A stretch of DNA of 59,096 bases from IMG/VR virus record IMGVR_UViG_3300021185_003222, positions 1 through 59,096 of that record; one strand, written 5' to 3'. Positions 1 through 59,096 of the stretch are shown here, one piece after another (position 1 is the stretch's first letter; every line of letters begins with the position of its first letter). The position numbers and the translations under genes are program-made. The notes below the pieces were generated by a model that was not told where the DNA came from, did not search any database, and worked only from the letters and a program-made list of their open reading frames with translations. This DNA is from a virus. Lineage: Duplodnaviria; Caudoviricetes.

Positions 1-1
1 A

Positions 2-847
2 AATTATTATTTATACCATATACCGGGTAAAAAAATAGGTGTTACACGTGATCTTATATCTAGAGTCGTAGACCAACAAGGTTACAGCTTAGACGAAGTA
101 GAAGTTCTAGAACAAAGTACAGATATTAATTATATATCTGACCGCGAGTTAGAACTTCAACAGTCTTACGGCTATAGGGTTGACAGACAGAAATACAAAG
201 ATTTATATATAAATAAAATAAAACCAAAACCAATGAATATAAACGCAACCGAACAAACCTCAACATTTCCAGTACCAGTATCTAAACTAAAAGGCAGACT
301 CATGGATGAGATGGGTAAATCATGGCTAACCTCTCACGGTAAGTTTGAAATAAACAATGATACTATTAAGTGGATAATGGAAAATGTAAAGACATCTATG
401 TATACTACAGAAAGATGTTATGTATACAATAAAGCTTTTGCTAAGTATTTTAAAACTTCTGAATTTCCTTTTGGTGAAGATGCTTATCAAGCTTACTACA
501 CTACACTATCTAAAAGATCTAAGCCAAATGATATGGAATATATGAAGACTGACAACAGGTTTCAGCTTATAAGAGACTGGGCTGGTGAAAGAGGCTTGTA
601 TACTAGAGGCGATACTAAAACTCAGTTCTGTAAATTAATGGAAGAAGCTGGTGAATTAGGTCGTGCTGTACTAAAAGATGATCAACCTGAGTTTATAGAT
701 GCTATAGGTGATATGGTTGTAGTACTTACAAACCTAGCTCATTTAAACGGTGTGACTATTGAAGACTGTATTGATTCAGCATACAAGGTAATATCTAAAC
801 GTACTGGTAAAATGGTTAACGGAACATTTGTTAAAGATGAAAAGTAA
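2..847 (+). CDS. 5'-truncated protein: GIY-YIG-like N-terminus fused to C-terminal MazG-like NTP pyrophosphohydrolase
   Basis: Frame of ORF 233..847 is open back to nt 2 (NYYLYHIPGKKIGVTRDLISR...). C-terminus KLMEEAGELGRAVLKDDQPEFIDAIGDMVVVL has the MazG EExxE...D..D pattern. Confidence 0.75.
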   Translation, partial: NYYLYHIPGKKIGVTRDLISRVVDQQGYSLDEVEVLEQSTDINYISDRELELQQSYGYRVDRQKYKDLYINKIKPKPMNINATEQTSTFPVPVSKLKGRLMDEMGKSWLTSHGKFEINNDTIKWIMENVKTSMYTTERCYVYNKAFAKYFKTSEFPFGEDAYQAYYTTLSKRSKPNDMEYMKTDNRFQLIRDWAGERGLYTRGDTKTQFCKLMEEAGELGRAVLKDDQPEFIDAIGDMVVVLTNLAHLNGVTIEDCIDSAYKVISKRTGKMVNGTFVKDEK

Positions 848-1136
848 GACTATATTATTCAGGGATCCTGTTGTAGAAAGAGTCTGCGATAAGTTTGTTA
901 AACGTTCTGATGTTGGCTATGCTAAATACGGTAGAACATTACACGATGAAAGAACTGGTGGACATAAAGATCTAGCTGGTTACTTAAACGATGTGCAAGA
1001 AGAGTTAATGGATGCAATACTTTATATTCAAGCTGCTAAAGAAGAGTTAGAAAATAAACCGCAACCAGAAGCTTTTAGACCACCACACGTTTCAACAGCT
1101 CAACTAGACTGGGATGACAAGATCGCGCCGGTTTAG
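837..1136 (+). CDS. All-alpha NTP pyrophosphatase-like phage protein
   Basis: GYAKYGRTL...QEELMDAILY motifs; ATG at 837 overlaps the upstream gene end. Confidence 0.55.
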   Translation: MKSKTILFRDPVVERVCDKFVKRSDVGYAKYGRTLHDERTGGHKDLAGYLNDVQEELMDAILYIQAAKEELENKPQPEAFRPPHVSTAQLDWDDKIAPV

Positions 1137-1569
1137 CCGCAAGAAAGGTCCGGTAAGATCTAAAAAGGTTAAACATGATGGCATACAATTTGCTTCAGGT
1201 TTAGAAAAACACATGTACATAGCTCTTAAAAAAGCTAAGATAAAAGCACAATATGAGGGACAAACTTACGAGCTTGTCCCTTCTTTTAACTTCGATCAAG
1301 AAGCTTATGAAAGACAAAGTAATGGTAAAGGTGAATACCGTAATAGAGGTAATAAAAAAATACTTAACATCAAGTATACTCCAGATTTTGTGGGAGATAA
1401 TTTTATTATTGAATGTAAAGGACGTGCTAATGAATCTTTTCCCATACGTTGGAAGTTATTTAAAGCTTACGTACATAAACACTTACCGAACATTACGTTA
1501 TACAAACCTCAAAATCAAAAGGAATGCGAAGAAACCGTGAACTTAATTCTTTCCAAAAGAAAGACTTAG
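1114..1569 (+). CDS. T7 endonuclease I-like PD-(D/E)XK Holliday junction resolvase
   Basis: FASGLE...YTPDF...IIECKG motif series. Confidence 0.8.
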   Translation: MTRSRRFSRKKGPVRSKKVKHDGIQFASGLEKHMYIALKKAKIKAQYEGQTYELVPSFNFDQEAYERQSNGKGEYRNRGNKKILNIKYTPDFVGDNFIIECKGRANESFPIRWKLFKAYVHKHLPNITLYKPQNQKECEETVNLILSKRKT

Positions 1570-1721
1570 CCCGAAGAAAATATGCTGAGCGTCAACTTCA
1601 AAAGTTTATTGACTGGAGTATCGAAGCTAAAGGATATTTAAAATATAAAGACTTAATAAAATATTCAAATAAATATGGCCAAACTGACATTATCACTGTA
1701 TCAAGAGAAAAAAAGAGTTAA
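1524..1721 (+). CDS. Hypothetical protein
   Basis: 65-aa ORF filling the gap in a tightly packed operon. Confidence 0.5.
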   Translation: MRRNRELNSFQKKDLARRKYAERQLQKFIDWSIEAKGYLKYKDLIKYSNKYGQTDIITVSREKKS

Positions 1722-1809
1722 AAGAAAAGGAGTGCACAGTAAGTGCAAATCCTCTAACTTAATAGGAAGTAAATTATATAAAAAGAAATATAAAGGACAA
1801 GGAAGATGA
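1675..1809 (+). CDS. Small very basic protein (44 aa) ending YKKKYKGQGR
   Basis: Read manually: MAKLTLSLYQEKKRVKRKGVHSKCKSSNLIGSKLYKKKYKGQGR; stop overlaps next ATG (ATGA). Confidence 0.65.
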   Translation: MAKLTLSLYQEKKRVKRKGVHSKCKSSNLIGSKLYKKKYKGQGR

Positions 1810-2027
1810 AAGAAAGTACTTTGCTAGAAATGCAAAACAAAATTAAAGCTATAACAAATGTGTTGCAGCAATTAATAAACGAACAAACGCACTTAAGAGA
1901 TTTAAGTGTAGGTACATTAGAAGCTTTAAAACTTATGCCAGGTTATGAAAAAGCGATAGAGTTTCTAAAAAAAGAAGTAACTAAAAAAGAAAACGAAGAT
2001 GGAGCTATCGAACAAGATACTAAGTGA
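1806..2027 (+). CDS. Hypothetical coiled-coil protein
   Basis: 73-aa ORF, overlaps both neighbours. Confidence 0.65.
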   Translation: MKESTLLEMQNKIKAITNVLQQLINEQTHLRDLSVGTLEALKLMPGYEKAIEFLKKEVTKKENEDGAIEQDTK

Positions 2028-3861
2028 TATAACTGTATATATGAAGTATGCTAAATTTGTACCTGAGTTAAATCGTAGAGAGACTTGGGAAGAGTTAGTT
2101 ACACGTAATAAAAATATGCATATTAAAAAATACCCAAATTTAAAAAATGAAATTAATGAAGCTTATAAAAGCGTGTATAGCAAAAAAATACTACCATCTA
2201 TGCGATCATTACAGTTCGGAGGAAAACCGATTGAAATTAGCCCTAATCGCGTGTATAACTGCGCTTATTTACCAATTGATCACATTGATAGTTTTCACGA
2301 AACAATGTTCTTATTACTTGGAGGAACAGGTGTTGGATACTCTGTGCAAAACCATCACGTAAGTAAAATGCCGCCAGTTAATAAACCTTATGTTAAAAGA
2401 ACTAGAAGGTTTTTAATAGGTGACAGTATCGAAGGTTGGGCTGATGCTATTAAAGTTCTTATGAAGTCCTATATGGGTGATAATAGATCATCTAGCATAC
2501 AGTTTGACTTTTCTGACATTAGACCAAAGGGAGCTCAGTTAGTTACTTCTGGAGGTAAAGCGCCAGGACCTCAACCACTAAAAGAGTGTATACTAAAGAT
2601 TAAAGGTATACTTGATGCTAAAGATGATGGCGTACAATTAACTACAGTTGAAGCCCATGATATAGTTTGCCACATAGCTGACTCAGTCTTGGCTGGTGGT
2701 ATACGTAGAGCTGCTTTAATTAGTTTATTTTCTGCTGAAGATAGCGAGATGATTAGTTGTAAGTCAGGTAGTTGGTGGGAGAAAAACCCACAAAGAGGTA
2801 GAGCTAATAACTCAGCTGTATTAATGAGACATAAAGTAACTCAAGAGTTTTTTATGGATCTGTGGAAACGTGTAGAACTATCAGGATCAGGAGAACCAGG
2901 TATTTACTTTAATAACGATAAAGACTGGGGTACAAACCCTTGTTGTGAAATAGCATTAAGACCTTTCCAATTTTGTAACCTGTGTGAGGTTAATGCTAGT
3001 GACATTGAGTCACAAGATGATTTTAACGATAGAGTTAGAAAAGCAAGCTTCATAGGTACACTACAAGCTGGTTATACTGACTTTCATTATTTAAGAGATA
3101 TATGGAGAGATACGACAGAGAAGGACGCCCTTATAGGTGTGTCAATGACAGGAATCGCGAGTGCCGCTGTGCTGCCGTTGGATATGAAGGCCGCTGCAAG
3201 TATAGTGAAAAGAGAGAATACAAAGACGGCGAAAGCCATTGGTATTAATTCAGCTGCAAGATGCACAACCGTGAAGCCTGCTGGGACGACATCTCTTGCA
3301 TTAGGAACCTCGTCTGGTATTCATGCTTGGCATGCAGATTATTATACGCGTAGAATAAGAGTCGGTAAAAACGAATCTATGTATAAGTATTTGTCAGAAA
3401 AACATCCTGAGTTGATTGAAGATGAGTTTTTTAGACCTCACGACACTGCTGTAATTAGTATACCACAAAAAGCACCTAAGGGTTCTATACTAAGAGACGA
3501 ATCACCTTTTGATTTACTTGAGCGTATAAAAAAAGTAGCTACAGAGTGGGTTAAGCCTGGTCATAGAAAAGGATCTAACACTCACAATGTATCTGCAACT
3601 GTAAGTCTTAAACAAGATGAGTGGGACGCGGCAGGTAAGTGGATGTGGGAGAACAGGGAGCATTACAATGGCTTATCTGTATTACCTTATGATGGAGGTA
3701 CTTATACTCAAGCACCTTTTGAAGATATAAGTAAAGTTAACTATGATATGGCTATGGCTCATCTCAAAGATATTGATCTTAGCAAAATTATAGAAGTTGA
3801 AGATGAAACAGATCTTTCAGGTGAATTAGCTTGTGCAGGAGGAGCATGTGAGATAACATGA
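1999..3861 (+). CDS. nrdJ: Class II (adenosylcobalamin-dependent) ribonucleotide reductase
   Basis: NCAY, GGIRRAALI, TNPCCEI catalytic loop, TVKPAGT, C-terminal CAGGAC redox pair; no small subunit gene follows. Confidence 0.92.
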   Translation: MELSNKILSDITVYMKYAKFVPELNRRETWEELVTRNKNMHIKKYPNLKNEINEAYKSVYSKKILPSMRSLQFGGKPIEISPNRVYNCAYLPIDHIDSFHETMFLLLGGTGVGYSVQNHHVSKMPPVNKPYVKRTRRFLIGDSIEGWADAIKVLMKSYMGDNRSSSIQFDFSDIRPKGAQLVTSGGKAPGPQPLKECILKIKGILDAKDDGVQLTTVEAHDIVCHIADSVLAGGIRRAALISLFSAEDSEMISCKSGSWWEKNPQRGRANNSAVLMRHKVTQEFFMDLWKRVELSGSGEPGIYFNNDKDWGTNPCCEIALRPFQFCNLCEVNASDIESQDDFNDRVRKASFIGTLQAGYTDFHYLRDIWRDTTEKDALIGVSMTGIASAAVLPLDMKAAASIVKRENTKTAKAIGINSAARCTTVKPAGTTSLALGTSSGIHAWHADYYTRRIRVGKNESMYKYLSEKHPELIEDEFFRPHDTAVISIPQKAPKGSILRDESPFDLLERIKKVATEWVKPGHRKGSNTHNVSATVSLKQDEWDAAGKWMWENREHYNGLSVLPYDGGTYTQAPFEDISKVNYDMAMAHLKDIDLSKIIEVEDETDLSGELACAGGACEIT

Positions 3862-4019
3862 AAAAATTAACAATAATTGCCGGTCTTAGCATGATGACAG
3901 CTGGGACCGGTTATATGGTACATCACAAGAACGCGCCAAGATTTAATATGAATCCTAATACAATGGCAATAGCTACTGGAGGATTCTTTGTTGCGTTTGG
4001 TTTAAGTTATAGATTTTAA
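3858..4019 (+). CDS. Small membrane-associated protein (53 aa) ending GLSYRF
   Basis: Read manually: MKKLTIIAGLSMMTAGTGYMVHHKNAPRFNMNPNTMAIATGGFFVAFGLSYRF; ATGA overlap with nrdJ stop. Confidence 0.6.
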   Translation: MKKLTIIAGLSMMTAGTGYMVHHKNAPRFNMNPNTMAIATGGFFVAFGLSYRF

Positions 4020-4030
4020 AATGTAAAATT

Positions 4031-4078
4031 ATGTGCGGACTATGTCTAGGCGGTATTTGCGAATATTGCAATATTTAA
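4031..4078 (+). CDS. Putative 15-aa four-cysteine micropeptide MCGLCLGGICEYCNI
   Basis: ATG after A-rich leader, CxxC-x4-CxxC, stop just before the terminator. Confidence 0.4.
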   Translation: MCGLCLGGICEYCNI

Positions 4079-4084
4079 AATAAT

Positions 4085-4117
4085 AAAAGGGGAGGTCATT
4101 TACGACTTCCCCTTTTT
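4085..4117. terminator. Bidirectional intrinsic terminator between the convergent arms
   Basis: AAAAGGGGAGGTC-ATTTAC-GACTTCCCCTTTTT hairpin with A/T runs both sides; a second small hairpin TGGGTA-TGG-TGCCCA plus T-run follows at 4133-4156. Confidence 0.88.
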
Positions 4118-4160
4118 GGTTACAGGAACTTTTGGGTATGGTGCCCAGTTTTTTTTGTTC

Positions 4161-7100
4161 CTATTTTTTATTAGCGTCTTGAATAAGTTTTATTCTGTCT
4201 GCTTCTTTTTTAGCTTTGTTTATTCTGTAAGTTCCATATCCTAGACTTTTAAGCATTTTAACTTGCTCAGCTTTGTTAAGCTTTTTTAAGGTTTCAAAGT
4301 CAGTAGATCCAGATGCTGCTTTTACTCTATTCTTGGATTTGTTTATTTTATTATCTGCTTTTTGTTTATCAGTCATGGCAGGAGCAGTAGGCTCAGACAT
4401 TATATTCCATTTTGGCCAACCAGCCATCATAGCTATACTTTGCCATGTTTCTGTGTCCTCAGCTAAAGCTGCATCTATATTATCGTACTTTTGTAGTAGT
4501 CTATCTAAAGGAATATTAGTTGTAGCACTTATAACTTTAGCACCTGACATCGCAGCTGGGTTATCTAGGCTAAATCCTTTACTATATATTTCTTCTCTTC
4601 TTTTCTTACTATCAAAAGGATAAGCTGCTTGTTTTATTTTATTTATCTTAGAACTAAGTGGTGGTGAAAATTGTGTAAGTTTCCACGCGGCATCAACATA
4701 CTCAGGCCTATCTCTATTAGATCTTTCGTATATATCAAGCAAAAAGTTTTTAGCAACTGATATAGAAGCTCCTCCAATACCTGTACCTCTCAATAAGCCA
4801 TCTAGCATTCCATTCACTGTTCTATTTATTGCTTTTCCGTTGTTCTCAAACGTTTGATCATCATCTGCTGCTATCTTAAACAAAGCGTTTTGAAGACCAT
4901 TAAATATCATATTTTGAACAAAGCCATAGTATATTATTTTACTAACGTTTTCCTTAGCATCTCCTCTTCCATTTTTAAGATCTTGAAAAGCTCTTTTTTG
5001 TATACGAGCATATTGCATAGGTGTATTAGCAAACATAAGTATTAAACGACCAGCATCACTTGATTGCTGACTTGATATTCTACTTGGATCAGCTGATTGC
5101 TGCGATTCTTCAGATTTTTGTCTCCACTCTATTAAAGCTTGCTTTTCAGCTTCAACTAGGGTTTTACCTTCATTTTTAACTAAATCATTTATTCTGTTAC
5201 GATAAAACGTAGCACCGCCAGACGCTATAGCGAAGCTATCAGCATATTGAGTAGGTGCATAACCTTTTTGTAGTATGTACTGTATTCCTGCTTTAAACTT
5301 GTTCTTACTAGTAGAAGCTGCGTCAGCTATTTCACTTTCATTTATGTTAAGCTTAAGACCATTACGTCTATCCATTAAGTAGTCAGAGTTTAATAGTTTA
5401 GTAACGTCTTTCCAATACTGTGGTTGATTTGCTACAGCGGCACCAGCTTTAAGTGGATTATTAAAAGACCAGTTAACATAATTTATATTAGAAATCATCT
5501 GCAAAGCTGCTGATCTAATGTTAAAGAACATTATAGCCGCATTAGATCCGTTAACGTAATCTAGCATTTGATTACTTAATCTATTACCTCCAGCTAGTCT
5601 ATTTTTACCAGCTTTCATTCTAGCTAGTATGTTTTCTAAAGATTCTCTATATTTACTTCCATATATAGCTTCAAGCTTATTTAAGTTTTCTTTACTATAT
5701 ATTTGATCTACATTTGACTGCCACTCTTCTAAATACTTAGATCTTTTACCTGTGTTTATTAAATCTAACAAGTCTGTAGTTATAGTTCCTGCTAACCAAC
5801 TCTCTCCTGGTTTAGCATAACCATCACCTTTTGTAACGCTAAGTATCTGCTCTGCAAAAGTCATTAAATTTGAATCTGATTCAACAACTTTCATTAAGTC
5901 TGCTTTATCAGTTTTGCTAAGCGTTTTGTCTAGCTCTTTACCATAACCTGCTTTTTCAAACAAATAAACTCTAACAGCTTGCTCTTTAGTAAAACCTGTT
6001 TTAGCTTCTTTTCTTAAATCTTTAGGAACATTAAGCTCTTTTTTCAAAGCTTTAAAATCAGTTAATAACTGAACTCTATCTTTTGATAAATTGTCCATAG
6101 CTCTAGAATAAGGATTAATTAAATTTTCCTTGTACCAAGCCATTTGTTTGTCACCTAATTTTCCTTTTGTCAATGTTGGATATATTAAACCAACAAAATC
6201 CTCAGCAGAGTGAGGAATAAAAAATCCAAACTTACCTTTGCTAGCTCCAATAGTTTTAGCTTTGGCAGCTGAATATTCTTTGTAATACTCTATACCTGTT
6301 GATTCTTCTAGTAGCTTATTAAACTCTAAGCTTCTGTTTTCACTATTACTAGCAAATACTTGTTGTGTTTTAGATTTTATATCTAAAGGTTCTAAAGCTT
6401 CTTTAACAGCTTTAACATTAGCCATAGCGTCGTCAGCAAAGAAAAAGTCGTTGTAACCTTCAGCGGCTTTACTAACCAACCATTGCGCTTTAGCTTCACC
6501 TGTTGAATTACCTAAACCAGTTATATTTTCTAATGGTATATCTAATCCTTCAGATTTTAAAAACTCATGTATTGCTTGTTGAGATTCAGGCGCTCTTGCG
6601 GTTAATACAAATACATCGTCTGTACCTCTAGCATCTCTAATCTTTTCAGCAACCTTAAACATAGGGCCTCTCTCACCTTCTCTAACAATGTTAAAGTCAG
6701 TAAAGTCCATAACTGCTCCCTCTTCTATTAAAGACTTGCCGTCTCTTGCAAATTCCTCAGCGTTTAAGACACCTCTTTCATTTTCGTATACTTTAGTCTT
6801 AACTTTATTTACAAAGTCTTTAGGAAGAGGTTTTCCATATTCTATAGTTTCTGTATCTATTTCTATAAATTTATCTCCTAGTTCTTCTCTGTATTTCTTA
6901 ACACTTTCTTGAACAGCTTTTGATGTTTTTTCTACTATAAAACTAGGTAACGATCTTTCTTTTCTAGCTTTGTTTCTAGAAACAGCAGCTTCAGTAGAAG
7001 TTTCTGCATGAACCATAAACACTTCGTAACCTTGCTCTTTAAGTTTGTTAACTTTTTTCATAGTTGCATTATAACTAGCACCTGTCCCGTCTATAATCAT

Positions 7101-10100
7101 ACCTTCTCCAGCTTGTCTGTACTTTTCCATTTTAGCTTCAGCAGCTTTTCTACCAGCAAAACCAATTTTAGATCTTTGGCTTTTCTGCTCTTTGCTATAC
7201 ATACTTTCTGCTTCAGGCAGTCCTACTTTAGCTTTTTCAGCTTCTATAAATATATCTTGATTAACAACTTTCCAACCTTCTCTACCAAGCTCCAAACCTT
7301 TTCCAATGTTTGATTTACCAGATCCAGGTCCACCAATCATAAATATAGCTTTACGTTTAGGTGAAGGTTTTCCAGATGTGTTAGGTCTGTTATAAAATAC
7401 TAAACTTTTACTCTTGGCTAACGTGTCGTCAAAGTCAAAAACTCTTATCTTTTTAGGTTTTTTGTTAGGCTTTCTAGCTAATTCTAATGCTTTATCATTG
7501 TTTTTAGCATTATTTAAGAAATCAACATTAGTTCTAGTATTAGATTCTGAAGCTGCAAAAACAGGATCACTTTTTAAATTGTCTTTAGCTAGCTTCGGGT
7601 TAATGGCTAGCTCAGCAGATTTAGCCCAAGCTTCTCCTTCAACTTTGCCTGTTTTAAAATTATATATAGACCTCATGTTTGGATCATACATAGAAGATTC
7701 ATTGTAGTATCTAGTGCCATCAACAGGTGACAAAACCTCATAACCTGTTCTACGTAAAACACCATCCATTTTGTATGGAATTATATTAACATAAAAGTCT
7801 TCATAAGCTAATTCTAACTCTGTCTTACCTTTTTGATTTAACTCAATCTTGTTTGTACCTTCAATTGTCTTTAAATTATCTTTATTTGAGTATACTTTTA
7901 ATAAATCTAATAACATTTTTTCAGCAGACTTATTATGCTCCCATGTCAAAAGTTTTTCACTTTTACTTTTGTTATCTCTAGGATCAATGTATTTACGGCT
8001 ATTAGTTGTTATTAGTTTTTCACCTTTTAAAGGTATGTATATGCCTCTAACAGGAGCTGCTAATCTAAGAACACTTCCCATACTATTTTTTAAAGCCATC
8101 ATAGCTATACCCATTTGAGCTTCTGGTGATACACCTGACTTAGTGGTAGTTATTTCTCCATTAACGAAAGCTTGAGTTTCGCTTAATATTTGAGTTTCTA
8201 AAAACTTTCTTGCTTCTAAAGCTACTCTATCATACTCCTCAACAAGTTCTTTTACTTTTCCAGATTTATAGTCAGATAATTTAGAATTAATATTTAATCC
8301 AGCCTGTTTAATAAAGGTTTCAGAGTTATGAAAGTTGCTACCACCATATTTCTTTACTTTAAGTTTTTTATCACCCTGAGTTAATGTAGTTTTTTCTAAA
8401 TTAATTCCATATTTATTTATAACACTATTTAATCCAGCTCTCCAATTAGCAGTACCTCCCCAATAAACATGTCTTTTACCTCCTATAGTCGATGAGTTTG
8501 TGTATTGTTCATTAAGAGAAGATAAAACTTCTGCTGCTTTTAGCTTGTCAGTAGAGTTTTCCATGTAGTCACTCCAAGCTGCTTCATCTCTTAATCTTCT
8601 AGCTTTTTGAACATCTGGATCTGTAGACACTTCTTGTAACTCACCTCTTTTTAAACCTAAATAATCTTCGTTTATTCTTTCAAAATCACCTTCTATTATT
8701 TCTTTAGTGTGATCTTTTAAAAACTTTTCAATATCTACCTTGCTTATTTCTTCATATTTTTTTATATTATATTCCACACTAGCCTCTGCTTTTTTAAGGC
8801 CCTTTGCTAAAGCATCTATTATATCGTTTTTATCTTTAGTAGTGTAGAAATCATCAAATAAGTATTTTTTAACAACGCTTCTGATTTGTGTTCTATCTGG
8901 AACACCAGCGTAGTTAACTTTAAAATCTTGAGCTATATCAGATAATTTATTTTCTAAAAAGTCTTTTTGTTTAGGTATATCAAAGTCTCTTAAAGCAGTT
9001 TGAGATGCAGAATAAATGTTTTTAGCTGATCTAAGATCGTTAACTTGATTAGACAAGCCTAGCTCTTGAGCTCTTTCAGAAAATGCTTTTAAAGTCATTT
9101 CTTTAGTTATATATCTTAAAACACCTTTTAACGTTTGAGCTTCACTTTCTCTTTGTGTAAACGAAGCTTCTTTTCTCTTGTCTTTAATACCTATTTTACC
9201 TAAAAAATATTCTTCTGAAAATTTGTTTTTTGTCCATAAAAAATCATTACCAATACGTTGATCTGTTTTAGTAAAGAAGTCTCTTTTTATGTTTCTGTCA
9301 ATACCTGTTGGCTGGTTAATTTTTCCAGACGATGCAGATATATTAATATAGTTATCTCCTTTTCTAGACTTTGGATGTTTAATTCTTTCTGTTGTATTAC
9401 CTTTGTAAGCATATTCTCTCAATACAGGAACATTGTTGTAAGGCATTAAATCAATAGCTTTTGCAAAATTAGGATTTAAACCTCCACCCATCATCCATCG
9501 TTGCGCAACTTTTGCTTCAGGTATATTTAAGTTTTTCTTTGGATCAGTTATAGCTTCCTCTCTAAAACTAAAGTTAGGATCTTTTAATACTTCTTTACCA
9601 AAGGTTGTTAAATCATTTTTCAACTCTTTAGCTGCTATATATGGAATATCTTTTATTAAATTATCAAAAGTACCTAAATAAGCGTCCATTGTTTCAGGAA
9701 CAAAAGGATATTTACCTTCGTCAGTTATTTTTTTCTTTATCTCGTTAGATAGCTCAAACCTGCTTTCTGGACTTAACATACCTAAAGAGTTAGTTCTACC
9801 AGCTCCAAAAGGTTCAGCAGATCTTTCAACTCTTAATGATAATTCAGCTTGACCTTCTCCTCTACCTGCTTTGTCTGATAAAGCTTTCTTTTCGTAAGCT
9901 TTAAAAACATCTAATTTCTTTTTGTTTAGGTTTAATGGATTAAATATCCAACCAGCTAAACCACCTTTTTCACCTTTTATATTTTGAGGATCCCAACTTC
10001 TAACTACATCGTTAATTTTATCTCTTACGTCTAATATGAATTGATCTTTACTAAACGCTTCACCTTGTATTATAATCTTATCACCACTGATTTTCATTTT

Positions 10101-13100
10101 ATCTTTACCAGTGCCTTCTATAATCATAGCGTCAAACTTACCGCTATTAACTAGTTTAACGCCATCCTTAACTCTACCAGCGTCCCACTCTTCTTTTGTT
10201 AACTCAATGTTATTATTCTTGTCTCTTGTTATTTTTAAAGCTTTATCAACATCTTCATTAAAAGATCTTTGTTCTGTTTTAGATTTAAAATAATTAGGAA
10301 CTTCAACATCTGTTTGTTTCTCAGACTCTTTACTAAAAAGATCTAATAAACCTTGATCTATTTTTTTATTTTTAGCTTGATTAAAAAATCTGTTTACAAC
10401 TCTGCCAATGTCTTCTCCAGTTGATAAACCTAGTTCTTTATTAAATATATTAGAAATTCTTTCTTTAACTCCTTTTATTTGTTTTACTTGATTTAGTTTA
10501 AGAGCATCTAGAAATATATTTAATTTTTCCTCGTACAAAGCATCTATAGATTTATCCTTACTATATTGATCTGTAAATCTTTTGTTTATAAGCTTTTGAT
10601 AGTGTTCAGGTAATGAGTTAACAAAAGAGTCTATAATTTCTCTACCTTTTTCACCTTTTAATGAGTTCTTTAAAAAAGCATGAAATAATTCGTGACTAGC
10701 AGCACTAGTAGCTCCTGTTCCTATCTCTCCTCCACCGCCAAGTATTCTTTGTTTGTTTATATATATTTTATTTTCTTTAGGGCTATATAAAGCATCTGAT
10801 TTTTCGTTATTTTTAAATGTTTTCTTCCATTCATCCATAGATGGTACCTCCACAACCTCTTTAACACCAAAACTTTCAGCTATAGATTTAGTAAAATCTA
10901 AATCAGACTTGTAGTCTACAGCCTCTACCTCTTTCATTTTGCCTATATTCTCCTGTTGCTTACCTGCTAGCTCTTTTTGTTCAGCTTTTAAAGTATTTAA
11001 CTTACCATCAAGTAAGCTCTTTTCAGTCATTACCTCAGCTCTTCTTTCTACAGGTACTCCATCAGACTTAGCTGTTTCATTATCAAGCTTTATTTGTTCA
11101 ATTTGATTCTCTACGGTAGCTATCTCCTTAGCCACTTCAAATTCTTTTTGTCTATCTTCTATAAAGCTTTTTTTAATATTAGGATCAGATATTTTTCTAG
11201 CCTGCATGCCAGTTACTTGACCTTGATTAACTAGAGCATTTAGTTGATTAAATTGAAAGCTTTTTGGATCTATACCCATCGCATCGGCGATAATTAAAGA
11301 TGTATTTCTATTTGTGTTGTTTTTACCTTTAATACCTTCTGTCTTTAGATTATCAAGAAGATCCATTTCTTTTAATGTCAACTTCTCATTACTAACAAGT
11401 TTTCTACCTATTATCTCAATTTGAGTTTGAGTAGATTTCATTTTGTTATCTCTTTCAGACATCCATGTTTGAGCGTCTGAAACGTCCTTGTTCATCTCAG
11501 CTATACCTTTAGCTGCTTCAAGCTCTGACAACTCCTTAGAACTTAATTCTTTGCCTTCTGTCTTTGATTTAAATGCTTTTTCTATAGTTGCATAATCATT
11601 AACTCCACTTAATCCTAATGTTTTATTAGCTTTTCTTACAGCTCCACTATTAGTTTCCATACCTTTAACTAATCTTTCTATAGATTTAACAGGTCTTCCA
11701 CCAATATGTAGTAATCCAAATTGTATTATTTCTTTAGCCCAAGCTCTACCACTAGTTAGATTTTTATATATTTCATCTAACCTATCTTTCTCTTTTGGAT
11801 CATTCCAGTCACCAACTAAAACTTCACCTGCTGATATTGCTTTTGATATTGTAGTTGGTATTGTACCAGCTACAGTTGCTCCAGCTACAGTCTTTAATCC
11901 AGGAATAGTAGAAAACGCTCTAATTATTTCCGAACCTCCACGCATATAGTTGGTTAATATTTTTTTAGATATTTTTTGAGTTATAACGTTACCTACTCCA
12001 AAAAAGAAACCATGCTCAACAGGCATTTTTTCTTCACCCATTTCCTCTAGAAAGCCATTAGCTATATTCATCTTTATCATTTCAGCAGATCCATGAGTAA
12101 TAAAATCTATAGTGCCGTTGAATACAGTTGAACCACCACCTCTAAAACTATTTTTCATTAGCTGGCCAAAAGGACCTCTTAAATATTTTAATGTAGGAGC
12201 TACGCCTGGTATTGTTTCTGCTAGTGCAAAAGCAGCTACCATCTTTAATAAACCTGGTGCTTCATCTACTAATTCTTCTCCAAAACTTTTTTCAATTACA
12301 TCATTCTTTAGAACATCTGGATCTATTTTTAAACCTGAAGCTTTTATTACAGCTCTAGTATTTTCAGCTAGCATTTCGGGATTTTTACCAGCACCTATAA
12401 AATCACCAACTTCAGACCAGTTTTCTGTACCTACAAAAGATCCTACTATTTGTGTATAATCATAGAAATTTGTTTCTTCAGCTGTCATAGCGTTAACGTT
12501 AAGCTTTAAAGCTCTATTTAAAACAGCTATATCATCTATTAAGGCATCGTGCTTTTTAGCTAAAGCTATTGAGTTACCGTCACTTCTTGTATTTTCAACC
12601 TCTGACAATATTTTTTTAAGACCTTTAGGCACAACTCCAGTTTTATTAAAATAGCTTATATACTTAGCATAATCAGCCTTAGACCTTTCAGACATGCTGA
12701 AACCGTCACCAATAGAAGAAGCTTCTAAATCACCAGACAGGTCACTCATTTCAGAGTATATACCTTTTAATTCATAAAACTTTTTTCTTCTTAGATCTTC
12801 TAAGTAATCTACAGTTGGTCTTTCTTCAAAGTTTAAAATGCTTTTAGCTTTTTCTGTAATTTCTTTATCACCTATTTTTTGTTCTTCTGTTGCTTTTGTA
12901 ATATCTATTAAAGTGCCAGTTTTATTATCATATATTTTTTCACCTAAGTTTAATTCTTTTTTTACATTTTGAAGATCTTTATCAGCTTCGTTTATAAAAG
13001 CTTCGTATTTTTTAGCTTCTTTTACATTTCCAGAATTTAAAAGTGTCTGCTGTTTAGCTCTTAAGCTATTAATAGAATTTTCAAATTTATAAACCTTAGC

Positions 13101-14258
13101 CTCGTTCTCATTTAAATTAGAGTAGAATAAAGCATTAAGCTGAGAGTCAACAAATCCTTTTTGAGCATTAGAGTCTCCATCAAATATTTTTAAATCTTTA
13201 TTAGCCTCATTAGTTGCTATAATATTCATATAAGCATCAGAAGCCTTATCATCAAAAACTTTTGAAGGATCTACTATTATGTATCCTTTTTTAGATATTT
13301 CTTCACTGTAAGCTCCAGGCATTGATAAATAAGATAAATCTTTACCGTTTACATTTCTAGGTATAACAATTAAATCACTATCAGAACCAACCGTCATGGG
13401 AGCAGAACTGTAACTAGAAGCTATATTATCAACAAAATCACTATGATTCTTAATTAATGAAGCGTCTATGTCAAGAAGTTTAGGAAGAACATCCTTAGCA
13501 TTTTCTTTGTTAACACTCTTTAATGGGTTAACACCTTTTTCTCTGTATTCTTCAGCTTTCTTGTATGACTCTTCGTTGTTTTTGTTAATATTTAGTTTAA
13601 TAGAGTTTTCAGGAACCTTGTGAGTGTAAGATTTTCTGTCTTGATAATCCACATTGGATTCTAAAACTATATCTATAGGGTTTTCTGTTACTAAGCTTTT
13701 TAAATTAGAACTAGTATTTTTATTTACAAAACCTACAAAGGTTTCATATGCTTTAGCATTTCCTTGACCTTTATTTCTATTGTATTCTGTGTTTAATCTT
13801 ATAGATTTACCTTGGCCAGTTGTTTTGTCAGTTACATATATTTGATCATACATATAACCACTTTGACCTATCTGTTCTTCAAACTCATAGTCGTCCCCAT
13901 ATTTTTCTTCTAAAACAGGTATTAAATCTTGTTCTTCAATATTATCAAAAGAGTTTAATTCTATATCTTTAAATTTTTTAATATTAGATTCTAGTTCATC
14001 TTCTTTCTTTACAGGCTTCACTTCGCTAACAAGTTCTTCAGCATCAACTATAGGTTCTTTAACTGATAAACCGTAAGTGTTTTTTATTAAATCTAGTTTG
14101 TTATCGTCGACACCTTCAGGGTCATACTTAGAGTATAAGTCATTTATTAATAAATCATAATCGTCACCATACGTTTCATTAATTAAATTAATTTTATCTT
14201 GGTCAATTTCTTGACCAGCTTTTTTTGAATAAAAATCTATTAAAAATTCATTTATCAT
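4161..14258 (-). CDS. Giant (3365 aa) internal virion/ejection polyvalent protein with HExxH zincin motif, sigma-2-like segment, HAD phosphatase and nested P-loop kinase
   Basis: Last gene of the structural arm after tail genes; HELFH (10680-10694), VFDFDDTL (DFDDT at 7422-7436), GGPGSGKS (7311-7334), VLTAR and FFADD HAD motifs. Confidence 0.75.
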   Translation of the reverse strand: MINEFLIDFYSKKAGQEIDQDKINLINETYGDDYDLLINDLYSKYDPEGVDDNKLDLIKNTYGLSVKEPIVDAEELVSEVKPVKKEDELESNIKKFKDIELNSFDNIEEQDLIPVLEEKYGDDYEFEEQIGQSGYMYDQIYVTDKTTGQGKSIRLNTEYNRNKGQGNAKAYETFVGFVNKNTSSNLKSLVTENPIDIVLESNVDYQDRKSYTHKVPENSIKLNINKNNEESYKKAEEYREKGVNPLKSVNKENAKDVLPKLLDIDASLIKNHSDFVDNIASSYSSAPMTVGSDSDLIVIPRNVNGKDLSYLSMPGAYSEEISKKGYIIVDPSKVFDDKASDAYMNIIATNEANKDLKIFDGDSNAQKGFVDSQLNALFYSNLNENEAKVYKFENSINSLRAKQQTLLNSGNVKEAKKYEAFINEADKDLQNVKKELNLGEKIYDNKTGTLIDITKATEEQKIGDKEITEKAKSILNFEERPTVDYLEDLRRKKFYELKGIYSEMSDLSGDLEASSIGDGFSMSERSKADYAKYISYFNKTGVVPKGLKKILSEVENTRSDGNSIALAKKHDALIDDIAVLNRALKLNVNAMTAEETNFYDYTQIVGSFVGTENWSEVGDFIGAGKNPEMLAENTRAVIKASGLKIDPDVLKNDVIEKSFGEELVDEAPGLLKMVAAFALAETIPGVAPTLKYLRGPFGQLMKNSFRGGGSTVFNGTIDFITHGSAEMIKMNIANGFLEEMGEEKMPVEHGFFFGVGNVITQKISKKILTNYMRGGSEIIRAFSTIPGLKTVAGATVAGTIPTTISKAISAGEVLVGDWNDPKEKDRLDEIYKNLTSGRAWAKEIIQFGLLHIGGRPVKSIERLVKGMETNSGAVRKANKTLGLSGVNDYATIEKAFKSKTEGKELSSKELSELEAAKGIAEMNKDVSDAQTWMSERDNKMKSTQTQIEIIGRKLVSNEKLTLKEMDLLDNLKTEGIKGKNNTNRNTSLIIADAMGIDPKSFQFNQLNALVNQGQVTGMQARKISDPNIKKSFIEDRQKEFEVAKEIATVENQIEQIKLDNETAKSDGVPVERRAEVMTEKSLLDGKLNTLKAEQKELAGKQQENIGKMKEVEAVDYKSDLDFTKSIAESFGVKEVVEVPSMDEWKKTFKNNEKSDALYSPKENKIYINKQRILGGGGEIGTGATSAASHELFHAFLKNSLKGEKGREIIDSFVNSLPEHYQKLINKRFTDQYSKDKSIDALYEEKLNIFLDALKLNQVKQIKGVKERISNIFNKELGLSTGEDIGRVVNRFFNQAKNKKIDQGLLDLFSKESEKQTDVEVPNYFKSKTEQRSFNEDVDKALKITRDKNNNIELTKEEWDAGRVKDGVKLVNSGKFDAMIIEGTGKDKMKISGDKIIIQGEAFSKDQFILDVRDKINDVVRSWDPQNIKGEKGGLAGWIFNPLNLNKKKLDVFKAYEKKALSDKAGRGEGQAELSLRVERSAEPFGAGRTNSLGMLSPESRFELSNEIKKKITDEGKYPFVPETMDAYLGTFDNLIKDIPYIAAKELKNDLTTFGKEVLKDPNFSFREEAITDPKKNLNIPEAKVAQRWMMGGGLNPNFAKAIDLMPYNNVPVLREYAYKGNTTERIKHPKSRKGDNYINISASSGKINQPTGIDRNIKRDFFTKTDQRIGNDFLWTKNKFSEEYFLGKIGIKDKRKEASFTQRESEAQTLKGVLRYITKEMTLKAFSERAQELGLSNQVNDLRSAKNIYSASQTALRDFDIPKQKDFLENKLSDIAQDFKVNYAGVPDRTQIRSVVKKYLFDDFYTTKDKNDIIDALAKGLKKAEASVEYNIKKYEEISKVDIEKFLKDHTKEIIEGDFERINEDYLGLKRGELQEVSTDPDVQKARRLRDEAAWSDYMENSTDKLKAAEVLSSLNEQYTNSSTIGGKRHVYWGGTANWRAGLNSVINKYGINLEKTTLTQGDKKLKVKKYGGSNFHNSETFIKQAGLNINSKLSDYKSGKVKELVEEYDRVALEARKFLETQILSETQAFVNGEITTTKSGVSPEAQMGIAMMALKNSMGSVLRLAAPVRGIYIPLKGEKLITTNSRKYIDPRDNKSKSEKLLTWEHNKSAEKMLLDLLKVYSNKDNLKTIEGTNKIELNQKGKTELELAYEDFYVNIIPYKMDGVLRRTGYEVLSPVDGTRYYNESSMYDPNMRSIYNFKTGKVEGEAWAKSAELAINPKLAKDNLKSDPVFAASESNTRTNVDFLNNAKNNDKALELARKPNKKPKKIRVFDFDDTLAKSKSLVFYNRPNTSGKPSPKRKAIFMIGGPGSGKSNIGKGLELGREGWKVVNQDIFIEAEKAKVGLPEAESMYSKEQKSQRSKIGFAGRKAAEAKMEKYRQAGEGMIIDGTGASYNATMKKVNKLKEQGYEVFMVHAETSTEAAVSRNKARKERSLPSFIVEKTSKAVQESVKKYREELGDKFIEIDTETIEYGKPLPKDFVNKVKTKVYENERGVLNAEEFARDGKSLIEEGAVMDFTDFNIVREGERGPMFKVAEKIRDARGTDDVFVLTARAPESQQAIHEFLKSEGLDIPLENITGLGNSTGEAKAQWLVSKAAEGYNDFFFADDAMANVKAVKEALEPLDIKSKTQQVFASNSENRSLEFNKLLEESTGIEYYKEYSAAKAKTIGASKGKFGFFIPHSAEDFVGLIYPTLTKGKLGDKQMAWYKENLINPYSRAMDNLSKDRVQLLTDFKALKKELNVPKDLRKEAKTGFTKEQAVRVYLFEKAGYGKELDKTLSKTDKADLMKVVESDSNLMTFAEQILSVTKGDGYAKPGESWLAGTITTDLLDLINTGKRSKYLEEWQSNVDQIYSKENLNKLEAIYGSKYRESLENILARMKAGKNRLAGGNRLSNQMLDYVNGSNAAIMFFNIRSAALQMISNINYVNWSFNNPLKAGAAVANQPQYWKDVTKLLNSDYLMDRRNGLKLNINESEIADAASTSKNKFKAGIQYILQKGYAPTQYADSFAIASGGATFYRNRINDLVKNEGKTLVEAEKQALIEWRQKSEESQQSADPSRISSQQSSDAGRLILMFANTPMQYARIQKRAFQDLKNGRGDAKENVSKIIYYGFVQNMIFNGLQNALFKIAADDDQTFENNGKAINRTVNGMLDGLLRGTGIGGASISVAKNFLLDIYERSNRDRPEYVDAAWKLTQFSPPLSSKINKIKQAAYPFDSKKRREEIYSKGFSLDNPAAMSGAKVISATTNIPLDRLLQKYDNIDAALAEDTETWQSIAMMAGWPKWNIMSEPTAPAMTDKQKADNKINKSKNRVKAASGSTDFETLKKLNKAEQVKMLKSLGYGTYRINKAKKEADRIKLIQDANKK

Positions 14259-15787
14259 AGTATGCTAGCTTTTCCTGAGTTTTCTGTAAGACCACGTGGG
14301 TCTTTTAATAATGCATTAACAGTATTTGCGTCTCTTAATCTTTGATCAGAAATATCAATTTTCTCATATCTCACTGTTCCACTTTTTGGATTTGGTTTAT
14401 ACTTAATAATAAGATCTTTTGAATTTACGTTCGATGCATCTAAAGCCGGCTGATATTGGTTTCCAACACCGTCAGGAAATTGTTTTAAAAAATTAGTTCC
14501 AGTCATTATAGTATTTGGATATTCTTCTATAAGTTTCTTTTTGACTTTGTCTTCGTTCTCGGCTATCAACTTTTGCTGTTTTAATTCCTGCATGCTTCCT
14601 GGCATTGCAGAACTATCACCGAAAGTTAAATTATTTTTAGCCCAGTCTTCATAATCCCCTCGTATTGTAACTGTTGATGTGTTTGGTTTGTTTTTATCTC
14701 TTTTAGAGTTATTATTTTTTGGCGCATATATTTTAACATCTGTAAACTTAGCAGACTGTGTACCATTTCTTTCCCTAGCTATTTCAATACTTTTTTCAGC
14801 TAATTTTAATCTAAGTTGTTGCTTTTGATTATCATCACCGCTCCAAGTTGTTTTCTGACCTAAAACATCTTTCCAATAAACTTTAGCATATATTGGATCA
14901 TTAGCCATTCTCATTATAGTTTTGTCATTATTAGACAACTTACCAGCTAAATTTTTAAAAGCTTTTTCATTAGGAACTAAACTTCCCTTAACCATAGTTC
15001 CGTCTTTCTCTGATTTGTAATCATAGTATTCAGTGCTATAATTTTCACCGTCAGCACCACCTAGTAACCCAACAGCAGTTGAAGAAAGCTGATCTTTATA
15101 AGAGGGAACTTTTAAAAACATATCTACCTCATCATCTTGAGCATTAACGTAAGCATCTATATTAAAAACAACTCCATCTCTAGTTAGTAAAGTTTGACCT
15201 TGATCATTAGACTCTAGTCCTATTCCAGGAACTCCATTAGACCAGTCTTGTAAAAGCTTAGCTTGGGGTAGGTTATTATTAGTTATACTTAATGAACCTT
15301 CTTCACCTATTGGATTTTTTAAAGCATCATCTATTATAACAGCTTCTGCCGCTGCTGAATTAACACCTGTAGAGTACTTATCTATTGAGCTGTCTATATT
15401 GGCAATCATTCTAGCTCCTATAACTGGATCTATATAACCTTCTTCATTAGGAAGTTTATTCATGCCTTGCTTTATTTTTACAGCTTCGTTTATTTGATTA
15501 TTCCAATAGTTGCTAGCTTCTTGTTGGTATGTTGTTCCTCCGCCTGTAACCTTACCGACTTTATCATACATAGTTGAAGCTGCTTTAGCGCTATCTTTTT
15601 GCATTTGTAGAATCTCTTTTCTACGTGCAGCATCCATTCTAGTGTCAAATTGCTCTCTAAGCCTTTTGTCGTTCATTTCTGCTATTCCTTGCTGCTGCAA
15701 GTTAGCACCTCTAGAATCTAGTCTAGGTGTTGCTATTTTACCTCCGTAAGAAGATCCTTTGTAAGCGTTTGGTTGTGGTAATGCCAT
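14255..15787 (-). CDS. Putative internal virion/ejection protein
   Basis: 510 aa; between the small and giant ejection-type genes as in podovirus cargo triads. Confidence 0.55.
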   Translation of the reverse strand: MALPQPNAYKGSSYGGKIATPRLDSRGANLQQQGIAEMNDKRLREQFDTRMDAARRKEILQMQKDSAKAASTMYDKVGKVTGGGTTYQQEASNYWNNQINEAVKIKQGMNKLPNEEGYIDPVIGARMIANIDSSIDKYSTGVNSAAAEAVIIDDALKNPIGEEGSLSITNNNLPQAKLLQDWSNGVPGIGLESNDQGQTLLTRDGVVFNIDAYVNAQDDEVDMFLKVPSYKDQLSSTAVGLLGGADGENYSTEYYDYKSEKDGTMVKGSLVPNEKAFKNLAGKLSNNDKTIMRMANDPIYAKVYWKDVLGQKTTWSGDDNQKQQLRLKLAEKSIEIARERNGTQSAKFTDVKIYAPKNNNSKRDKNKPNTSTVTIRGDYEDWAKNNLTFGDSSAMPGSMQELKQQKLIAENEDKVKKKLIEEYPNTIMTGTNFLKQFPDGVGNQYQPALDASNVNSKDLIIKYKPNPKSGTVRYEKIDISDQRLRDANTVNALLKDPRGLTENSGKASIL

Positions 15788-15808
15788 ATTTATATTTTAT
15801 TAATTTTT

Positions 15809-16546
15809 TTATGTCATGCCAAAATCATCGAAATCACCCGTGGTTCGTGCTTGTTGGCCTGCAGCATACGTTTGAATAGTATTTCCTGCAAATTTAGCAC
15901 CAGAAGCCCAAGTTTGAGCTCCTTGAGATATTCTTGCATTAGCATAAAAATCCTGCATATTTCTGTAATAATCAACTTCTGAAGCAGCTCTTGATATATC
16001 AGCAGCTTCTCTCTGTTCTTGAGCATTAAATGTAAACGCCTTACCTTGAGCTTTAGCTTCTTGAACTCTAGCTTTTTCACCTTGTGTAAGTTGTTGAGCT
16101 TGCATTTCACCTTTAGCAGCGAGTTGTTGGTTTGATGATTCTTGCTGTTGTATACTAGCAGTAATACCTCTTTTACTTTTTAGTGCGGCATTAGCTAATG
16201 CAGTTGCTCCACCAGCAGATGCTCCAGTTTCTCTTAAAGTGTCTAATGTGTTTGCTAAAGCAATATCAGCTTGTTCCATTTGCATTGTAGCAGCCTCAGT
16301 TGCTACTGCTAAGTTCGCATATGGATTGTCCATTCTCATCTCTGTAACTCCGCTGTAAGGGTCTACGATGTCTTGTCTGTTATCTCTTAAGTAATCTAAA
16401 CTTTCTTGAGCAGAGTCTTTTAAATCTTCCTGTCTTTTCATTTCTTTCTTCATTCGCCTTCCAGCTACTAGGTTTCCTATGAATTGACTAGAGCCGCCTA
16501 CGCTTTTTCCTAATAAGTTTAATCCAGGTATCGATGGTTGTCCCAT
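15809..16546 (-). CDS. Putative small ejection protein (Ala/Gln/Gly-rich helical)
   Basis: Gly-rich amphipathic termini, A/Q-rich core (GASAGGATALANAAL); follows tail genes. Confidence 0.6.
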   Translation of the reverse strand: MGQPSIPGLNLLGKSVGGSSQFIGNLVAGRRMKKEMKRQEDLKDSAQESLDYLRDNRQDIVDPYSGVTEMRMDNPYANLAVATEAATMQMEQADIALANTLDTLRETGASAGGATALANAALKSKRGITASIQQQESSNQQLAAKGEMQAQQLTQGEKARVQEAKAQGKAFTFNAQEQREAADISRAASEVDYYRNMQDFYANARISQGAQTWASGAKFAGNTIQTYAAGQQARTTGDFDDFGMT

Positions 16547-16557
16547 AATCTATAATT

Positions 16558-18528
16558 TTAATTTGATGAAATAACTATTTCAGAACCTATAGAAAATAAT
16601 TCTTTAGTCCCTCCGTAATTAGTTGATGAATCTGTTTTCAATGTTATAATTGAGTAAAAACCTTTTATTCCAGAAGAATTATTACCAAAAACAACTTCTC
16701 CTGGTTTAGGTCCAGAAATATTTTTCAAGTTAGAAAAGTACTTGTTTTCTTTTCTATCAAATCCAGCTCTTAATATCTGCGTGTTAACTGGTAGTGTAGA
16801 TGGATACTCTACAACGGTAGGTGGATCTGTACTTTGGTCAATTGTAAAACCTCCTTCGTAATAGCTTTTAACGCTACTAGCTATATCACTACTAGATATG
16901 TTAGCTGGTAAAAGAGGATCGTATGAAAGTACTCTTGAATCAACACCAGTTGTGCTAGAATACATCATTGATACTTCCCAACCATTTGAGCCTTCGTAGT
17001 TTATAGTTTTAAAGTTTTTAACCATATGAGGGTTAGCGTTTAGTATGCTTGTAATATTACTATCACTTGTTACTTTGTAAAATTCCCCTCTTTTTGATGT
17101 ATCTGAATAATGTTGAAATAAACCAATTGTTCCATATGTCTTAGGATCAACAGGTTTTTCACCATCAATTGTTTCTTGTATAACGCTAGTAGAGTAGAAC
17201 TTGTTTTTAACACTAAACATTTGATCTGGATTATAAGTAAAGAAGCTTACCCAACCTTTTATTTTCTCATCAAAGTTTAAAGTATAAAAACTAGTTCTTA
17301 AACCTTTAAATTCTCTTTTACCTCCTTCAGTGCTTGTCCAAGTCGTTTGTTGTAAATAATATTTTTTTAACGATAATGTATAGCATTTGTTGTGTGCATC
17401 CCAAGAGCCTAAAACTTTATCTTTTACTATAGCTCTAAATCCTACTCCAGTAGTCATTGCGGAAGTAACAATTATTTCTGAGTTTAGTACAACTCTTACA
17501 TTGTTACCAACTCTAGAAAGCGATGAAATACATGTTTGTGCAAAAGTTGATCCATTAGTATCTTGGATTATCATTCCAGGACAAAGCGTTGTCCATTGAT
17601 TTCCAGTGTCTATTTCAATATCAAAATAAGTAGCATTATCACCTACAGCGGCTACACTGTTATCAGCTTTATACCAAACAGGAGCACCTACGTATTTTAA
17701 GTCAATACTTCTGTACTCTTGATTTAATTCACCTAATTCATCTCTAAACCAGTCAAACATACCATATTCAGATATTTCTGTTATACCATCTCTAGATAAT
17801 CTTATTATAGCATTTCTATTTTTATCAGCATAGTATTTTCTAAAACTATGATTAGCAAAGCTTTCAGGAAACTTACTATTACCATAGTCACCAGCGTAAG
17901 GGGTGACCGGACCTATAACAACTTTACCAGCTGTAGTTACTTGTCCGCCTTCAGCTGTGTATATAACGTCTTTATCTATTAAAGCTTGACTACTTTTGTT
18001 TTCTTGAAGTATTAGTAAGTTGCCATCATCAGAGTGTATTTTCTGAATAGAACCATATTCTGGAGATACAGTCCTACTAATGTCTTCACCTACATTAAAT
18101 ACGTTTGTTTTGTTTACGTTAGTTCTATTATTTAAAAGTCCTGAGTATATTAAAGATGAAGATCTTCTCTGTGTAGAAGCATCGCTGTCAACTAAGTAAG
18201 CTTTAACACCTTGCCCAACCATATCGTTATTGTAACCTCCTTTTATTCTTGATTCTTCAAACGACCATCCTAAACCATTCATAAACCAGTTATCAGCCGG
18301 ATTAGAGTTTAAGTTGAATATATTTGTAGGAAATGGAGGGTAACCAGCTGGATCCCAAGGGAAGCCAAAGAAACCACCAATTGGACCAGCTTCATATATT
18401 TGAGGTATAGGATCAGCAGTTTCGTCCCAGTCTGGCGTTGGCTTTACGGTGTACACTTTCTCTCCTCTTGTCGGAACTTTCTTCGCAACAAAGGTGTTAA
18501 AATACTTTACTTCTAATATATAACTCAT
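16558..18528 (-). CDS. Tail nozzle/stabilisation protein, second subunit
   Basis: Beta-rich; YAGDYGNSKFPESFA...YYADKNRNAIIRLSRDGITEIS resembles crAss-like tail stabilisation proteins; position. Confidence 0.6.
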   Translation of the reverse strand: MSYILEVKYFNTFVAKKVPTRGEKVYTVKPTPDWDETADPIPQIYEAGPIGGFFGFPWDPAGYPPFPTNIFNLNSNPADNWFMNGLGWSFEESRIKGGYNNDMVGQGVKAYLVDSDASTQRRSSSLIYSGLLNNRTNVNKTNVFNVGEDISRTVSPEYGSIQKIHSDDGNLLILQENKSSQALIDKDVIYTAEGGQVTTAGKVVIGPVTPYAGDYGNSKFPESFANHSFRKYYADKNRNAIIRLSRDGITEISEYGMFDWFRDELGELNQEYRSIDLKYVGAPVWYKADNSVAAVGDNATYFDIEIDTGNQWTTLCPGMIIQDTNGSTFAQTCISSLSRVGNNVRVVLNSEIIVTSAMTTGVGFRAIVKDKVLGSWDAHNKCYTLSLKKYYLQQTTWTSTEGGKREFKGLRTSFYTLNFDEKIKGWVSFFTYNPDQMFSVKNKFYSTSVIQETIDGEKPVDPKTYGTIGLFQHYSDTSKRGEFYKVTSDSNITSILNANPHMVKNFKTINYEGSNGWEVSMMYSSTTGVDSRVLSYDPLLPANISSSDIASSVKSYYEGGFTIDQSTDPPTVVEYPSTLPVNTQILRAGFDRKENKYFSNLKNISGPKPGEVVFGNNSSGIKGFYSIITLKTDSSTNYGGTKELFSIGSEIVISSN

Positions 18529-18530
18529 AA

Positions 18531-21500
18531 TTAAGTAAATTTAATCCATGAAGACAATACTCTAGTTTTTGCTCCGTTTGATATAGCTCCTGTTTGATTA
18601 GGATCACAGTTACTCACTGTTATCATCACCCTGTAGGTAGCGTTTATTGATATTTTTTGATCTTGAGGCGCACCAGTATTAGCTATAAGACTCGCTAGTG
18701 TAGAAGCGTTTATCGTTATATAACTGTTTGGAGTATTATTATAAAACCTAAAAAAGTCAGAAGATGATCCAACAGCGCTGCTTAATATGTTTCCAGTAGC
18801 TGCATTGACAGGATATAAACTGTTAATATCTCCAGGTGTATTTTCACCATGTAATTGAACTTTCCAATATAGTTCAGCAGTATTATTCCCAGGTATAGAA
18901 CCAGTAGCTAAGCTAGAATCTCTAGCACCATTCCAAAAGTAGTTTGGCGATGATAGCAAGCTTCCATTCCCGTCTCCAGGTTCTTGATAAGCAGAGCTAG
19001 TATTAGTGCCATTATACCTCATCAATACGTAGTCATTGTTGTTATTTATTTTACCATAAATACCAGTACCGCCAGTGTAGTTAAAATTTATTGGATTACC
19101 ATTACTTCCAGAAGCACTTCCAGATGCGCCGTTGTTTGAATTGTTCCAAAGCCATATATTATTATTTCCAACACCTATTTCGTTAGGATTATTAAAATAA
19201 GGCTCTGTATTTCCTAACGGACCTGTGAAAGTTAAATCTCTTACTTCAGGTACGTCGCCTGAAACAGTGGCTTCTATGTTGAAAGTGTAAACGTCTTCAG
19301 CTTGTGAAGAGCTATTAAACACAAAATCTTCGTTTTTAGTTCTAACAATATAGATACCACTACCAGAGTCGTATATCTCAAATTTAGAAGTTATATCAAC
19401 TGGAGTTGATTGATTATCAAATACAGATGTTAATACAAGCGTGTGTGGATCTGTTATAACAATACCGGAAGGATTAACTAGTTGAAACGCGCGAGTGGCA
19501 TTACTACCTGTAACATCATTTTGAGTTTGTAAGTATGCTAAATCTTGACCTTGAGAAGTATCATTACCTTCGCTATCTTGAAAACCACCTGGTATTTCAA
19601 CCGCAACTATAGCAGCATTTAACTCTGATAGTAAACCAGCAGTTGATGTTTCATAAAATATCTCTAACTTGCTTTCAATTGGTTTAGTTTCATAAACTCC
19701 AAGAGTTTGAAACCTAGCATTTACATATCCACCAGCCGGATCACCACTGCTATCTTCATAGCCATCAGGGCCCATTCTAAACGAATTAGTAGAAGTTATA
19801 CTAGCAATTTGTAATGAGCTAGTACTAGTTAAAGGTATACCATCGTTATAAAAATCCCACATATCACTAGTATCTAGGTTGTAATCATTAAAAGCAGCTA
19901 TAGTAGATACAATGTCAGCTTTAAATGGTGATTCATCACCAGGAAAAGCTTGTAAATTTAACTTATAATTTTTTGGATTAACCCTTGGTAACAACTCCAC
20001 ATCACTTCCAGCAAACTTAGTATCTCTTGGACCTACGTTTATTAATGATCTAGGTATTTTATTTATATTGTCACCAGATAACTCTACTTGAGATTTATTT
20101 TCACTAGCTTGATAAATATATTCAATATCACTAGGAAGCTTAATTGTTTTAGGTGTTAAAGAGTTTACACCTGAAAAGAATACGTTATAATAGTCTTGTT
20201 CTTGTTGTTTAACTACAACCTTATAAGAATACCAACCCAGTGGATTAGTATATTCATCATATAGGTTTTCTTCTATTTTTTTATCTAAATATATTTTTAA
20301 TGAATCACCGAACCATAATTGCGTCGCGGTTGCTTGTTCAGATTGATACGGTTTGTAATGTGATGAAGCTCCAAAAGCAGATCCAGAGTCACTAGTAACT
20401 GTAGTATCATAACTTGATAATATTACTTCAGATTGTCTACCATATTTGTCTGCTAAAACAAAACCTACTTGGTAAGTTCTGTTTTGTTTGACAGAGTGCA
20501 TTGGGTACTCTCTAGATGACTCTCCTGTTTTAGACGTTTGGTTATATCCCATTTTTAAGCCAGAAGCTACCTTGTAATCTATAGATTTAGAATATGGAGC
20601 TCTATCTACATAATTACCTAAAACTACTCTATTACCAACAGAAGATAGTGTTAATGCTTTTATAGGTACTTTATCGTAAACTCTAACGTTTTCACTTTCA
20701 TCTAAAACCTTAAAAGGACTTTTACCTTGGTATTTATAGTCAAAAAAGCTATTAGAACTATTAAAATTATCATTTATTTCTTCATAAGTCAAGGTCTCAA
20801 CTACTTCTATGTTTGTTGCTTTATCTTCTTTTGCTATTATGTCAACTTCTTTTATATTATAATCACTTTGTAACTTACTAATAATAACAGGTAAAGGTAC
20901 AGTTAAAGTTATTTCCTCTATCATGTTATCAAAGAAATTTAAATGCCCTGAGTTTTTAACTTTAGCATCATCATAGTCTAAAAAATGACCAAACTGTTCA
21001 GGTATAAATGCTGCTTGAGTAAATGGAGCTATTAAAGAATACTCATTATCTTCAAACTTAAATCTATAAGAAAATCTTATAAATCTGTTTCTTAAAAAAT
21101 CTTTATCTCCAGCCCAAGAATTAGAATAATCAGGATTACCGTAGTGCAAATAAAACTTTATACCGCCATCTGCACCTGAACTTGGCTTTGGAGATACGGC
21201 ATCAAAAATTAACTGTAGGTCACTATCACTACCATTAAGTGTAAGTATTTTATAATCTGTATTTCCTGTAGTACCACTTGTTATTGATACTACAGTTATA
21301 CTATTATCTTTTGAAAGCTGTGGAATATCTTTAGAAGTTATGTACTTAGCAGCGTTAGGGCCTAAGTAATCTGGATTAAAAAGTTGTTTTGGTGTAGAAG
21401 CACTTGTATCTTTAAATCTTAAAGGAAGATTCATGTTACCACCACTTGGTGTGGTTAACAAGGTTCCACCATTGTCAGATATAGCAGTTATTGAATATGT

Positions 21501-22166
21501 TAAAAGTTTATTAGTTTTATTAACCATGCTCGTGCTAGGGTTGCTAGCATCTGATACGTTGAGCATTTTTAAAGGAGCATACGGATAATATTTAGCTAAA
21601 GAAATTTGATGTTCTTTAGTATAATTAATATCACCTTTTGTACTTATTTTTCTTGGTTGATTTCTATTATCAGTCCAAAATAATTGATCTTCAATAACAA
21701 CAGCTTCTATTCTATGTGTTTTTGAAAAATTTAAAAAGTTACCATGAGCTAAGTTTACACTTGTATTTGTTTTTAAATCTACTTTAAGTATTTGACAACT
21801 TCTTGAAGAAGCTGGAGCTGTTGGCACGCTGCGAAATAAAGTTCCTAAATCCTGAGTACCAAGAGCACTAGACCCAAACAATATAGTAGAGTCCATAAAG
21901 TTAGTTATAAAAACGTATAAAATGTCTTTTGCTTCGTCTTTGCAGTGGCCTATTACTTCATAACCATAATTGTATGTATCAACAGGTAGATTAAAGCTAA
22001 CAGTAAGGTTATTACCTTTTATATTTTCAAGAGCACCAACGTCGGATCCCTCTGATCTGCTTACTGATATATTAGTGGCGTTTCTATATTCATTAGGTGG
22101 TACTATTCTAGAGTCTGAATCTTTATTCATTTTAGACCCCATGAAAGTATTTTTAATTTCTGGCAT
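18531..22166 (-). CDS. Tail nozzle/stabilisation protein, large subunit
   Basis: N-terminus NTF..KMNKD.D.R..P..EYR.A.NI and LFWTDNRNQPRKI typical of crAss-like/podovirus stabilisation (muzzle) proteins. Confidence 0.65.
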   Translation of the reverse strand: MPEIKNTFMGSKMNKDSDSRIVPPNEYRNATNISVSRSEGSDVGALENIKGNNLTVSFNLPVDTYNYGYEVIGHCKDEAKDILYVFITNFMDSTILFGSSALGTQDLGTLFRSVPTAPASSRSCQILKVDLKTNTSVNLAHGNFLNFSKTHRIEAVVIEDQLFWTDNRNQPRKISTKGDINYTKEHQISLAKYYPYAPLKMLNVSDASNPSTSMVNKTNKLLTYSITAISDNGGTLLTTPSGGNMNLPLRFKDTSASTPKQLFNPDYLGPNAAKYITSKDIPQLSKDNSITVVSITSGTTGNTDYKILTLNGSDSDLQLIFDAVSPKPSSGADGGIKFYLHYGNPDYSNSWAGDKDFLRNRFIRFSYRFKFEDNEYSLIAPFTQAAFIPEQFGHFLDYDDAKVKNSGHLNFFDNMIEEITLTVPLPVIISKLQSDYNIKEVDIIAKEDKATNIEVVETLTYEEINDNFNSSNSFFDYKYQGKSPFKVLDESENVRVYDKVPIKALTLSSVGNRVVLGNYVDRAPYSKSIDYKVASGLKMGYNQTSKTGESSREYPMHSVKQNRTYQVGFVLADKYGRQSEVILSSYDTTVTSDSGSAFGASSHYKPYQSEQATATQLWFGDSLKIYLDKKIEENLYDEYTNPLGWYSYKVVVKQQEQDYYNVFFSGVNSLTPKTIKLPSDIEYIYQASENKSQVELSGDNINKIPRSLINVGPRDTKFAGSDVELLPRVNPKNYKLNLQAFPGDESPFKADIVSTIAAFNDYNLDTSDMWDFYNDGIPLTSTSSLQIASITSTNSFRMGPDGYEDSSGDPAGGYVNARFQTLGVYETKPIESKLEIFYETSTAGLLSELNAAIVAVEIPGGFQDSEGNDTSQGQDLAYLQTQNDVTGSNATRAFQLVNPSGIVITDPHTLVLTSVFDNQSTPVDITSKFEIYDSGSGIYIVRTKNEDFVFNSSSQAEDVYTFNIEATVSGDVPEVRDLTFTGPLGNTEPYFNNPNEIGVGNNNIWLWNNSNNGASGSASGSNGNPINFNYTGGTGIYGKINNNNDYVLMRYNGTNTSSAYQEPGDGNGSLLSSPNYFWNGARDSSLATGSIPGNNTAELYWKVQLHGENTPGDINSLYPVNAATGNILSSAVGSSSDFFRFYNNTPNSYITINASTLASLIANTGAPQDQKISINATYRVMITVSNCDPNQTGAISNGAKTRVLSSWIKFT

Positions 22167-22168
22167 AC

Positions 22169-23374
22169 TTAATGTTTAATCCATTTAGACTTGTTTCTAA
22201 ATACTTGAGCTATTTCTTCTGTTTTAATATTGCTTAATCTTAATTTAGCATTTCTAAGAGAAGATCTTTTTTCTAACTTATATCTATTTATTACATATTC
22301 TGGAACTTGGGACCGAGTAGAAAGTATAGAGTATATAATATGCATGTACATCGCTTGCTCTGCTAGTTTAGGTACCATCATGTCTTCATCATAAGCTAAA
22401 CCATCAGATATATATTCAAACATTAAAAGCTTACCAGCTAGATCACTAGAAAGAGATATAGAACCTAGTCTTTCGTTTATAGTGTATTTACCGTTTATAT
22501 TAGCTTCCTCAGGGTTTAGTCCATATTTTTGACCCATTAAACCCTGTCTAGGTGTTATTCTATAATCAGAAGGAGCTAAAGAGTTGTTATTGCCTATACC
22601 TTTCCATCTTTGCTCTACTATTGAATCATCAGCTGCAGTATTGCTACCAAAAGAATCTTGTATATATTGACCAGCGCCATCTTGAAGTGATAGATCAGTA
22701 GGATTTGATGTTACTCTAGTTGGGTATATAATATGTTTTGCACCAACATCGTCAATCCACGAAAGTTTAACGTAGTTTACATAATCTTGAGGTAAAGCAA
22801 AGCTTAATGATAGCGGAGCATTTATTTCAAGTGATTTTATTACCTTTAAAGTATCATAACTAAACTCTTGCAAGCCTCTTTTAGCATGAAATATAATGTC
22901 TTGCTTCTTTACTTTTCTTATCAACTTGTCTTCACCAACATATCCTACTATAAAGTTGTTTATAATATCTTTTAATTTTATATAAGAGTAATTTCCGTAA
23001 TTATTATCAATAGCAAACTTTTTAAGTTGTATATAAAAGTTTCCATCATAGGTGCCATTAGTTGCGCTAGGAAGTACTTCAATTTCGCCTGTGTATTCAT
23101 TTGAAACTCTTATTAAGTCTTCGTCTATCGCTGTGTAATTTCCAGTTCCAATTGGTTCATAAAATATAGTAAAATTAGAAATAGATGATTTTTGAGTAAA
23201 TCTTTGGTTACCACCTGAAGTAATTATAGGTTCAGCAAAAGCACTTATAGGTTTAGTATCAAAACCCCAAACTCCACCATTTATAAAATAAGGATCACCA
23301 GCCGAGGTTGTTGCTCTATCTAGTATTTGTTGACCAGCGTAATATTGACCGTTGTTTTCTGTTATAAGTCCCAT
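22169..23374 (-). CDS. Tail ring/adaptor (gatekeeper-like) protein
   Basis: LPQDYVNYVKLSW motif; position between capsid and nozzle genes. Confidence 0.6.
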   Translation of the reverse strand: MGLITENNGQYYAGQQILDRATTSAGDPYFINGGVWGFDTKPISAFAEPIITSGGNQRFTQKSSISNFTIFYEPIGTGNYTAIDEDLIRVSNEYTGEIEVLPSATNGTYDGNFYIQLKKFAIDNNYGNYSYIKLKDIINNFIVGYVGEDKLIRKVKKQDIIFHAKRGLQEFSYDTLKVIKSLEINAPLSLSFALPQDYVNYVKLSWIDDVGAKHIIYPTRVTSNPTDLSLQDGAGQYIQDSFGSNTAADDSIVEQRWKGIGNNNSLAPSDYRITPRQGLMGQKYGLNPEEANINGKYTINERLGSISLSSDLAGKLLMFEYISDGLAYDEDMMVPKLAEQAMYMHIIYSILSTRSQVPEYVINRYKLEKRSSLRNAKLRLSNIKTEEIAQVFRNKSKWIKH

Positions 23375-23377
23375 TTA

Positions 23378-24151
23378 TTATTGTTTTTCGTTTGCTTCTT
23401 CTTGCTGTATTTCATTGTTAGCTACTTGAACTATTGAAGGATCTTTTATTACAACTCCAGCGTAAAGCAGTATATTTATTACAACTTCTATTTGTTCTGA
23501 GTTATGCAACTCAAAGTTAGTAGAATTTGTAGAGTCATAAACATAAGCGCCATTAGATAAAGTGGTAAAAGCCCAATTAACGTCAACAGGTTTCTTTACG
23601 TAAGTAACTCTAAGTAAGTTTATATTGTTTGGAAATGGAAGAATTTTATTGTCTTCATATAAGTATATAGGAGACTCAAAATCAGGAGATGTTAATGGAG
23701 ATTTATTTATGTTATAAAAATCTGTTCTTCCTACTCTCTGTAGTTCAGCAGCAGTTGTAGTCATTGGAAAGACTGGCGGTGGAACCTCACCTCTTGTAGG
23801 CTGTGAAGGAAATGTTGCCGAGTCAAAAGTTACAGTGTTTATTCTGTATAAATTAGCAGGGCAATCAAAAAATTTATAAAAAGGAGGATCTGCTGCCGCT
23901 GTTCCAGTTACAGATGCTTCAGTTTTAAATTCTGCTATTTTTTCGTCGATATTGGCAACTCTATCTGCGTAGTCAAACTCACTTTGAGGTATTCTAAGTT
24001 GTTGGTTTAGATCTTCAAAGTATCGTTCAAATATTTTTCTTTGGACTTGCGTTGCTGTTTTACTAAATTCTTGAGGTGTCATATAACCTCTTTGTTCTTT
24101 ATTTAGTATAAGCAAAACAGTTTGATATACATCATTTACGTTTATTGCCAT
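23378..24151 (-). CDS. Head-tail connector/ring protein
   Basis: LNKEQRGYMTPQEF, YVKKP..V.W; position. Confidence 0.6.
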   Translation of the reverse strand: MAINVNDVYQTVLLILNKEQRGYMTPQEFSKTATQVQRKIFERYFEDLNQQLRIPQSEFDYADRVANIDEKIAEFKTEASVTGTAAADPPFYKFFDCPANLYRINTVTFDSATFPSQPTRGEVPPPVFPMTTTAAELQRVGRTDFYNINKSPLTSPDFESPIYLYEDNKILPFPNNINLLRVTYVKKPVDVNWAFTTLSNGAYVYDSTNSTNFELHNSEQIEVVINILLYAGVVIKDPSIVQVANNEIQQEEANEKQ

Positions 24152-24162
24152 TATAAATATTT

Positions 24163-24194
24163 TAAAAAAAAAGGGTAGAGTGAACTACCCTTTT
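24163..24194 (-). terminator. Intrinsic terminator after the capsid operon
   Basis: Minus strand AAAAGGGTAG-TTCACT-CTACCC followed by a long T run. Confidence 0.85.
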
Positions 24195-24199
24195 ATATA

Positions 24200-24224
24200 A
24201 TCACTTGTTATTTAAGTTTTTTCT
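24200..24224 (-). promoter_or_regulatory. Putative late promoter (variant copy) abutting the terminator
   Basis: AGAAAAAACTTAAATAACAAGTGAT-TATATA; shares the AAGTRAT element with sites at 33678 and 43719. Confidence 0.4.
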
Positions 24225-25011
24225 GTATAGACTTATATACTTCTAAACCTTCATCAGTCTGAAACCAAGCAGCCATAGCTGAATATGGGTTCTCTTCAAA
24301 AGGCACTTGCATTAACTTTTTACTATTACTAGCCCAAGACCAAGTTCTTTGATCAGCACTTAATCTAATAACATTAAGTTCAGCAGCTTTTACAGCCACG
24401 TTTCTTAATTCAACTCTATCATCGTCTGCTAACTCTAAGAACAAACCAGGGTTTTGTCTTGCAAATAATAAAGCATCTCTTTTAACTTCTTTAGAACTCA
24501 TCTTAGACACTTTAGAACCAATCTCTACTCTTAATATAGCTTCTAATTGATCAATATCCATTTCTGTTGCTAAATTCATGGCCTGCATTTCAGCTTCAAG
24601 CCAAGATAGTTCATCTACAGCTTCTTTAGTTTTATCTTCTTCATAGTATGTTTGATCTCTATAAGGATGATATAAGCTAAGAAGTTTTTGTAAAACTGTT
24701 TGACTTTTAGGCACAGAAAGAACACCATCTACAAATTGAACATGTCCTAATGTAGCTGTTCCAGTTTGCTCATCTACAAAAGGTGAGTTTTGATTTGTAG
24801 CATATCTTAACTCTCTATTTTGTTTCTTTTCGTTATCCCAATACATTAAAGGATGTCTATTTGTATGTTTGCAACTAATAGTAAAGGTTAATGGCTTTTC
24901 TTCTCCTTGTAAAACGTATAGCCTATCTTTATACTCCCAGTTATCAACAGGAGCTTTTTTAATTTCTTTTGTAATTACTTTTTTAGTAATTTCTTTTTCT
25001 TTTGTTTCCAT
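24208..25011 (-). CDS. Conserved protein downstream of the major capsid gene
   Basis: 267-aa ORF in the head module; function not recognisable. Confidence 0.6.
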   Translation of the reverse strand: METKEKEITKKVITKEIKKAPVDNWEYKDRLYVLQGEEKPLTFTISCKHTNRHPLMYWDNEKKQNRELRYATNQNSPFVDEQTGTATLGHVQFVDGVLSVPKSQTVLQKLLSLYHPYRDQTYYEEDKTKEAVDELSWLEAEMQAMNLATEMDIDQLEAILRVEIGSKVSKMSSKEVKRDALLFARQNPGLFLELADDDRVELRNVAVKAAELNVIRLSADQRTWSWASNSKKLMQVPFEENPYSAMAAWFQTDEGLEVYKSIQKKLK

Positions 25012-25037
25012 AGTATAATATAATATAATAATAAATA

Positions 25038-25061
25038 GCTAGAGCGCTTTCGCGCCCTAGC
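25038..25061 (-). terminator. GC-rich hairpin (GAAA loop) after the capsid gene; leaky terminator or mRNA stabiliser
   Basis: Minus strand GCTAGGGCGC-GAAA-GCGCTCTAGC followed by TATTTATT. Confidence 0.75.
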
Positions 25062-25086
25062 ATAAATTTAGTTAAACCTAACTTCG

Positions 25087-26529
25087 TTAAGCGTCACCTG
25101 TTTTCTTAAATAATAAGAAATTGTTTGCAGCTTGCACACATAAACATCTCTCAGATAAGAAATGTACTTCCATAGCATCAAGATCAGAAGTATAAGCACC
25201 ACCGACAGAACCAGTGATCCATGTTTTATATCTTCTATCTTCAGTTTCAGAAGCTCTATATCTTACGTGTAAGAAAGGACGTCTAATGTTAGCACCTAGC
25301 ATTTGATCATATACTGAAGAAGTTCCAGCAGGTACCAATACACCTTCGATGTCATCAAATAATCCTCTTGTAGTTGGATCGTTTAAGTATTTCCAATCAG
25401 TTTTGTAGAAGTCATAAGAACCTCTTCTAAAACCTGAAAATCCTAAATTAAGAGCCATATCAGCATCATTGTCAAAAAGACCAAAAGCAGATCCAGCTCC
25501 ATTATTTCCACCATTTATTCCAGCTAGCATATCATCGAAATCTAAATTCATGTCTCTGTTTAAGAATAACATGTTTTCTTCGATAGCACCTTGCTTGTCT
25601 AGGTTTTTAAGGATATTGTCAAAATCTTGTAATCCAGTTCCAGCAGCGAAATCTTGGTATACATTACCTCTTGATTCGATAGCTTGAAATAAACCTTCAG
25701 TTCCTTCAAATCCAGCAGTAGTAACACCACTTTTTACACCTTCAACCATAGCCATTTCAAGATAGTCATCATATCTTAATCTAGTTTCTGATTCAGCTTT
25801 TAAATACCATAAGTATCCAGATGTTCCGTCTTCAGTAGCAACTTCAACCCACCCAATTTGAGAGGCGTCAGAACCGTTAACTTCGTATCTGTCTTTTATG
25901 ATAATTGGCTTGTTAGCAAAGGATTTAAACTTTGGCTGTAAAGCACCTTCCATACCTTCTGTTCCTTTAGCAAATTCAGAACCATAAACGAACATTTTTA
26001 CAGGATCGTCTAGATCGAATTTAGAAGCTAAGTTAGTGTGTCCATAAACAGAAACAGTTACAGTAGCATCATTTCCAGTAACAGAAATTGCTGTTGCTTT
26101 AACTTTTACTGTTTGAATACCAAGGTGACCAGTTTTAGTAGAAGTACCGCTTACTGCTAAAGTAGCGCCTTTTCTAATAGCACAAGTAATATCAGTTCCC
26201 ATATCTATTTCTAGAGTAGTAGCACTTTTTACTATAGCTAAGTCATAACCAATGTGTAGTCTTTCTTGTTCAGACCAAATTACTTGATCAGAAGTCATCG
26301 GCATTTCTGCACCTACCATTCTCAAGAAACCACCTAGTGTTCTGTTTCCGTATCTTTCTACTTCTGCTTCGTAAAGTTCAGGTAGAAATTGTTGTGTCCA
26401 ATCAGCAGAGCCATCATGAAAATTAAGATAATTTCCTTGAGTAACATTTTTACTTTCTGCTGGCATTGGGCTAATTGAATATTTCCCGACTTTATTTCCA
26501 TCAGGAGCAAATCCGTTTTCGATTGCCAT
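25087..26529 (-). CDS. Major capsid protein
   Basis: 480 aa after portal and scaffold; QQFLPELYEAEVERYGNRT, GTEGLFQAIESRGN, FYKTDWKYLND; followed by a strong hairpin. Confidence 0.85.
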   Translation of the reverse strand: MAIENGFAPDGNKVGKYSISPMPAESKNVTQGNYLNFHDGSADWTQQFLPELYEAEVERYGNRTLGGFLRMVGAEMPMTSDQVIWSEQERLHIGYDLAIVKSATTLEIDMGTDITCAIRKGATLAVSGTSTKTGHLGIQTVKVKATAISVTGNDATVTVSVYGHTNLASKFDLDDPVKMFVYGSEFAKGTEGMEGALQPKFKSFANKPIIIKDRYEVNGSDASQIGWVEVATEDGTSGYLWYLKAESETRLRYDDYLEMAMVEGVKSGVTTAGFEGTEGLFQAIESRGNVYQDFAAGTGLQDFDNILKNLDKQGAIEENMLFLNRDMNLDFDDMLAGINGGNNGAGSAFGLFDNDADMALNLGFSGFRRGSYDFYKTDWKYLNDPTTRGLFDDIEGVLVPAGTSSVYDQMLGANIRRPFLHVRYRASETEDRRYKTWITGSVGGAYTSDLDAMEVHFLSERCLCVQAANNFLLFKKTGDA

Positions 26530-26555
26530 AATTATAAGTTTTAATTGTTATTTAT

Positions 26556-27698
26556 CTATTTTTTAATTTTCAATTTAGAACTATTTATTCCTGATATAGC
26601 TTTAACTTTCCATCCGTTTACAAATACCTCTCCGTTGGAAACTTTCCTTGGCTCGTCATTTACGTTATTAGACTTTGACATAATGTCTTTTGTTGCGTCA
26701 GCTTTTCCTTGTTCGTAAAAGTGACTTGCTATAGTATCAGCATTTCTAGCTGCAAAAAGTGCCTTATGATACTTTTTTAAATCTTTAATTTCGCCTTCTT
26801 CTATAAAATCATCTAAAAAATTATTTATATCAGACTGCTTGTTTAAAGTAGTATCAAGGTCGTTTACTCTATAATTATACCTTTTCTCTCCAACGTTAAA
26901 TTCAAAACCTTTGAATTCGTTATTAAAGAAACTATTGGTTCTATTATTAAAAGATTCACTCACCTCTTGAGCTTGAGCTAGATCCTCATTGTATCTATTG
27001 AAGAAGTCCATAGCTTTCTGTTGTTCATTAGAGGTATTAGGCTTATTTTTAATTTCAGCATAATACTTACTCTTCATGTCCTCTAGAAAATTACGAGCTT
27101 CGGCAATTTCTTCTTTATAAGCGAGTTTCTTTTTTCTTACATCTCGCTCTTCATCCACTTCTTCGTCATATGAGAAATTATCTTCCATTATGAAGTTTAT
27201 TTCATCTTGATTAAGATGTGGTTTAGTATTTTTATAATATTCTCTTAGCAGTGTGCTGTCATCTATGTTTGAATAATCAGCATTTATTCTAACGTAGTCT
27301 TCTACAGACCCTCCTGTTTCGTCCATAAAAGAAACTAATTTTTCTATATTTTCAGGTAGTTTTTTACCTAAAACCTTTTCATCTCTTTTAGCTTCCTTTA
27401 GTTCCTTCTGTACTTCGTTAACGTGTTTTTCTTCTTTCTGAACTGTTAGTTCTTCTAGCGGTGGTAGATCATTTTTAACTTCTACTTCCTTTGCTTCAGT
27501 TTCAACTTTAACTTCTTCTACAGGTGTTTCAGTTTTAACTTCTTCAGATTTGCTTAAATCTATTTTGTTTTCCACTGGTTTTTCTTCAGCTTTTTTTGAC
27601 ATATCAATTTTAGCTGTTTCATTAGTTTTTACTAATTTTTTAGGTTTCTTTTTTATTTTAAAGTCACCCTCCTGTTTTACTTCTTTTTCTTTAGACAT
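26556..27698 (-). CDS. Capsid scaffolding protein (putative)
   Basis: Very E/K-rich helical protein between portal and capsid genes. Confidence 0.65.
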   Translation of the reverse strand: MSKEKEVKQEGDFKIKKKPKKLVKTNETAKIDMSKKAEEKPVENKIDLSKSEEVKTETPVEEVKVETEAKEVEVKNDLPPLEELTVQKEEKHVNEVQKELKEAKRDEKVLGKKLPENIEKLVSFMDETGGSVEDYVRINADYSNIDDSTLLREYYKNTKPHLNQDEINFIMEDNFSYDEEVDEERDVRKKKLAYKEEIAEARNFLEDMKSKYYAEIKNKPNTSNEQQKAMDFFNRYNEDLAQAQEVSESFNNRTNSFFNNEFKGFEFNVGEKRYNYRVNDLDTTLNKQSDINNFLDDFIEEGEIKDLKKYHKALFAARNADTIASHFYEQGKADATKDIMSKSNNVNDEPRKVSNGEVFVNGWKVKAISGINSSKLKIKK

Positions 27699-27724
27699 AA
27701 TATAATATAATAGTTAATATAAAA

Positions 27725-30139
27725 TTATCTAGGCATAAACTGCTCTAGACCAAACCCACCCATATTGTCGTTACCAGCGGATTCAAAGTTCTTTGGTAAT
27801 AAATCATTTTTTCTTTGATCTATTAACTCAGACTGTTGTGTTGCTTGTATTTTAGTTCGTTCGTCTTTACGATCCTCAATTTCTTTTACTTTATCTTTTT
27901 CTTGACCTTGCTTTGTCTGAGCTAATTGTATGTTATATTGGAACTCCTGCTCCATTAATTTCATTTTTAACTGAGACTCTTCTCTCATTTTAGCTGTAGC
28001 AAATTCAGATTTCATTTTTTCTAATTGTATACTTTGCTCAGTTAGCACTTGTTGTTTTTGAGTTTCAGCCAATGCTGTTTGCTCTGCTAGCTGTGCGTTT
28101 GCTTGTGCTTGTGCTTGTATGTTAGCTTGTTGAGCTTGTTGATCTCTATTAGACTTCTGCTTTCTTTTAAGCTTTAACATTTGATTAGCAAGCTTTAAAT
28201 TTCTTACTTGCCTAATGTCTATTGCATCTTCTAAGTCTATTCCACCACTCTGTAATGCTACTTGAATATTTTGTTCTAGTTGAGCTTTTTCCTCTTCGTC
28301 TGGTTCTAGCTCTAAATATATACCAAAGTCTCTTAAATGTAAAGAATCAATATCAGCTAGCGTACCCACATTATAGCTACTTATACTATACTTTAAACTT
28401 TCATTTGTTAATGAAAACCTTAAACTATCAGCTGCTCTTAAAGCTATGTTTTCACAAGATCTAAGTGTTAAATATAAACTGGAATTTAATATGTGTCTTG
28501 TAGCTATGTTTGAGTTTTGAGCTGCAAGTTTTTGAAGACCAACTAGTGACTGCTTGTCAGGAACAGAAGCATCTCTTGCTTCGTTTAAGCCCGTCACGTC
28601 TCTTATCATTTGTAAGTAATATTGGTAAGTTTGTATTAATGCATTTATTTTACCCATACCATTTGAGGTAGAAAGTTCTTGTATTGGAACTTTACCTGGG
28701 TTCATGCTACCATCTTGGGTCATTGATCTACCAACTATACTACCAGTTTGAAAATACATATTTAAAGCTTCAGCTGGGTTATAACTAGTGCCATTACCTA
28801 AATCAACTTCTGCTAGTCCATCTACGTCCATATAAACACCATCTGGAACCATTCTAGATAAAACTTGTTGTAGTTTTAAATGTGTTATTTGAACCATGTC
28901 TGCAAAACCAGTAACTCTACTAACTGTAGATTCAATCCTGCCTTTATACATTTTAGGAGCAACAATGCTGTAGTTCATATTAACTTTTACAGTATTTGAA
29001 AAGGGTCTAGTCATATTTTCAGACATTTGCCAGTTCAACATTTTATCGTGTCCAAGTATTTTAGCACCACTATATAAAACCTCTATTGATCTAAAAGCTT
29101 TTTCAAAAGATTCGTTTTCAGGTGGATTAAAATCATCTCCTTTTTCTAGTGATTTCTCAAGACCTTGCGCTGTTTGTTTTATTTTAAAAACTTGATTAGT
29201 ATAAGTTTTGTATTCAAAATATAAAATTTGAACAGTATCATCACTAGTTCTATCGCTATGATTTCTTCCATAACTATTAGATGGATACTTCTGTATTTCT
29301 TCAAGTTCTTGACCAGTCAAGTAAGGAAATTGCTTTTTTAACTCTGGTAAAGTAACAGATTTTACTTCTCCAACGTAGTATAAGTCTTCAAAATTAGGGT
29401 CATCAGTATAAGAATAAACTAAATTAGTAGGATCAACGTACTCAACTTTTATACCTTCCGATCTATTAAAACTTGTCTTAACAGCAGCGATACCAAGTAT
29501 TGTTAAATCTTCAACTATTCTTTTCTTTGTTAATTTATATTTGTTTCTAGTTAAAGTATTGTTTATTAACTCTTCTTCTGCTATTTCTATAGATTCTTTA
29601 TAATCTAACTGCATATGTAGATCAAGTTCTTGTTGATTCTCTGGAAGTGCTTCTGGCTTGTCAGTATTAAAAACATCTATATTAGCAGTTTGCTTAAGTT
29701 TCATTAACAGTTCTTTAGCCTGCATATCTCTTAGTAATTTTTCAGCGTATCCAGTTCTTTTTCTAAGTGAAGCCGGGTCTTGAGCATAAGCTTTTATTTC
29801 ATAATCTTTAGAAGATATGCCATTTACTAATATGTCTACAAATTTTGGTATTATTGGAATAGGTTTCCAGTCTAAATTTAAATAAGATAAATCACCATTG
29901 ATAGATAGTTCGTCTTTATACTTCTGTATTGACTGTTCTCCTCTAGCGTATAATCTAAGTCTATGAAAGTTATTATAATTAGTTCTAAACCTATCGTTCA
30001 TTCCAACGCCAGAGTCTACTCTAAACCATTCTCCTTCTATAGCTCTAGCTACTCTTAGGCCATAGTCCATACTATTTTTCTCCTCGTTACTAACGACTTG
30101 ACTAGGAAATGAACTGTTGAAATTTGTGTTTATCTGCAT
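27725..30139 (-). CDS. Portal protein
   Basis: 804 aa immediately after terminase; LDWKPIPIIPKFVDI, RDVTGLNEARD, Q-rich C-terminal coiled coil (podovirus portal barrel). Confidence 0.85.
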   Translation of the reverse strand: MQINTNFNSSFPSQVVSNEEKNSMDYGLRVARAIEGEWFRVDSGVGMNDRFRTNYNNFHRLRLYARGEQSIQKYKDELSINGDLSYLNLDWKPIPIIPKFVDILVNGISSKDYEIKAYAQDPASLRKRTGYAEKLLRDMQAKELLMKLKQTANIDVFNTDKPEALPENQQELDLHMQLDYKESIEIAEEELINNTLTRNKYKLTKKRIVEDLTILGIAAVKTSFNRSEGIKVEYVDPTNLVYSYTDDPNFEDLYYVGEVKSVTLPELKKQFPYLTGQELEEIQKYPSNSYGRNHSDRTSDDTVQILYFEYKTYTNQVFKIKQTAQGLEKSLEKGDDFNPPENESFEKAFRSIEVLYSGAKILGHDKMLNWQMSENMTRPFSNTVKVNMNYSIVAPKMYKGRIESTVSRVTGFADMVQITHLKLQQVLSRMVPDGVYMDVDGLAEVDLGNGTSYNPAEALNMYFQTGSIVGRSMTQDGSMNPGKVPIQELSTSNGMGKINALIQTYQYYLQMIRDVTGLNEARDASVPDKQSLVGLQKLAAQNSNIATRHILNSSLYLTLRSCENIALRAADSLRFSLTNESLKYSISSYNVGTLADIDSLHLRDFGIYLELEPDEEEKAQLEQNIQVALQSGGIDLEDAIDIRQVRNLKLANQMLKLKRKQKSNRDQQAQQANIQAQAQANAQLAEQTALAETQKQQVLTEQSIQLEKMKSEFATAKMREESQLKMKLMEQEFQYNIQLAQTKQGQEKDKVKEIEDRKDERTKIQATQQSELIDQRKNDLLPKNFESAGNDNMGGFGLEQFMPR

Positions 30140-32356
30140 TTATATTATTTTTGAATAATAACCGTCATTGTCATATCTTTTTATACCTAAATTGATAGAC
30201 TTTTTAGTTCTCTTATTGACTGGTGTATACTTATTTTTATTACAAGCCATAATGGCTAAACCAGAACTTATTGAAGCATCATGCTTTGTTCTATTGTTTA
30301 TGTCAAACATAGCCCAATCTTCTAAAGTTTTTTGGAAATACATATCGCCGTGTAAATCCTCTCTTAAGCCAACATGCTCTTCTATGTAAGCTTCAATAGC
30401 TGCGGCATGTGCTTGTTTAATATCTTGACTAGTGTTAGGAATTCCACCTATTTCTTTTTCAGTTGTGGAAAGCTTGTTCCAAACTTTATCAGGTCTGTTA
30501 ATACTAAAACCTCTGTAACCTCTTCTTTTTAAGTAATACAATAAACGAGGTTTGTTGTTTTCACAAAGTATTGGCATGCTATAAAAGTGTAAAGCCATTA
30601 AAACATCTTCAAAAAACATTTCAGCTGTTTGTGGCCTAGCTATATATTCTAAAAAAAAGTGATTAGCTGGAGCTTCTTCCATACTAAACTTTGTTAATCC
30701 ATGAAGTGCTCCTTTACTTCCGCGACCGTCAACAGTACCGCTAATATCATAAGAGTCACAACCAAAAGCTCCAATGTGTTCGCTGCCTGGATATTTAATT
30801 CCATTTTTAATAATAATTTTATTTTGCAAATTTAAATCAGGCACCCAAGAAACCAAAAACCTACCATTTTTATTTGGATTAAATACAACTTTTTCATCTT
30901 GTATAGCCCAAGAAAAACTACCTTTAGTGACGTTCATTGTGTTGTCAAACTCTTGGTTATAATCTATTTGCTGATAAATTTTTGTTAAGTTGAATAAGCT
31001 ATTTTTAGTTTCGTCTCTAAAAGCATGTTGTTCAGTTCTTGGAAACTGTCTATAGTATTCGTTTAAACTGTCTTGATCTTCTTTAAGTCCGTCAACTTCA
31101 TTTTCCCAGTGTTCAATAACTCCTGTTGTAATGTCGTAGCCATCAACTCCTTTGACTGGAGTTTTGCTTCTAACGAATACAGGTAATCCATAAGTATCGA
31201 TGAATCCTTCGTAGTTCCACTCCATAGGAATGAACAGGCTATAGAGCCCAGAAGATGTTTGTCCGTTTCTATTTCTTTTAGCAACGTCAGAAGCGTAGTA
31301 TAATTTTTTGAAGTTGTCTCCACCTTTGTCTAAAGCGTTTGAGGTTGATCCCATCATACATTTTCCTACTATTCTTTTACCTAGCCTTAATGTAGTTTTT
31401 GTAACCCTCCAGTTGTTTAATATATTATCAGGTCTTTCCCATTTACCACTTTCATCATGAGCTAATAATTTTAGCTTTTCACCATCATAAGAGTTGTCAC
31501 CTGTATTTTTCCAGTCAATAGTTGTATCAAGTCCATCTAGTTCTCTAAGCTGCTCATTTGATTCAAGCTTTCTTCTAGTAAGCTTTGATGCCGGAACACG
31601 ATATGCCAGTTCCGTTTTCGGCCTATCCATACCGTCTTGAATCGGTTTAAAGAAGAACGGGTAGTTAACTGATATGGGTACAACTTTATCCGTGAACATT
31701 TTTTTGGCATCTGCACCAGACTTGGAAAGTATTCCAAACCTAGCATCGGAAGATATTGTAGCTTGGTTGACAAGTTCTGCGCTTGACATAAAAGAGAATC
31801 CAGATCGTCTGTTTTTGAGGTAGCACATACCATAACACCTAACATCTGCTTTACATGCTTCCCAGAATATAAAGAAGAGCCTGTTTGATTCTCTAAAATC
31901 CGGTGCTCCAATATCGATTTTTGACCATTGGAGGTACATGTAATGAGTACCAGTAATGTAAGTAGCCAAGCCGTTATTGTAAAACCAATAACCATTTTCT
32001 CTTCTTTTGAATTCTTCGTCGATATAGTCATACCATTTTTCTTTAAAATCTGATGGGTATTCCTCCCAATCAAATCTACTTTTAATTTTACTTAATTCTT
32101 TTGGATACTCTTTTTTTTCCCAGTGTTGTTCAGCTTTTTTTTCGCTTCGTTTAAACGGTTCATCTGCTGTTGGTAGAGCAATGCGGAGACCTTGTATTTC
32201 AATGATTTGTCCAATTTTTCCAGTTTTACTTATTACTATAAAATCATAATCAGAGTTATAACCATACTCCCACTTTTTATATCTGTTGTTCTTAGCTAAT
32301 ATCTTAGGATTTACAACGTCCTCAATCTCTTTACAAAGAGTTTGATAATAACTCAC
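30140..32356 (-). CDS. terL: Terminase large subunit
   Basis: LKNRRSGFS (Walker A-like), LLAHDESGKW (Walker B), MGST coupling motif, FGCDSYD nuclease motif. Confidence 0.9.
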   Translation of the reverse strand: MSYYQTLCKEIEDVVNPKILAKNNRYKKWEYGYNSDYDFIVISKTGKIGQIIEIQGLRIALPTADEPFKRSEKKAEQHWEKKEYPKELSKIKSRFDWEEYPSDFKEKWYDYIDEEFKRRENGYWFYNNGLATYITGTHYMYLQWSKIDIGAPDFRESNRLFFIFWEACKADVRCYGMCYLKNRRSGFSFMSSAELVNQATISSDARFGILSKSGADAKKMFTDKVVPISVNYPFFFKPIQDGMDRPKTELAYRVPASKLTRRKLESNEQLRELDGLDTTIDWKNTGDNSYDGEKLKLLAHDESGKWERPDNILNNWRVTKTTLRLGKRIVGKCMMGSTSNALDKGGDNFKKLYYASDVAKRNRNGQTSSGLYSLFIPMEWNYEGFIDTYGLPVFVRSKTPVKGVDGYDITTGVIEHWENEVDGLKEDQDSLNEYYRQFPRTEQHAFRDETKNSLFNLTKIYQQIDYNQEFDNTMNVTKGSFSWAIQDEKVVFNPNKNGRFLVSWVPDLNLQNKIIIKNGIKYPGSEHIGAFGCDSYDISGTVDGRGSKGALHGLTKFSMEEAPANHFFLEYIARPQTAEMFFEDVLMALHFYSMPILCENNKPRLLYYLKRRGYRGFSINRPDKVWNKLSTTEKEIGGIPNTSQDIKQAHAAAIEAYIEEHVGLREDLHGDMYFQKTLEDWAMFDINNRTKHDASISSGLAIMACNKNKYTPVNKRTKKSINLGIKRYDNDGYYSKII

Positions 32357-32628
32357 TTACTTCTCCCTTCTGCAAAACCTCTAAAAGTTTTTTGTTCTTT
32401 AACTTCTTTAGGCTTTTCATTTAACATATCTTCCTCTTCTTGTATTCTATTTAATATCTCAAAAGCATCAAATATGGCTAGCTTTTTAGTGGCGGCAGCA
32501 TTTTTTAATCTATCAGCGCTTACATCATCGTCTGAGTCTACAATCTTTTCTTTTGCTACCTTGATAAGTTCCTCAACTGCTTTTTGCCCAGCTAGGATTA
32601 TTTTCTTTTTCGTTTCCTTGGTATTCAT
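32353..32628 (-). CDS. Terminase small subunit (putative)
   Basis: 91-aa helical protein whose stop overlaps the terL start. Confidence 0.6.
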   Translation of the reverse strand: MNTKETKKKIILAGQKAVEELIKVAKEKIVDSDDDVSADRLKNAAATKKLAIFDAFEILNRIQEEEDMLNEKPKEVKEQKTFRGFAEGRSK

Positions 32629-33166
32629 GAGTTAAAGCTATATCATTTGATTTCATACAATAAAGTCGTTCACCTTCTATAATAAACTCAAACTCAGAGT
32701 TAGGTGTAAACGTAATAAGTGTTTCAGGTGTTACTCCTAGAGCTTCTAAGAACTTGTTAGAATATTTCACTATTCCTACATTAGGTTGTTCTTTTCTGTT
32801 CTCTAATGAGTTTTGGTTTTCAATTGGTTTTACAAAACAATAATCTAAGTGAGGCTTCAAATTGTACATGTATATTTGATCTGGTGAAGCAAAGTATAAA
32901 TCATCTTTAAAATACATTGACGAGTTTTGCTCTTCACCTTTCATATTGTACCACCTTCTAAATATATTATGATGCACATATACGTTATCACCAACTTTTA
33001 TTTTTGAAGCATAAGCTGCTGGAGTCGAAACAACAACAGCTTTTTTGCTAATAAAAATGTGGTTTTCAATACTTGTGTTAACTATGAGTTGTTTACCTTT
33101 AATCTCTTTAATATTTTCATATCTATCTTTTAAAGGTTTAATTATAAAGTTATATAAACTTTTCAT
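32573..33166 (-). CDS. Tandem GroES-like (double Cpn10 fold) protein
   Basis: Two repeats: FIIKP...KAVVVSTP...IKVGDNVYV and DYCFVKP...GIVKYS...GVTPETLITF...EFIIEGERLYCMKSNDI, echoing the GroES pattern. Confidence 0.55.
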   Translation of the reverse strand: MKSLYNFIIKPLKDRYENIKEIKGKQLIVNTSIENHIFISKKAVVVSTPAAYASKIKVGDNVYVHHNIFRRWYNMKGEEQNSSMYFKDDLYFASPDQIYMYNLKPHLDYCFVKPIENQNSLENRKEQPNVGIVKYSNKFLEALGVTPETLITFTPNSEFEFIIEGERLYCMKSNDIALTHEYQGNEKENNPSWAKSS

Positions 33167-33405
33167 TAATACTTTAAATCGAACTCAACAGATACAGCCA
33201 TATTTTTATTAAATTTTTTCCAAGGTAAAACCTCGTCATTTTTTTGAATAAAAATATTATAAGACTGATCTTCATCTACAAATATAATATCAATAATAGT
33301 ATGCCCGCCATAAACCTCTTGACCAACAGAATAATGCATTGCGTCATTCTTGTAGTCAGAACCTATGCTTATTTTTCTTATTTTATTTTGCATCACTTGA
33401 TTCAA
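33166..33405 (-). CDS. Conserved hypothetical protein
   Basis: 79-aa ORF (IRKISIGSDYKNDAMHYSVGQ), coupled to the next gene. Confidence 0.65.
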   Translation of the reverse strand: MNQVMQNKIRKISIGSDYKNDAMHYSVGQEVYGGHTIIDIIFVDEDQSYNIFIQKNDEVLPWKKFNKNMAVSVEFDLKY

Positions 33406-33631
33406 TAGCTTTTATTGATCCAGTTTGCAAGTCTATATTTACAGATCCGTACTTCTTTTCTAATTCTGATTTTAATGCTTCCATTTTACCATTTTCAGAC
33501 TCTATGTTTTTAGAAATTATATATTTAGAAAAATCTAATTTACCAATTTCATTCAACATCTTAGATAAACTGTCTTGAAGTTCTTTAATGCTTTCTAGTT
33601 CTTTTTTTGTTACTTTTTTTGCTTTTGCCAT
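33383..33631 (-). CDS. Small coiled-coil protein
   Basis: 82 aa ending LEKKYGSVNIDLQTG; first gene after a motif-bearing intergenic gap. Confidence 0.65.
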   Translation of the reverse strand: MAKAKKVTKKELESIKELQDSLSKMLNEIGKLDFSKYIISKNIESENGKMEALKSELEKKYGSVNIDLQTGSIKAIESSDAK

Positions 33632-33677
33632 TGTATTTAATTTAATATAATTTAATTGTTATTGTTGTACTTATATA

Positions 33678-33702
33678 ATTACTTATATAAACACTTATTT
33701 AC
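33678..33702 (-). promoter_or_regulatory. Putative late promoter
   Basis: GTAAATAAGTGTTTATATAAGTAAT; GTA-N17-GTRAT spacing identical to two other intergenic sites. Confidence 0.5.
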
Positions 33703-33714
33703 TTTATTTTGTAG

Positions 33715-35181
33715 TTATGATGAGTATTCTATAAACCATTTATACTTGTAAACTTTTGTTTTAGCATTAGCGCTTGGAAACATACCAAATGTTGTAAACG
33801 CTTGAGAATTCATTGTTTCATTATTTCCAGCTATTGGATTTGCCACTGCTTGATTTCCCAATATTCTCCATAAAGGGTAACCATAAGACGCTTCTTCCAT
33901 GTATAATGTTCCTATGTCTCCAACCTCTCCTGTGTAAGCTGGACCGACGGTTATTTCCTGAACGTAATTTCCAGGACTAGCTTGAGTACCACTAAACTGA
34001 GCTGTAAATCTTTGACCACTACTTGTACCTTGTATACTACTGCTATTTAATAGACCATATCCTTGCATCCAAGCTCCTTGAATGCTTCCTGTTGCAATGT
34101 CAGCCCACCTAATGTTAGTATAACATTTAAATTTTACCGCAGTAGCAGAAAAGTTATACGTGTTCCATGTTCCTGTAGTTGTTATACCGTTTGAATAACC
34201 AAGACCAGCGCTTGCAAAGTTAGATCCCCCTTGGCCAGCATTAAAGTCATCTGAAGCAGCTCCTTGAGTATGGCTTATACTCATTTCTTGATATTCAATT
34301 TGATTTGTAGCTGGTGGACTCCATACCCAAGCACCTGGTGTAGGATTTTCAACACAGTAAAATGTATAAGACTTACCATCGTTAGGTATTGAAGCTTGTC
34401 CATCAACAACATAATTAATCTTTCCGCCAGTGGTAGAAGGAAAAACTGAAATAGGCATTAAAGAGTTATTAATAAAAGTAACTTGCTGACCAGTTACTGG
34501 GTCAGGAAGTCTTGTGGCAAGATTAGCTGTTGCAGCAGTTGTTATAACGTTAACACCATATGAAGCTCTAGAAGTAGAAGAAGCAGTAGTACCTTCAAGT
34601 GTTAAAGCTGTTACAGCCTCTCCCATTACTCCCCACTCAACGTTACCTTCAACGTCTTTTGCTTTTAAAAAGCTACCTTTAACAGGTGCTGTCGCAGCTC
34701 CAATACTATGTAAATCTATTTGAATCTCTTTTTTTGATCTAAGTCTTACAGCAGCTGCAGCCCCACCGCCGTTTGAAGATATTAATATAGAACCTTCATT
34801 ACCAGAGTTAACATTAGTTTTTAATTCTATAGAACTTGGTTTACTTGCTCCATTTCCATAACTATAAGTTCCATCAATGGTAACTCCACTTGCTTTAAAT
34901 GTTGCCAAAGATTTACCTTCTATCAGCATGTTGGTATAATACGTTTTAATACCGCTTGATGTTAGCTCCGTTCTATGAACGCTATCTGTAGGTGATCCAG
35001 TTGATGGTATATCACCGCTAGTATTGTAAACAACAAGATTCTTAGAGCTGTTTAAAGGATCTCCAGTTATTTTAACGGTGTTAAATACGTTTGGAGTTCC
35101 TGACTCTACATAGCCAACAAGCCCTTTAACATTACCTAAATCTAATTCAGTTGTTAAATCTGATATTCTTACGTCTGCCAT
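33715..35181 (-). CDS. Fibre/spike protein (possibly head fibre)
   Basis: G/S/T-rich beta protein, N-terminus MADVRISDL typical of fibre attachment ends. Confidence 0.6.
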   Translation of the reverse strand: MADVRISDLTTELDLGNVKGLVGYVESGTPNVFNTVKITGDPLNSSKNLVVYNTSGDIPSTGSPTDSVHRTELTSSGIKTYYTNMLIEGKSLATFKASGVTIDGTYSYGNGASKPSSIELKTNVNSGNEGSILISSNGGGAAAAVRLRSKKEIQIDLHSIGAATAPVKGSFLKAKDVEGNVEWGVMGEAVTALTLEGTTASSTSRASYGVNVITTAATANLATRLPDPVTGQQVTFINNSLMPISVFPSTTGGKINYVVDGQASIPNDGKSYTFYCVENPTPGAWVWSPPATNQIEYQEMSISHTQGAASDDFNAGQGGSNFASAGLGYSNGITTTGTWNTYNFSATAVKFKCYTNIRWADIATGSIQGAWMQGYGLLNSSSIQGTSSGQRFTAQFSGTQASPGNYVQEITVGPAYTGEVGDIGTLYMEEASYGYPLWRILGNQAVANPIAGNNETMNSQAFTTFGMFPSANAKTKVYKYKWFIEYSS

Positions 35182-35202
35182 AATTTCTTTTAATTTTTTA
35201 TT

Positions 35203-35361
35203 TTAAACTGGGTTTGGAGCTTCTGCTCTCTCTAATAATGCATCATAAGGGTAAGCAAATTTAAGTCTTCTGCCATCCTCGTGTAATAAGTAATACGTTT
35301 CATTTTGATTAGTATTTCTATCTCCTTGATGAGGAATTGTATAACCTATACCTAACCACAT
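35203..35361 (-). CDS. Short adaptor-like protein (52 aa)
   Basis: Read manually: MWLGIGYTIPHQGDRNTNQNETYYLLHEDGRRLKFAYPYDALLERAEAPNPV; fills the gap between neighbours. Confidence 0.6.
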   Translation of the reverse strand: MWLGIGYTIPHQGDRNTNQNETYYLLHEDGRRLKFAYPYDALLERAEAPNPV

Positions 35362-35362
35362 A

Positions 35363-35674
35363 TTAATAAAGTGCTACTAGTTCTCCTTCTGCCAATTGAC
35401 CGCCAACGCTTTTTACAGCCCTAACTAGTATTGGTATAAATTGTCCAGCTTTTAAGTTTTTGAAAATGCAATCACTGCCTGTTTCCATTGTTACACTTAA
35501 TGTTGCTATGTCTTTACCTACATACAAACACACGCCGTTTCCAGAAACTTCAACTCCTGGTATTACATCACCAAAAACGTAATTAGCAGTTGCGCCTGAA
35601 GTTATTAAAGATAATGCGTCATGAGCAAATACTCTTGGGTTGCTTTGGAAATTTCCTGTTACTCCTCTTGCCAT
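35363..35674 (-). CDS. Head-spike base protein-like (RcGTA Rcc01079-like)
   Basis: LYVG...LSVTM..G...F.NL.AG.FIPI.V..V...VAL pattern recalled from capsid vertex spike bases. Confidence 0.5.
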   Translation of the reverse strand: MARGVTGNFQSNPRVFAHDALSLITSGATANYVFGDVIPGVEVSGNGVCLYVGKDIATLSVTMETGSDCIFKNLKAGQFIPILVRAVKSVGGQLAEGELVALY

Positions 35675-35676
35675 TT

Positions 35677-36126
35677 TTATTTATTTATTTTTGTTATTTT
35701 TTCAGCACCACGACTTCCGAAGTATGCTACATATACTGTTACCAGTAAAGTTTTTAATAAGTTTATCCATGATTCATCTACGTCAAACTGTAAGTGAAAT
35801 GAATCTACAGCCATCATGAAAACTGCAGATACTGTTAAAAATACTAAAGCTAAAGGTCTAGTGTTTTTACTAAGCCATGAGTCACTTTTCATATCGCTTC
35901 TCCACCTGCTAGACACTTCTTTCATTTCAGCTATATCTTGTTCTATAAGCTTCATAGCATGTTCTTTGTCAACGGCTTTAATCTTAGTATCACTTGATAT
36001 TAAGTTTTTTACCACTCCAAGTGTTCCCTGATTAGGCAGTACATCGCCTAACGCTTGTAATACTTTAGGAGCTTTGCTAGCTAAAAAAGCACCTACTTTA
36101 GTTTCTTTAAATGTTTTCTTTTCCAT
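35677..36126 (-). CDS. Holin-like membrane protein
   Basis: RWRSDM.SDSWLSKNTRP followed by two hydrophobic helices and YFGSRG..K. Confidence 0.65.
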   Translation of the reverse strand: MEKKTFKETKVGAFLASKAPKVLQALGDVLPNQGTLGVVKNLISSDTKIKAVDKEHAMKLIEQDIAEMKEVSSRWRSDMKSDSWLSKNTRPLALVFLTVSAVFMMAVDSFHLQFDVDESWINLLKTLLVTVYVAYFGSRGAEKITKINK

Positions 36127-36329
36127 TACTTTTTATATCTAGAACTTCCACAGTTTCTCAACATAGGGGCTTTGCCTGGTTCTTGTGCGTAAGTAATAGG
36201 CGGTGTTTTTGATTTGTTAGCTATAATAGCATTTTGAAAACCTTTATTCATATCTGTTTCAGGATTCATAGCTTCAGTCTCTAAAGCCGAATTAAAGTTT
36301 ATTCCTGATTTATCTTTATTGTAATTCAT
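36126..36329 (-). CDS. Hypothetical protein
   Basis: 67-aa ORF in the small-gene cluster. Confidence 0.55.
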   Translation of the reverse strand: MNYNKDKSGINFNSALETEAMNPETDMNKGFQNAIIANKSKTPPITYAQEPGKAPMLRNCGSSRYKK

Positions 36330-36339
36330 AATTTATTTT

Positions 36340-36654
36340 TTAAGTAGTTTCGTTTCTGTATGCTTCTGCTTCCCATGGTAGGTTCTTAGCACCTTCTTTC
36401 ATTTCAGATCTAGAATATTCTTTTCCTTTCCATATAACAGCATCGTCAGTATATGTCAAATCTCCTCTATCGATTTGATCTAAATGTATTTTTTCGTGAT
36501 CGCAAACTTTTTTTATTAACTTAGGATCTGTAACCTCACAGTTTAAATTTATACTTCCAGCTTTATTAGCTCTTCCTAATACTTCTTCAGTTTCTTTTGT
36601 TAAGTAAACTGGGGTATTGTCTATTTCGTAAGGTGCTTTTATTTTAAATCCCAT
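36340..36654 (-). CDS. Small zincin-like metallopeptidase
   Basis: HEKIH (HExxH) plus downstream LPWEAEAY third-ligand motif. Confidence 0.65.
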   Translation of the reverse strand: MGFKIKAPYEIDNTPVYLTKETEEVLGRANKAGSINLNCEVTDPKLIKKVCDHEKIHLDQIDRGDLTYTDDAVIWKGKEYSRSEMKEGAKNLPWEAEAYRNETT

Positions 36655-36657
36655 ATA

Positions 36658-36942
36658 TTAACATTTCCACCTACGTCTAGCAGCTTTACCTCTTTCACCG
36701 GTCCAGCCTTTTGATCTAGCGCAAAATGATTTTCTTCTTTTAGCAGCTTTACTACCTGGTTTAACTTTTCCAGTTACAGCCGTCTTAAGCTTGCTGCCTG
36801 GGTTTTTTCTTCTATACTCTTTAACTCCCTTAGAAGTCATTCCAGCACCTTCTTCTTTAGTTCTAAAATTTCTACCTTTACCTTTGGTTGTTTTTCTTAT
36901 TTTACCTTTTTTAGCAAAAGGACTACCTGGTTGAGTATACAT
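36658..36942 (-). CDS. Very basic conserved phage protein
   Basis: K/R/G-rich; NPGSKLKTAVT...RRKSFCARS...RRRWKC. Confidence 0.7.
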   Translation of the reverse strand: MYTQPGSPFAKKGKIRKTTKGKGRNFRTKEEGAGMTSKGVKEYRRKNPGSKLKTAVTGKVKPGSKAAKRRKSFCARSKGWTGERGKAARRRWKC

Positions 36943-36944
36943 TG

Positions 36945-37085
36945 TTATTTTATTTTAACACAGTTGTTAACCATTTTTGGTTTACCACTTTTGGTTTTTT
37001 TACCACTAGGTGATTTCTTCTTGCCTTTAGCCACATATCCAGGCCAACAAGAGTTTTTTGCTCTTTGAAACGGACTTTCATTCAT
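36945..37085 (-). CDS. Small basic protein with CWPGY...NCV motif (46 aa)
   Basis: Read manually: MNESPFQRAKNSCWPGYVAKGKKKSPSGKKTKSGKPKMVNNCVKIK; fills the gap between neighbours. Confidence 0.65.
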   Translation of the reverse strand: MNESPFQRAKNSCWPGYVAKGKKKSPSGKKTKSGKPKMVNNCVKIK

Positions 37086-37087
37086 AA

Positions 37088-37495
37088 TTATAATTTTCTA
37101 CCTTTTTTATCTACTTTAACTTCTTTTACTATAATTCTAGTACTAGGCTTTTTGTTTTGTAATTCTTCTAGTTGTCTATTAAGATCTTCTAATCTAGCAT
37201 CGGCTTCAGTACCATCTTTAATCATGCTAGAAGTTATACTAACCTCTTCTTTTATTATATCTTGAGTTTGTTCAAGCATCTCCACTTGATCTTTTAGCTG
37301 CATAATCATTTTTTCATTCCACTGCTCTTTTAACTCATACTCTAAACGAGTTACCTCTACCGGTGGTAATGTTTTAGCTAAACGTATATCTTCTTGCAAA
37401 GTATAATACATGCCAACTAAAGTAGTTGTTAGCATTATTATTCCAATTACAGTTTTTAAATCTATTTTAAATTCAGTTGATTCAGAGATTTTCAT
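37088..37495 (-). CDS. Membrane-anchored coiled-coil protein (i-spanin-like)
   Basis: Likely start ATG 37495 (MKISES...), one N-terminal TM helix then coiled coil, directly after the endolysin. Confidence 0.5.
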   Translation of the reverse strand: MKISESTEFKIDLKTVIGIIMLTTTLVGMYYTLQEDIRLAKTLPPVEVTRLEYELKEQWNEKMIMQLKDQVEMLEQTQDIIKEEVSITSSMIKDGTEADARLEDLNRQLEELQNKKPSTRIIVKEVKVDKKGRKL

Positions 37496-37895
37496 ATTCT
37501 TTAGTAGCGTCAAATGATGGGCATGCTTTATTAGCAAACTCATTGTGTGAATAAATAGTAGCAAGCGGAAACATCGCCATTAGTGTTTTAAGGACATGTA
37601 ACAAGCTTTCTTTTTGTTCTGGTGTTCTTGTATCCTTAGGTGTCTTACCATCAGTCTCTACGCCGCCACAATAACATACCCCTATAGAATTTCTATTGTG
37701 ATTCTTGCAATGAGCCCCTGATCGATCTATATCTCTTCCTTTCCATATTTTACCATTTATATCAATGTAAAAATGATAACCTATGTCAGACCAACCACGT
37801 CCTTCAACGTGCCATTTTTTTATAGTATCTACTGTTATGTCTTGTCCTTCTCTAGTTGCAGAACAATGTATTATAATTTCGCTTATACTTCTCAT
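37482..37895 (-). CDS. Endolysin, N-acetylmuramoyl-L-alanine amidase (T7 lysozyme type)
   Basis: IIIHCSAT, GWSDIGYHF, GAHC, SIGVCY.GG, H....KACPSF zinc-amidase motifs. Confidence 0.92.
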   Translation of the reverse strand: MRSISEIIIHCSATREGQDITVDTIKKWHVEGRGWSDIGYHFYIDINGKIWKGRDIDRSGAHCKNHNRNSIGVCYCGGVETDGKTPKDTRTPEQKESLLHVLKTLMAMFPLATIYSHNEFANKACPSFDATKEYENL

Positions 37896-38047
37896 TTTCT
37901 TTTATTCATTAAGTACCACTTGTTAGCTGTGTAGCCAAGCGTCGTTAACAATAGCATTATAGATAATATAGGTTCTAGCCATCCAAGACCAACAACCGTA
38001 GCTGATGTTATATTTAAACAATACAGCTTTATATCTTCTAAGCCCAT
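37892..38047 (-). CDS. Putative holin (51 aa)
   Basis: Read manually: MGLEDIKLYCLNITSATVVGLGWLEPILSIMLLLTTLGYTANKWYLMNKRK; hydrophobic core, basic tail, ATGA overlap with endolysin. Confidence 0.65.
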   Translation of the reverse strand: MGLEDIKLYCLNITSATVVGLGWLEPILSIMLLLTTLGYTANKWYLMNKRK

Positions 38048-38232
38048 TATTTAACTCTCTGAGCGTTCAAAGCTGCATTACCTTTGTAGGTAGGAGCTTC
38101 TATCTTAAAGCCAGCGGTTACACCTAAGTGAACCATTTTTTTGTTTTCAGGTATACTGCATGAGCAAGAGTGGTCACATCCACAATCTTTTTTCATACCT
38201 GCAGGTTGTTGTATTTCTCCGTAACTTGGCAT
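38047..38232 (-). CDS. Small Cys-rich hypothetical protein
   Basis: 61 aa with DCGCDHSCSC. Confidence 0.55.
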   Translation of the reverse strand: MPSYGEIQQPAGMKKDCGCDHSCSCSIPENKKMVHLGVTAGFKIEAPTYKGNAALNAQRVK

Positions 38233-38246
38233 AACTATTTATTTAT

Positions 38247-38696
38247 TTATTTATAATTTTTAACGCATCCGGTTTTTTTAAGCGGATTACTTTTTGAAGA
38301 TACTACTTCTTTTGACTCACCATTTATACTTCCTTGATATGTTAGTCCAGAACCAGCACCACCACCTAATGTACTAATATCATAGGTGTTTTTTTCTACT
38401 GCTTCTTTTAATTCTGTTAAATCAGGTGCCTCACCTGTTTCACCTTCAGCGCTTTCAGCAGCCATATCTTGAGTTTCAAACACATCTTGACCAAGAACAG
38501 AGTTAGCACTTGTTTTTAGAGCATTACCAGCTCTAGCTTTAAAACCTTGTCCTTTTAAATCTTTATCTGCAAAACCTTTTACAAGTCCGACTCCGGCTTG
38601 TAAAGCTTTCCCTAGAAATGCAATTTTAGCTGGTGAATCTTCACTTACTTGATTGTATCTACCTGGCGAAGGTAATTTTTTCATGTTATATGACAT
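38247..38696 (-). CDS. Hypothetical low-complexity protein (possible internal head protein)
   Basis: 149 aa; SPAK and NPLKK motifs, amphipathic segment. Confidence 0.55.
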   Translation of the reverse strand: MSYNMKKLPSPGRYNQVSEDSPAKIAFLGKALQAGVGLVKGFADKDLKGQGFKARAGNALKTSANSVLGQDVFETQDMAAESAEGETGEAPDLTELKEAVEKNTYDISTLGGGAGSGLTYQGSINGESKEVVSSKSNPLKKTGCVKNYK

Positions 38697-38699
38697 ATC

Positions 38700-40499
38700 T
38701 TATGATTTAAATAAAGGGTTTTTACCATTATCTAACAAACCTGTACCTTTTCCACCACGAGCTTTTTTAGTTTTTACTTTAGGTTTTTTAACTTTTTTAG
38801 GTTTATTATTTTTATCTTTTATTTTATTCTCTTTTATAATTGGCTTTTCAACTTTTCTTTTAGTTGACTTACTAAGTCCGGAAGACGATGATTGAGGCGA
38901 TGATTTAGTTTTAGTTTTAGTTTTAGTTTTATAAATTTTATTAATTTTATCAACAGCTTCTTCTGTTGTTATTTTCCCTTTCTTTTTCTTAGCTATAACT
39001 TTATCACTTTTCTTTTGAGCTTTTTCATAATTATATTTATCCTGCGTGGTTTTGCCATTTATAGTGGCAGCGTAATTTCTATTTGCCACATCTCTATCCA
39101 CTTTAACGTCCTTAACGTTACTTGTGCTTGCTTTAGTATTTGAGTTAATAGATGGTTTTACAGCTTTAGCATTAAGTTTTTTGCTAGGATCAAGAGGTGA
39201 ATTAGCTAATTTGTTTTCAGCAGCGTTAACATCTTGCATTTTAATATCCTTAACATTGCTCGTATTTCCTTTTATGTTTGAATCTATTTTTGCAGAACCA
39301 GATAAAGGTTTAGATCTATTAGTATGCAATGCAGCGTTCTTCATATCTGGACCATTTCCAAGTGTACTACTAGAATTAACATCTGTTTTTCTAGTTTTAT
39401 TTAAACCCGCTTTAAGTCTAGTGTTGTTTATTATGTTAGTATAATGATTATAACCAGCTTCATCTCCTTCTTTTAAGCTAGCTTCTGCATATTTTTTCAT
39501 TTCATTTAAACCAGCTTTACTCCATGCAGTTTTAGCATTAGGATTACCAAAAGACTCAGCAGGTCTATAACTCATATCTGTAGGTATGTCAGATTTTTTA
39601 TTTAAATCAGCTTTAACACCACCTGTTACAGCTGGCTTTTCAACTTTAGGCTTATTAAAAGGGTTAGTATAAGTTACATCAGTTGGGCCACCTTCTTTGG
39701 GTCTATCTCTAACCCAAAGATTATCGTTTCTTTTAACATACTTTCCTCTTTTATTCTTTTCCCAATAATGCTTATTATGCATACTACCAAGACGAGTTTC
39801 ATTACCTATAACTGGCTTTTTAGAACCCTCACTTTGTTTAATAGCATTTTCAGCTGTATTAGAATTACTTTTGGACCCGCTAGGATTAGCAACAACATTT
39901 CCAGTGCTAGGATTTACTTTTGAAGTTTTATTTTCTTCTGCTTGAGCTAGTGAAGTTTCAGACTCTGTAGTTGATATTTCCATACCATTTATTTTTCCAG
40001 TTGCGGTTACAGCATTCTCAGTTGTAGGAGCTTTTCCACTTACAGGATCTGAACTAGAACCAGCTACAACTGTTGGAGTTCCTCCAACTGCATCGTACTT
40101 TTCAGTATCTTTTAAACTAACACCTTTAACACTACTAGAAACAGTTACGCTATCATCTTCTTTGTCTTTTTTAAAAGGTGATACCATAGCGAAAGGCGGT
40201 TGTGAGTTTTGTAAATGGCTGAAGTCACCTCCTGATTGGTCAGCATAAAAATCTTTTTGTTCAGCAGTCTCTTGAGTATTATTTTTTTGTTTATTAGAAA
40301 ACTTTGAAACTAATTTTTTTACAATTTCACCTTTTCCACCTGCACCACCTGCACCACCTGCACCACCTGCACCAGCTTTAGCTACAACACCTTTTATAGC
40401 AGGCAAAGCTTTAGCTACCAGCGCTCCTATAGCAGGAAGAGCTTTAACTGGGGCTGGTTTACTTTTTTGATACCTGTTATGTTTACTTAATCTAGACAT
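38700..40499 (-). CDS. Long K/S/N/T-rich disordered protein (possible internal head protein)
   Basis: 599 aa, low complexity, Gly-Ala linker, highly basic C-terminus. Confidence 0.6.
   Translation of the reverse strand: MSRLSKHNRYQKSKPAPVKALPAIGALVAKALPAIKGVVAKAGAGGAGGAGGAGGKGEIVKKLVSKFSNKQKNNTQETAEQKDFYADQSGGDFSHLQNSQPPFAMVSPFKKDKEDDSVTVSSSVKGVSLKDTEKYDAVGGTPTVVAGSSSDPVSGKAPTTENAVTATGKINGMEISTTESETSLAQAEENKTSKVNPSTGNVVANPSGSKSNSNTAENAIKQSEGSKKPVIGNETRLGSMHNKHYWEKNKRGKYVKRNDNLWVRDRPKEGGPTDVTYTNPFNKPKVEKPAVTGGVKADLNKKSDIPTDMSYRPAESFGNPNAKTAWSKAGLNEMKKYAEASLKEGDEAGYNHYTNIINNTRLKAGLNKTRKTDVNSSSTLGNGPDMKNAALHTNRSKPLSGSAKIDSNIKGNTSNVKDIKMQDVNAAENKLANSPLDPSKKLNAKAVKPSINSNTKASTSNVKDVKVDRDVANRNYAATINGKTTQDKYNYEKAQKKSDKVIAKKKKGKITTEEAVDKINKIYKTKTKTKTKSSPQSSSSGLSKSTKRKVEKPIIKENKIKDKNNKPKKVKKPKVKTKKARGGKGTGLLDNGKNPLFKS
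38904..38930. repeat. TTAGTT/TTTTAG hexamer tandem repeat (encodes KTKTKTK)
   Basis: About four hexamer units visible in the sequence. Confidence 0.7.
40336..40374. repeat. 9-nt tandem repeat CCACCTGCA (encodes AGG tripeptide repeats)
   Basis: Four perfect units. Confidence 0.8.
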
Positions 40500-40932
40500 A
40501 TCCTCTTGTTTTATCTTTATTTAAATAGTCAATTGACTTGGATATTACCTTATGGTTATATTTATTACCCTTGTCAATCTTCCCTTTTATTATGTCTTCT
40601 TCACCTAACATAATACGATACATTTTACTTATCAGCTGTTTACACTTTAAGGAAACTTTATATATATGATATTTTTGGGTTGTGCGATTTCTTTCTCTCC
40701 ACACTATAATCCACCCTTGTTTCAATAATCTGTTCCAGCGTCTATTATCCCAGCTGAATGAGTATGTACCTTTTTTAAAATCATCTTTTGTAAAATGCTG
40801 AATAGAGTCTAAATAAATTAGCAGCTCTAAATCAGCGTCGTTTAAATCATTGTTTTTGCAAGCCCACTTTCTTATAATCCTGTAGTGTTTTAATAAACCT
40901 ATTTCTTTTAAATCTGAAGAGGTTATTTTCAA
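40492..40932 (-). CDS. Winged-helix (MarR-like) DNA-binding protein, putative
   Basis: DLNDADLELLIYL...RLLKQGWI...YKVSLKCKQLI pattern. Confidence 0.5.
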   Translation of the reverse strand: MKITSSDLKEIGLLKHYRIIRKWACKNNDLNDADLELLIYLDSIQHFTKDDFKKGTYSFSWDNRRWNRLLKQGWIIVWRERNRTTQKYHIYKVSLKCKQLISKMYRIMLGEEDIIKGKIDKGNKYNHKVISKSIDYLNKDKTRGYV

Positions 40933-41549
40933 AGTACTGGTTTTTCAATTTTATCTCCTCCTGGTATTTTTCTCGATGTCTTTTTACCTGATGCGCTCAC
41001 GACACCTTCCCCAATACCAAAAGGTTCGTTTGGCATATCATTTGTCAGATCGCCTTGCTTTCTGCGTGATGGCTCAGAATTAGCACCTTCGGTTTGTTTT
41101 CTTGTTTTAGGTTTTGAAGGCTTACTTGTAGTTGTAGTTGTATTTGAAGTAGTAGAAGAGTTATCCACCTGATGTACAGAGTTGTCAGTAGAGATATTGA
41201 TTCCCATTTTAGGCTTATCTCTCATTATTTGAATATCCATAGCTCTTGAAGTATTTTTATCAGCTACGCTTTCATGACCTTCAATTTGAGCAACTGTATT
41301 TCTAGTATCAGCTTTAATAAGCTTTCTGTTCATTTTGTTAGCAAACGATCTTTCCCTAGCATTACTAACAGTGTTAAAGAAATTTCCTATTTTCTCTTTT
41401 CTATTTTGCTTTAACATGTTTCTTTCATCAGCAGCTGAACCATCTCGCTCATTTACTTCTATACCTTTTTTCTTTAGCTTATTTTGCTTCTTTATTTCTC
41501 TAGCAGCTTCTTTTTCTTCAAATGATTTTTTCTTTCCAAAATATCCCAT
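40929..41549 (-). CDS. Basic low-complexity hypothetical protein
   Basis: 206-aa ORF co-oriented with the operon. Confidence 0.55.
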   Translation of the reverse strand: MGYFGKKKSFEEKEAAREIKKQNKLKKKGIEVNERDGSAADERNMLKQNRKEKIGNFFNTVSNARERSFANKMNRKLIKADTRNTVAQIEGHESVADKNTSRAMDIQIMRDKPKMGINISTDNSVHQVDNSSTTSNTTTTTSKPSKPKTRKQTEGANSEPSRRKQGDLTNDMPNEPFGIGEGVVSASGKKTSRKIPGGDKIEKPVL

Positions 41550-41552
41550 ATC

Positions 41553-41813
41553 TTAAATTATTACAACAATGTCTGTTTCTTTTATTACTTTGTATTTTTC
41601 TTTATTTATTTCAATATTAAACCCAGCTGCTTTGTCATAATAAACTTCATCATCTTTGTTTAATAATTTAACATCAGAGCCAGGTTCTACAACCTTAGCT
41701 CTTCTGTATCTAATATCTTCTCTTTGCTTCTCAGCCAAGATCAAACCTCCTTTTGTAGTCATATCAGTTTCTTTGATAGGATCTATAACTATATACTTAC
41801 CTACTGCTTTCAT
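41553..41813 (-). CDS. groES: Co-chaperonin GroES
   Basis: MKAVGKYIVI, TKGGLIL mobile loop, KVVEPG, YKVIKETDIVVII; adjacent to groEL. Confidence 0.9.
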   Translation of the reverse strand: MKAVGKYIVIDPIKETDMTTKGGLILAEKQREDIRYRRAKVVEPGSDVKLLNKDDEVYYDKAAGFNIEINKEKYKVIKETDIVVII

Positions 41814-43354
41814 GCTCTAATGTTGTTAATAACACAATCAGTTGACAGTATAGTTGTAGCTACTGAAGCTGCATTTTGTAAAGCACTTTTTGTAACTAAC
41901 ATTGGGTCTATTATACCAGCCTTTATCATATCTACAGGTTCACCTGTAACTACGTTAATACCTTCTCCGTCACTTAGTTTTTTTAACTCATCAATACCAG
42001 CATTTTTAAGTATTAATTCATAAGGTTTTCTTATTGCTGAGTACAGCACTTCTTCACCTATGCATGTTGGTTTTAAATTAAAACTAGCATTTAATAAAGC
42101 AACTCCACCACCACAAACTATTCCTTCTTTAATAGCTGCTTTTGTAGCACAAATTGCATCTTCAACTCTATCTAGTTTTTCTTTTAGTTCTATTTCAGAA
42201 TTAGCACCTACTTTAACTGTAGCTACTTTAGCTTTTAATTTTGCTAATCTTTTTTCTAATCTAACTAAAATATTAGGGTTTTTAGTTTCTTTAATTTGCT
42301 TTTCAAGTAAAACAACTGTTTCTTTAACTTTGTTGTTATTTGAAAGATCAACTTGTAATATAGTTTCTTCATTATTAGTAACGGATTTAATGCACGTGCC
42401 TAGATGTTCTTCTTGGATAATATCCATATCGTCACCAAGGTTCTCGTTAATAAGTGTAGCGCCAGTAACAGCACATAGATCGCTTAACACGTCTTTCTTG
42501 CTGATTCCATATATTGGCGCATCTACGATATTGACCTTTATATTACCCTTCTTTTTATTCATGGCCAACGCGGAAACTACTTGTGGGTCAACATCTGCAA
42601 TGATAAGAAGACTCTTACCATTTTTTATAATAAATTCAAGGATTGACTGAATCTTCCGCACGTTGGGTATTACTGATTCAACGATTAGAACCAACGGATT
42701 TTCAAGTTCAGCCGTTCCTTTTTCTAGATTGGTAATAAAATGGTTGTTCTTTAATGCTTGGTCATATTGAACACCCTCTATTAATTCTACGACAGTTTCA
42801 GGTTGTTCGTTTGTTTCCATCATAACAACACCGGTTTCGTCCACTAACCTAAATGCTTCTCCTATAACCTTGCCTAGCTTCTTATCATTATTAGCTGATA
42901 TAGTAGCTACTTGGTCTATTTTTTTTCCTTTTACTTTTTTGCTATTTTTAGCTAAATACTTTACAACGTTTTCGACGCCAGAATTTATACCATTTCTCAT
43001 GGTTCTTTGATCATCTAATAACGAATGTTCTGTAGCTTGGTCTAAAATAGCTTTTGCTAACACTGTTGCTGTAGTTGTACCGTCACCAGCATCTGATACT
43101 GTACGTTGCGCAGCTTGTTTAATAAGTGTAGCTCCAATATTTTCTAATGGATCTCTCAATGTGATGCTATTAGCAACTGTTACTCCATCTTTTGTTATTT
43201 GTGGTGCGCCATTGCCATCTTCTAGTATAACACATTTTCCACTTGCTCCTAGTGTTGATCCTACTGCATTAGTAAGTTTTTCAACACCAGTTAAGATCTG
43301 ACTTCTAGCAGTATCGCCAAAAGCCAGCTCTTTAACTAACTTTAATTCTTGCAT
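41810..43354 (-). CDS. groEL: Phage chaperonin GroEL
   Basis: ITKDGVTVA, AGDGTTTATVLA, ATISANND, RVEDAICATKAA..EGIV.GGG; no C-terminal GGM tail. Confidence 0.96.
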   Translation of the reverse strand: MQELKLVKELAFGDTARSQILTGVEKLTNAVGSTLGASGKCVILEDGNGAPQITKDGVTVANSITLRDPLENIGATLIKQAAQRTVSDAGDGTTTATVLAKAILDQATEHSLLDDQRTMRNGINSGVENVVKYLAKNSKKVKGKKIDQVATISANNDKKLGKVIGEAFRLVDETGVVMMETNEQPETVVELIEGVQYDQALKNNHFITNLEKGTAELENPLVLIVESVIPNVRKIQSILEFIIKNGKSLLIIADVDPQVVSALAMNKKKGNIKVNIVDAPIYGISKKDVLSDLCAVTGATLINENLGDDMDIIQEEHLGTCIKSVTNNEETILQVDLSNNNKVKETVVLLEKQIKETKNPNILVRLEKRLAKLKAKVATVKVGANSEIELKEKLDRVEDAICATKAAIKEGIVCGGGVALLNASFNLKPTCIGEEVLYSAIRKPYELILKNAGIDELKKLSDGEGINVVTGEPVDMIKAGIIDPMLVTKSALQNAASVATTILSTDCVINNIRA

Positions 43355-43388
43355 TTAATATAATTTGATATGATTGATTTTGAATATT

Positions 43389-43679
43389 TTACTCGAAGGT
43401 TTTAACTACTTTCGGTCCTTTGGTAAACTCTAGCTTTTTAGCATAATGTTCAATAGAAGCATCTATTGCTTGTTCTGCTCCAGCTATTGTTTCTCTTCTG
43501 GTAACATCGATCCAATCTTCTGAATCGATAGATTTATATTCGGTTTGTAAAAATCCATTTGGTAATTGAACTATCCTCCAGTTTTTCTTCTGTGAAATAT
43601 GTTTCCAATAATTAATGGTTTCTTCGTTTGGTTGTGGTGCACTATTCCACGTGTTAGTACGGGTATATAAAAACGTCAT
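43389..43679 (-). CDS. Conserved hypothetical protein
   Basis: 96 aa; first gene of the groEL transcription unit. Confidence 0.65.
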   Translation of the reverse strand: MTFLYTRTNTWNSAPQPNEETINYWKHISQKKNWRIVQLPNGFLQTEYKSIDSEDWIDVTRRETIAGAEQAIDASIEHYAKKLEFTKGPKVVKTFE

Positions 43680-43718
43680 TGTATTTGGTTTTAAGTTAAA
43701 CGTTGGTTATTTATTAGT

Positions 43719-43743
43719 ATCACTTGTAAAAGTGATTTTCTAC
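43719..43743 (-). promoter_or_regulatory. Putative late promoter containing an inverted repeat
   Basis: GTAGAAAATCACTTTTACAAGTGAT; contains the ATCACTT-N4-AAGTGAT inverted repeat. Confidence 0.5.
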
Positions 43744-43746
43744 ATT

Positions 43747-45348
43747 TTATCCTGCAGTAGCGTAGTCATTATAAGCGTAAGCCATTAAACCAGGTCCTGC
43801 AGCGACAAACTCGTATAGTTGAAAATATGCTGAACCAGCTGTTCCCATAGGTGTGCTTGTTGATGAATCAGGCCAATAAACATTACTTCCAAAATTAAAA
43901 GTACCATTACTGTTATTTCTTTTTACTATAACACTGTATCTAGCACCAGATTTAACGTTGGTAGTGCAATTTATAACTATATTTCCTGACGTATGTGTCA
44001 ATAACACTTCTTGAACATTCCCATCTTTCCAATCAATAGTAAAAGTTGCATTTTTATTTGGTATACTATTTTTTATTGAGTATAATTGGTTGTTGGTAGA
44101 AAGCGGGCCAGTTAAAGCTAAACCATTTGTTTGTTCCATTGTTATAGAACTACTACCTGTGAACTTTAAGTTGTAATTACCACTTGCAAACGTTCTATTT
44201 CCAGTTGAGGTGAGATTATTAGTAGCTAAATTAGTATCATTACCGGAAGATACAGTTTGCCACGTTCCGTCTTTTCTTAAAAATGAGTTACCATGAGTAG
44301 AGCTACCTGCTAAAACTAAACCAGCAGCGTAACTGTTTCCACTACCCATAATATCATAAGTAGTGTCAGACCAGGGTACATCTACAAAAGCCTTTTCGTT
44401 GTCTAATTCTAAAGCATATTTTTTACTAGCAGTAGTGTATCCAATTTGTATACCTCCTCTTGTTCCACTAGCTGCTAAAGGTACTGAGCTACCTGAAGGA
44501 GTAGCTATCCATGATAAAGCACCTGATCCATTTGACTCAAGTATTTGGTTGGCTACGTTAGGTAAAGTTTTTGGTAATTTTAAAGTATAAGGAACAGCAG
44601 CATCATGATCTGGACCTTCTATTGTTACAGCATGAGGTGTAGTTTGATCTTTACAAAATATTTTTAATTTTCCAGCATTTGTACCATCTCCTTTTATCGA
44701 TACGGTGTTTTCTACTGATAATTCCTTAGATGAAAAAGTAAATTCGTCAGAACCACTAAGACCATTATTTAGTTTAAATTGAACATAATAATCAGATCCA
44801 ACGGGCGTAATACCAGCTTGAGTAGCCCAAGTGTTGTCACCTCTTAAAAATTGAGTTTGTTTAACTGCGACATCGCTACTTAATCCAGTGGCTGACAAAT
44901 CTATAGTTCCCATTGTGACTGCTCCAGCTGCAGTGGAGTTTTCTGTTCCTGCAGATACAAAAGTACCATTAGTATTAGTAAAGGTAGATACGCCACCACT
45001 ACTAGCCATCCACTTTGCGTTACCGTTAGAATCTTTAGTTAATACATGTCCAACTGTAGCCGCACTAATAGCAGTTAGATCATCTATGGCTTCTTGAGCA
45101 GTTGTTTTACCTGTACCACCGTTAGCTACATTTAACGTGCCTGACAGGGTTACAACGCCAACAGTGTTGTTTGAAGGTAGTAATCCAGTTGTTCCTGCTG
45201 AAAAACTAGCAACGTCTCCACTAGCGCCTGGCAAATCACCAATTGTTATTTGTTTAGTTTCTAATTCTTCTGACTCAGAGTCTGTTATCAGTAACTGATC
45301 GCCACTTACAACATTCGCCTTTATTGGATAATTATGTATTATTGCCAT
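43747..45348 (-). CDS. Tail fibre protein
   Basis: G/S/T-rich; FLRGDNTW and FLRKDGTW fibre repeats; GGIQIGY...VPW module. Confidence 0.75.
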   Translation of the reverse strand: MAIIHNYPIKANVVSGDQLLITDSESEELETKQITIGDLPGASGDVASFSAGTTGLLPSNNTVGVVTLSGTLNVANGGTGKTTAQEAIDDLTAISAATVGHVLTKDSNGNAKWMASSGGVSTFTNTNGTFVSAGTENSTAAGAVTMGTIDLSATGLSSDVAVKQTQFLRGDNTWATQAGITPVGSDYYVQFKLNNGLSGSDEFTFSSKELSVENTVSIKGDGTNAGKLKIFCKDQTTPHAVTIEGPDHDAAVPYTLKLPKTLPNVANQILESNGSGALSWIATPSGSSVPLAASGTRGGIQIGYTTASKKYALELDNEKAFVDVPWSDTTYDIMGSGNSYAAGLVLAGSSTHGNSFLRKDGTWQTVSSGNDTNLATNNLTSTGNRTFASGNYNLKFTGSSSITMEQTNGLALTGPLSTNNQLYSIKNSIPNKNATFTIDWKDGNVQEVLLTHTSGNIVINCTTNVKSGARYSVIVKRNNSNGTFNFGSNVYWPDSSTSTPMGTAGSAYFQLYEFVAAGPGLMAYAYNDYATAG

Positions 45349-45772
45349 TTTTATATTTTGTTTTTTTGAATTTTTTTATCTCATTTTTGTTACCCGGATA
45401 ATACTCGTTAGTTATTAAAGAGTATTTAGGTAGATCATATGTTTCACCAAACTGTGCCCAAGTATTAGTTTTTATTTTTGATGCTAAATGAAATGTTATA
45501 TCCATAATAAACCAATTACCAAGTTCGTTTTCTGGATTATATATACCATTTACATAGCTAGTAATTTCAGCTGGCTGCAACTGGCAACATGGACATCTTT
45601 TTATTTCGTTAACATAAATACCTACGTCAATGTCAGACTTAGCAGTGAAATCACTACTAACTCTACTTCCGTATACAACTATGTCTACGTACTCTTTATT
45701 TCCTAATACTTCTAATATTCTATTTAGTAGTTTAGCTTTGTCTTGGTCGTTCCAGTCTTGTATTAACATCAT
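45332..45772 (-). CDS. Minimal nucleotidyltransferase (Pol beta superfamily, MNT-like)
   Basis: IVVYGSRV....TAKSDIDVGIY = hG[GS]x(9-13)DhD signature, plus later MDIT third acidic residue. Confidence 0.75.
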   Translation of the reverse strand: MMLIQDWNDQDKAKLLNRILEVLGNKEYVDIVVYGSRVSSDFTAKSDIDVGIYVNEIKRCPCCQLQPAEITSYVNGIYNPENELGNWFIMDITFHLASKIKTNTWAQFGETYDLPKYSLITNEYYPGNKNEIKKFKKTKYKNGNNT

Positions 45773-46764
45773 GTAGAAATCCCTGTTACAATACCGTCTT
45801 TAATAGTAAATGTTAAAGATGCGGAGTTGTTTCCATTTCTAACCGTAAAGGTAGATGTTACACCAGTTGAATTATCAGAAGAGTTGTATTTAGCTCTTAT
45901 TGTTCCTTGCCCAACACTCGTTCCATTGTCAACTGTGCATGTAGTTCCATTTATAACTATTGATGGAGATGAATCATTTGCTGGTCCTCTTAATTTTAAA
46001 GATCCAGTCCCTGCTCCTACCAAAGTGTTAGTACCATCAAATATCATAGCGTATTCTAGACCTGACATATTTTTTGTACCTATGAAACCATAAGAACTAG
46101 AATGTGCCCAAGTACCTATTTCCACACCACCATCAGGTCCTGGAAACCTTGTATTTTCACTAAAAGTTTTAGTTCCAGCTATTGTTTGATTTGTTGTTGT
46201 AAGTACCGCACCTGAAAGTGAAGTTAAATAACCAGCTCCATTATCTAACTCGCTGTTATCTGTAGGTATTGTAGCGCTACTAAAAGCGTTAGTTCCTAAA
46301 TCTTTTTTTACAACAGCTCCAGACTCTTCAAATAAAGCGCTTACTGTTTCTGACGATGCTGTTGCAATACTGCTTAATGTTAAAGTATTAACATAAGAAC
46401 CTGTTGAATAAATATCACCCCATGGTCTAGTAGAACTACCTAAATCTAATTTATTAGTATTTGTACCTATACTAGCTAAAGAAGTACCATTTACTCTAAT
46501 ACCATCATAATTATTACCATTAACATATATTTGACCATCTTCGTCAAAATACAAACCATTGCCAGTTGCATCACTTCTAATATGAAGTTTTGCGGTAGAT
46601 GCTCTAGATGCAATTGTTAATGTTGGATCACCATTAGAGTAGCTAAATATAAGTCTACCTTGTTGATCTTTGTCTGGTTCATTAATTGTAAATGCATTAC
46701 CACTATCTAAGTTTATAGTAGTACCTCCATTTATTGTTACGTCTGATAAAAAGCTTATTGCCAT
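45769..46764 (-). CDS. Tail fibre/receptor-binding protein
   Basis: DLGSSTRPWGDIY, QTIAGTKTF fibre motifs; ends TIKDGIVT. Confidence 0.7.
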   Translation of the reverse strand: MAISFLSDVTINGGTTINLDSGNAFTINEPDKDQQGRLIFSYSNGDPTLTIASRASTAKLHIRSDATGNGLYFDEDGQIYVNGNNYDGIRVNGTSLASIGTNTNKLDLGSSTRPWGDIYSTGSYVNTLTLSSIATASSETVSALFEESGAVVKKDLGTNAFSSATIPTDNSELDNGAGYLTSLSGAVLTTTNQTIAGTKTFSENTRFPGPDGGVEIGTWAHSSSYGFIGTKNMSGLEYAMIFDGTNTLVGAGTGSLKLRGPANDSSPSIVINGTTCTVDNGTSVGQGTIRAKYNSSDNSTGVTSTFTVRNGNNSASLTFTIKDGIVTGIST

Positions 46765-46788
46765 TTGATTTGATTTAATTATTAATAA

Positions 46789-46814
46789 AGTGGCGCTGGA
46801 TTAACAACGCCACT
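46789..46814 (-). terminator. Intergenic hairpin (attenuator or mRNA stabiliser)
   Basis: Minus strand AGTGGCGTTG-TTAATC-CAGCGCCACT followed by TTATT. Confidence 0.65.
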
Positions 46815-46833
46815 ATAGTTTTTGTTTTATAAA

Positions 46834-48354
46834 TTAAGAGTCAACTTCAACTTTTTGAACAGCTAGTTCATAAGTGTCGTAACTAGCGACAGCCTCAGCG
46901 AATTTAACTTTTACTGTACTTGCAGTATCAGCACTCATTTCAGCCATAACTATTGTACCAGTGGAAGCTTCAAATAGGTTCATAACTAATTGTTTAGAAC
47001 TTAAACTATGCTCGAATGATAAAGTAGTGGAGTTTATACCTGAAGTTGCTTTACCATACCATTGTCTAGCTTTAATTTTAGCATCAACCTCAACATCAAA
47101 GTCACTAACCTGTGAGTGAGCAATAGATATATTTTGCTCACCTAAAGCAGTTATGATACCTTGCTTGTTTGCTGTAACATTAACAGTTTTACTAGCACTA
47201 CCAGCTGTTTGAGTGCTTGAACCTAGTTGATCATCTAAAGAAACAGCTCCAGCATTTACAACAAAGTTAGCATCATTAAAGCTAGCTATACCTTTTGTAG
47301 TAGTAGTAGCATCATTAAGCTGTAAGTTACTTTGAACAGCAACCCAATTAGCTTGACTTCCACCTGAAGCATAAGCTGTCTTACAAACGATCAAATCACC
47401 AGCTTCTAATGTAACAGGGAAACTTGCAGAGTTACCAGCAACTGTAACAACATAAGTATCACCTACTTCAGCTGAACTTGGTAGAGCACCACTAGCGTCA
47501 TAATTACCCTTAAAGTCCATTCCACTAGTAATGGCATTAGCAATAGCTGTATCCATTTGGCCTTTATTAACACCATCTGAATCTGCAGAACCAGTTTTAA
47601 CGTCTAATAATGCGAAACCGCCAAAATCAACATCAGCTTCAGCATCACCAAGGTTATTTAAATGTATGTCTCCTACAAGAACCTTACCATAGTTAGATGT
47701 CTGACCTGCGCCACCTTTAGCAATTGCTAGGTAATCTTTTCCTGCATCAACTGTTGTTTTATCAGCTAATTCACTTAAGTCAACGTCAAATTGAAGTTCA
47801 CCAGCTTGATCACCTGTTATATCTACTAAAGAACCAGCTACAAAATCAAGTGTATTATCTATAATATTTGCTACATCTTCTGTTCCATCAACATTTATTT
47901 TTAAAGTTCCCTTTGAAGTATCAGTCCATGGTACATTTACGTACATCTTCTCACCGGATAATTGTACAGCATAGTTTCTACCTGATGAAACATATCCAAT
48001 TTGAACACCACCTCTTTCACCACTAGCTGCTAAAGGTAGTGTGTAAGTTGTATCTGTCCAAGGAACGTTAACGTATGCTTTATTACTACCATCAAGTTCT
48101 ACAGCGTAGTTCTTTCCAGTATCAGTATAACCGATCTTAATACCACCTAAATCAGATGATGTTGCAGCGCTTAAGCTAAATGATTGGTCATTTAACGTTT
48201 TCCACGCTGACCCGTTGTAATATTTTAGATCAGTTCCATCTACAAATAATCTACCATTTGTCAAACTTGACGTTGGTAAAGTTCCAGTCTCGATAACGAG
48301 GCCGCTTATTGCATTTGAAGCTAAATCTAAATTTTGTAAAAATTTAATTGCCAT
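46834..48354 (-). CDS. Tail fibre protein with two GG.(K/Q)IGY...NYAV.L...YVNVPWTDT repeats
   Basis: Internal repeats; FKGNYDAS, GDTYVVTVAG, DATTTTKGIASF fibre modules. Confidence 0.75.
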   Translation of the reverse strand: MAIKFLQNLDLASNAISGLVIETGTLPTSSLTNGRLFVDGTDLKYYNGSAWKTLNDQSFSLSAATSSDLGGIKIGYTDTGKNYAVELDGSNKAYVNVPWTDTTYTLPLAASGERGGVQIGYVSSGRNYAVQLSGEKMYVNVPWTDTSKGTLKINVDGTEDVANIIDNTLDFVAGSLVDITGDQAGELQFDVDLSELADKTTVDAGKDYLAIAKGGAGQTSNYGKVLVGDIHLNNLGDAEADVDFGGFALLDVKTGSADSDGVNKGQMDTAIANAITSGMDFKGNYDASGALPSSAEVGDTYVVTVAGNSASFPVTLEAGDLIVCKTAYASGGSQANWVAVQSNLQLNDATTTTKGIASFNDANFVVNAGAVSLDDQLGSSTQTAGSASKTVNVTANKQGIITALGEQNISIAHSQVSDFDVEVDAKIKARQWYGKATSGINSTTLSFEHSLSSKQLVMNLFEASTGTIVMAEMSADTASTVKVKFAEAVASYDTYELAVQKVEVDS

Positions 48355-48374
48355 TTTTTTTGTTTTTGTTTTTA

Positions 48375-48914
48375 TTAGTTAAGATACGCAGTACCAGCAA
48401 TAGCCTCGCTGAAAGTTAATTGTATTGCGTTTGCATTGGTAAATGTTAGTTCACCAAATATTTCTTCTCCTGCACTGCTTATAACAGTTACTGAAGGGTA
48501 TTTACCTAGATTATGAGTTATACTCCAAACAGTGTTAGTTCCATTTGAATGTGTAAAAGTATCAGAAGTCACATTGACCACACCACTTACTAGCGATGCT
48601 TTAATATTACCAGTAAAGTTGATAACATCTGCATCAGACTTTATTTCAGTTCCACTATCTTCTACACTTATAGAACCTCCTCCTGATTTAGCTATTAAGT
48701 CACTATCAGTTATGCCGTCTTTAAACCAGTACTCTGTTAAAGTACTACCTACTACAAGAGCAACGGTAAGTCCTTTATATCTATAACTGGCATCTAAGTA
48801 TGACGTAGCCGCAGACTTAGCTGCAGCTATATCAGCTCCCGAATAAGGCCCATACTTCGCATCCGCAGGGGCGGTTGTTTTAGCGAGTACGTTATCACTT
48901 AGATTTATAGCCAT
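48375..48914 (-). CDS. Fibre-associated adaptor protein
   Basis: N-terminal about 77 aa paralogous to 48919..50256; C-terminal WSITHNLGKYPSVTV domain. Confidence 0.65.
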   Translation of the reverse strand: MAINLSDNVLAKTTAPADAKYGPYSGADIAAAKSAATSYLDASYRYKGLTVALVVGSTLTEYWFKDGITDSDLIAKSGGGSISVEDSGTEIKSDADVINFTGNIKASLVSGVVNVTSDTFTHSNGTNTVWSITHNLGKYPSVTVISSAGEEIFGELTFTNANAIQLTFSEAIAGTAYLN

Positions 48915-48918
48915 GTTA

Positions 48919-50256
48919 TTAAGATTCTTTTATTTGAACATCATTAATTGTTGTAACTTTTTGAGCTACGTATACTTTATAGTTTTTAGTCCAATAACCA
49001 TCTTCAGATGCAATTGATTTTACAGATCCTGCAGCAAACAAATCTGTTGAGTTACTACCTATGTTACCATTGTTAGTAGCGTCAACATACCATTTTGTTT
49101 TATTAGCAAATCCTTCAGGTATCGCAAACCAAACCCATTCACCTGAAGCACTAAAGCTCATTGATAGTGTTCCAGAAGCATTTTTTACTTGCTTACTGAC
49201 ATAAGTACCACCTTCGATCAATGCTTCAACTTGAGCAGCTGTTTGCTGAGAAGAAGACTTACCATAATAATAAGGCCAATATCCATATCTTGTAGAAACT
49301 GAAGATGTTACAGTTCTAGCTGATTGTGGAGAATTTACTCCTGTTCCTGCAGATCTTGTATCGTCAGTTCCTTTATTATCTTTTTTAGCTAAACCAGCAC
49401 CAACTGTAGCTTTAGCTCTATATTGAAATACAGATCTAGTGCCAGTTGAAGGGGCTGGAACTTGATATGAGTCTTGAGTAACAGCAAGAGTTCTACCTGC
49501 GTTAGGATTGTTAGGGTTGTTAAAGCCAAACTGATCTGGAACATTTGTTGGAGTTGTAGCTGAACCAGCACCTGTAGCTAGGTTACTATAGCCAGCGCTA
49601 TTTAAGTTAGCCTCGATTGTCACATTTGATATTGCACCTGCGTCATTTTTAACACCAGTTAAAGATGAGGTTGGAGAAATTGTTGAACCGATTTCTTGAC
49701 TAGTAGCAAAACCACTTAAACTTAATGCTGATGTAGGTAGTGTATATGTAGGTAATTGAGTAGGAAATAATATAGTTTCCATCAATGTAACCATATTTAA
49801 ATCTTTTAATGCGGATGCTTTAGTTCCAGAAGAAACCCCACCGACTGAAGTACCTACTTCTAGGTCATCATCTACAGCTGAGTTAAATGTTGTATCTATT
49901 GTAACACCATCTGTTCCAGCGACAGCTGTTGCTTTTACTCCGCTCACGAAGTCTATTTTATCTGTAGTAGCTTCAATTGTAGTACCGTCACTAGCAACTT
50001 CAAGATCACTGCCGCCACCTTGTGATTTTAGAACTAAATTAGAATCAGTTACACCGCCTTGAAACCAGTATTCAACAATATTGCTTGATCCAACGATCAA
50101 ACCTACTGTTAAACCTTCATATCTATAAGAAGCTTGTAGGTAAGTTGTAGCTGCTGATTTTGCAGCTGCTAAGTCTGCTCCTGTATATGGTCCGTACTTA
50201 GCGTCACCCGGAGCTGTGGTTTTCGCTAATATGTTATCACTTAAATTTATTGCCAT
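48919..50256 (-). CDS. Fibre-associated structural protein
   Basis: Shares N-terminus with 48375..48914 and C-terminal two-thirds with 50260..51660. Confidence 0.65.
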   Translation of the reverse strand: MAINLSDNILAKTTAPGDAKYGPYTGADLAAAKSAATTYLQASYRYEGLTVGLIVGSSNIVEYWFQGGVTDSNLVLKSQGGGSDLEVASDGTTIEATTDKIDFVSGVKATAVAGTDGVTIDTTFNSAVDDDLEVGTSVGGVSSGTKASALKDLNMVTLMETILFPTQLPTYTLPTSALSLSGFATSQEIGSTISPTSSLTGVKNDAGAISNVTIEANLNSAGYSNLATGAGSATTPTNVPDQFGFNNPNNPNAGRTLAVTQDSYQVPAPSTGTRSVFQYRAKATVGAGLAKKDNKGTDDTRSAGTGVNSPQSARTVTSSVSTRYGYWPYYYGKSSSQQTAAQVEALIEGGTYVSKQVKNASGTLSMSFSASGEWVWFAIPEGFANKTKWYVDATNNGNIGSNSTDLFAAGSVKSIASEDGYWTKNYKVYVAQKVTTINDVQIKES

Positions 50257-50259
50257 GAC

Positions 50260-51660
50260 TTATGAAATTGTTGCGTTAGTTATTGTTGTTACTTTAGTGG
50301 CGATATATATTTTGTAATCTACCTCCCACAAATTATCTTTTGATTTTATTGTAAAGTTTGTTGGTAAAGGAAACAAATCATCAGACTGCTGTCCTATAGT
50401 ACCATTGTTTAATGCCGTAGCATACCAAGCTGTTTTATTGGAAAATTTATTATAAGTTAAAAACCAGCACCATTCACCATCAGCATTGAAATTCATTGAC
50501 AAGCTTCCAGAGCTATTAGCAACCACCTTGTTAACAGAAGAGTCTCCAGCTATTATTAAGTCTTTTATTTGCTGAGTTGTTAGTTGAGATGATGATTTAC
50601 CGTAGAAGTATGGATAATACCCGGTAATTGTTCTGTTATTAGAACTTTTATTATTTTGAGCTGCTTGAGGAGCAGAGGAGCTGCCTACAGTAGGGGTTCT
50701 AGTATCATAAACACCCTTGTTATTTTTCAATGCTAGGCCAGACCCATAGTCACCTTCTCCAGAATATGTTGTAGTTGTGCTAGTAGCGTTGCCAGTTGGC
50801 GCAGGTACAATGTAACTACTAGTAACATATGACGTGCTATAAGTTTTATTAGGGTTATTGTCATTGTCGAAGCCAAATTGTTGAGGAAGCTCCGTTATGG
50901 TTGCAACAGTTGGAGAGGTTGTTTGTATTAATTGAGTAGAACCTCTTAGTATTTTTAATCTTGTAAACGCTCCTGCGTCTTTTTTAGTGCCTAAAAGCGT
51001 TAAAGTTGGATTAACAGTCGACCCTATCTCTTTTATTCCTGTAACCGTGCTTGATAAAACTAAAGTAGCTGGCTTATATTGCGGTAAAACAGTAGGAAAC
51101 AGTAAAGTATCCCACATTTGCACTAAATTCATATCTTTTATTCCAGATACCTTAGTGCCAGCATCAAAACCGCCAATTGTAGAGGCCATTTCCGTGTCAG
51201 TGCCCAAGCTAGTGTTGTATACAGCATTTAAATCCGCTTGAGTTCCATCAACTCCAACAGATAATCCACTTTTAAAGTTTAATGAAGTAGCTTCTGCTAT
51301 TTTTTGTACGTCATCTTCTTTAATAGATATGCTCCCACCACCACTTGTAGGGTCGATGTATGTTAATCCACTAGCGTCTGCGTTGACAGCTAGTAATTGA
51401 TTAGCGTTTCCTATAGTAGCTAAGCCTGTTCCGCCTAAAGTAGTGGGAATTACATCATTAATGCTTATGTTGATGTCTCCAGTGGCTTTGTCTACCGCTA
51501 AAGGAGATGTAGCTGTGATCTTGTCTACTACATCAATGGCTTCTCTAACACTACTTATAGTTATTTTCTTAGTTTTTTTCTTATCTGCTGTATCACTAAT
51601 GATCAGTAGGTCAGTTAAACTAGGTAACGCTTTAGTTTTATAAGTATATATTATAGCCAT
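50260..51660 (-). CDS. Fibre-associated structural protein (proximal)
   Basis: N-terminus resembles that of 43747..45348; C-terminus paralogous to 48919..50256. Confidence 0.65.
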   Translation of the reverse strand: MAIIYTYKTKALPSLTDLLIISDTADKKKTKKITISSVREAIDVVDKITATSPLAVDKATGDINISINDVIPTTLGGTGLATIGNANQLLAVNADASGLTYIDPTSGGGSISIKEDDVQKIAEATSLNFKSGLSVGVDGTQADLNAVYNTSLGTDTEMASTIGGFDAGTKVSGIKDMNLVQMWDTLLFPTVLPQYKPATLVLSSTVTGIKEIGSTVNPTLTLLGTKKDAGAFTRLKILRGSTQLIQTTSPTVATITELPQQFGFDNDNNPNKTYSTSYVTSSYIVPAPTGNATSTTTTYSGEGDYGSGLALKNNKGVYDTRTPTVGSSSAPQAAQNNKSSNNRTITGYYPYFYGKSSSQLTTQQIKDLIIAGDSSVNKVVANSSGSLSMNFNADGEWCWFLTYNKFSNKTAWYATALNNGTIGQQSDDLFPLPTNFTIKSKDNLWEVDYKIYIATKVTTITNATIS

Positions 51661-51920
51661 TATCTCTTTTTACGTTTAGTTTTTTTGCTTTCTCTTTTAG
51701 TTCCCTTACCATCATTACCTCTGTTGGCTTTTATGGATTCAAATCTTTCATCATCGTGATCGTAGTCTTTTCCCTTTAACCATGATATACCGTATTTTTT
51801 AATAGCTTCCCTTCTCTTCTTTTGATTCTCTGCCTTCTTCTTTCTTCTTGCAGGAGTCTTTGCCGCTGCTAGATCTCTTTTCTTTTTAGCAGCTCTTGCT
51901 TTAGCTGATAGTATACTCAT
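51660..51920 (-). CDS. Small basic protein with degenerate HNH-like motif
   Basis: GKDYDH......S...NRG; first gene of the late arm. Confidence 0.45.
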   Translation of the reverse strand: MSILSAKARAAKKKRDLAAAKTPARRKKKAENQKKRREAIKKYGISWLKGKDYDHDDERFESIKANRGNDGKGTKRESKKTKRKKR

Positions 51921-51949
51921 GTTTTAAGTTTTAGTCTTATTTATACTAT

Positions 51950-51974
51950 ATCACAGAAAAACACTCGTTTTTAC
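51950..51974 (-). promoter_or_regulatory. Putative late promoter heading the structural arm
   Basis: GTAAAAACGAGTGTTTTTCTGTGAT, about 30 nt upstream of the first late gene. Confidence 0.5.
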
Positions 51975-52008
51975 CCTATAGTACTAACATAAATAAATTA
52001 TGGGTAGG

Positions 52009-52054
52009 GTGACATTAGCCCCTTACTAGGCTAGGTCTAAGACCCTATTGTCAC
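52009..52054. other. Branched inverted-repeat element in the divergent intergenic region
   Basis: GTGACA...TGTCAC outer stem enclosing TAGCC/GGCTA and GGTC/GACC hairpins. Confidence 0.55.
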
Positions 52055-52100
52055 ACTGCTGTAAGATATATATAATATAAGTACTGTACCCCTAACCCCC

Positions 52101-52175
52101 TGATTGTCAACTAATTACAAATTGGTTTTTATATTGCCCAGTCCACTTAACCATTTGATTATCAACGATTTACAA
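52101..52175 (+). repeat. Two imperfect 20-nt direct repeats with IHF-site-like cores
   Basis: TGATTGTCAACTAATTACAA (52101) and TGATTATCAACGATTTACAA (52156); the second matches WATCAANNNNTTR exactly. Confidence 0.6.
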
Positions 52176-52246
52176 TAACCTTTTCCTTTCCTTCATCACA
52201 ATAAATCTTAATTTGTCTACAACTATTTACCTTTTACTTATTATAT

Positions 52247-52277
52247 ACAGATTTAATACAAGATATATAAGATAATA
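52247..52277 (+). promoter_or_regulatory. Early promoter-like motif copy 1
   Basis: ACAGATTTAATAC-N10-AGATAATA. Confidence 0.7.
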
Positions 52278-52304
52278 TATACGAATCTAAATTAAATAAA
52301 CAAT

Positions 52305-52553
52305 ATGACTATCAATTTAAAATATAATAAACTCAATTCAATTCTAAATAACAATTCTGAAATACATTACATAATTGACTCAGACAATTTCTTCGACGAG
52401 AATAATATCAACATGTCTCAATTCAATAATAATAAATTTATATTATTTGAATACACAACTAACTGGCCTGAAACTATTCAACTATTAAAACAAAATAACA
52501 TAAACTATTCTATTCATACTGACGAACTAGAATTACAATATATAATAATCTAA
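52305..52553 (+). CDS. Early hypothetical protein (N/I-rich)
   Basis: 82-aa ORF directly after motif copy 1. Confidence 0.55.
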   Translation: MTINLKYNKLNSILNNNSEIHYIIDSDNFFDENNINMSQFNNNKFILFEYTTNWPETIQLLKQNNINYSIHTDELELQYIII

Positions 52554-52667
52554 TTAACTAATATATCACTCAATTATAATAAACATCTGATATTCAGGGT
52601 AAATTATAGAGAAGTCGCGTGTAGTACCTACTAACTAAAATAAACTAATAAACAAACATACACTCAC

Positions 52668-52698
52668 ACAAACTAAATACAAAACCACTCAGATAATA
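52668..52698 (+). promoter_or_regulatory. Early promoter-like motif copy 2
   Basis: ACAAACTAAATAC-N10-AGATAATA. Confidence 0.8.
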
Positions 52699-52724
52699 TA
52701 TATAACTAAAATAAAATATATACT

Positions 52725-52955
52725 ATGACATTTAAAATAACTAACATAACATTAAAAACTTTTACATCAAATAATAAAAACTATAATAATATTAACTACA
52801 CTATTTTTATTAAACAACTAAATCAAACAATTAATATTACTAAACAATATATTAACTTTAAAACTAAAAACTATTTAATTGACATAATTGACTCAATAAA
52901 TAATCAAGACAATTTAAATAATCAACTAATAAACTTTATAAATAACAAATATTAA
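52725..52955 (+). CDS. Early hypothetical protein (nearly G-free coding strand)
   Basis: 76-aa ORF bracketed by motif copies 2 and 3. Confidence 0.5.
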   Translation: MTFKITNITLKTFTSNNKNYNNINYTIFIKQLNQTINITKQYINFKTKNYLIDIIDSINNQDNLNNQLINFINNKY

Positions 52956-52957
52956 AT

Positions 52958-52988
52958 ACAAACTAAATACAAACAGCAACAGATAATA
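52958..52988 (+). promoter_or_regulatory. Early promoter-like motif copy 3
   Basis: ACAAACTAAATAC-N10-AGATAATA. Confidence 0.8.
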
Positions 52989-53029
52989 TAAACGTAAACT
53001 AAATAACAAATAAATAAAATAAAATAAAT

Positions 53030-53266
53030 ATGAAAACTAATAACTTAACTACTAAAAGATTTGTAATCAGAAAATCATTACTTAATACTAATACAGTAAT
53101 CACTTTCACTAACAAAAAAGATATAACATTCACTTATAATCACGATGAAATTTATACTAAGTTTCAAACTAAATTTGACGAAATGAATTGTTTTCAAAAG
53201 TATAAATCTTATACAAATAGTAATACTGTTCCAAAATTCTGCAGAGAATTAAGTACTCAGTCTTAA
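53030..53266 (+). CDS. Early hypothetical protein
   Basis: 78 aa (TKRFVIRKSL...CFQKYKSYTNSNTVPKF). Confidence 0.65.
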   Translation: MKTNNLTTKRFVIRKSLLNTNTVITFTNKKDITFTYNHDEIYTKFQTKFDEMNCFQKYKSYTNSNTVPKFCRELSTQS

Positions 53267-53331
53267 AACTAAAAGTCGACGTTGATAGTAATACTTTAAC
53301 GACTATAAATAACACGAACATATTACTCAGC

Positions 53332-53362
53332 ACAAACTAAATACTACAAAGTGTAGATAATA
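53332..53362 (+). promoter_or_regulatory. Early promoter-like motif copy 4
   Basis: ACAAACTAAATAC-N10-AGATAATA. Confidence 0.8.
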
Positions 53363-53388
53363 ATATAAACTAAATAAATATAATAACT

Positions 53389-53592
53389 ATGTCTTATAAT
53401 CCAAACAATCCAAGTAATTGGTCGTGGTCAAAAGCTTTTGCAGAAATGGACAAAACTGTTCATGAAGCTGAAATGACTCAACAATGTATAAATCACATAC
53501 TAGATTATCCTGGTGAAGCTAATGGTGTCTTTATGTCACTAAACAAAACTCAACAAGATGATGTTTACGAAATACTAAATGAAATACTATGA
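53389..53592 (+). CDS. Early hypothetical protein
   Basis: 67-aa ORF after motif copy 4. Confidence 0.6.
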   Translation: MSYNPNNPSNWSWSKAFAEMDKTVHEAEMTQQCINHILDYPGEANGVFMSLNKTQQDDVYEILNEIL

Positions 53593-53726
53593 ATAATTTA
53601 AATACTACAATAGACAAAGTAGCAATGTCAGAATTTGACACGCACTACTATCAACTTGGTGATAACGAGAAACAATGGTGTCACGATGAAATGATTAATA
53701 ACAAGAAATGGTTAAAAAGAATATGA
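53589..53726 (+). CDS. Early hypothetical protein (45 aa)
   Basis: Read manually: MNNLNTTIDKVAMSEFDTHYYQLGDNEKQWCHDEMINNKKWLKRI; ATGA overlaps at both ends. Confidence 0.55.
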   Translation: MNNLNTTIDKVAMSEFDTHYYQLGDNEKQWCHDEMINNKKWLKRI

Positions 53727-53980
53727 ATAAAATAATACTAACAATTGGAATGGCTAGTTCGTTACTAGTCTTACCAGCAAAAAAAGATGGTACAATAGTA
53801 AACTCAGTAGAACAAAATAAATATCTACTAAGTGAAGCTTTAAATAATATCCAGAATATGAGAGAATGGATGCTAAGTGATATAGACAATGATAATATAA
53901 CTACAGATCTAGGTGAATTTTATATTGAAAATCTTAATGAAGTTGAAGATATATTAATTGAAATTGCTAATACAAATTAA
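53723..53980 (+). CDS. Early protein with N-terminal hydrophobic signal/anchor
   Basis: MNKIILTIGMASSLLVL..., acidic C-terminus; ATGA coupling favours start 53723. Confidence 0.55.
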   Translation: MNKIILTIGMASSLLVLPAKKDGTIVNSVEQNKYLLSEALNNIQNMREWMLSDIDNDNITTDLGEFYIENLNEVEDILIEIANTN

Positions 53981-54002
53981 ATACAATCACTAATAGATAA
54001 TA
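53972..54002 (+). promoter_or_regulatory. Early promoter-like motif copy 5
   Basis: ACAAATTAAATAC-N10-AGATAATA. Confidence 0.8.
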
Positions 54003-54007
54003 TAATC

Positions 54008-54259
54008 ATGAAATATATACAAACAGATAACTTAACAGTTATAGATTACGGTGACGACACAGGTAAACTACTAATATATAATAGAACTAAATCACCTTAC
54101 GGTTACAACCCAAGAAATCTTATTGTATCTTTATTTGGCAGACCACTAAAAGAAATTACGTACAACTATGTACAAAAACAAGTAGACAAAGTCTATTCTA
54201 CTTTTAACTATAACGAAATAGACGAACTAATAAATAAAATAAATAATGAAAATAAATAA
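54008..54259 (+). CDS. Early hypothetical protein
   Basis: 83-aa ORF starting 5 nt after motif copy 5. Confidence 0.6.
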   Translation: MKYIQTDNLTVIDYGDDTGKLLIYNRTKSPYGYNPRNLIVSLFGRPLKEITYNYVQKQVDKVYSTFNYNEIDELINKINNENK

Positions 54260-54386
54260 TATAGCTCCAATAGTATTCGGAATACTAATGATAACACTAA
54301 TAGCACTTGCAACATCTTGTACAACTCAAGAAAAAATGGTAGGTAATTATTATAATCACTCTAAATATTGTCCAGCTTATAACTAA
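54246..54386 (+). CDS. Small lipoprotein (46 aa)
   Basis: Read manually: MKINNIAPIVFGILMITLIALATSCTTQEKMVGNYYNHSKYCPAYN; hydrophobic signal and ATSC lipobox. Confidence 0.6.
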   Translation: MKINNIAPIVFGILMITLIALATSCTTQEKMVGNYYNHSKYCPAYN

Positions 54387-54387
54387 T

Positions 54388-54621
54388 ATGAAACTAACTA
54401 ACGAAGAAAAAGACGAAATTACTTGGAAAGTAGTTGACTCACTATATGAAAAATTAGCTAACGAGCTAGAATATGAACTACAAGAACATGAAAACTTTCC
54501 AGAAACTAATGATGCTTATATGGATTTATTCAATGAAATGACTATAAAAATAGTAAAGTATATGAGAAGTGAGCTGTTCTCTCCAGGAACAAGTGAGGAT
54601 TTAGAACTTTATAAAAGATAA
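54388..54621 (+). CDS. Early acidic hypothetical protein
   Basis: 77-aa ORF. Confidence 0.6.
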   Translation: MKLTNEEKDEITWKVVDSLYEKLANELEYELQEHENFPETNDAYMDLFNEMTIKIVKYMRSELFSPGTSEDLELYKR

Positions 54622-54624
54622 AAT

Positions 54625-54795
54625 ATGACAGAACAACAAGCAATTGAAGCAATCGCTAATGATATACAGGATGGTATCTACGGTTGGACACAGAAATGTG
54701 GAACAGAGTGGCAGAAGTGGACATACTCACTAAATCTAGCTAGAAAAATATATGAAGGTGAATTAATAATAGATTTAAGTATAGACAATGAATAG
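54625..54795 (+). CDS. Early hypothetical protein (56 aa)
   Basis: Read manually: MTEQQAIEAIANDIQDGIYGWTQKCGTEWQKWTYSLNLARKIYEGELIIDLSIDNE. Confidence 0.55.
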   Translation: MTEQQAIEAIANDIQDGIYGWTQKCGTEWQKWTYSLNLARKIYEGELIIDLSIDNE

Positions 54796-54970
54796 AGATA
54801 GAGAATGGGATTTTATGGAAGAGCATAGAGAAGAAGAAAAGTCTTTGCTAGCAACAGTAGGAATAGTAGTCAGAGAACTAACTATAAAGTGTCCTAATGA
54901 TCAAGAACTAGGTAAAGAAGTAAGAGAACTAATTAAAAAATACAAATTAAATACAAATACTAACAGATAA
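54788..54970 (+). CDS. Early hypothetical protein
   Basis: 60 aa with PNDQELGKEVR motif. Confidence 0.6.
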   Translation: MNRDREWDFMEEHREEEKSLLATVGIVVRELTIKCPNDQELGKEVRELIKKYKLNTNTNR

Positions 54971-54972
54971 TA
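54942..54972 (+). promoter_or_regulatory. Early promoter-like motif copy 6
   Basis: ACAAATTAAATAC-N10-AGATAATA. Confidence 0.8.
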
Positions 54973-54977
54973 TATAT

Positions 54978-55121
54978 ATGAAAACAATTAAATTTTACGC
55001 AAGTAACAGATCACTAATCAGATTAGATGGCAAATTACTAAAAGGTTACACTATAGATAGTATACCAGACGAATATACAAGCTGGTTCAACTACAAAGGC
55101 TTAACTTACATAACAAGTTGA
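54978..55121 (+). CDS. Early hypothetical protein (47 aa)
   Basis: Read manually: MKTIKFYASNRSLIRLDGKLLKGYTIDSIPDEYTSWFNYKGLTYITS. Confidence 0.55.
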   Translation: MKTIKFYASNRSLIRLDGKLLKGYTIDSIPDEYTSWFNYKGLTYITS

Positions 55122-55131
55122 CAAACAACTG

Positions 55132-55179
55132 ACGAATTATAGCTCATACTTAACCTGTATGGGCTTTTCGTGGTATGAA
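55132..55179 (+). promoter_or_regulatory. Structured leader element, short copy
   Basis: AGCTCATAC/GTATGGGCT stem then TTTCGTGGT-ATG; 19-nt identity with 58081-58099. Confidence 0.6.
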
Positions 55180-55618
55180 ATGTAACCACAATATTCCACA
55201 AGCAAGATTAGATCTTGGCTATACTGAGTGTGTTGATTGCTCAACAGTAGAAAAACTCGGTTGTATCGACACTATTCATCACAAAACAGGCAACACTATT
55301 CAAGTAATGTCACGTGAAGATGCAGACAAAGCTAGTAAGCTCACTCAAAGAGCAGGCTTTGGCATACTAAGATCCATGGCAGGTGGTTCAAGTCAACGTA
55401 AACCTAAGTATAAATACGATGGATGCTCAACTACTTATGTAGGTAACGACAATATGTTCGAGCAAGTAGGTAAAACTTACATCGATTTCTTAGATGTTGA
55501 CAAAGAAATTGCAGAGCGCTATCTCGATCGAGCGCTAAACAATCTAGAAATATCTCAATTACAATATAATAAGATAAAACTACTTTGTAACAGACTAAAT
55601 ACGATCACTATTAGATAA
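55175..55618 (+). CDS. Protein with N-terminal DksA/TraR-like zinc-finger fragment
   Basis: CNHNIPQARLDLGYTECVDC matches the C..IP..RL.......C..C pattern. Confidence 0.55.
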   Translation: MKCNHNIPQARLDLGYTECVDCSTVEKLGCIDTIHHKTGNTIQVMSREDADKASKLTQRAGFGILRSMAGGSSQRKPKYKYDGCSTTYVGNDNMFEQVGKTYIDFLDVDKEIAERYLDRALNNLEISQLQYNKIKLLCNRLNTITIR

Positions 55619-55620
55619 TA
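55590..55620 (+). promoter_or_regulatory. Early promoter-like motif copy 7
   Basis: ACAGACTAAATAC-N10-AGATAATA. Confidence 0.8.
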
Positions 55621-55633
55621 TATTAAATAATAT

Positions 55634-55792
55634 ATGAATAAAATAACAAAACAACTCGAAAACTTGTATTCTTGGACAAAATTCTATCAAGATCGAGGTA
55701 ATAAAGAAGCAATTAGAAAGTGTCAAACTGAAATAGCCCAGTTGAAAATGGCTTTTAACCAACTAAAATCTAACAAAAATGGCAAAAAATAG
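55634..55792 (+). CDS. Early hypothetical protein (52 aa)
   Basis: Read manually: MNKITKQLENLYSWTKFYQDRGNKEAIRKCQTEIAQLKMAFNQLKSNKNGKK. Confidence 0.55.
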   Translation: MNKITKQLENLYSWTKFYQDRGNKEAIRKCQTEIAQLKMAFNQLKSNKNGKK

Positions 55793-56171
55793 AACGCTAA
55801 ACGAAATTAGACAATCAAAAGAGTATCAACAAGCTGTTGAACTAAGTGATCAAGGCGGTAAGTATACTGTTCCAAGTAAAGGCCACGCTGCTGTAGCTTT
55901 AAAAGAATTAAAAGGTGAAAACTTTTATGAAAATCCTTTTTCTCATGCAGATGTAGACGAAACTGTTGAAACAATAGTAGAAAAGCTAGATGGTCACATG
56001 TATGACTTAATATTTCAAGCAGTTTGTGATGAAATGAATAATCACTATGTATTTGACTCAACAGAATACTTAACTCAAGCAGGTTTAGAACTATTTGAAG
56101 ACGAATGGTTCGAGTTTTATCATGAAAATCATGGTAGAATAATTAATAAACTACTAAAAAACTTAAAATAA
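55779..56171 (+). CDS. Early acidic hypothetical protein
   Basis: 130-aa ORF. Confidence 0.6.
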   Translation: MAKNRTLNEIRQSKEYQQAVELSDQGGKYTVPSKGHAAVALKELKGENFYENPFSHADVDETVETIVEKLDGHMYDLIFQAVCDEMNNHYVFDSTEYLTQAGLELFEDEWFEFYHENHGRIINKLLKNLK

Positions 56172-56365
56172 TGAAGAAATTTAACGGAATGGAGTCAAAT
56201 CTTATTATAGATGCGCTACAATTTTATGTAGCTCAAGTAGAAAAAGATATATTAGAATTAGAAAAAGAAGGTAAAACATCTATATTTGCACCTGGTTTTT
56301 ATACTATGATCTCAAAAGACTTGAAAGATAAAGTAAAATCTATGACTAAAAAAGCAAAAATATGA
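56171..56365 (+). CDS. Early hypothetical protein
   Basis: 64-aa ORF, coupled both sides. Confidence 0.6.
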   Translation: MKKFNGMESNLIIDALQFYVAQVEKDILELEKEGKTSIFAPGFYTMISKDLKDKVKSMTKKAKI

Positions 56366-56811
56366 ATTACGCTATATTTGACATGGATGATACTCTATGC
56401 ACTTTAGAGCATCGTAGAAACAAAGCGATGGAATCAGGTAGCATGAATTTTAATATATTATTTGATCCTAAGCTAGTTGAATACGACTTACCTGAAGATC
56501 ATGTAGTAGATTTAGCTCAAACACTAAAAATGTTTAATACTAAAATAATAGTAATGACAGCTAGGCCATATTATATGGATATAGCTACACGTAAGTGGTT
56601 GGTTAAGAACAACATACCTTTTGATCAATTAATAACTAAAGAAAAAAATAAAGTATTTCAAAAGTCTAGCTTATGGAAAGAGTCTAAATTACAAGAGCTA
56701 TTAGAAGATATTAGTATTGAACAAATAGTTTTATCTATTGATGACAATATGGATAATCAAGCTATGTTTGAATCTTATGGAATACCAATTTTTAATCCAC
56801 TATTACAATAA
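56362..56811 (+). CDS. HAD-family phosphatase (T4 PseT 3'-phosphatase-like)
   Basis: AIFDMDDTL, VMTARP, WK, SIDDN = HAD motifs I-IV. Confidence 0.8.
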   Translation: MNYAIFDMDDTLCTLEHRRNKAMESGSMNFNILFDPKLVEYDLPEDHVVDLAQTLKMFNTKIIVMTARPYYMDIATRKWLVKNNIPFDQLITKEKNKVFQKSSLWKESKLQELLEDISIEQIVLSIDDNMDNQAMFESYGIPIFNPLLQ

Positions 56812-56813
56812 TT

Positions 56814-56844
56814 ACAAACAAAATACAAACACTATAAGATAATA
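56814..56844 (+). promoter_or_regulatory. Early promoter-like motif copy 8
   Basis: ACAAACAAAATAC-N10-AGATAATA. Confidence 0.8.
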
Positions 56845-56849
56845 TAAAT

Positions 56850-57071
56850 ATGATATACGACAGACTTAAACCACATATCAAAGCCAATATGAAAGAAAAT
56901 GCTAAAGAGTATAAAACTGTAAACTGGCTACTTGATACACTAAAACAAAAACACAGTTATTCTGACTTAACTATCGACGAAATAAGATCTATATGTACAT
57001 TTGGCGATGTATGGTATCACGATCTAACTCAAAGAGACATTATATGGGGTGATTGGCTAACAAATAAATAA
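56850..57071 (+). CDS. Early hypothetical protein
   Basis: 73-aa ORF starting 5 nt after motif copy 8. Confidence 0.6.
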   Translation: MIYDRLKPHIKANMKENAKEYKTVNWLLDTLKQKHSYSDLTIDEIRSICTFGDVWYHDLTQRDIIWGDWLTNK

Positions 57072-57072
57072 A

Positions 57073-57420
57073 ATGACAGAAGAAAAACTAGCAATAGAAA
57101 CACTCACTGCACTAGGTTGCAAAGATGTTACAACAAATAGACAAAAGAAAAACGGTACAACTTGTTTTGAATTACCTACAGGTGACATTGTTTCTGAACA
57201 TAAAACGGGTTATATTAGAAAATATATGACTTGGAAAGGTAAGAAAATAACCTGTTATCAACTAAATCCACAATACAAAACTCCATATAAAATGATTTGG
57301 TCAAATGGCGAGCTGTATGAAGGAACTCATAACAGAAGAATGTTGATATTTAATAGAGCTGAAAGACTAAAAAGACTTGTATTATATACTATTAAGCAAA
57401 TAAATCAAGCTAATGGATAA
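57073..57420 (+). CDS. Early hypothetical protein
   Basis: 115 aa (DVTTNRQKKNGT...GYIR...CYQLN). Confidence 0.65.
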   Translation: MTEEKLAIETLTALGCKDVTTNRQKKNGTTCFELPTGDIVSEHKTGYIRKYMTWKGKKITCYQLNPQYKTPYKMIWSNGELYEGTHNRRMLIFNRAERLKRLVLYTIKQINQANG

Positions 57421-57505
57421 TGACAAAAGAGACTTAGCGCTAATAATGGCAGTTTTAGCGCTAATGCTATACACAATTTTACTAACTGTCTCAATATTAA
57501 ATTAA
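57413..57505 (+). CDS. 30-aa single-transmembrane peptide
   Basis: Read manually: MDNDKRDLALIMAVLALMLYTILLTVSILN; fills the gap. Confidence 0.45.
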   Translation: MDNDKRDLALIMAVLALMLYTILLTVSILN

Positions 57506-57515
57506 ATTAACTAAC

Positions 57516-57965
57516 ATGGAACAAAAAGAACCAACACAAGAAAAAATAATAGAAGCTGTAAAAAAGTATTACGGCTTAAAAATAGATGAAAACGCTTATA
57601 TGAACGCAGACGTATATGCATACGAAGAAACAACCGCAGATGGTTATTCTGTATATGTTGTAACAGGCGATATGAATAGTGTATGCATAGCTGAAGATGT
57701 GTATTATTATGAAAGTGATATACCGTCAGCAATTATGGAATATGTAGAGTATGCTAATGGCCAATGTACAATATATGCAGATCAATACTTCTTAGATGAT
57801 ATATACTTTGACGATATGTTACTAGAATCATTTCAAGAAGTAGCAGACAAGATATATGACGAAATTATGAATGAAGACAGTGACTACAACTTTGACATGG
57901 CAGAACTGCAATGGTTAAAAGAAGAATTTACTGAATCAGAAGAGATTAATCAGACTGTTAGTTAG
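57516..57965 (+). CDS. Highly acidic, aromatic-rich early protein
   Basis: 149 aa dominated by D/E/Y. Confidence 0.65.
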   Translation: MEQKEPTQEKIIEAVKKYYGLKIDENAYMNADVYAYEETTADGYSVYVVTGDMNSVCIAEDVYYYESDIPSAIMEYVEYANGQCTIYADQYFLDDIYFDDMLLESFQEVADKIYDEIMNEDSDYNFDMAELQWLKEEFTESEEINQTVS

Positions 57966-57983
57966 TTAATAGTAGTTTAGTTT

Positions 57984-58099
57984 CCACGAACATGGTGCCT
58001 TACAATTTAAAATAAGGTCAGCTCGTATTAAACTGTCGTTTTAAATACTCAGAGAGGAGATATTAAAACAGGTTTGGTACGGGCTTTTCGTGGTATGAA
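57984..58099 (+). promoter_or_regulatory. Structured leader element, long copy (three-way junction)
   Basis: CCACGAA/TTCGTGG closing stem, GCCTTA/TAAGGT hairpin, long AGCTCGTA.../...TACGGGCT hairpin, then ATG at 58095. Confidence 0.6.
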
Positions 58100-58310
58100 T
58101 AATATAAATATGATGAAAGCGTTTATGTTGTTAGGAGATCTATCAACTAAACAAGGTGACGAGCTATCAGACATGGCCGTCAAATACCAAGAAAGAATAG
58201 CTTTTGCTACAATGAGAGCTAGTATACCTGATTGGCAACCACCAAGTAATTGGGATAGTCTAAGTAATGAAGAAAAAAACAAAAGACTTAAAAAGTTACA
58301 GTCATTATGA
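58095..58310 (+). CDS. Early hypothetical protein
   Basis: In frame with ORF 58074..58310; ATG 58095 favoured by analogy with 55175; P.NWD.LS.EEK..RL motif. Confidence 0.6.
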   Translation: MNNINMMKAFMLLGDLSTKQGDELSDMAVKYQERIAFATMRASIPDWQPPSNWDSLSNEEKNKRLKKLQSL

Positions 58311-58417
58311 GTTGCAGTTACTGTAACGAACCACTTTCTTTTGAACAAGAAATATACTTTGAAAAACATGTACAAGAAATGCCTTTATGCACACAATGTA
58401 CACTTTTCAATACGTAA
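58307..58417 (+). CDS. 36-aa C4 zinc-finger peptide
   Basis: Read manually: MSCSYCNEPLSFEQEIYFEKHVQEMPLCTQCTLFNT; ATGA overlap. Confidence 0.55.
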   Translation: MSCSYCNEPLSFEQEIYFEKHVQEMPLCTQCTLFNT

Positions 58418-58419
58418 TT

Positions 58420-58450
58420 ACAAACTAAATACAACAACTAACGGATAATA
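58420..58450 (+). promoter_or_regulatory. Early promoter-like motif copy 9
   Basis: ACAAACTAAATAC-N10-GGATAATA. Confidence 0.78.
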
Positions 58451-58455
58451 TTAAT

Positions 58456-58770
58456 ATGAAACAAGACGAAATAGAAAAATTAGCTCAACTATTATTTGAT
58501 AAAATAATGGAAAAGCAAGAACAAGCCGATATAGAATATGCTGACCAAATTCAACAGTTATATAATAACGGTTATGTTATAGAAAAATCTAACAAAAAAG
58601 ACGACATGGAAGGCTTAAACAGTGAGGAAAGACTAGTTGGTGAACTAGCTAGATTACAAACTATCATGATGATATTTGAAGATAAAGAAGAATACGAAAA
58701 AGCAGCTATGATACAGAAGAAAATAGAAATAATAAATAGAAAATTAAATGACGGATCAGGTAAATATTAA
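58456..58770 (+). CDS. Protein with C-terminal UVR (UvrB/C-type) coiled-coil motif
   Basis: FEDKEEYEKAAMIQKKIE resembles the EDYE.AA..RD.I UVR motif. Confidence 0.55.
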   Translation: MKQDEIEKLAQLLFDKIMEKQEQADIEYADQIQQLYNNGYVIEKSNKKDDMEGLNSEERLVGELARLQTIMMIFEDKEEYEKAAMIQKKIEIINRKLNDGSGKY

Positions 58771-59096
58771 AGCTATGCTAGCGCATAAGTATAATGAAGA
58801 TAAAGCAGATTACCCTGCTTATATACAACCAAAACTAGACGGCGTACGTTGTCTATTTACTGCCAATGGCGCGTTCTCTCGTGCTAATAACCAGTTTATG
58901 AACGTAGATCACATAACAAAAGATTTAAAGCCTGTATTTGACAGATACCCTACGCTAATTCTTGATGGCGAACTATACAATCACGGACTAAAAGATGACT
59001 TTGAAAAGATTATATCTCTTGTAAAGAAGAAAAAACCAACAGATGATGACAAAGCAGAAGCTGCAGAACTAGTACAATATCATATATATGATGTAG
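58748..59096 (+). CDS. ATP-dependent DNA ligase (3'-truncated)
   Basis: Read manually: AMLAHKY...IQPKLDGVRC (KxDGxR)...SR...ILDGELY...YHIYDV; runs off the window. Confidence 0.9.
   Translation, partial: MTDQVNIKAMLAHKYNEDKADYPAYIQPKLDGVRCLFTANGAFSRANNQFMNVDHITKDLKPVFDRYPTLILDGELYNHGLKDDFEKIISLVKKKKPTDDDKAEAAELVQYHIYDV

Follow-up and report, generated by a model that had tools for sequence, protein, structure and literature searches.

How might a phage have early promoters transcribed that do not look host-like? Phage early transcription is known to proceed in two ways, with the host holoenzyme acting on host-like promoters or with an injected polymerase, as in N4, crAss-like and phiKZ-like phages, and Bacteroidota hosts have unusual promoters of their own. 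The question is raised by an uncultured marine phage, of which we analyzed a stretch of 59,096 nucleotides (the window, to which all coordinates refer). Marine data contain this phage commonly: among the sequencing runs listed, its early region was detected in runs from 17 studies, and half or more of the early-region words were present in 17 of the 24 runs.

The initial annotation had described a nine-copy motif in the early region. We recovered exactly nine matches, all on the plus strand, when up to three mismatches were allowed, compared to none expected from 100 shuffles.

52247..58451, plus strand: nine motifs, ACAAAYTAAATACAA-N8-RGATAATAT, ahead of small plus-strand early ORFs

The copies start at 52247, 52668, 52958, 53332, 53972, 54942, 55590, 56814, and 58420. 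Each combines an ACAAAC block (-35-like) and a GATAAT block (-10-like) across a fixed 18-bp spacer, and all nine display the arrangement of a sigma-type promoter, in which -35 and -10 elements lie about 17 bp apart. In four copies (53972, 54942, 56814, and 58420) GATAAT ends 6 nucleotides upstream of an ATG; the gaps are 14, 27, and 42 in three other copies, and by hand we obtained 27 for the copy at 53332 and 28 for that at 52247. This geometry is consistent with promoters read by a sigma-type factor, and we infer a tie to a giant protein, P0001, encoded elsewhere in the window.

4161..14258, minus strand: P0001, a giant multidomain protein of 3365 amino acids that closes the virion gene block
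10359..10781, minus strand: zincin-like region with invariant H1189, E1190, and H1193
9864..10196, minus strand: candidate sigma-2-like domain, residues 1355-1465 (helix, beta-hairpin insert, helix, loop, kinked long helix)
10050..10133, minus strand: beta-hairpin insert of about 28 residues (1376-1403), separating the helix 2.1-like element from the helix 2.2-like one
9939..10055, minus strand: 39-residue peptide FSKDQFILDVRDKINDVVRSWDPQNIKGEKGGLAGWIFN, residues 1402-1440
9792..9800, minus strand: invariant G1487-R1488-T1489, in a low-confidence linker past the sigma-2-like domain
9489..9641, minus strand: possible sigma-4.2-like helix-turn-helix, residues 1540-1590, broken by a 13-residue insert in the present phage
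6339..7439, minus strand: HAD-like phosphatase motifs (FDFDDT, residues 2274-2279; LTARAPE and FFADD, after residue 2550) split by a P-loop kinase
4389..6338, minus strand: C-terminal module, where conservation along the protein is highest

Upstream of P0001 and in the same direction lie genes for the terminase and the portal, together with four ORFs assigned to PHROG "virion structural protein" families, and it is from this gene order that we read P0001 as putative virion cargo. We identified 13 homologs of full-length type, which share 28 to 88% identity with it across residues 1150 to 1750. The kinase, at residues 2298 to 2483, was recognized by Pfam (Zeta_toxin, E value of 4.5e-12; AAA_33, 9e-12) and by the PHROG polynucleotide kinase family (2.5e-7), and the FDFDDT, LTARAPE, and FFADD motifs around it are ones that we take to be HAD-like; the motif residues of both are invariant in the full-length homologs (n = 12). 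Within the C-terminal module, the fraction of rows identical to P0001 is 0.59 to 0.88 per 50-residue window, mostly about 0.8, and the module also occurs in other giant proteins of 1300 to 2450 residues. The HExxH motif expected close to the putative sigma segment was found as HELFH at residues 1189 to 1193 (positions 10680 to 10694), 213 residues ahead of the peptide. The surrounding zincin-like region is shared by two divergent relatives, L130 and L131, and has no Pfam match in P0001.

The peptide that had suggested a sigma factor was likewise located, inside positions 9870 to 10150. It belongs to the best-conserved portion of the middle of P0001, where eight residues (D1410, P1424, W1437, N1440, N1443, K1447, Y1455, and K1463) are invariant among 12 full-length homologs and also among 15 aligned sequences. 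In the sigma reading that we propose, the peptide would run from helix 2.2 through a loop into the first part of helix 2.3. The beta-hairpin insert that precedes it corresponds to strands E65-68 and E71-74 of an AlphaFold2 model, and in the alignment L130 and L131 have nothing at its position.

Does this segment belong to the sigma-70 family by the usual searches? When 14 family segments were scanned singly against 24,736 Pfam families, Sigma70_r2 (PF04542) scored best overall. The match came from one homolog, P0014, which is 23% identical to P0001 here and for which Sigma70_r2 was the top family (E value of 0.01, 16.1 bits), its residues 66 to 96 aligning with profile positions 24 to 54 of 71. 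This score lies 8 bits below the gathering score of 24 bits. The segment of P0001 itself matched no Pfam family at E values up to 10, and 13 of the 14 members had no Sigma70_r2 match in Pfam, HMMER-level searches being likewise blank. NCBIfam recognized a sigma family in none of 11 members, and a custom region-2 HMM matched P0014 alone, at 8.7 bits. A reverse search with the family profile through five genomes containing 137 sigma hits retrieved no sigma factor, PDB sequence and profile searches returned nothing, and a six-frame search of the whole record found no Sigma70_r2, compared to matches in 11 of 14 control genomes. None of the segments reaches the Pfam threshold for the sigma-70 family.

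In profile-profile comparison (hhalign), every run kept to the register first proposed, SKDQFILDVRDKINDVVRSWDP......LAGWIFN against DADDLTQEVFIKVHKAIDNFR......LFTWIYR. The family gave P values of 0.007 to 0.03 when set against 19 natural ECF-size sigma ORFs drawn from five Bacteroidota genomes; column shuffles attained the observed score in 1/150 and 2/150 trials, and reversed-sequence controls scored 10.6 to 11.0. We also compared 52 windows of a 12-sequence full-length alignment with a region-2 profile built from 30 sigma factors. Both windows that contain the peptide came out on top, at 22.1 and 20.1, compared to 13.2 or less for the other 50 (mean of all 52, 10.8; standard deviation, 2.6). 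The strongest match was obtained with four divergent rows that include L130 and L131 (Prob of 72.4, P value of 3.3e-5, 65 columns). It spans template positions 4 to 68 of 79, that is, regions 2.1 to 2.4, and none of 200 shuffles attained its score (mean, 9.9; maximum, 17.7). Eight realignments of two row sets each led to region 2 every time, with P values of 3.3e-5 to 6.8e-3.

These figures depend on the alignment, ranging overall from a P value of 3.3e-5 (Prob of 72) to 0.11 (Prob of 0.5). The value of 0.11 came from the built-in hhalign comparison (alignment A4 against A5), which gave a P value of 0.011 for A7 against A5. The strongest figure depends on setting L130 and L131 in register with the family, a placement that hhalign backs with a P value of only 0.05 to 0.1; HMMER left that part of L130 unaligned, and another MAFFT run placed it elsewhere. 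In an independently built four-sequence alignment the sigma-2 window reached just 14.8 to 16.3. In the main family, moreover, the match ends at W1437 to N1440, beyond which an NP kink and the conserved N and K residues fail to line up with sigma regions 2.3 and 2.4. The peptide had been singled out by eye within the entire genome, so that tests of these same residues are also partly dependent. The proposed resemblance to regions 2.2 and 2.3 survives in its register, and it exceeds what chance usually yields, yet it stays under every formal family threshold.

Structure models pointed weakly the same way. The AlphaFold2 model of residues 1330 to 1520 had a mean pLDDT of 73.4 and a pTM of 0.59, with 10-residue blocks between 59 and 90 across the first 130 residues. 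In another model, pLDDT was below 50 at segment residues 332 to 338, in the linker that carries G1487-R1488-T1489. A Foldseek search with residues 1330 to 1520, which had been put forward as a check on the sigma assignment, was divided in its outcome. Sigma factors were abundant among the matches listed: 17 of 46 PDB matches were sigma-factor or holoenzyme entries, with sigmaE (1or7_A) at rank 3, and 11 of 50 BFVD matches were named sigma factors, including late sigmas of the gp55 type. The best domain-level figure was that for the sigmaE region-2 chain 4lup_C (TM score of 0.48 by target length, rmsd of 5.3). Every match had an E value above 0.08 and a probability of at most 0.44, and a 601-residue model gave no sigma factor among the Foldseek matches listed. 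In the ESM Atlas, 3 of the 30 nearest clusters were viral clusters with Sigma70_r2 in 64% of their members; the shared feature count was low, 106 of 256.

One explanation for this pattern is a novel domain of the multidomain phage protein, unrelated to sigma factors in evolution or function, of which the stretch would be a conserved helix-loop-helix; its sigma likeness would have arisen by chance and selection by eye and then been echoed across methods that all draw on the same few residues. Scores that are all subthreshold, the 13 of 14 members that show no Sigma70_r2, the reverse search that retrieves no sigma, and an hhalign probability that moves between 0.5 and 72 with the alignment would all be expected of such a domain. 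The family profiles are thin, since only 21 relatives were recovered among 1.84 billion representatives, and a score of 24.7 against a sigma alignment was reached even by the unrelated HExxH region, which shows that values in the low 20s may be spurious. It is harder, on this account, to see why a homolog with just 23% identity should have a prespecified family as the best of 24,736 in Pfam, why the peptide windows should rank first and second of 52 by a wide margin, or why shuffles should attain the score in only 0/200, 1/150, and 2/150 trials. The same family is favored by approaches that rely on other representations, namely two structure libraries and a language-model search. We regard the novel domain as a serious contender whose chances nonetheless fall appreciably short of even, and we consider sigma-2 ancestry of the segment somewhat more likely than not.

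Ancestry leaves the function of the module to be considered, and here a second sigma element would matter. Downstream of the candidate domain, the family region lands on the helix-turn-helix of ECF sigma region 4 in hhalign (P value of 5.5e-4 with L130 placed first; shuffles, 0/150), the placement on sigma-4.2 having P values between 1e-4 and 0.02, and a four-sequence scan gave it a Prob of 50 to 56. In the 12-sequence scan, it fell outside the top 8 of 52 windows. The evidence for region 4 is inconsistent, given that in that scan the HExxH region, which is unrelated, reached 24.7 on the same part of the template, and neither Pfam nor NCBIfam recognized a region 4.

This bears on the idea that the segment descends from sigma region 2 but confers no promoter specificity. 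As a decoy it would block the sigma-binding site on beta-prime and shut off host transcription; as a tether it would keep the host polymerase at the end of the incoming DNA; alternatively, it would belong to a late-acting protein that is not packaged. In sigma-70, core binding falls to region 2.2 and the first part of 2.3. The main family matches just these regions, while the DNA-melting, -10-reading part (2.3 to 2.4) is out of register and the sigma-4 signal wavers, all of which a decoy or tether would accommodate. A packaged modifier of the host polymerase also has a precedent in T4 Alt, as mentioned in the main text of PMC5512222. Nine motifs that are not host-like and have -10- and -35-like blocks at sigma-type spacing must, however, be read by some factor, and the alignment with L130 and L131 covers regions 2.1 to 2.4. 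We think these alternatives unlikely.

It is also conceivable that P0001 is itself a virion RNA polymerase of the N4 or crAss-like kind, with the stretch belonging to the enzyme. Its 3365 residues and its position at the end of the virion block resemble the N4 enzyme as commonly described, and no RNA polymerase gene was recognized anywhere in the record. The PDB, which includes the N4 mini-vRNAP and the phi14:2 polymerase, gave no polymerase match in sequence or profile searches; the sole invariant acidic clusters of P0001 are the HAD-type FDFDDT and FFADD; and the early motif has -10/-35 geometry rather than that of a hairpin or a T7-type promoter. A search with PF00940 found no matches in the record and none in 14 control genomes either, and is hence uninformative. 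We consider a polymerase identity for P0001 very improbable.

We favor, at a probability of roughly 0.4, the reading that P0001 contains a divergent sigma-2-like module that is packaged and steers the host polymerase to the nine promoters. Residues ~1355 to 1465 would form a very divergent region-2-like domain of the sigma-70 family, composed in order of a helix 2.1-like element, a lineage-specific beta-hairpin insert, helix 2.2 (SKDQFILDVRDKINDVVR), a loop with the invariant DP at its end, and a helix 2.3-like element beginning at the invariant W1437, with a possible helix-turn-helix ~80 residues downstream. The module would lie directly past the conserved HExxH zincin-like domain, in the protein that ends the virion gene block. 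P0001 would be packaged and then ejected along with the DNA, and the module, freed by the HExxH domain or acting within the whole protein, would bind host core RNA polymerase and direct it to the nine early promoters. At the four copies closest to an ATG, transcription might start at the A of that codon and yield leaderless mRNAs. That the segment is an injected promoter-specificity factor is a tentative proposal, and the fuller version, in which the lineage ships an ECF-like sigma in its virion and loads host core onto the nine promoters before any phage gene is expressed, with leaderless messages as a result, is more doubtful still. Our literature search turned up no account of a sigma factor carried in a virion.

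If true, a virion-delivered sigma would be a third strategy of early transcription beside the host holoenzyme and the injected complete RNA polymerase, and a cheaper middle way, in which the specificity subunit alone is delivered and transcription itself is left to the host enzyme. Such a factor would account for non-host-like early promoters in Bacteroidota phages that have no RNA polymerase gene. The known repertoire of domains in giant injected phage proteins would come to include sigma factors, and part of a large, unannotated metagenomic protein family would acquire a function open to experiment.

Among known systems, the closest likeness in sequence and fold is to region 2 of ECF (group 4) sigmas such as Escherichia coli sigmaE (1or7, 4lup). 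The register D-x-x-(D/E)-V ... (F/W)-D-P ... (F/L)-x-(T/G)-W-(I/L/V) agrees with a consensus drawn from 13 natural Bacteroidota ECF sigmas, and a whole ECF sigma can be aligned collinearly with P0001 (118 columns, P value of 6.8e-4). An ECF sigma stands alone at ~180 residues, whereas the P0001 module sits inside 3365 and below the Pfam threshold. Unlike ECF sigmas, most members of the P0001 family carry an NP kink past the tryptophan and have helices 2.1 and 2.2 set apart by the beta-hairpin insert; their linker measures ~80 residues rather than ~25, and region 4 is doubtful.

Phage sigmas of the T4 gp55 and phiEco32 (ECF) types are likewise supplied by the phage and redirect the host core polymerase, and among the BFVD matches listed, phage sigma models occupied ranks 7, 9, 10, 20, 21, 27, 29, 32, 38, 39, and 46. 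These free-standing sigmas are encoded by separate small genes, expressed after infection, and not reported in virions, whereas the P0001 module would need to act before phage gene expression. According to PMC7881722, the phiEco32 sigma binds E. coli polymerase, and it is absent from the ten virion proteins named there.

Polyvalent proteins, as outlined in the main text of Iyer et al. (2017; PMC5512222), are also very large and multidomain, combine a zincin-like peptidase with effector domains, and are presumed to be injected; their metallopeptidase is proposed there to release domains autoproteolytically. P0001 shares these features, being giant and encoded with the virion genes and pairing a zincin-like peptidase motif with effector-type domains (kinase and phosphatase). 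Neither MuF nor another defining LPD domain was detected in the whole of P0001 at Pfam E values up to 1, apart from a trace of LPD16 (E value of 0.088) in 2 of 14 segments. The word "sigma" does not occur in that main text, the domain tables being supplementary.

The virion RNA polymerases of N4-like and crAss-like phages, as generally described, follow the same logic as that proposed for P0001: a giant virion-encoded protein is delivered with the DNA and serves phage-specific early promoters. P0001 shares no sequence similarity with them in PDB sequence and profile searches. Those polymerases bring a catalytic enzyme and are independent of the host, whereas P0001 would bring a specificity module only, and early transcription in this phage should therefore be rifampicin sensitive.

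The 39-residue peptide that an initial annotation had likened by eye to sigma-70 region 2 is present, at residues 1402-1440 of a 3365-amino-acid ORF (window 9939..10055, minus strand). This giant protein (P0001, to which all amino acid numbers below refer) is encoded at 4161..14258 (minus strand) by the last ORF of a co-directional gene block. The window is the entire virus record, with 59,096 bp, 33% G+C, and an estimated completeness of 94%, and the block contains the following features upstream of the giant ORF:

30140-32356, minus strand, co-directional with the giant ORF: terminase (PHROG match)
27725-30139, minus strand, co-directional with the giant ORF: portal (PHROG match)
after the portal, same block: four ORFs matching PHROG "virion structural protein" families
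same block: two large ORFs matching phrog_14478

Two further ORFs of this virion block had no PHROG match. From gene order and size alone, we infer that the giant protein may be packaged and ejected with the DNA. Terminase comparison places an uncultured spring podovirus (64% identity) nearest among catalogued phages, followed by Flavobacterium podophages (45%) and also by Cellulophaga, Tenacibaculum, and Maribacter phages. The genome additionally encodes a GroEL-like chaperonin (41810-43354, minus strand; PHROG E of 6e-129) and a GroES-like chaperonin (32573-33166, minus strand; E of 5e-19), and groEL and chaperonin-10 are also annotated in MW202828, its closest catalogued relative. The ribonucleotide reductase of the phage under study (1999-3861, plus strand) is 77 to 92% identical to sequences on short or phage-sized contigs in MAGs labeled as very different phyla (Ilumatobacteraceae, Rickettsiales, Saprospirales, and Sphingobacteriales); these contigs probably come from phages and were binned there in error. 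The middle region of the giant protein was absent from five MAG genomes holding close reductase relatives.

A word-index search recovered 13 homologs of 2238 to 3313 amino acids (28 to 88% identity over aa 1150-1750). An exhaustive phmmer search over 1.84 billion representatives produced only 21 matches, 3 of them covering the peptide and 12 sharing just a 75-residue stretch, aa 1646-1721. When the trimmed domain alignment was used as the word-index query, nothing was found at an E of ≤10 among proteins of 68 to 296 amino acids, and only the known homolog P0015 was found among those of 297 to 2000; a scan of viral contigs returned one locus, identical to the homolog P0009. Against 50,697 phage records, neither tblastn of aa 1100-1700 and aa 2600-3300 nor blastn of window 9000-11000 produced a match. 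Among 12 full-length members, aa 1-1100 are poorly conserved, aa 1350-1750 moderately so, and aa 2500-3250 very highly. Residues D1410, P1424, W1437, N1440, N1443, K1447, Y1455, and K1463 are invariant in and around the peptide, implying that it is a functional core rather than a linker; H1189/E1190/H1193 (the HExxH motif), FDFDDT, FFADD, and G1487-R1488-T1489 are invariant as well.

Several comparisons pointed to sigma region 2. Across separate Pfam scans of 14 trimmed segments of the family, Sigma70_r2 gave the strongest match (E of 0.01), at 16.1 bits, below its cut-off of 24 bits. This match (profile positions 24-54 of 71) belongs to the homolog P0014, whose segment is 23% identical to that of P0001 and reads RFDPTKDVKFSTWVYN over the matching stretch; 13 natural ECF sigmas have the consensus F.xD....TW..RIA.N. 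Aligned by hhalign to 19 ECF-size sigma ORFs, the family gave P values of 0.007 to 0.03 in the exact register first proposed, and column shuffles equaled that score in 1/150 and 2/150 trials; the positive control, ECF versus larger sigmas, reached a Prob of 92.7. Two further hhalign comparisons, which we count among the failed tests, gave P values of 0.11 and 0.011. The cleanest control, in our view, was a scan of 52 real windows of the 12-sequence full-length alignment against a region-2 profile, because phylogeny and composition are then matched by the real profiles that form the null. The peptide's two windows ranked at the top (22.1 and 20.1), and the remaining 50 scored ≤13.2.

A focused AlphaFold2 model of aa 1330-1520 (pLDDT 73.4, pTM 0.59) consists of a helix, a hairpin, a helix, a loop, and a kinked helix. 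Sigma or holoenzyme entries account for 17 of the 46 PDB rows listed by Foldseek, where 1or7_A and 4lup_C alone are named sigma by description and the others were assigned from chain letter and length, and 11 of the 50 BFVD rows listed are named sigma factor; the E values all exceed 0.08. In the ESM Atlas, 3 of 30 neighbors were viral clusters rich in Sigma70_r2, with a low share of common features (106/256). Foldseek on a 601-residue AlphaFold model found no useful fold match (best E of 0.2), a result made uninformative by the model's low pTM of 0.44.

Direct searches for a sigma domain were negative. For P0001, Pfam had no match within either aa 1300-1560 or 1372-1460 even at an E of 10, and NCBIfam assigned no sigma family to 11 family members. 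PDB sequence and profile searches returned no sigma. A six-frame Sigma70_r2 search of the whole record had 0 matches, with controls positive in 11/14 genomes. A region-2 HMM made with 30 natural sigma factors of Bacteroidota detected the site in only 1 of 15 giant proteins, and the family profile, searched into five genomes with 137 sigma hits, recovered none of the 137.

Two more divergent relatives, L130 and L131, came from a metagenome scan and are 24% identical to P0014 over ∼590 amino acids. Both retain the HExxH domain along with the conserved parts downstream, and where the rest of the family carries a hairpin insert of 28 residues they have nothing. The four most divergent rows, these two included, matched the region-2 profile with a Prob of 72.4 (P = 3.3e-5) over 65 columns, a figure drawn from 16 query/template pairings tried (P values of 3.3e-5 to 0.64) and carrying the serious caveat that it rests on the register of L130 and L131 with the family. 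The alignment covers template positions 4-68 of 79, spanning regions 2.1-2.4, and 0/200 shuffles equaled its score; eight realignments of two row sets with L130 and L131 gave P values of 3.3e-5 to 6.8e-3. As to the register, HMMER does not align the sigma-2-like part of L130 to the family, hhalign does so at a P of only 0.05 to 0.1, and one MAFFT run put that part elsewhere. In a separately built four-sequence alignment, the sigma-2 window scored 14.8 to 16.3. The middle segment of L130 and L131 looks sigma-like by eye; Pfam and PDB searches with it found nothing, so this impression has no weight beyond the hhalign figures.

Following the sigma-2-like domain, aa ∼1540-1590 aligned to the sigma-4.2 helix-turn-helix of ECF sigmas (P = 5.5e-4 with L130 first; 0/150 shuffles equaled the score). 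In a 27-window scan with the four divergent rows, this stretch had a Prob of 50 to 56 and scores of 29 to 30, against ≤21 elsewhere, and in one case the alignment could be run collinearly along an entire ECF sigma (118 columns, P = 6.8e-4). In the 12-sequence scan the stretch ranked lower than eighth; on the same sigma-4 template part of the ECF alignment, the HExxH region, which is unrelated, scored 24.7, a spurious-looking value that warns about hhalign scores in that range. We therefore regard a sigma-4-like domain as only possible.

Taken together, these results neither establish nor refute the sigma-2 reading. Several weak, partly independent lines of evidence converge on one family in one register. 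On that basis we place the probability of a true sigma-2 ancestry at roughly 60%.

Pfam on the whole giant protein placed a P-loop kinase across aa 2298-2483 (Zeta_toxin, E of 4.5e-12; AAA_33, E of 9e-12) and otherwise only a weak C-terminal HeH motif; PHROGs identified polynucleotide kinase only. This kinase, of the Zeta/AAA_33/polynucleotide-kinase type and missing in some homologs, interrupts the invariant motifs FDFDDT, LTARAPE, and FFADD (aa 2274-2640; window 6339-7439, minus strand), which we take, by motif likeness alone, to be of the HAD phosphatase type. The pairing resembles the T4 Pnkp-like kinase-phosphatase RNA-repair enzymes and could be counter-defense cargo. The C-terminal ∼650 to 750 residues (aa 2641-3290; window 4389-6338, minus strand) are by far the best conserved, with mostly ∼0.8 of rows identical to P0001. 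They recur in other giant metagenomic proteins (1300 to 2450 amino acids, E down to 5e-248) that differ in the rest, had no Pfam or PDB match, and may be a packaging or ejection module carrying variable cargo domains. The sole middle part common to this wider set (12 of the 21 phmmer matches) is aa 1646-1721 (window 9096-9320, minus strand), with TG..NI... and F..R...AQ..KG. N4-like polymerase motifs (AGRT, R..AQ..KG) were suspected in the protein and dropped for want of Pfam or PDB support, and the ESM Atlas gave no usable match for aa 1476-1760. Three stand-alone proteins of 140 to 167 residues (P0031, P0033, and P0034) match the HExxH region only (aa 1160-1300; window 10359-10781, minus strand); this zincin-like domain thus also occurs as a separate small gene.

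The early motif described initially was confirmed: ACAAAYTAAATACAA-N8-RGATAATAT occurs in nine copies at 52247-58451 on the plus strand, with 0 expected by chance, upstream of small ORFs whose direction is opposite to that of the virion block. All nine have an 18-bp spacing between ACAAAC and GATAAT. In four copies an ATG lies 6 nt after the end of GATAAT, so that transcription initiating 7 nt past GATAAT would begin with the A of that ATG; in three others the gap is 14, 27, or 42 nt, and gaps worked out by hand were 27 nt for the copy at 53332 and 28 nt for that at 52247. Bacteroidota primary-sigma promoters have TTTG-type elements, which we take the early motif to lack. In its geometry the motif is a better fit to a sigma-dependent promoter than to one read by a single-subunit polymerase. 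The giant protein would be only a hypothetical reader of it. The one related viral contig, 56% complete, had matches at three mismatches only (5 forward versus 1 control), which we took as chance.

The early region was found in marine or seawater sequencing runs of 17 studies (2018 to 2025), including metatranscriptomic and oligo-dT libraries, indicating that the phage lineage is widespread. It appears in RNA-library contigs of 4 runs from 3 studies; we rejected these as evidence for the predicted start sites, since contigs cannot show starts and the libraries may hold DNA. RNA-library contigs of other samples break or turn into unlike sequence beside motif copies, and loose contig ends bear variants of the motif, such as those at 53360 and 53995. 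This suggests an early region that is mosaic among strains, in which the motif may mark cassette borders.

In the mechanism we propose, the giant protein would be packaged in the virion, its sigma-like module would be released and would bind core enzyme, and the module-bearing polymerase would read the nine early motifs. This chain is coherent and conjectural at each step, and we hold it as tentative, at somewhat below even odds. In full-text searches of open-access papers and bioRxiv preprints, and in passages of PMC7824862, PMC5512222, and PMC7881722, phage sigma factors appeared only as free-standing genes, and the only injected transcription tools were polymerases or enzymes like T4 Alt; "sigma" occurs 0 times in the main text of the polyvalent-protein paper (PMC5512222), whose supplementary domain tables might include a sigma domain. 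If the proposal is true, the module would be a sigma factor of a known type, new in being delivered by the virion inside a giant protein.

Follow-up and report, generated by a model that had tools for sequence, protein, structure and literature searches.

Repeated sigma70-like elements as putative promoters and exchange points in the early arm of a podophage related to Flavobacteriia phages

The window analysed here (59,096 nucleotides; IMG/VR record IMGVR_UViG_3300021185_003222) represents nearly the whole genome of a 59-kb podophage whose relatives are Flavobacteriia phages. Its early arm carries nine copies of a bipartite motif, which begins with ACA and ends with GATAATA (Table 1). Each copy is located on the + strand, points in the same direction as the genes and lies just upstream of an ORF start. 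The degenerate pattern yielded eight exact + strand matches, compared with 0.00 in 100 dinucleotide shuffles. Allowing up to three mismatches added one copy at 52247, in which motif position 8 has T instead of A, so that the total is nine versus 0.19 expected. The spacer between both halves comprises exactly 10 nt in 9/9 copies, and in copies 1 to 9 the motif is separated from the next ATG by 27, 26, 41, 26, 5, 5, 13, 5 and 5 nt. The initial annotation had described the nine + strand copies, the constant spacer and distances of 5-41 nt, four of them 5 nt, and all of this was reproduced. A weight matrix derived from all nine copies scored these with 33.1-51.7 bits, the next + strand site with 13.6 and the best - strand site with 6.9 bits. 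Due to this drop, no copy is assigned to positions 1-4000 or to the late arm, for which none had been reported before. Conservation extends beyond the motif, about 9 nt upstream and up to 8 nt downstream.

Table 1. Motif copies of the early arm with predicted transcription starts and adjoining features
Copy	Position	Strand	Match	Predicted start	ATG	Remarks
1	52247-52277	+	weakest (1 mismatch), 38.5 bits	52283	52305	first of the early arm
2	52668-52698	+	exact	52704	52725	
3	52958-52988	+	exact	52994		precedes 78-aa gene 53030-53266, conserved in 5/5 relatives compared
4	53332-53362	+	exact	53368	53389	53368 is also a recombination joint among strain variants
5	53972-54002	+	exact	54008 (A of ATG)	54008	predicted leaderless; TAA of upstream gene (53978-53980) within motif
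6	54942-54972	+	exact	54978 (A of ATG)	54978	predicted leaderless; TAA of upstream gene (54968-54970) within GATAATA
7	55590-55620	+	exact	55626	55634	TAA of upstream gene (55616-55618) within GATAATA
8	56814-56844	+	exact	56850 (A of ATG)	56850	predicted leaderless; 5' edge adjoins HAD phosphatase gene 56362-56811, missing from 6 relatives
9	58420-58450	+	exact	58456 (A of ATG)	58456	predicted leaderless; 5' edge adjoins variable segment 58309-58417

The arrangement of the conserved letters is that of a sigma70-family promoter. With +1 predicted 36 nt downstream of the base that opens the motif, where a pyrimidine-purine step forms -1/+1, the invariant GATAAT occupies -12 to -7 and is followed by AT. 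It thus has the A at -11 and the T at -7 of a sigma70-family -10 hexamer and ends about 7 nt before the start. The upstream box, tT-ACAAAcT-AAATACGA, spans about -38 to -22; a weakly conserved stretch of 8 nt lies between this box and the purine (R) at -13. Within the box, the conserved CAAAcT (-35 to -30) stands exactly 17 nt before GATAAT at all sites, in the range of 16-18 nt typical for upstream elements of this family. The earlier statement that the motif does not match sigma70 spacing is therefore wrong. A TTGACA-like -35 hexamer is not present at -35 to -30, where the consensus is CAAAcT, and a sigma70 consensus scan listed 0/9 sites. We also determined the conservation at 114 sites, counting positions outside the letters used to select them. 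C at -35 was found in 99%, T at -5 in 80% and a purine at the predicted +1 in 98%; of the two bases following AAATAC, G occurred in 81% and A in 93%.

The next ATG lies exactly on the predicted +1 at 4/9 sites of the window, at 18/103 sites and at 33/77 sites of the relatives. In the 77-site set the 5 nt ahead of such an ATG comprise 12 different sequences of one fixed length. At the 85 sites with the ATG elsewhere, +1 was a purine in 84 and -1 a pyrimidine in 65. Since the ATG coincides with the predicted start at four copies of the window, the respective mRNAs would be leaderless, as judged from the spacing. The initial annotation had called them near-leaderless; the 5-nt distance fits leaderless mRNAs and is the commonest spacing among the relatives. 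The remaining five copies would give leaders of 8-36 nt. A few ORFs, however, seem to begin ahead of the predicted +1: in 6/103 sites an ATG is found at motif position 14, and at least two of these have no ATG at +1. In front of g070, g093 and g110 of the phage phi14:2, a host-type -7 box is followed after 2-4 nt by the ATG, indicating that short or absent leaders may occur in flavophages. Shine-Dalgarno-like 4-mers precede 1/29 late and 0/25 early genes of our phage, a scarcity in keeping with a Bacteroidota host. The motif would predict leaderless translation in a phylum without Shine-Dalgarno pairing.

A start further upstream, at the G of GATAATA, would be expected if the motif were the promoter of a phage-encoded single-subunit (T7-like) or unrecognised RNA polymerase, and every mRNA would then have a leader of at least 12 nt. 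In the clade consensus AATACGA is followed by CACTA and, about 11 nt past the AATAC block, by G, blocks which we take to resemble T7-class promoters. This G is invariant despite the AT-rich surroundings, and no host-type promoter is visible across the whole genome. Furthermore, two RNA-library contigs begin at this G or one base before it (54965, 56838); stored contigs cannot show transcript starts, and these ends fit the alternative start and, just as well, a break of the graph at the variable spacer. T7-class promoters are, however, contiguous blocks of about 23 nt, while the motif consists of two blocks over about 40 nt, separated by the weak 8-nt stretch. Counted from the G, this conservation would reach to +13, and the purine found there in 98% of the sites would have no explanation, whereas a distance between -10 element and start would predict just such a 5-nt stretch ahead of the ATG, constant in length but free in sequence. 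PF00940 had no match at E <= 1 in the window and five relatives (four of them at least 90% complete according to CheckV), a weak negative as control genomes gave none either. T7 motif B was absent from ORFs of at least 120 aa with the exception of one loose match. We regard such a polymerase as quite improbable.

The motif is not restricted to this phage. The strict half-pattern occurs in at least 120 IMG/VR stretches, and the portal protein of our phage was detected on 5/5 motif-bearing contigs tested (58-65% identity). In 13 genomes 106/106 matrix matches were on one strand, that of the early arm; in 10 records this applies to 66/67 strict matches, the reversed pattern giving 0. Strand, position, conservation in the clade and absence from the late arm support the proposal of early promoters made initially. 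The motif is common to a large uncultured marine clade of Flavobacteriia phages, in which it would form one class of promoter. As such it would help to annotate early genes and to place their true start codons in thousands of metagenomic contigs. No transcription signals of this group were found in the literature consulted, including the parts of PMC5335546 and PMC8776804 reached by keyword look-ups. In related phages the corresponding place is occupied by repeats of quite another kind. MW202828, the closest complete relative, contains 16 copies of a palindrome in place of the motif, whereas in phi38:1 AAACACTATCAAA is repeated about a dozen times.

Housekeeping (sigma-A) promoters of Bacteroidota follow the consensus TTG ... 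TAnnTTTG, with TTG at about -33 and TAnnTTTG at about -7. The motif resembles them in its bipartite structure, in the short distance between downstream box and ATG and in the A at -11 and T at -7, but TTG is missing at -33, as is TTTG from the downstream box. Neither element was detected at these positions in 9/9 sites, in agreement with the mismatch to this promoter noted initially. TAnnTTTG is not enriched in the window, too (51 and 37 observed vs 45.6 and 32.2 expected). Lacking a TTGACA-like hexamer or a TTG at -33 as well as TAnnTTTG, the motif is unlikely to be read by sigma-A unaided. The host-type consensus was seen upstream of g070, g075, g108 and g110 of phi14:2; the mapping of these genes is described in bioRxiv 10.1101/2020.03.07.982082, which names genes of this phage with mapped middle promoters.

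We assign a probability of about 0.5 to the reading that the nine copies are early-arm promoters of sigma70-family layout, used by the multisubunit RNA polymerase of the host, and at the same time exchange points; promoter function, start, leaderless state, polymerase and timing are deduced from sequence patterns. The host polymerase is the most likely enzyme, and recognition would depend on something other than the housekeeping sigma-A consensus. We favour a host-borne determinant present at injection, which may be an alternative sigma factor or sigma-A aided by the long upstream box. Each promoter would head a short transcription unit. The motif poses the question of which factor recognises a promoter of sigma70-like layout inside a cell of Bacteroidota.

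Exact copies were also detected in front of genes on large chromosomal contigs of Flavobacteriaceae, which suggests that the host can read the motif. In three cases on host contigs the ATG likewise coincides with +1, and in one copy GATAAT is replaced by TATAAT. Host genomes contain one or two copies each, and as the counts with up to three mismatches equal those of the reversed-pattern control, no host regulon is visible. If read by the host, the motif would be a compact expression part for Flavobacteriia.

Alternatively, the same promoter layout might require a factor made by the phage, either a highly diverged sigma or a MotA/AsiA-type activator. It would be injected, possibly as part of a giant 3365-aa protein which is probably borne by the virion, or synthesized from an unrecognised first transcript. 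The restriction of the motif to the clade, with other repeats in MW202828 and phi38:1, is in line with this possibility, as is the lack of resemblance to both the host-type promoters of phi14:2 and TAnnTTTG. The early arm revealed no promoter of host type, so that nothing else is visible for making the first transcript. Two variable motif positions, -13 (p = 8e-10) and -23 (p = 1e-11), have the same base in all copies of a genome, while their states switch independently of early-arm relatedness, a pattern that fits a phage-borne or strain-specific reader. The giant protein, with a conserved 810-aa C-terminal domain, is moreover present throughout the clade, and tblastn matched its C-terminal third to no phage record, not even to MW202828.

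However, HMM searches in six frames revealed no RNA polymerase or sigma domain in the phage, and Sigma70 r2, r4 and r4_2 gave no match at E <= 1; 26 early ORFs have no Pfam match at E <= 0.01. The domains recognised in the giant protein were exclusively of kinase and phosphatase type, and it showed no DFDxD motif, no polymerase motifs and no sigma-like segment. A sigma-like segment had been postulated initially and was recovered neither here nor by the six-frame HMMs. The profile of the conserved C-terminal domain had no solved-structure match by sequence. When phage proteins were scanned for alleles that follow the state of -13, nothing convincing emerged. With no polymerase or sigma domain found, the virion-delivered factor that the initial annotation considered necessary is unsupported, and the copies on Flavobacteriaceae contigs argue mildly against it and for readability by the host. 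We consider a phage-made factor possible though rather unlikely.

Known systems in which host polymerase is combined with a phage specificity factor are T4 middle (MotA/AsiA) and late (gp55) promoters as well as those of SPO1 gp28 and gp33/34. The motif shares with these classes the retained -10-like element, a phage-specific box replacing the -35 region and many near-identical copies within one temporal class, but no such factor was identified here. As those classes are middle or late, an earlier transcript makes the factor, whereas the motif already stands before the first genes of its arm. Early promoters of the N4 virion RNA polymerase are hairpins. The motif sites, in contrast, are unstructured without a short hairpin, 6/9 folding at 0 kcal/mol as single strands (z-scores -1.55 to +1.25). 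A giant, probably virion-borne protein of N4-like size beside the early arm and early genes without host-type promoters are features which our phage has in common with N4 and with the crAss-like phage phi14:2. Gp66 of the latter is a virion RNA polymerase, and the early transcripts of phi14:2 share no upstream motif according to bioRxiv 10.1101/2020.03.07.982082; polymerase motifs were not found in the giant protein of our phage. It is conceivable, and we think unlikely, that the clade redirects or bypasses Bacteroidota transcription from the first second by a virion-delivered factor of an unrecognised family, for instance the 810-aa domain, reading a sigma70-like promoter unusable by sigma-A. 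The host copies would then act as infection sensors, the single Flavobacteriaceae copies marking host or island genes that fire only upon injection by such a phage.

The second role proposed for the copies, exchange of modules, had been suggested initially as possible cassette shuffling, to be checked by comparing breakpoints with the motif positions. Breakpoint clusters of gene gain and loss are indeed enriched at the copies (11/52 vs 4.0 expected, p = 0.0017). Left ends of homology blocks fell on the nine motif starts in 25/62 cases vs 17/62 on 16 motif-less gene starts. The copies evolve in concert within genomes and, being near-identical, can serve as exchange points at which promoter-plus-gene modules would be gained, lost and reshuffled. 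Breakpoints and homogenisation would also be expected if the repeats were not promoters but recombinase or homing-type cassette sites, operators of a regulator or leader RNA signals. The host copies are located in variable surroundings, too, one of them near an integrase-family gene. Against this stand the orientation of the copies with the genes, directly upstream of ORF starts, and an internal geometry that is promoter-like down to the start dinucleotide. Moreover, neither hairpin or dyad symmetry nor an Rfam match was detected at the sites, no recombinase was found among the early ORFs, and a leaderless mRNA would not contain the motif at all. We regard a function other than that of a promoter as very improbable.

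Among known elements, putative promoters acting as exchange points are best compared with the PeSL of T4-type phages. In the sections of PMC2839356 and PMC4122927 considered, PeSL is described as a composite of a terminator stem-loop and a strong, sigma70-like early promoter read by E. coli sigma70. Numerous copies of it are interspersed with small non-essential ORFs, and insertions, deletions and replacements between related phages end at these repeats, which provide portable homology for modular shuffling. As far as these sections allow, the motif is similar: a presumed early promoter recurs between small, variable ORFs, and indel ends, an enrichment of breakpoints and concerted evolution are found at its copies. 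It differs from PeSL in that its sequence departs from the host housekeeping consensus and no copy adjoins a stem-loop or other terminator-like site, three copies even overlapping the end of the preceding gene. Promoter-mediated shuffling of modules, known in T4-type phages, would extend to an unrelated phage group. Marine samples contain this group very commonly: sequencing runs from 17 studies include the early region of our phage, and the conserved domain of the giant protein comprises 2577 clusters at 50% identity.

The record is linear (59,096 bp) and rated 94% complete. Its minus strand carries terminase, portal, virion protein, GroEL/GroES-like and holin genes and the gene of a giant protein of 3365 aa, and its plus strand has about 25 small ORFs and, after them, genes for ligase (interrupted by the ends of the record), MazG, DUF1064 and ribonucleotide reductase (Table). 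The frames at the two ends do not join directly, so that a few or more bases must be missing, which is consistent with the completeness rating. Portal and terminase matches were obtained in 87 phage records, all of them phages of Flavobacterium, Cellulophaga, Tenacibaculum or Maribacter plus one uncultured record, with identities of at most 50% (portal) and 64% (terminase). The early region is present in marine or seawater runs from 17 studies. Shine-Dalgarno-like 4-mers precede only 1 of 29 late and none of 25 early genes, and such a near-absence is typical of Bacteroidota.

Table. Coordinates of the motif copies and of further features
Feature	Record	Position	Strand	Remark
Motif copy 1	window	52247	+	27 nt from motif end to next ATG
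Motif copy 2	window	52668	+	26 nt
Motif copy 3	window	52958	+	41 nt
Motif copy 4	window	53332	+	26 nt
Motif copy 5	window	53972	+	5 nt
Motif copy 6	window	54942	+	5 nt
Motif copy 7	window	55590	+	13 nt
Motif copy 8	window	56814	+	5 nt
Motif copy 9	window	58420	+	5 nt
Opposite-strand motif copy	G319 (contig of L058)	10445	-	
Small-ORF (early) arm	window	52.3 kb to end, 1-3861	+	
Late arm	window	4.1-51.9 kb	-	
3365-aa protein	window	4161-14258	-	
HAD phosphatase gene	window	56362-56811		PNKP type
Segment absent or replaced in relatives	window	58309-58417		
Ligase N-terminal part, ATP-dependent	window	58748-59096		open frame at 3' record end
5'-open frame	window	1-847		ends in MazG
Variant joints in or at copies	window	53336, 53368, 53995, 54959, 58415-58418		RNA-library contigs
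Inverted repeat GTGACA ... TGTCAC	window	52009-52054		
TTGTCA-17-TATAAT	window	52048-52076		
GGGCTTTTCGTGGTATGAA, first occurrence, with preceding hairpin	window	55141-55179		next ATG 55175
GGGCTTTTCGTGGTATGAA, second occurrence	window	58081-58099		next ATG 58095
GTGAT(A/T)AT	window	24204, 20866	-	
GTGAT(A/T)AT	G002	44912		
GTGAT(A/T)AT	G004	15357		
GTGAT(A/T)AT	G005	33187, 49097		
Palindrome GTGTCGTTAACGACAC	MW202828.1 (L010)	739-15090 within L010 (43000-60850)	early	16 copies
AAACACTATCAAA	phi38:1 (L012)	11972-31820	-	about a dozen copies
Motif with secreted-protein gene	L182, L192, L199, L207			126 aa in L199; 20-nt leader

The early arm contains the repeated motif ACA(A/G)A(C/T)(T/A)AAATAC-N10-(A/G)GATAATA. 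The pattern matched exactly at eight sites and with one mismatch at a ninth, all on the plus strand between 52247 and 58450 and all with a spacer of 10 nt, while shuffles of the window gave no exact match and 0.19 matches at up to 3 mismatches. Scored with a weight matrix derived from them, the nine sites reached 33-52 bits; the next best scores within the window were 13.6 bits on the plus and 6.9 bits on the minus strand. Number, positions, strand, spacer and ATG distances of the copies are thus as described in the initial annotation. Scanning the window for Rfam families and tRNAs gave no match.

The motif is a character of the clade. A scan of IMG/VR with a strict half-pattern yielded at least 120 stretches, and the portal of our phage was found, at 58-65% identity, in all five motif-bearing contigs tested. 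Matrix scans of 13 genomes detected 106 sites, in each genome on a single strand and clustered in the small-ORF arm. In strict-pattern scans of ten records 66 of 67 matches were on the dominant strand, and the reversed pattern had no match in the same records. The sole opposite-strand copy found in any genome is located where the two arms meet, back to back with the first copy of the early arm, and faces the late arm. No repeat comparable to the motif was found in elemoA. From 34 sources with at least two matches each, 114 distinct sites were collected among the matches listed, and in this set the consensus, beyond the letters fixed by selection, is tT-ACAAAcT-AAATAC-GA-N8-R-GATAATA-T-A..T-R.

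With position 0 set at the initial A of AAATAC, GATAAT occupies positions 17-22 in these 114 sites; 98% of the sites have a purine at position 29, and position 28 is mostly T, again among the matches listed. The first ORF-opening ATG lies exactly at position 29 in 18 of 103 listed sites, in 33/77 sites of closer relatives and in four of the nine copies of the window. Where the ATG follows further downstream, 84/85 of the matches listed still have a purine at position 29 and 65/85 a pyrimidine at position 28. Where orthologous genes follow, the stretch from GATAATA to the ATG has 12 different sequences, always of 5 nt. A distance that stays constant while the sequence varies freely would be expected if the polymerase sets the spacing from -10 element to start, and in that case copies with the 5-nt gap would give leaderless mRNAs starting with AUG. 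The motif would often give leaderless messages.

With position 29 as the putative +1, GATAAT falls at -12 to -7, the variable purine at -13 and CAAAcT at -35 to -30, with 17 nt between the two elements. Given this start site, the layout is that of a sigma70-family promoter, so the initial annotation is wrong in denying a match to sigma70 spacing. The letters of the -35 element are not TTGACA-like. Among other promoter types, an N4-type hairpin was rejected by folding of the sites, and sigma-28, sigma-54 and ECF readings were dropped due to misfits in spacing or letters against their consensus sequences. A sigma70 consensus scan overall gave 38 sites, fewer than the 46.7 in shuffles. Its best site in the divergent region, TTGTCA-17-TATAAT, was considered as a possible first promoter; it is near consensus, but its -10 part is not kept in relatives and it overlaps the right arm of a conserved inverted repeat.

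The same annotation had set the motif apart from the Bacteroidota housekeeping promoter, and this holds, as neither TTG nor TAnnTTTG occurs in the nine sites. TAnnTTTG is not enriched in the window, and one of ten late-arm gaps contains it, 82 nt from the ATG. The phi14:2 paper (bioRxiv 10.1101/2020.03.07.982082) names genes with mapped middle promoters and calls their motif 'tripartite'; upstream of the genes named there we found TTG ... TAnnTTTG. The promoters of the host phylum itself look different from the motif. We conclude that the motif is real and biologically meaningful, a clade-wide and sharply defined putative early promoter of sigma70-like geometry.

Concerning the question of who reads the motif, a search of six frames of the window at E <= 1 revealed neither a T7-like polymerase domain nor the sigma domains r2, r4 and r4_2, and 26 early ORFs had no Pfam match at E <= 0.01; one other early ORF is the PNKP-type HAD phosphatase gene. 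PF00940 was found in none of five relatives (four at least 90% complete), a weak negative since the control genomes do not contain this family. We favour, with a probability of about 0.5, the reading that the host polymerase recognizes the motif without any phage protein. A phage polymerase of unrecognised kind that starts at the G of GATAATA seems improbable, and non-promoter roles of the repeats take up the rest.

The initial annotation had proposed a virion-delivered factor. This idea is still a live minority reading, and we regard the need for any phage-supplied factor as rather unlikely. Several observations speak for a phage-borne or strain-specific reader. MW202828, the closest complete relative outside the clade, has a repeated signal of its own at the corresponding place in its genome, a perfect 16-nt palindrome 15-25 nt before ORF starts, and in Cellulophaga phage phi38:1 another element lies a few nt upstream of early-arm ORF starts. 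Furthermore, the copies of one genome share the same base at -13 and likewise at -23 (A or G in both cases; chi-square p = 8e-10 and 1e-11, respectively), and G-type genomes are no closer to each other than to A-type ones. To look for a phage protein that reads the base at -13, we compared five G-type with seven A-type genomes (G003, being mixed, was omitted) for association with 28 protein clusters and the C-terminal domain of the giant protein, both by presence/absence and column by column. Among these 12 genomes no protein had more than 7 segregating columns, almost all of them with mixed residues; in the giant domain the number was 4 of 501. The phi38:1 transcriptome paper does not describe the phi38:1 and MW202828 elements at keyword level. 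The same ACACTATC as in the phi38:1 element stands immediately before two ATGs in MW202828.

In favour of a host reader, the exact 31-nt pattern is present on large chromosomal contigs (up to 1.39 Mb) of Flavobacteriaceae or Bacteroidetes. Three assemblies have it in front of an orthologous gene for a small secreted protein, with differing neighbours; homologues of the gene behind one host copy occur in only 2 of 301 family genomes sampled, in the second without the motif. L166, L168 and L172 share a flank (TAAATTG.AA.TT) and the motif before different, unrelated ORFs, whose ATG follows after exactly 5 nt, at position 29 again. One extra host copy has TATAAT instead of GATAAT. The portal of the phage is absent from four of five assemblies tested (three with large-contig copies), hence the copies there are not whole phages. 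Against a host reader, host genomes contain only one or two copies each, near-matches in five of them show no excess over the reversed-pattern control, and the neighbours of the L168 locus are an M48-TPR peptidase, a trypsin-like peptidase and an integrase-family gene; the host copies may therefore be imported cassettes. One of the assemblies with the secreted-protein gene has a second motif copy 18 kb away, the gene is cut short in L192, and phage G005 has a distant homologue in its late arm. A 'Flavobacteriaceae MAG' contig, CBDICL010000005.1 (117,301 bp; L179/L195), has two identical motif sites. With five portal homologues on four contigs, its assembly seems to contain several phages of the group, possibly a two-copy assembly of one; the contig is not host DNA.

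The early region is a mosaic whose seams are marked by the copies. Compared with the early arm of the window, those of eleven closer relatives (73-95% nucleotide identity where blocks are shared) are mosaics, and 31 of 117 homology-block ends lie within 15 nt of a copy (9.0 expected from the covered area). For distinct breakpoint clusters the ratio is 11/52 against 4.0 expected (p = 0.0017), an enrichment which agrees with the suggestion that gene gain and loss breakpoints coincide with the motif. Of the left ends (n=62), 25 were located at the nine motif starts compared to 17 in windows of equal size ahead of 16 gene starts that lack the motif. The HAD phosphatase gene, whose right edge adjoins copy 8, is absent in six relatives; the segment directly before copy 9 is absent in four and replaced by 600 nt in one. 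Strain variants from four RNA-library runs, picked via the early arm as assembled contigs (48000-59096), have joints in or at copies, and in one contig the end of copy 5 is fused to sequence downstream of copy 4. Joints at copies fit an exchange between copies, and they also fit a simple selection for whole transcription units. The PeSL of T4-type phages (PMC2839356, PMC4122927) are the nearest described system, from which the motif copies differ in lacking a stem-loop and a host consensus.

Phage-specific early promoters and promoter-mediated shuffling are already known kinds; new are the motif sequence, the host phylum and the question of who reads the motif. We found no description of promoters of this phage group in the literature searched, and at keyword level 'promoter' does not occur in the main texts of PMC5335546 and PMC8776804.

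The giant protein, presumably a virion-borne 'polyvalent' protein, contains a Zeta-toxin/AAA_33-type kinase (residues 2298-2483) with HAD-like motifs on both sides, and an HExxH near residue 1189. A DFDxD motif is absent, and a relaxed pattern for polymerase motif B gave a single loose match (residue 3100). Nothing found ties this protein to transcription. Within the clade, conservation is confined to the last ~810 residues (41-50% identity in five relatives), while the first ~2200 are not kept even in close relatives, which looks like a swappable N-terminal domain array. The conserved C-terminal domain recurs in 3535 proteins at E <= 0.001 among 8000 candidates examined (2577 clusters at 50% identity); its profile matched no solved structure by sequence. 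For a 466-aa ORF, an Atlas look-up gave, apart from its likely own cluster, tail-fibre-like leads only (<0.9).

In the late arm, 8-mer enrichment gave only a weak GTGAT(A/T)AT signal. It follows an A-rich run a short way upstream of several late genes, and at some sites an ATG comes 3-6 nt after it; it may be a late promoter sharing the GATAAT -10 element without the early upstream box. The arms of the inverted repeat in the divergent region are separated by ~35 nt, and GC-rich runs come after it. Its position and arms are kept in G003, G004 and G005, and it may represent an operator, an origin or a packaging signal.

The 19-nt direct repeat GGGCTTTTCGTGGTATGAA ends, at both occurrences, in the ATG of the next ORF, and neither ORF has the motif. 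The stretch is not in the list of the terminator scan. A short hairpin precedes the first occurrence (55141-55149 pairs with 57-65), and the second has the same stem halves ~50 nt apart. A terminator or a 5' stabilising stem could be present. Exactly this stretch varies among strain variants, with joints from 57988/58027 to 58076.

Follow-up and report, generated by a model that had tools for sequence, protein, structure and literature searches.

A conserved, modular, sense-strand RNA structure between early genes of uncultured marine phages

Results

Two identical sequences span the starts of two unrelated genes

The window analysed here is the whole 59,096-base stretch of the phage record. 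The 19-mer GGGCTTTTCGTGGTATGAA occurs in it exactly twice, at 55161-55179 and 58081-58099, against an expectation of zero (0 in 100 shuffles), and nowhere else even with up to 3 mismatches allowed. As a preliminary description of this DNA had claimed, the two copies hold the start codons of two unrelated genes: the ATG at 55175 opens an ORF of 147 aa and the one at 58095 an ORF of 71 aa, and the two proteins give no local alignment at E<=100. The 147-aa protein has no Pfam or PHROG match; its N-terminus matches NCBIfam TIGR02419 with E = 4.5e-4 and 20.7 bits, below the cutoff of 59.7. The features of both copies are as follows.

54978-55121, + strand: upstream ORF of 47 aa; its TGA stop (55119..55121) lies 10 nt before the closing helix of copy 1
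55132..55136, + strand: copy 1, 5' arm of closing helix P1 (ACGAA), paired with 55167-55171 in the minimum-energy fold
55141..55165, + strand: copy 1, hairpin P3, made of AGCTCATAC, a 7-nt loop and GTATGGGCT; the A-U variant of the covarying pair
55165..55168, + strand: copy 1, TTTT run directly 3' of P3; the first T can close P3 and the last two lie within P1
55167..55174, + strand: copy 1, 3' arm of P1, TTCGT(GG), and the single T before the ATG (from sequence and minimum-energy fold)
55175..55618, + strand: downstream gene 1, 147 aa, with a weakly TraR-type zinc-finger-like N-terminus
57516-57965, + strand: upstream ORF of 149 aa with a TAG stop (57963..57965); more stop triplets (TTAATAGTAGTTTAG) lie before P1
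57984..57990, + strand: copy 2, 5' arm of P1 (CCACGAA), paired with 58087-58093
57997..58018, + strand: copy 2, inserted hairpin P2 (GCCTTA...TAAGGT) in the minimum-energy fold
58020..58085, + strand: copy 2, P3, AGCTCGTAT...GTACGGGCT, the G-C variant, with its loop replaced by a 48-nt extension hairpin
58085..58094, + strand: copy 2, TTTT run, 3' arm of P1 (TTCGTGG) and the single T before the ATG (from sequence and fold)
58095..58310, + strand: downstream gene 2, 71 aa, without a family match and unrelated to gene 1

The pairing partners proposed for the 19-mer are present in both copies. In the first, AGCTCATAC (55141-55149) faces GTATGGGCT (55157-55165); in the second, AGCTCGTAT (58020-58028) faces GTACGGGCT (58077-58085). 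The outer pairing of ACGAA with TTCGT joins 55132-55136 to 55167-55171 in copy 1 and is longer in copy 2, where CCACGAA (57984-57990) pairs with TTCGTGG (58087-58093). RNAfold, suggested as a check, returns these helices as the minimum-energy fold of both copies. Copy 1 folds at -16.9 kcal/mol (z -3.6; 1/200 shuffles as good). Copy 2 is indeed predicted to form a three-way junction, at -39.4 kcal/mol (z -4.25; 0/200 shuffles as good). Its P2 module recurs in other elements and positions (e.g. loci L044, L054 and L089), and the stop-rich leader before its P1 is also present in relatives. Both genes lack the usual A-rich leader, as first noted, and the promoter-like motif of neighbouring genes is missing as well. 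The 19-mer makes up the 3' half of an RNA structure that is conserved and modular and belongs to the sense strand.

Both helices are retained while the parts between them vary

Across relatives, the element is built of a closing helix P1 (CCACGAA/TTCGTGG) around variable hairpins and an invariant 10-bp hairpin P3, then TTTT. Its minimal form measures about 45 nt. The 5' end of P1 starts 0-18 nt past the upstream stop codon in 41/48 copies, 18 nt being the commonest class.

The P3 stem, of 9-10 bp, is retained in all 33 distinct copies, whose 330 pair cells are 97.9% standard pairs, against 28-48% in slid controls. The covariation seen between the two copies of the record holds in this set, with G-C in 18, A-U in 15 and an unpaired combination in none; the conserved wobble holds too, with U.G in 32 copies and C-G in 1. 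Six other P3 pairs show one-sided changes that keep the pairing. Every wobble is G.U on the + strand, so that the complementary strand would have A.C mismatches. The covariation is essentially one double change that split two paralogous lineages, later recombined, and its statistical weight is therefore modest.

Both helices withstand inserts of 23-53 nt in the P3 loop and of up to ~80 nt in the stretch separating P1 from P3. The P3 loops are variable or replaced by these 23-53 nt and have no common sequence, while the TTTT run after the hairpin is intact in 49/50 copies. For P1, 44/47 copies have, in the 100 nt before P3, a complement of at least 5 nt to the 3' arm, against 24% of shuffles. 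A minimum-energy test of the same helix is non-discriminating: it is paired in 38/47 real copies and in 149/235 with the upstream sequence shuffled. Genome G035 reads ACACGAA...TTCGTGT, a 3' change that restores the outer P1 pair and the sole compensatory case found in this helix.

The element recurs in one orientation in early regions of marine phages

The carriers are uncultured marine phages that form one group. Of 50 copies from 35 IMG/VR records, 47 have the 19-nt core without any change, and the core occurs in at least 125 marine metagenome stretches. Genomes hold 1-4 copies, in the early region only; within any one record all of them (50 copies in total) run in the direction of the genes beside them. 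Some copies form tandem arrays without intervening genes (L091, G012). One complete relative is without the element.

In cultured phages, a search with copy 1 (E<=10) gave only chance matches of 18-23 nt in unrelated phages, and a distant-mode search of the early region against phages found a ligase fragment only. The element was not found in bacterial genomes when one genome per prokaryote species was searched with the 19-mer. Mimicry of a host sequence was rejected as an origin, the 19-mer being present only in 4 tiny AT-rich MAG contigs that resemble this phage and as 2 chance matches in GC-rich genomes.

The core is kept even in a phage whose early proteins are only 31-59% identical. G035 and G020, with early proteins of 31-59% identity and unrelated flanks, have in common 65 identical bases that reach from one arm of P1 to the other. 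The same inner modules stand behind at least 4 different upstream genes, and variants with swapped modules coexist in one RNA library (joints X17 and X19). No target-site duplication was seen in the flanks read.

Look-alike hairpins with long T runs (L102/L123, L121, L117), first taken as distant homologues with a canonical terminator, were all dropped; the flanks of L102, L121 and L123 hold no protein in common with this phage. On metagenome contig L303, two copies 166 nt from each other face opposite ways, and one of them is crossed by an antisense ORF. This contig, which may represent either a genuine convergent junction or a chimera of assembly, was left out of the analysis.

The start codon is a frequent but non-obligatory neighbour

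The preliminary description had the element end at a start codon. This is frequent, in 35/47 true IMG/VR copies and 90/126 metagenome-contig copies (71-74%), in which exactly 1 nt separates P1 from the ATG. Not all copies in relatives do so, however: the start codon is a non-obligatory part. The copies that abut an ATG precede 17 clusters of unrelated N-termini, or about 17 gene families. What comes after the remaining ones is a promoter-like motif, an A-rich leader or a further copy; the motif comes directly after the element, in terminator-then-promoter order, in 4/47 IMG/VR copies and several metagenome copies. Whatever comes next, TA follows CGTGG in 47/47 true IMG/VR copies.

Other early genes have a GATAAT-N6-ATG motif instead, with the ATG exactly 6 nt past GATAAT in 47/61 promoter-like motifs. 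This geometry is as expected for transcription starting at the A of the ATG and suggests leaderless mRNAs. Relative G039 lacks the element; before its homologue of gene 1 stands the promoter-like motif in the element's place. Positions -12 to -7 read GCTTTT, unlike GATAAT or TATAAT.

Known families and trans-acting factors

Comparison with Rfam 15, also proposed at the outset, gave 0 matches in the 59,096-nt record at gathering thresholds and 0 in the early regions of two relatives; with 20 element loci at E<=1, it returned one sub-threshold rpsL sRNA match on the opposite strand and nothing else. No Rfam family thus matches the element. ARAGORN found no tRNA or tmRNA in the record or in 6 loci, and no tRNA-like signature was seen. 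Searches against Pfam, PHROGs and PDB sequences gave neither a phage RNA polymerase nor a sigma factor, and no N4-like or crAss-like virion RNA polymerase was found, the 3365-aa protein being without a DxDxD motif. No nuclease gene was recognised in the 59,096-nt record, no candidate RNA-binding protein was identified among the phage genes, and no transposase or homing nuclease was recognised. Our literature searches for such elements in Flavobacterium or Cellulophaga phages listed nothing relevant, and within them we found no published description.

Of the original proposal, an undescribed cis-regulatory RNA, the cis-acting structure is supported: it has no Rfam family, covaries, has G.U pairs on the sense strand only, keeps its helices through inserts and recurs in many related phages. 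What does not stand in full is the obligatory start codon and the weight of the covariation. The roles then listed, a translational operator, a processing site or an attenuator, are still the leading, putative candidates.

Discussion

A putative punctuation of early transcripts

The element probably governs the passage of expression between successive genes. As the best single explanation, held tentatively, we propose a cis-acting sense-RNA punctuation of polycistronic early transcripts that would combine a leaky terminator with a clamp handing over the start codon. P3 with its short U run would act as a weak intrinsic terminator or attenuator for the host RNA polymerase, ending or thinning the upstream message and leaving a stable 3' hairpin on it. 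In read-through RNA, P1 would close over the whole insert and bring the upstream stop codon and the downstream AUG to the foot of one helix, regardless of insert length. A ribosome arriving at the stop codon would melt P1 and expose the AUG, so that the next cistron, itself lacking promoter and leader, would receive coupled, low-level translation. The element would thereby replace the GATAAT-N6-ATG motif used by neighbouring genes; being self-contained from P1 arm to P1 arm, it may also serve as an exchange site for gene cassettes between phages.

The phage does use terminators made of a hairpin and a T run, for instance at the convergent junction 4083-4116 (5 T). Some contigs from RNA runs bridge both copies (X7: 55104-55338 and 57073-58786). 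This is read-through or contaminating DNA and nothing more: the RNA runs were seen as contigs, whose depth and ends cannot reveal transcript ends. Against a leaky terminator, the U run has four bases and is partly paired in P1, so termination may be negligible. At the 18-nt spacing, a ribosome on the stop codon would barely reach P1. The exact 19-nt sequence, kept in 47/50 copies, is unneeded by a terminator or a coupling clamp; it suggests either that a specific factor recognises the unit or that the unit has spread recently.

The main rival, which we consider possible but rather unlikely, is a processing signal. Here a host or phage endoribonuclease would recognise the clamped hairpin and cut at the foot of P1, between GGU and AUG. 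The upstream message would keep a protective 3' structure and the downstream one would be leaderless from its AUG, like the apparent GATAAT-N6-ATG messages. Sequence invariance suits a specific nuclease, and the constant 1-nt spacing to the ATG in 17 unrelated gene families, together with the unfailing TA after CGTGG, speaks for this reading. So does the apparent norm of 5'-terminal AUGs in this phage, and the element and the promoter-like motif interchange before the same gene. Yet no nuclease gene was recognised in the record, the element carries no tRNA-like signature to recruit RNase P or Z, its helices are short for RNase III, and about 1/4 of the copies have no following ATG. A phage-encoded regulator might instead bind the RNA, as a translational repressor at the abutting AUG or as an antitermination factor. 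At lambda nut sites, an antitermination factor is loaded at a hairpin and a linear box, and the two nut sites are alike, just as copies within one of these genomes are. The near-perfect conservation of P3 and of the linear TTTTCGTGGTA, the few copies per genome and their single orientation in the early region agree with such a site. We nevertheless regard it as improbable: the loop of P3, where a protein would usually make contact, varies or is swapped for long inserts, control at the AUG is impossible for those copies with a promoter motif or a long leader behind them, and no candidate protein was identified.

Another reading takes the element as a selfish or neutral insertion, or as a recombination linker: a self-folding unit with short inverted ends that would spread between phages without any function of its own in expression, tolerated because it folds out of the way. 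The 65 bases shared by G035 and G020, the modules behind several upstream genes, the module-swapped variants in one library and the complete relative without the element all speak for it. It is nonetheless a poor candidate, since the element always lies in sense orientation and in the early region only, the flanks show no target-site duplication, no transposase or homing nuclease was recognised, and without selection such exact abutment of the ATG would not easily arise across 17 gene families. We give still less credence to a promoter at the DNA level, of middle or hairpin type, with the transcript starting at or next to the ATG and possibly joined to a terminator hairpin as in the PeSLs of T4-type phages. 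About 19-26 invariant bp do stand in fixed register with the ATG of many genes, and the element takes the place of the promoter-like motif before one of them; PeSLs join a stem-loop and a promoter between stop and ATG (PMC2839356). But the searches gave no phage RNA polymerase or sigma factor, GCTTTT does not resemble the -10 hexamers, and the conserved P1 5' arm and sense-only G.U pairs are sensible only if the upstream arm is co-transcribed. Least credible is an ordinary, efficient intrinsic terminator and nothing more. A hairpin and T run soon after stop codons, and the terminator-then-promoter order in some relatives, would suit it; however, most copies adjoin an ATG with no room for a promoter, so that the downstream genes would be silent, the run has four T only, a consensus scan for terminators over 51500-59096, which asks for 5 T or more in 8, lists neither copy, and conservation of P1 and the flanking sequence would be unneeded.

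Significance

The element marks the exact joints of early-gene swapping in these phages, and the GATAAT geometry suggests leaderless messages as the rule in this abundant marine group. Bacteroidota hosts are not known to use Shine-Dalgarno pairing. If the punctuation cassette works as proposed, it shows how expression passes from cistron to cistron in phages of such hosts, and would offer a compact, portable part for tuning or insulating genes in Flavobacteriia. A bolder variant is conceivable though doubtful: the clamped hairpin would replace a promoter by directing a cut or a ribosome transfer between GGU and AUG, giving a leaderless-type start inside polycistronic RNA. Punctuation by tRNAs in mitochondria and ribosome shunting are known modes of this kind, and the element would be their counterpart in bacterial viruses, a self-contained unit moving between phages with whichever gene comes after.

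Comparison with known systems

A lambda-type nut site joins a linear box to a hairpin with a conserved loop, to which an N-type protein binds. The likeness to it is limited to layout, since the element has an unconserved loop and no N-like gene was recognised. N4-type hairpin promoters go with a virion RNA polymerase gene and have a short stem and a small conserved loop on the template strand. Here no polymerase was found in the 3365-aa ORF or elsewhere, the loop is variable and G.U pairs occur only on the non-template strand. The tRNA-like substrates of RNase P and Z have an acceptor-like stem and an arm with a T-loop signature, unlike the element, for which ARAGORN was negative (record, 6 loci) and whose P3 loops vary. 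RNase III sites between T7 early genes leave the upstream message with a 3' hairpin and give the next cistron a fresh 5' end immediately ahead of it. Like the copies of the element, they are intergenic, structured and alike, and recur a few times along one polycistronic early transcript; the helices of the element are shorter and interrupted by branch hairpins, and its cleavage is only putative.

With intrinsic terminators and attenuators the element shares a G+C-rich hairpin on the sense RNA just past a stop codon, and the U run after it (TTTT then CGTGGTA) may correspond to their U-rich tract. It differs in that the run is short and lies inside an outer helix, the sequence is invariant beyond the hairpin, and the next start codon comes 10 nt after it.

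The start-associated sequences (SAS) of Cluster K mycobacteriophages are 13-bp sequences with a Shine-Dalgarno-like core, 3-8 bp before starts and 11-19 per genome; for the inverted repeats of the related ESAS, the authors found no support for RNA pairing (PMC3203893). Both systems place a phage-specific, conserved, asymmetric sequence a few bases upstream of unrelated non-structural gene starts, in one orientation and absent from the host (PMC3203893). The element has a different sequence, no Shine-Dalgarno core, 1-4 copies and supported RNA pairing.

Also close are the PeSL (promoter-early stem-loop) cassettes of T4-type phages. These carry a sigma-70-type promoter and a Shine-Dalgarno sequence. 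Like the element they contain a stem-loop that includes G.T pairs; it works in them as terminator or attenuator, a role that is putative in the element (PMC2839356; PMC4122927). They are concentrated, as is the element, among small early or accessory genes where related phages differ in cassettes, and the element likewise spans the intergenic gap between a stop codon and an ATG, carries a stem-loop and sits at mosaic boundaries. The element has neither a Shine-Dalgarno sequence nor an embedded -35/-10 (no GATAAT/TATAAT-like hexamer at the right distance); it has instead a helix that closes off the whole unit, inner hairpins that can be exchanged, a near-invariant 19-nt core and 1-4 copies per genome.

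Two copies of a clamped hairpin in the window

The element occurs twice in the window, each time directly before a gene:

55132-55174 (+), copy 1
55175-55618 (+), gene 1 (147 aa)
57984-58094 (+), copy 2
58095-58310 (+), gene 2 (71 aa)

The 19-mer at 55161 and 58081 is identical in both copies, with no third site at up to three mismatches and none in 100 shuffles. As the preliminary description held, it contains the ATG of two unrelated genes: both ATGs open reading frames, and the two proteins are unrelated. The helix pairings named there are present in the sequence and coincide with the minimum-energy folds, a two-helix stem for copy 1 (−16.9 kcal/mol, z −3.6) and the anticipated three-way junction for copy 2 (−39.4 kcal/mol, z −4.25). 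Only one or two genes follow each element before a promoter-like motif, at 55596 and 58426, respectively. The start of gene 1 resembles half of a TraR-like zinc finger, weakly (NCBIfam E 4.5e-4, under cutoff). Between gene 2 and the next motif, a 36-aa ORF (58307-58417, +) carries two CxxC pairs, as in a mini zinc ribbon.

Architecture and pairing

A search with the 17-mer core found 38 IMG/VR stretches. A pattern ending before ATG gave 55 matches in 53 stretches; eight that lie in GC-rich or coding sequence (L042, L045, L050, L070, L053, L088, L059 and L079) were dropped as chance matches, leaving 47 true copies. All are closed by an outer helix, P1, pairing CCACGAA or a shorter form with TTCGTGG. 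Inside it, zero, one or several variable hairpins precede the conserved hairpin P3, whose arms AGCTCRTAC and GTAYGGGCT flank a loop of 5-8 nt or, in its place, a hairpin of 23-53 nt. After P3 comes a TTTT run that shares its final bases with P1, and TA follows.

Rich in G+C and in some cases capped by a GNRA-type or UUCG-type loop, the inner hairpin modules (locus L203, 1200-1520; locus L091; window 57991-58019 and 58029-58076) reappear at various positions and in various combinations. One, closed by CACG...CGTG, sits between tandem copies. In the phage record G012, structured non-coding RNA of up to ~330 nt lies between two genes.

Across 33 distinct P3 sequences, standard pairs fill 97.9% of 330 cells, versus 28-48% with a slid partner. 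The A-U to G-C covariation seen between the window copies extends to this set: the R:Y pair is G-C in 18 and A-U in 15, with no mismatch, and six further pairs show one-sided changes that keep pairing. All wobbles are G.U when read on the plus strand; the sense strand is thus the only one that folds well.

Covariation cannot be scored in P1 because its 3′ arm is invariant; three observations support this helix. In 44 of 47 copies, versus 24% of shuffles, the 100 nt upstream contain a complement of the 3′ arm at least five bases long; the 5′ arm begins 0-18 nt past the stop codon of the preceding gene in 41 of 48 copies; and the divergent phage G035 has ACACGAA...TTCGTGT, where the 3′ change restores the outermost pair. 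Pairing of P1 in minimum-energy folds (38/47 real versus 149/235 shuffled) does not discriminate.

Position between genes

The element joins one gene's end to the next gene's start. TA follows CGTGG in 47/47 true IMG/VR copies. Directly 3′ of the element stands TATG in 35 of the 47 and TAGATG in four; a 17-nt A-rich leader follows in two, the promoter-like motif in four and other sequence in two, one of which begins a tandem array. Among the metagenome matches listed, TATG follows in 90 and TAGATG in 6 of 126 contexts with enough sequence. Among the matches listed, 60 distinct 15-residue N-termini, forming 17 clusters, start at the ATG abutting P1, and the first 15 codons are free of stops in all 17 cluster representatives. 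Upstream, at least nine different C-termini occur. With so many different genes on either side, the element sits at joints of differing gene content.

Conservation and spread

We searched 39 records at up to three mismatches: 34 from an exact-core scan, four from a hairpin-only scan (including G035, whose core has one change) and one protein-level relative (L101). Of these, 35 contain the 19-mer, in 50 copies of which 47 are exact, versus none for the reversed control; each of the 35 holds 1-4 copies, on one strand only. By the same search, the complete relative G039 has no element. Neighbouring proteins share 80-89% identity among close relatives, and just 31-59% in G035. G035 and the phage record G020 nevertheless have 65 identical bases in a row, from the P1 5′ arm to the P1 3′ arm, while their flanks are unrelated; the unit thus behaves like a self-contained module. 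Single marine RNA libraries can hold, side by side, variants whose inner modules have been swapped (joints in X17 and X19).

At least 125 metagenome stretches carry the element; those among the matches listed are all marine assemblies, judging by their names. It was not found in the cultured-phage collection, nor in bacterial genomes (one per prokaryote species) except four phage-like MAG scraps. A 1.2-kb metagenome contig (L303) holds two opposite-facing copies, 161-179 (+) and 345-363 (−), 166 nt apart, one of them crossed in antisense by an ORF; the contig reflects either a genuine convergent junction or a chimeric assembly.

The phage and its early promoter-like motif

The 59,096-base record has an estimated completeness of 94%. 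It encodes a portal protein with 42-50% identity to podophage portals of Flavobacterium, Cellulophaga, Maribacter and Tenacibaculum. The main features are:

52305 to window end, on into 1-4019 (+), small-gene block; the 1-4019 part has a ligase fragment, MazG, resolvase and ribonucleotide reductase
Minus strand, terminase, virion proteins, crAss-type muzzle domain, GroEL/GroES, holin and amidase
4083-4116, canonical bidirectional terminator (A run, GGGGAGGTC / GACTTCCCC hairpin, T5) at the convergent junction of the plus-strand block and the 3365-aa gene
4161-14258 (−), 3365-aa ORF
16558-18528 (−), 656-aa virion protein; its C-terminal domain matches the crAss-type muzzle (Pfam E 1.9e-7)
32573-33166 (−) and 41553-43354 (−), a Cpn10/GroES-like protein and a 514-aa GroEL (PHROG E 6e-129), respectively
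52674-52727, 52964-53032, 53338-53391, 53978-54010, 54948-54980, 55596-55636, 56820-56852 and 58426-58458 (+), promoter-like motif sites

The muzzle domain hints at a structural tie to crAss-like podophages. The sole recognisable domain of the 3365-aa ORF is a zeta-toxin/PNK-like P-loop kinase (residues ~2298-2483); it lacks the DxDxD motif and an RNA polymerase signature, and its product is probably an ejected virion protein. As Pfam, PHROGs and PDB sequence searches recognised no RNA polymerase or sigma factor in the window, we assume transcription by the host polymerase.

Bacteroidota generally translate without Shine-Dalgarno pairing. The motif AAATAC, ~11 nt, GATAAT precedes eight plus-strand early genes in the window, with ATG exactly 6 nt past GATAAT in four; over the window and 32 loci, an ORF's ATG has this spacing in 47 of 61 distinct motif copies. 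This is the spacing that GATAAT would have as a −10 element if transcription started at the A of ATG, which suggests leaderless mRNAs for these genes, in a Flavobacteriia-type phage. In G039, the promoter-like motif stands before the gene 1 homologue, in the place that the element takes in the window.

G039 also contains, between early genes, a GC-rich non-coding stretch of ~260 nt (locus L218, ~4250-4450, −). There a 7-bp acceptor-like stem (TAGGCGC/GCGCCTA) encloses branches, and the stretch finishes with a hairpin whose loop is T-arm-like (GGCAGGTTCGATTCCTGCC); neither ARAGORN nor Rfam makes a call. Its layout of closing stem, inserts and 3′ hairpin parallels the element, and the promoter-like motif comes after it.

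Possible function

We rank first a two-part punctuation role. P3 with its short U run would act as a leaky terminator, a part favoured because the phage uses hairpin-plus-T-run terminators and because some copies precede a promoter motif or further copies. P1 would be a clamp holding stop and start together, the next cistron being expressed through coupling. RNA-library contigs (X7) bridge both window copies, at 55104-55338 and 57073-58786; they may derive from DNA, since the late-gene region is covered too.

The chief alternative is cleavage at GGU|AUG, which would yield a leaderless message. It accounts better than punctuation for the exactness of the spacing, for a TA and a core sequence that hardly vary, and for the replacement of the element by a leaderless-type promoter; however, no nuclease was recognised in the window, and the RNA libraries, read as contigs only, show no RNA end. 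Ranked below cleavage are binding by a regulator, promoter activity, a selfish module and simple termination.

Comparison with known systems

Rfam has no family matching the element, and neither it nor a literature search on Flavobacterium/Cellulophaga phages returned a description. The proposal of an undescribed cis-regulatory RNA holds as far as a conserved, orientation-specific, sense-strand structure goes; how it would act is our reading of sequence and context. Features tested for an N4-type hairpin promoter and for a tRNA-like structure are absent.

The start-associated sequences of Cluster K mycobacteriophages (PMC3203893) are placed much like the element, but they have a Shine-Dalgarno-like core and a different copy number, and RNA pairing is rejected for them, whereas it is supported here. 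In its likely action the element comes closest to the PeSL cassettes found in T4-type phages (PMC2839356, PMC4122927), although their defining feature, an embedded promoter plus Shine-Dalgarno sequence, is missing from it and its copy number differs. We place the element among intercistronic terminators or processing elements, as a form not described so far to the extent that Rfam and the literature search show.
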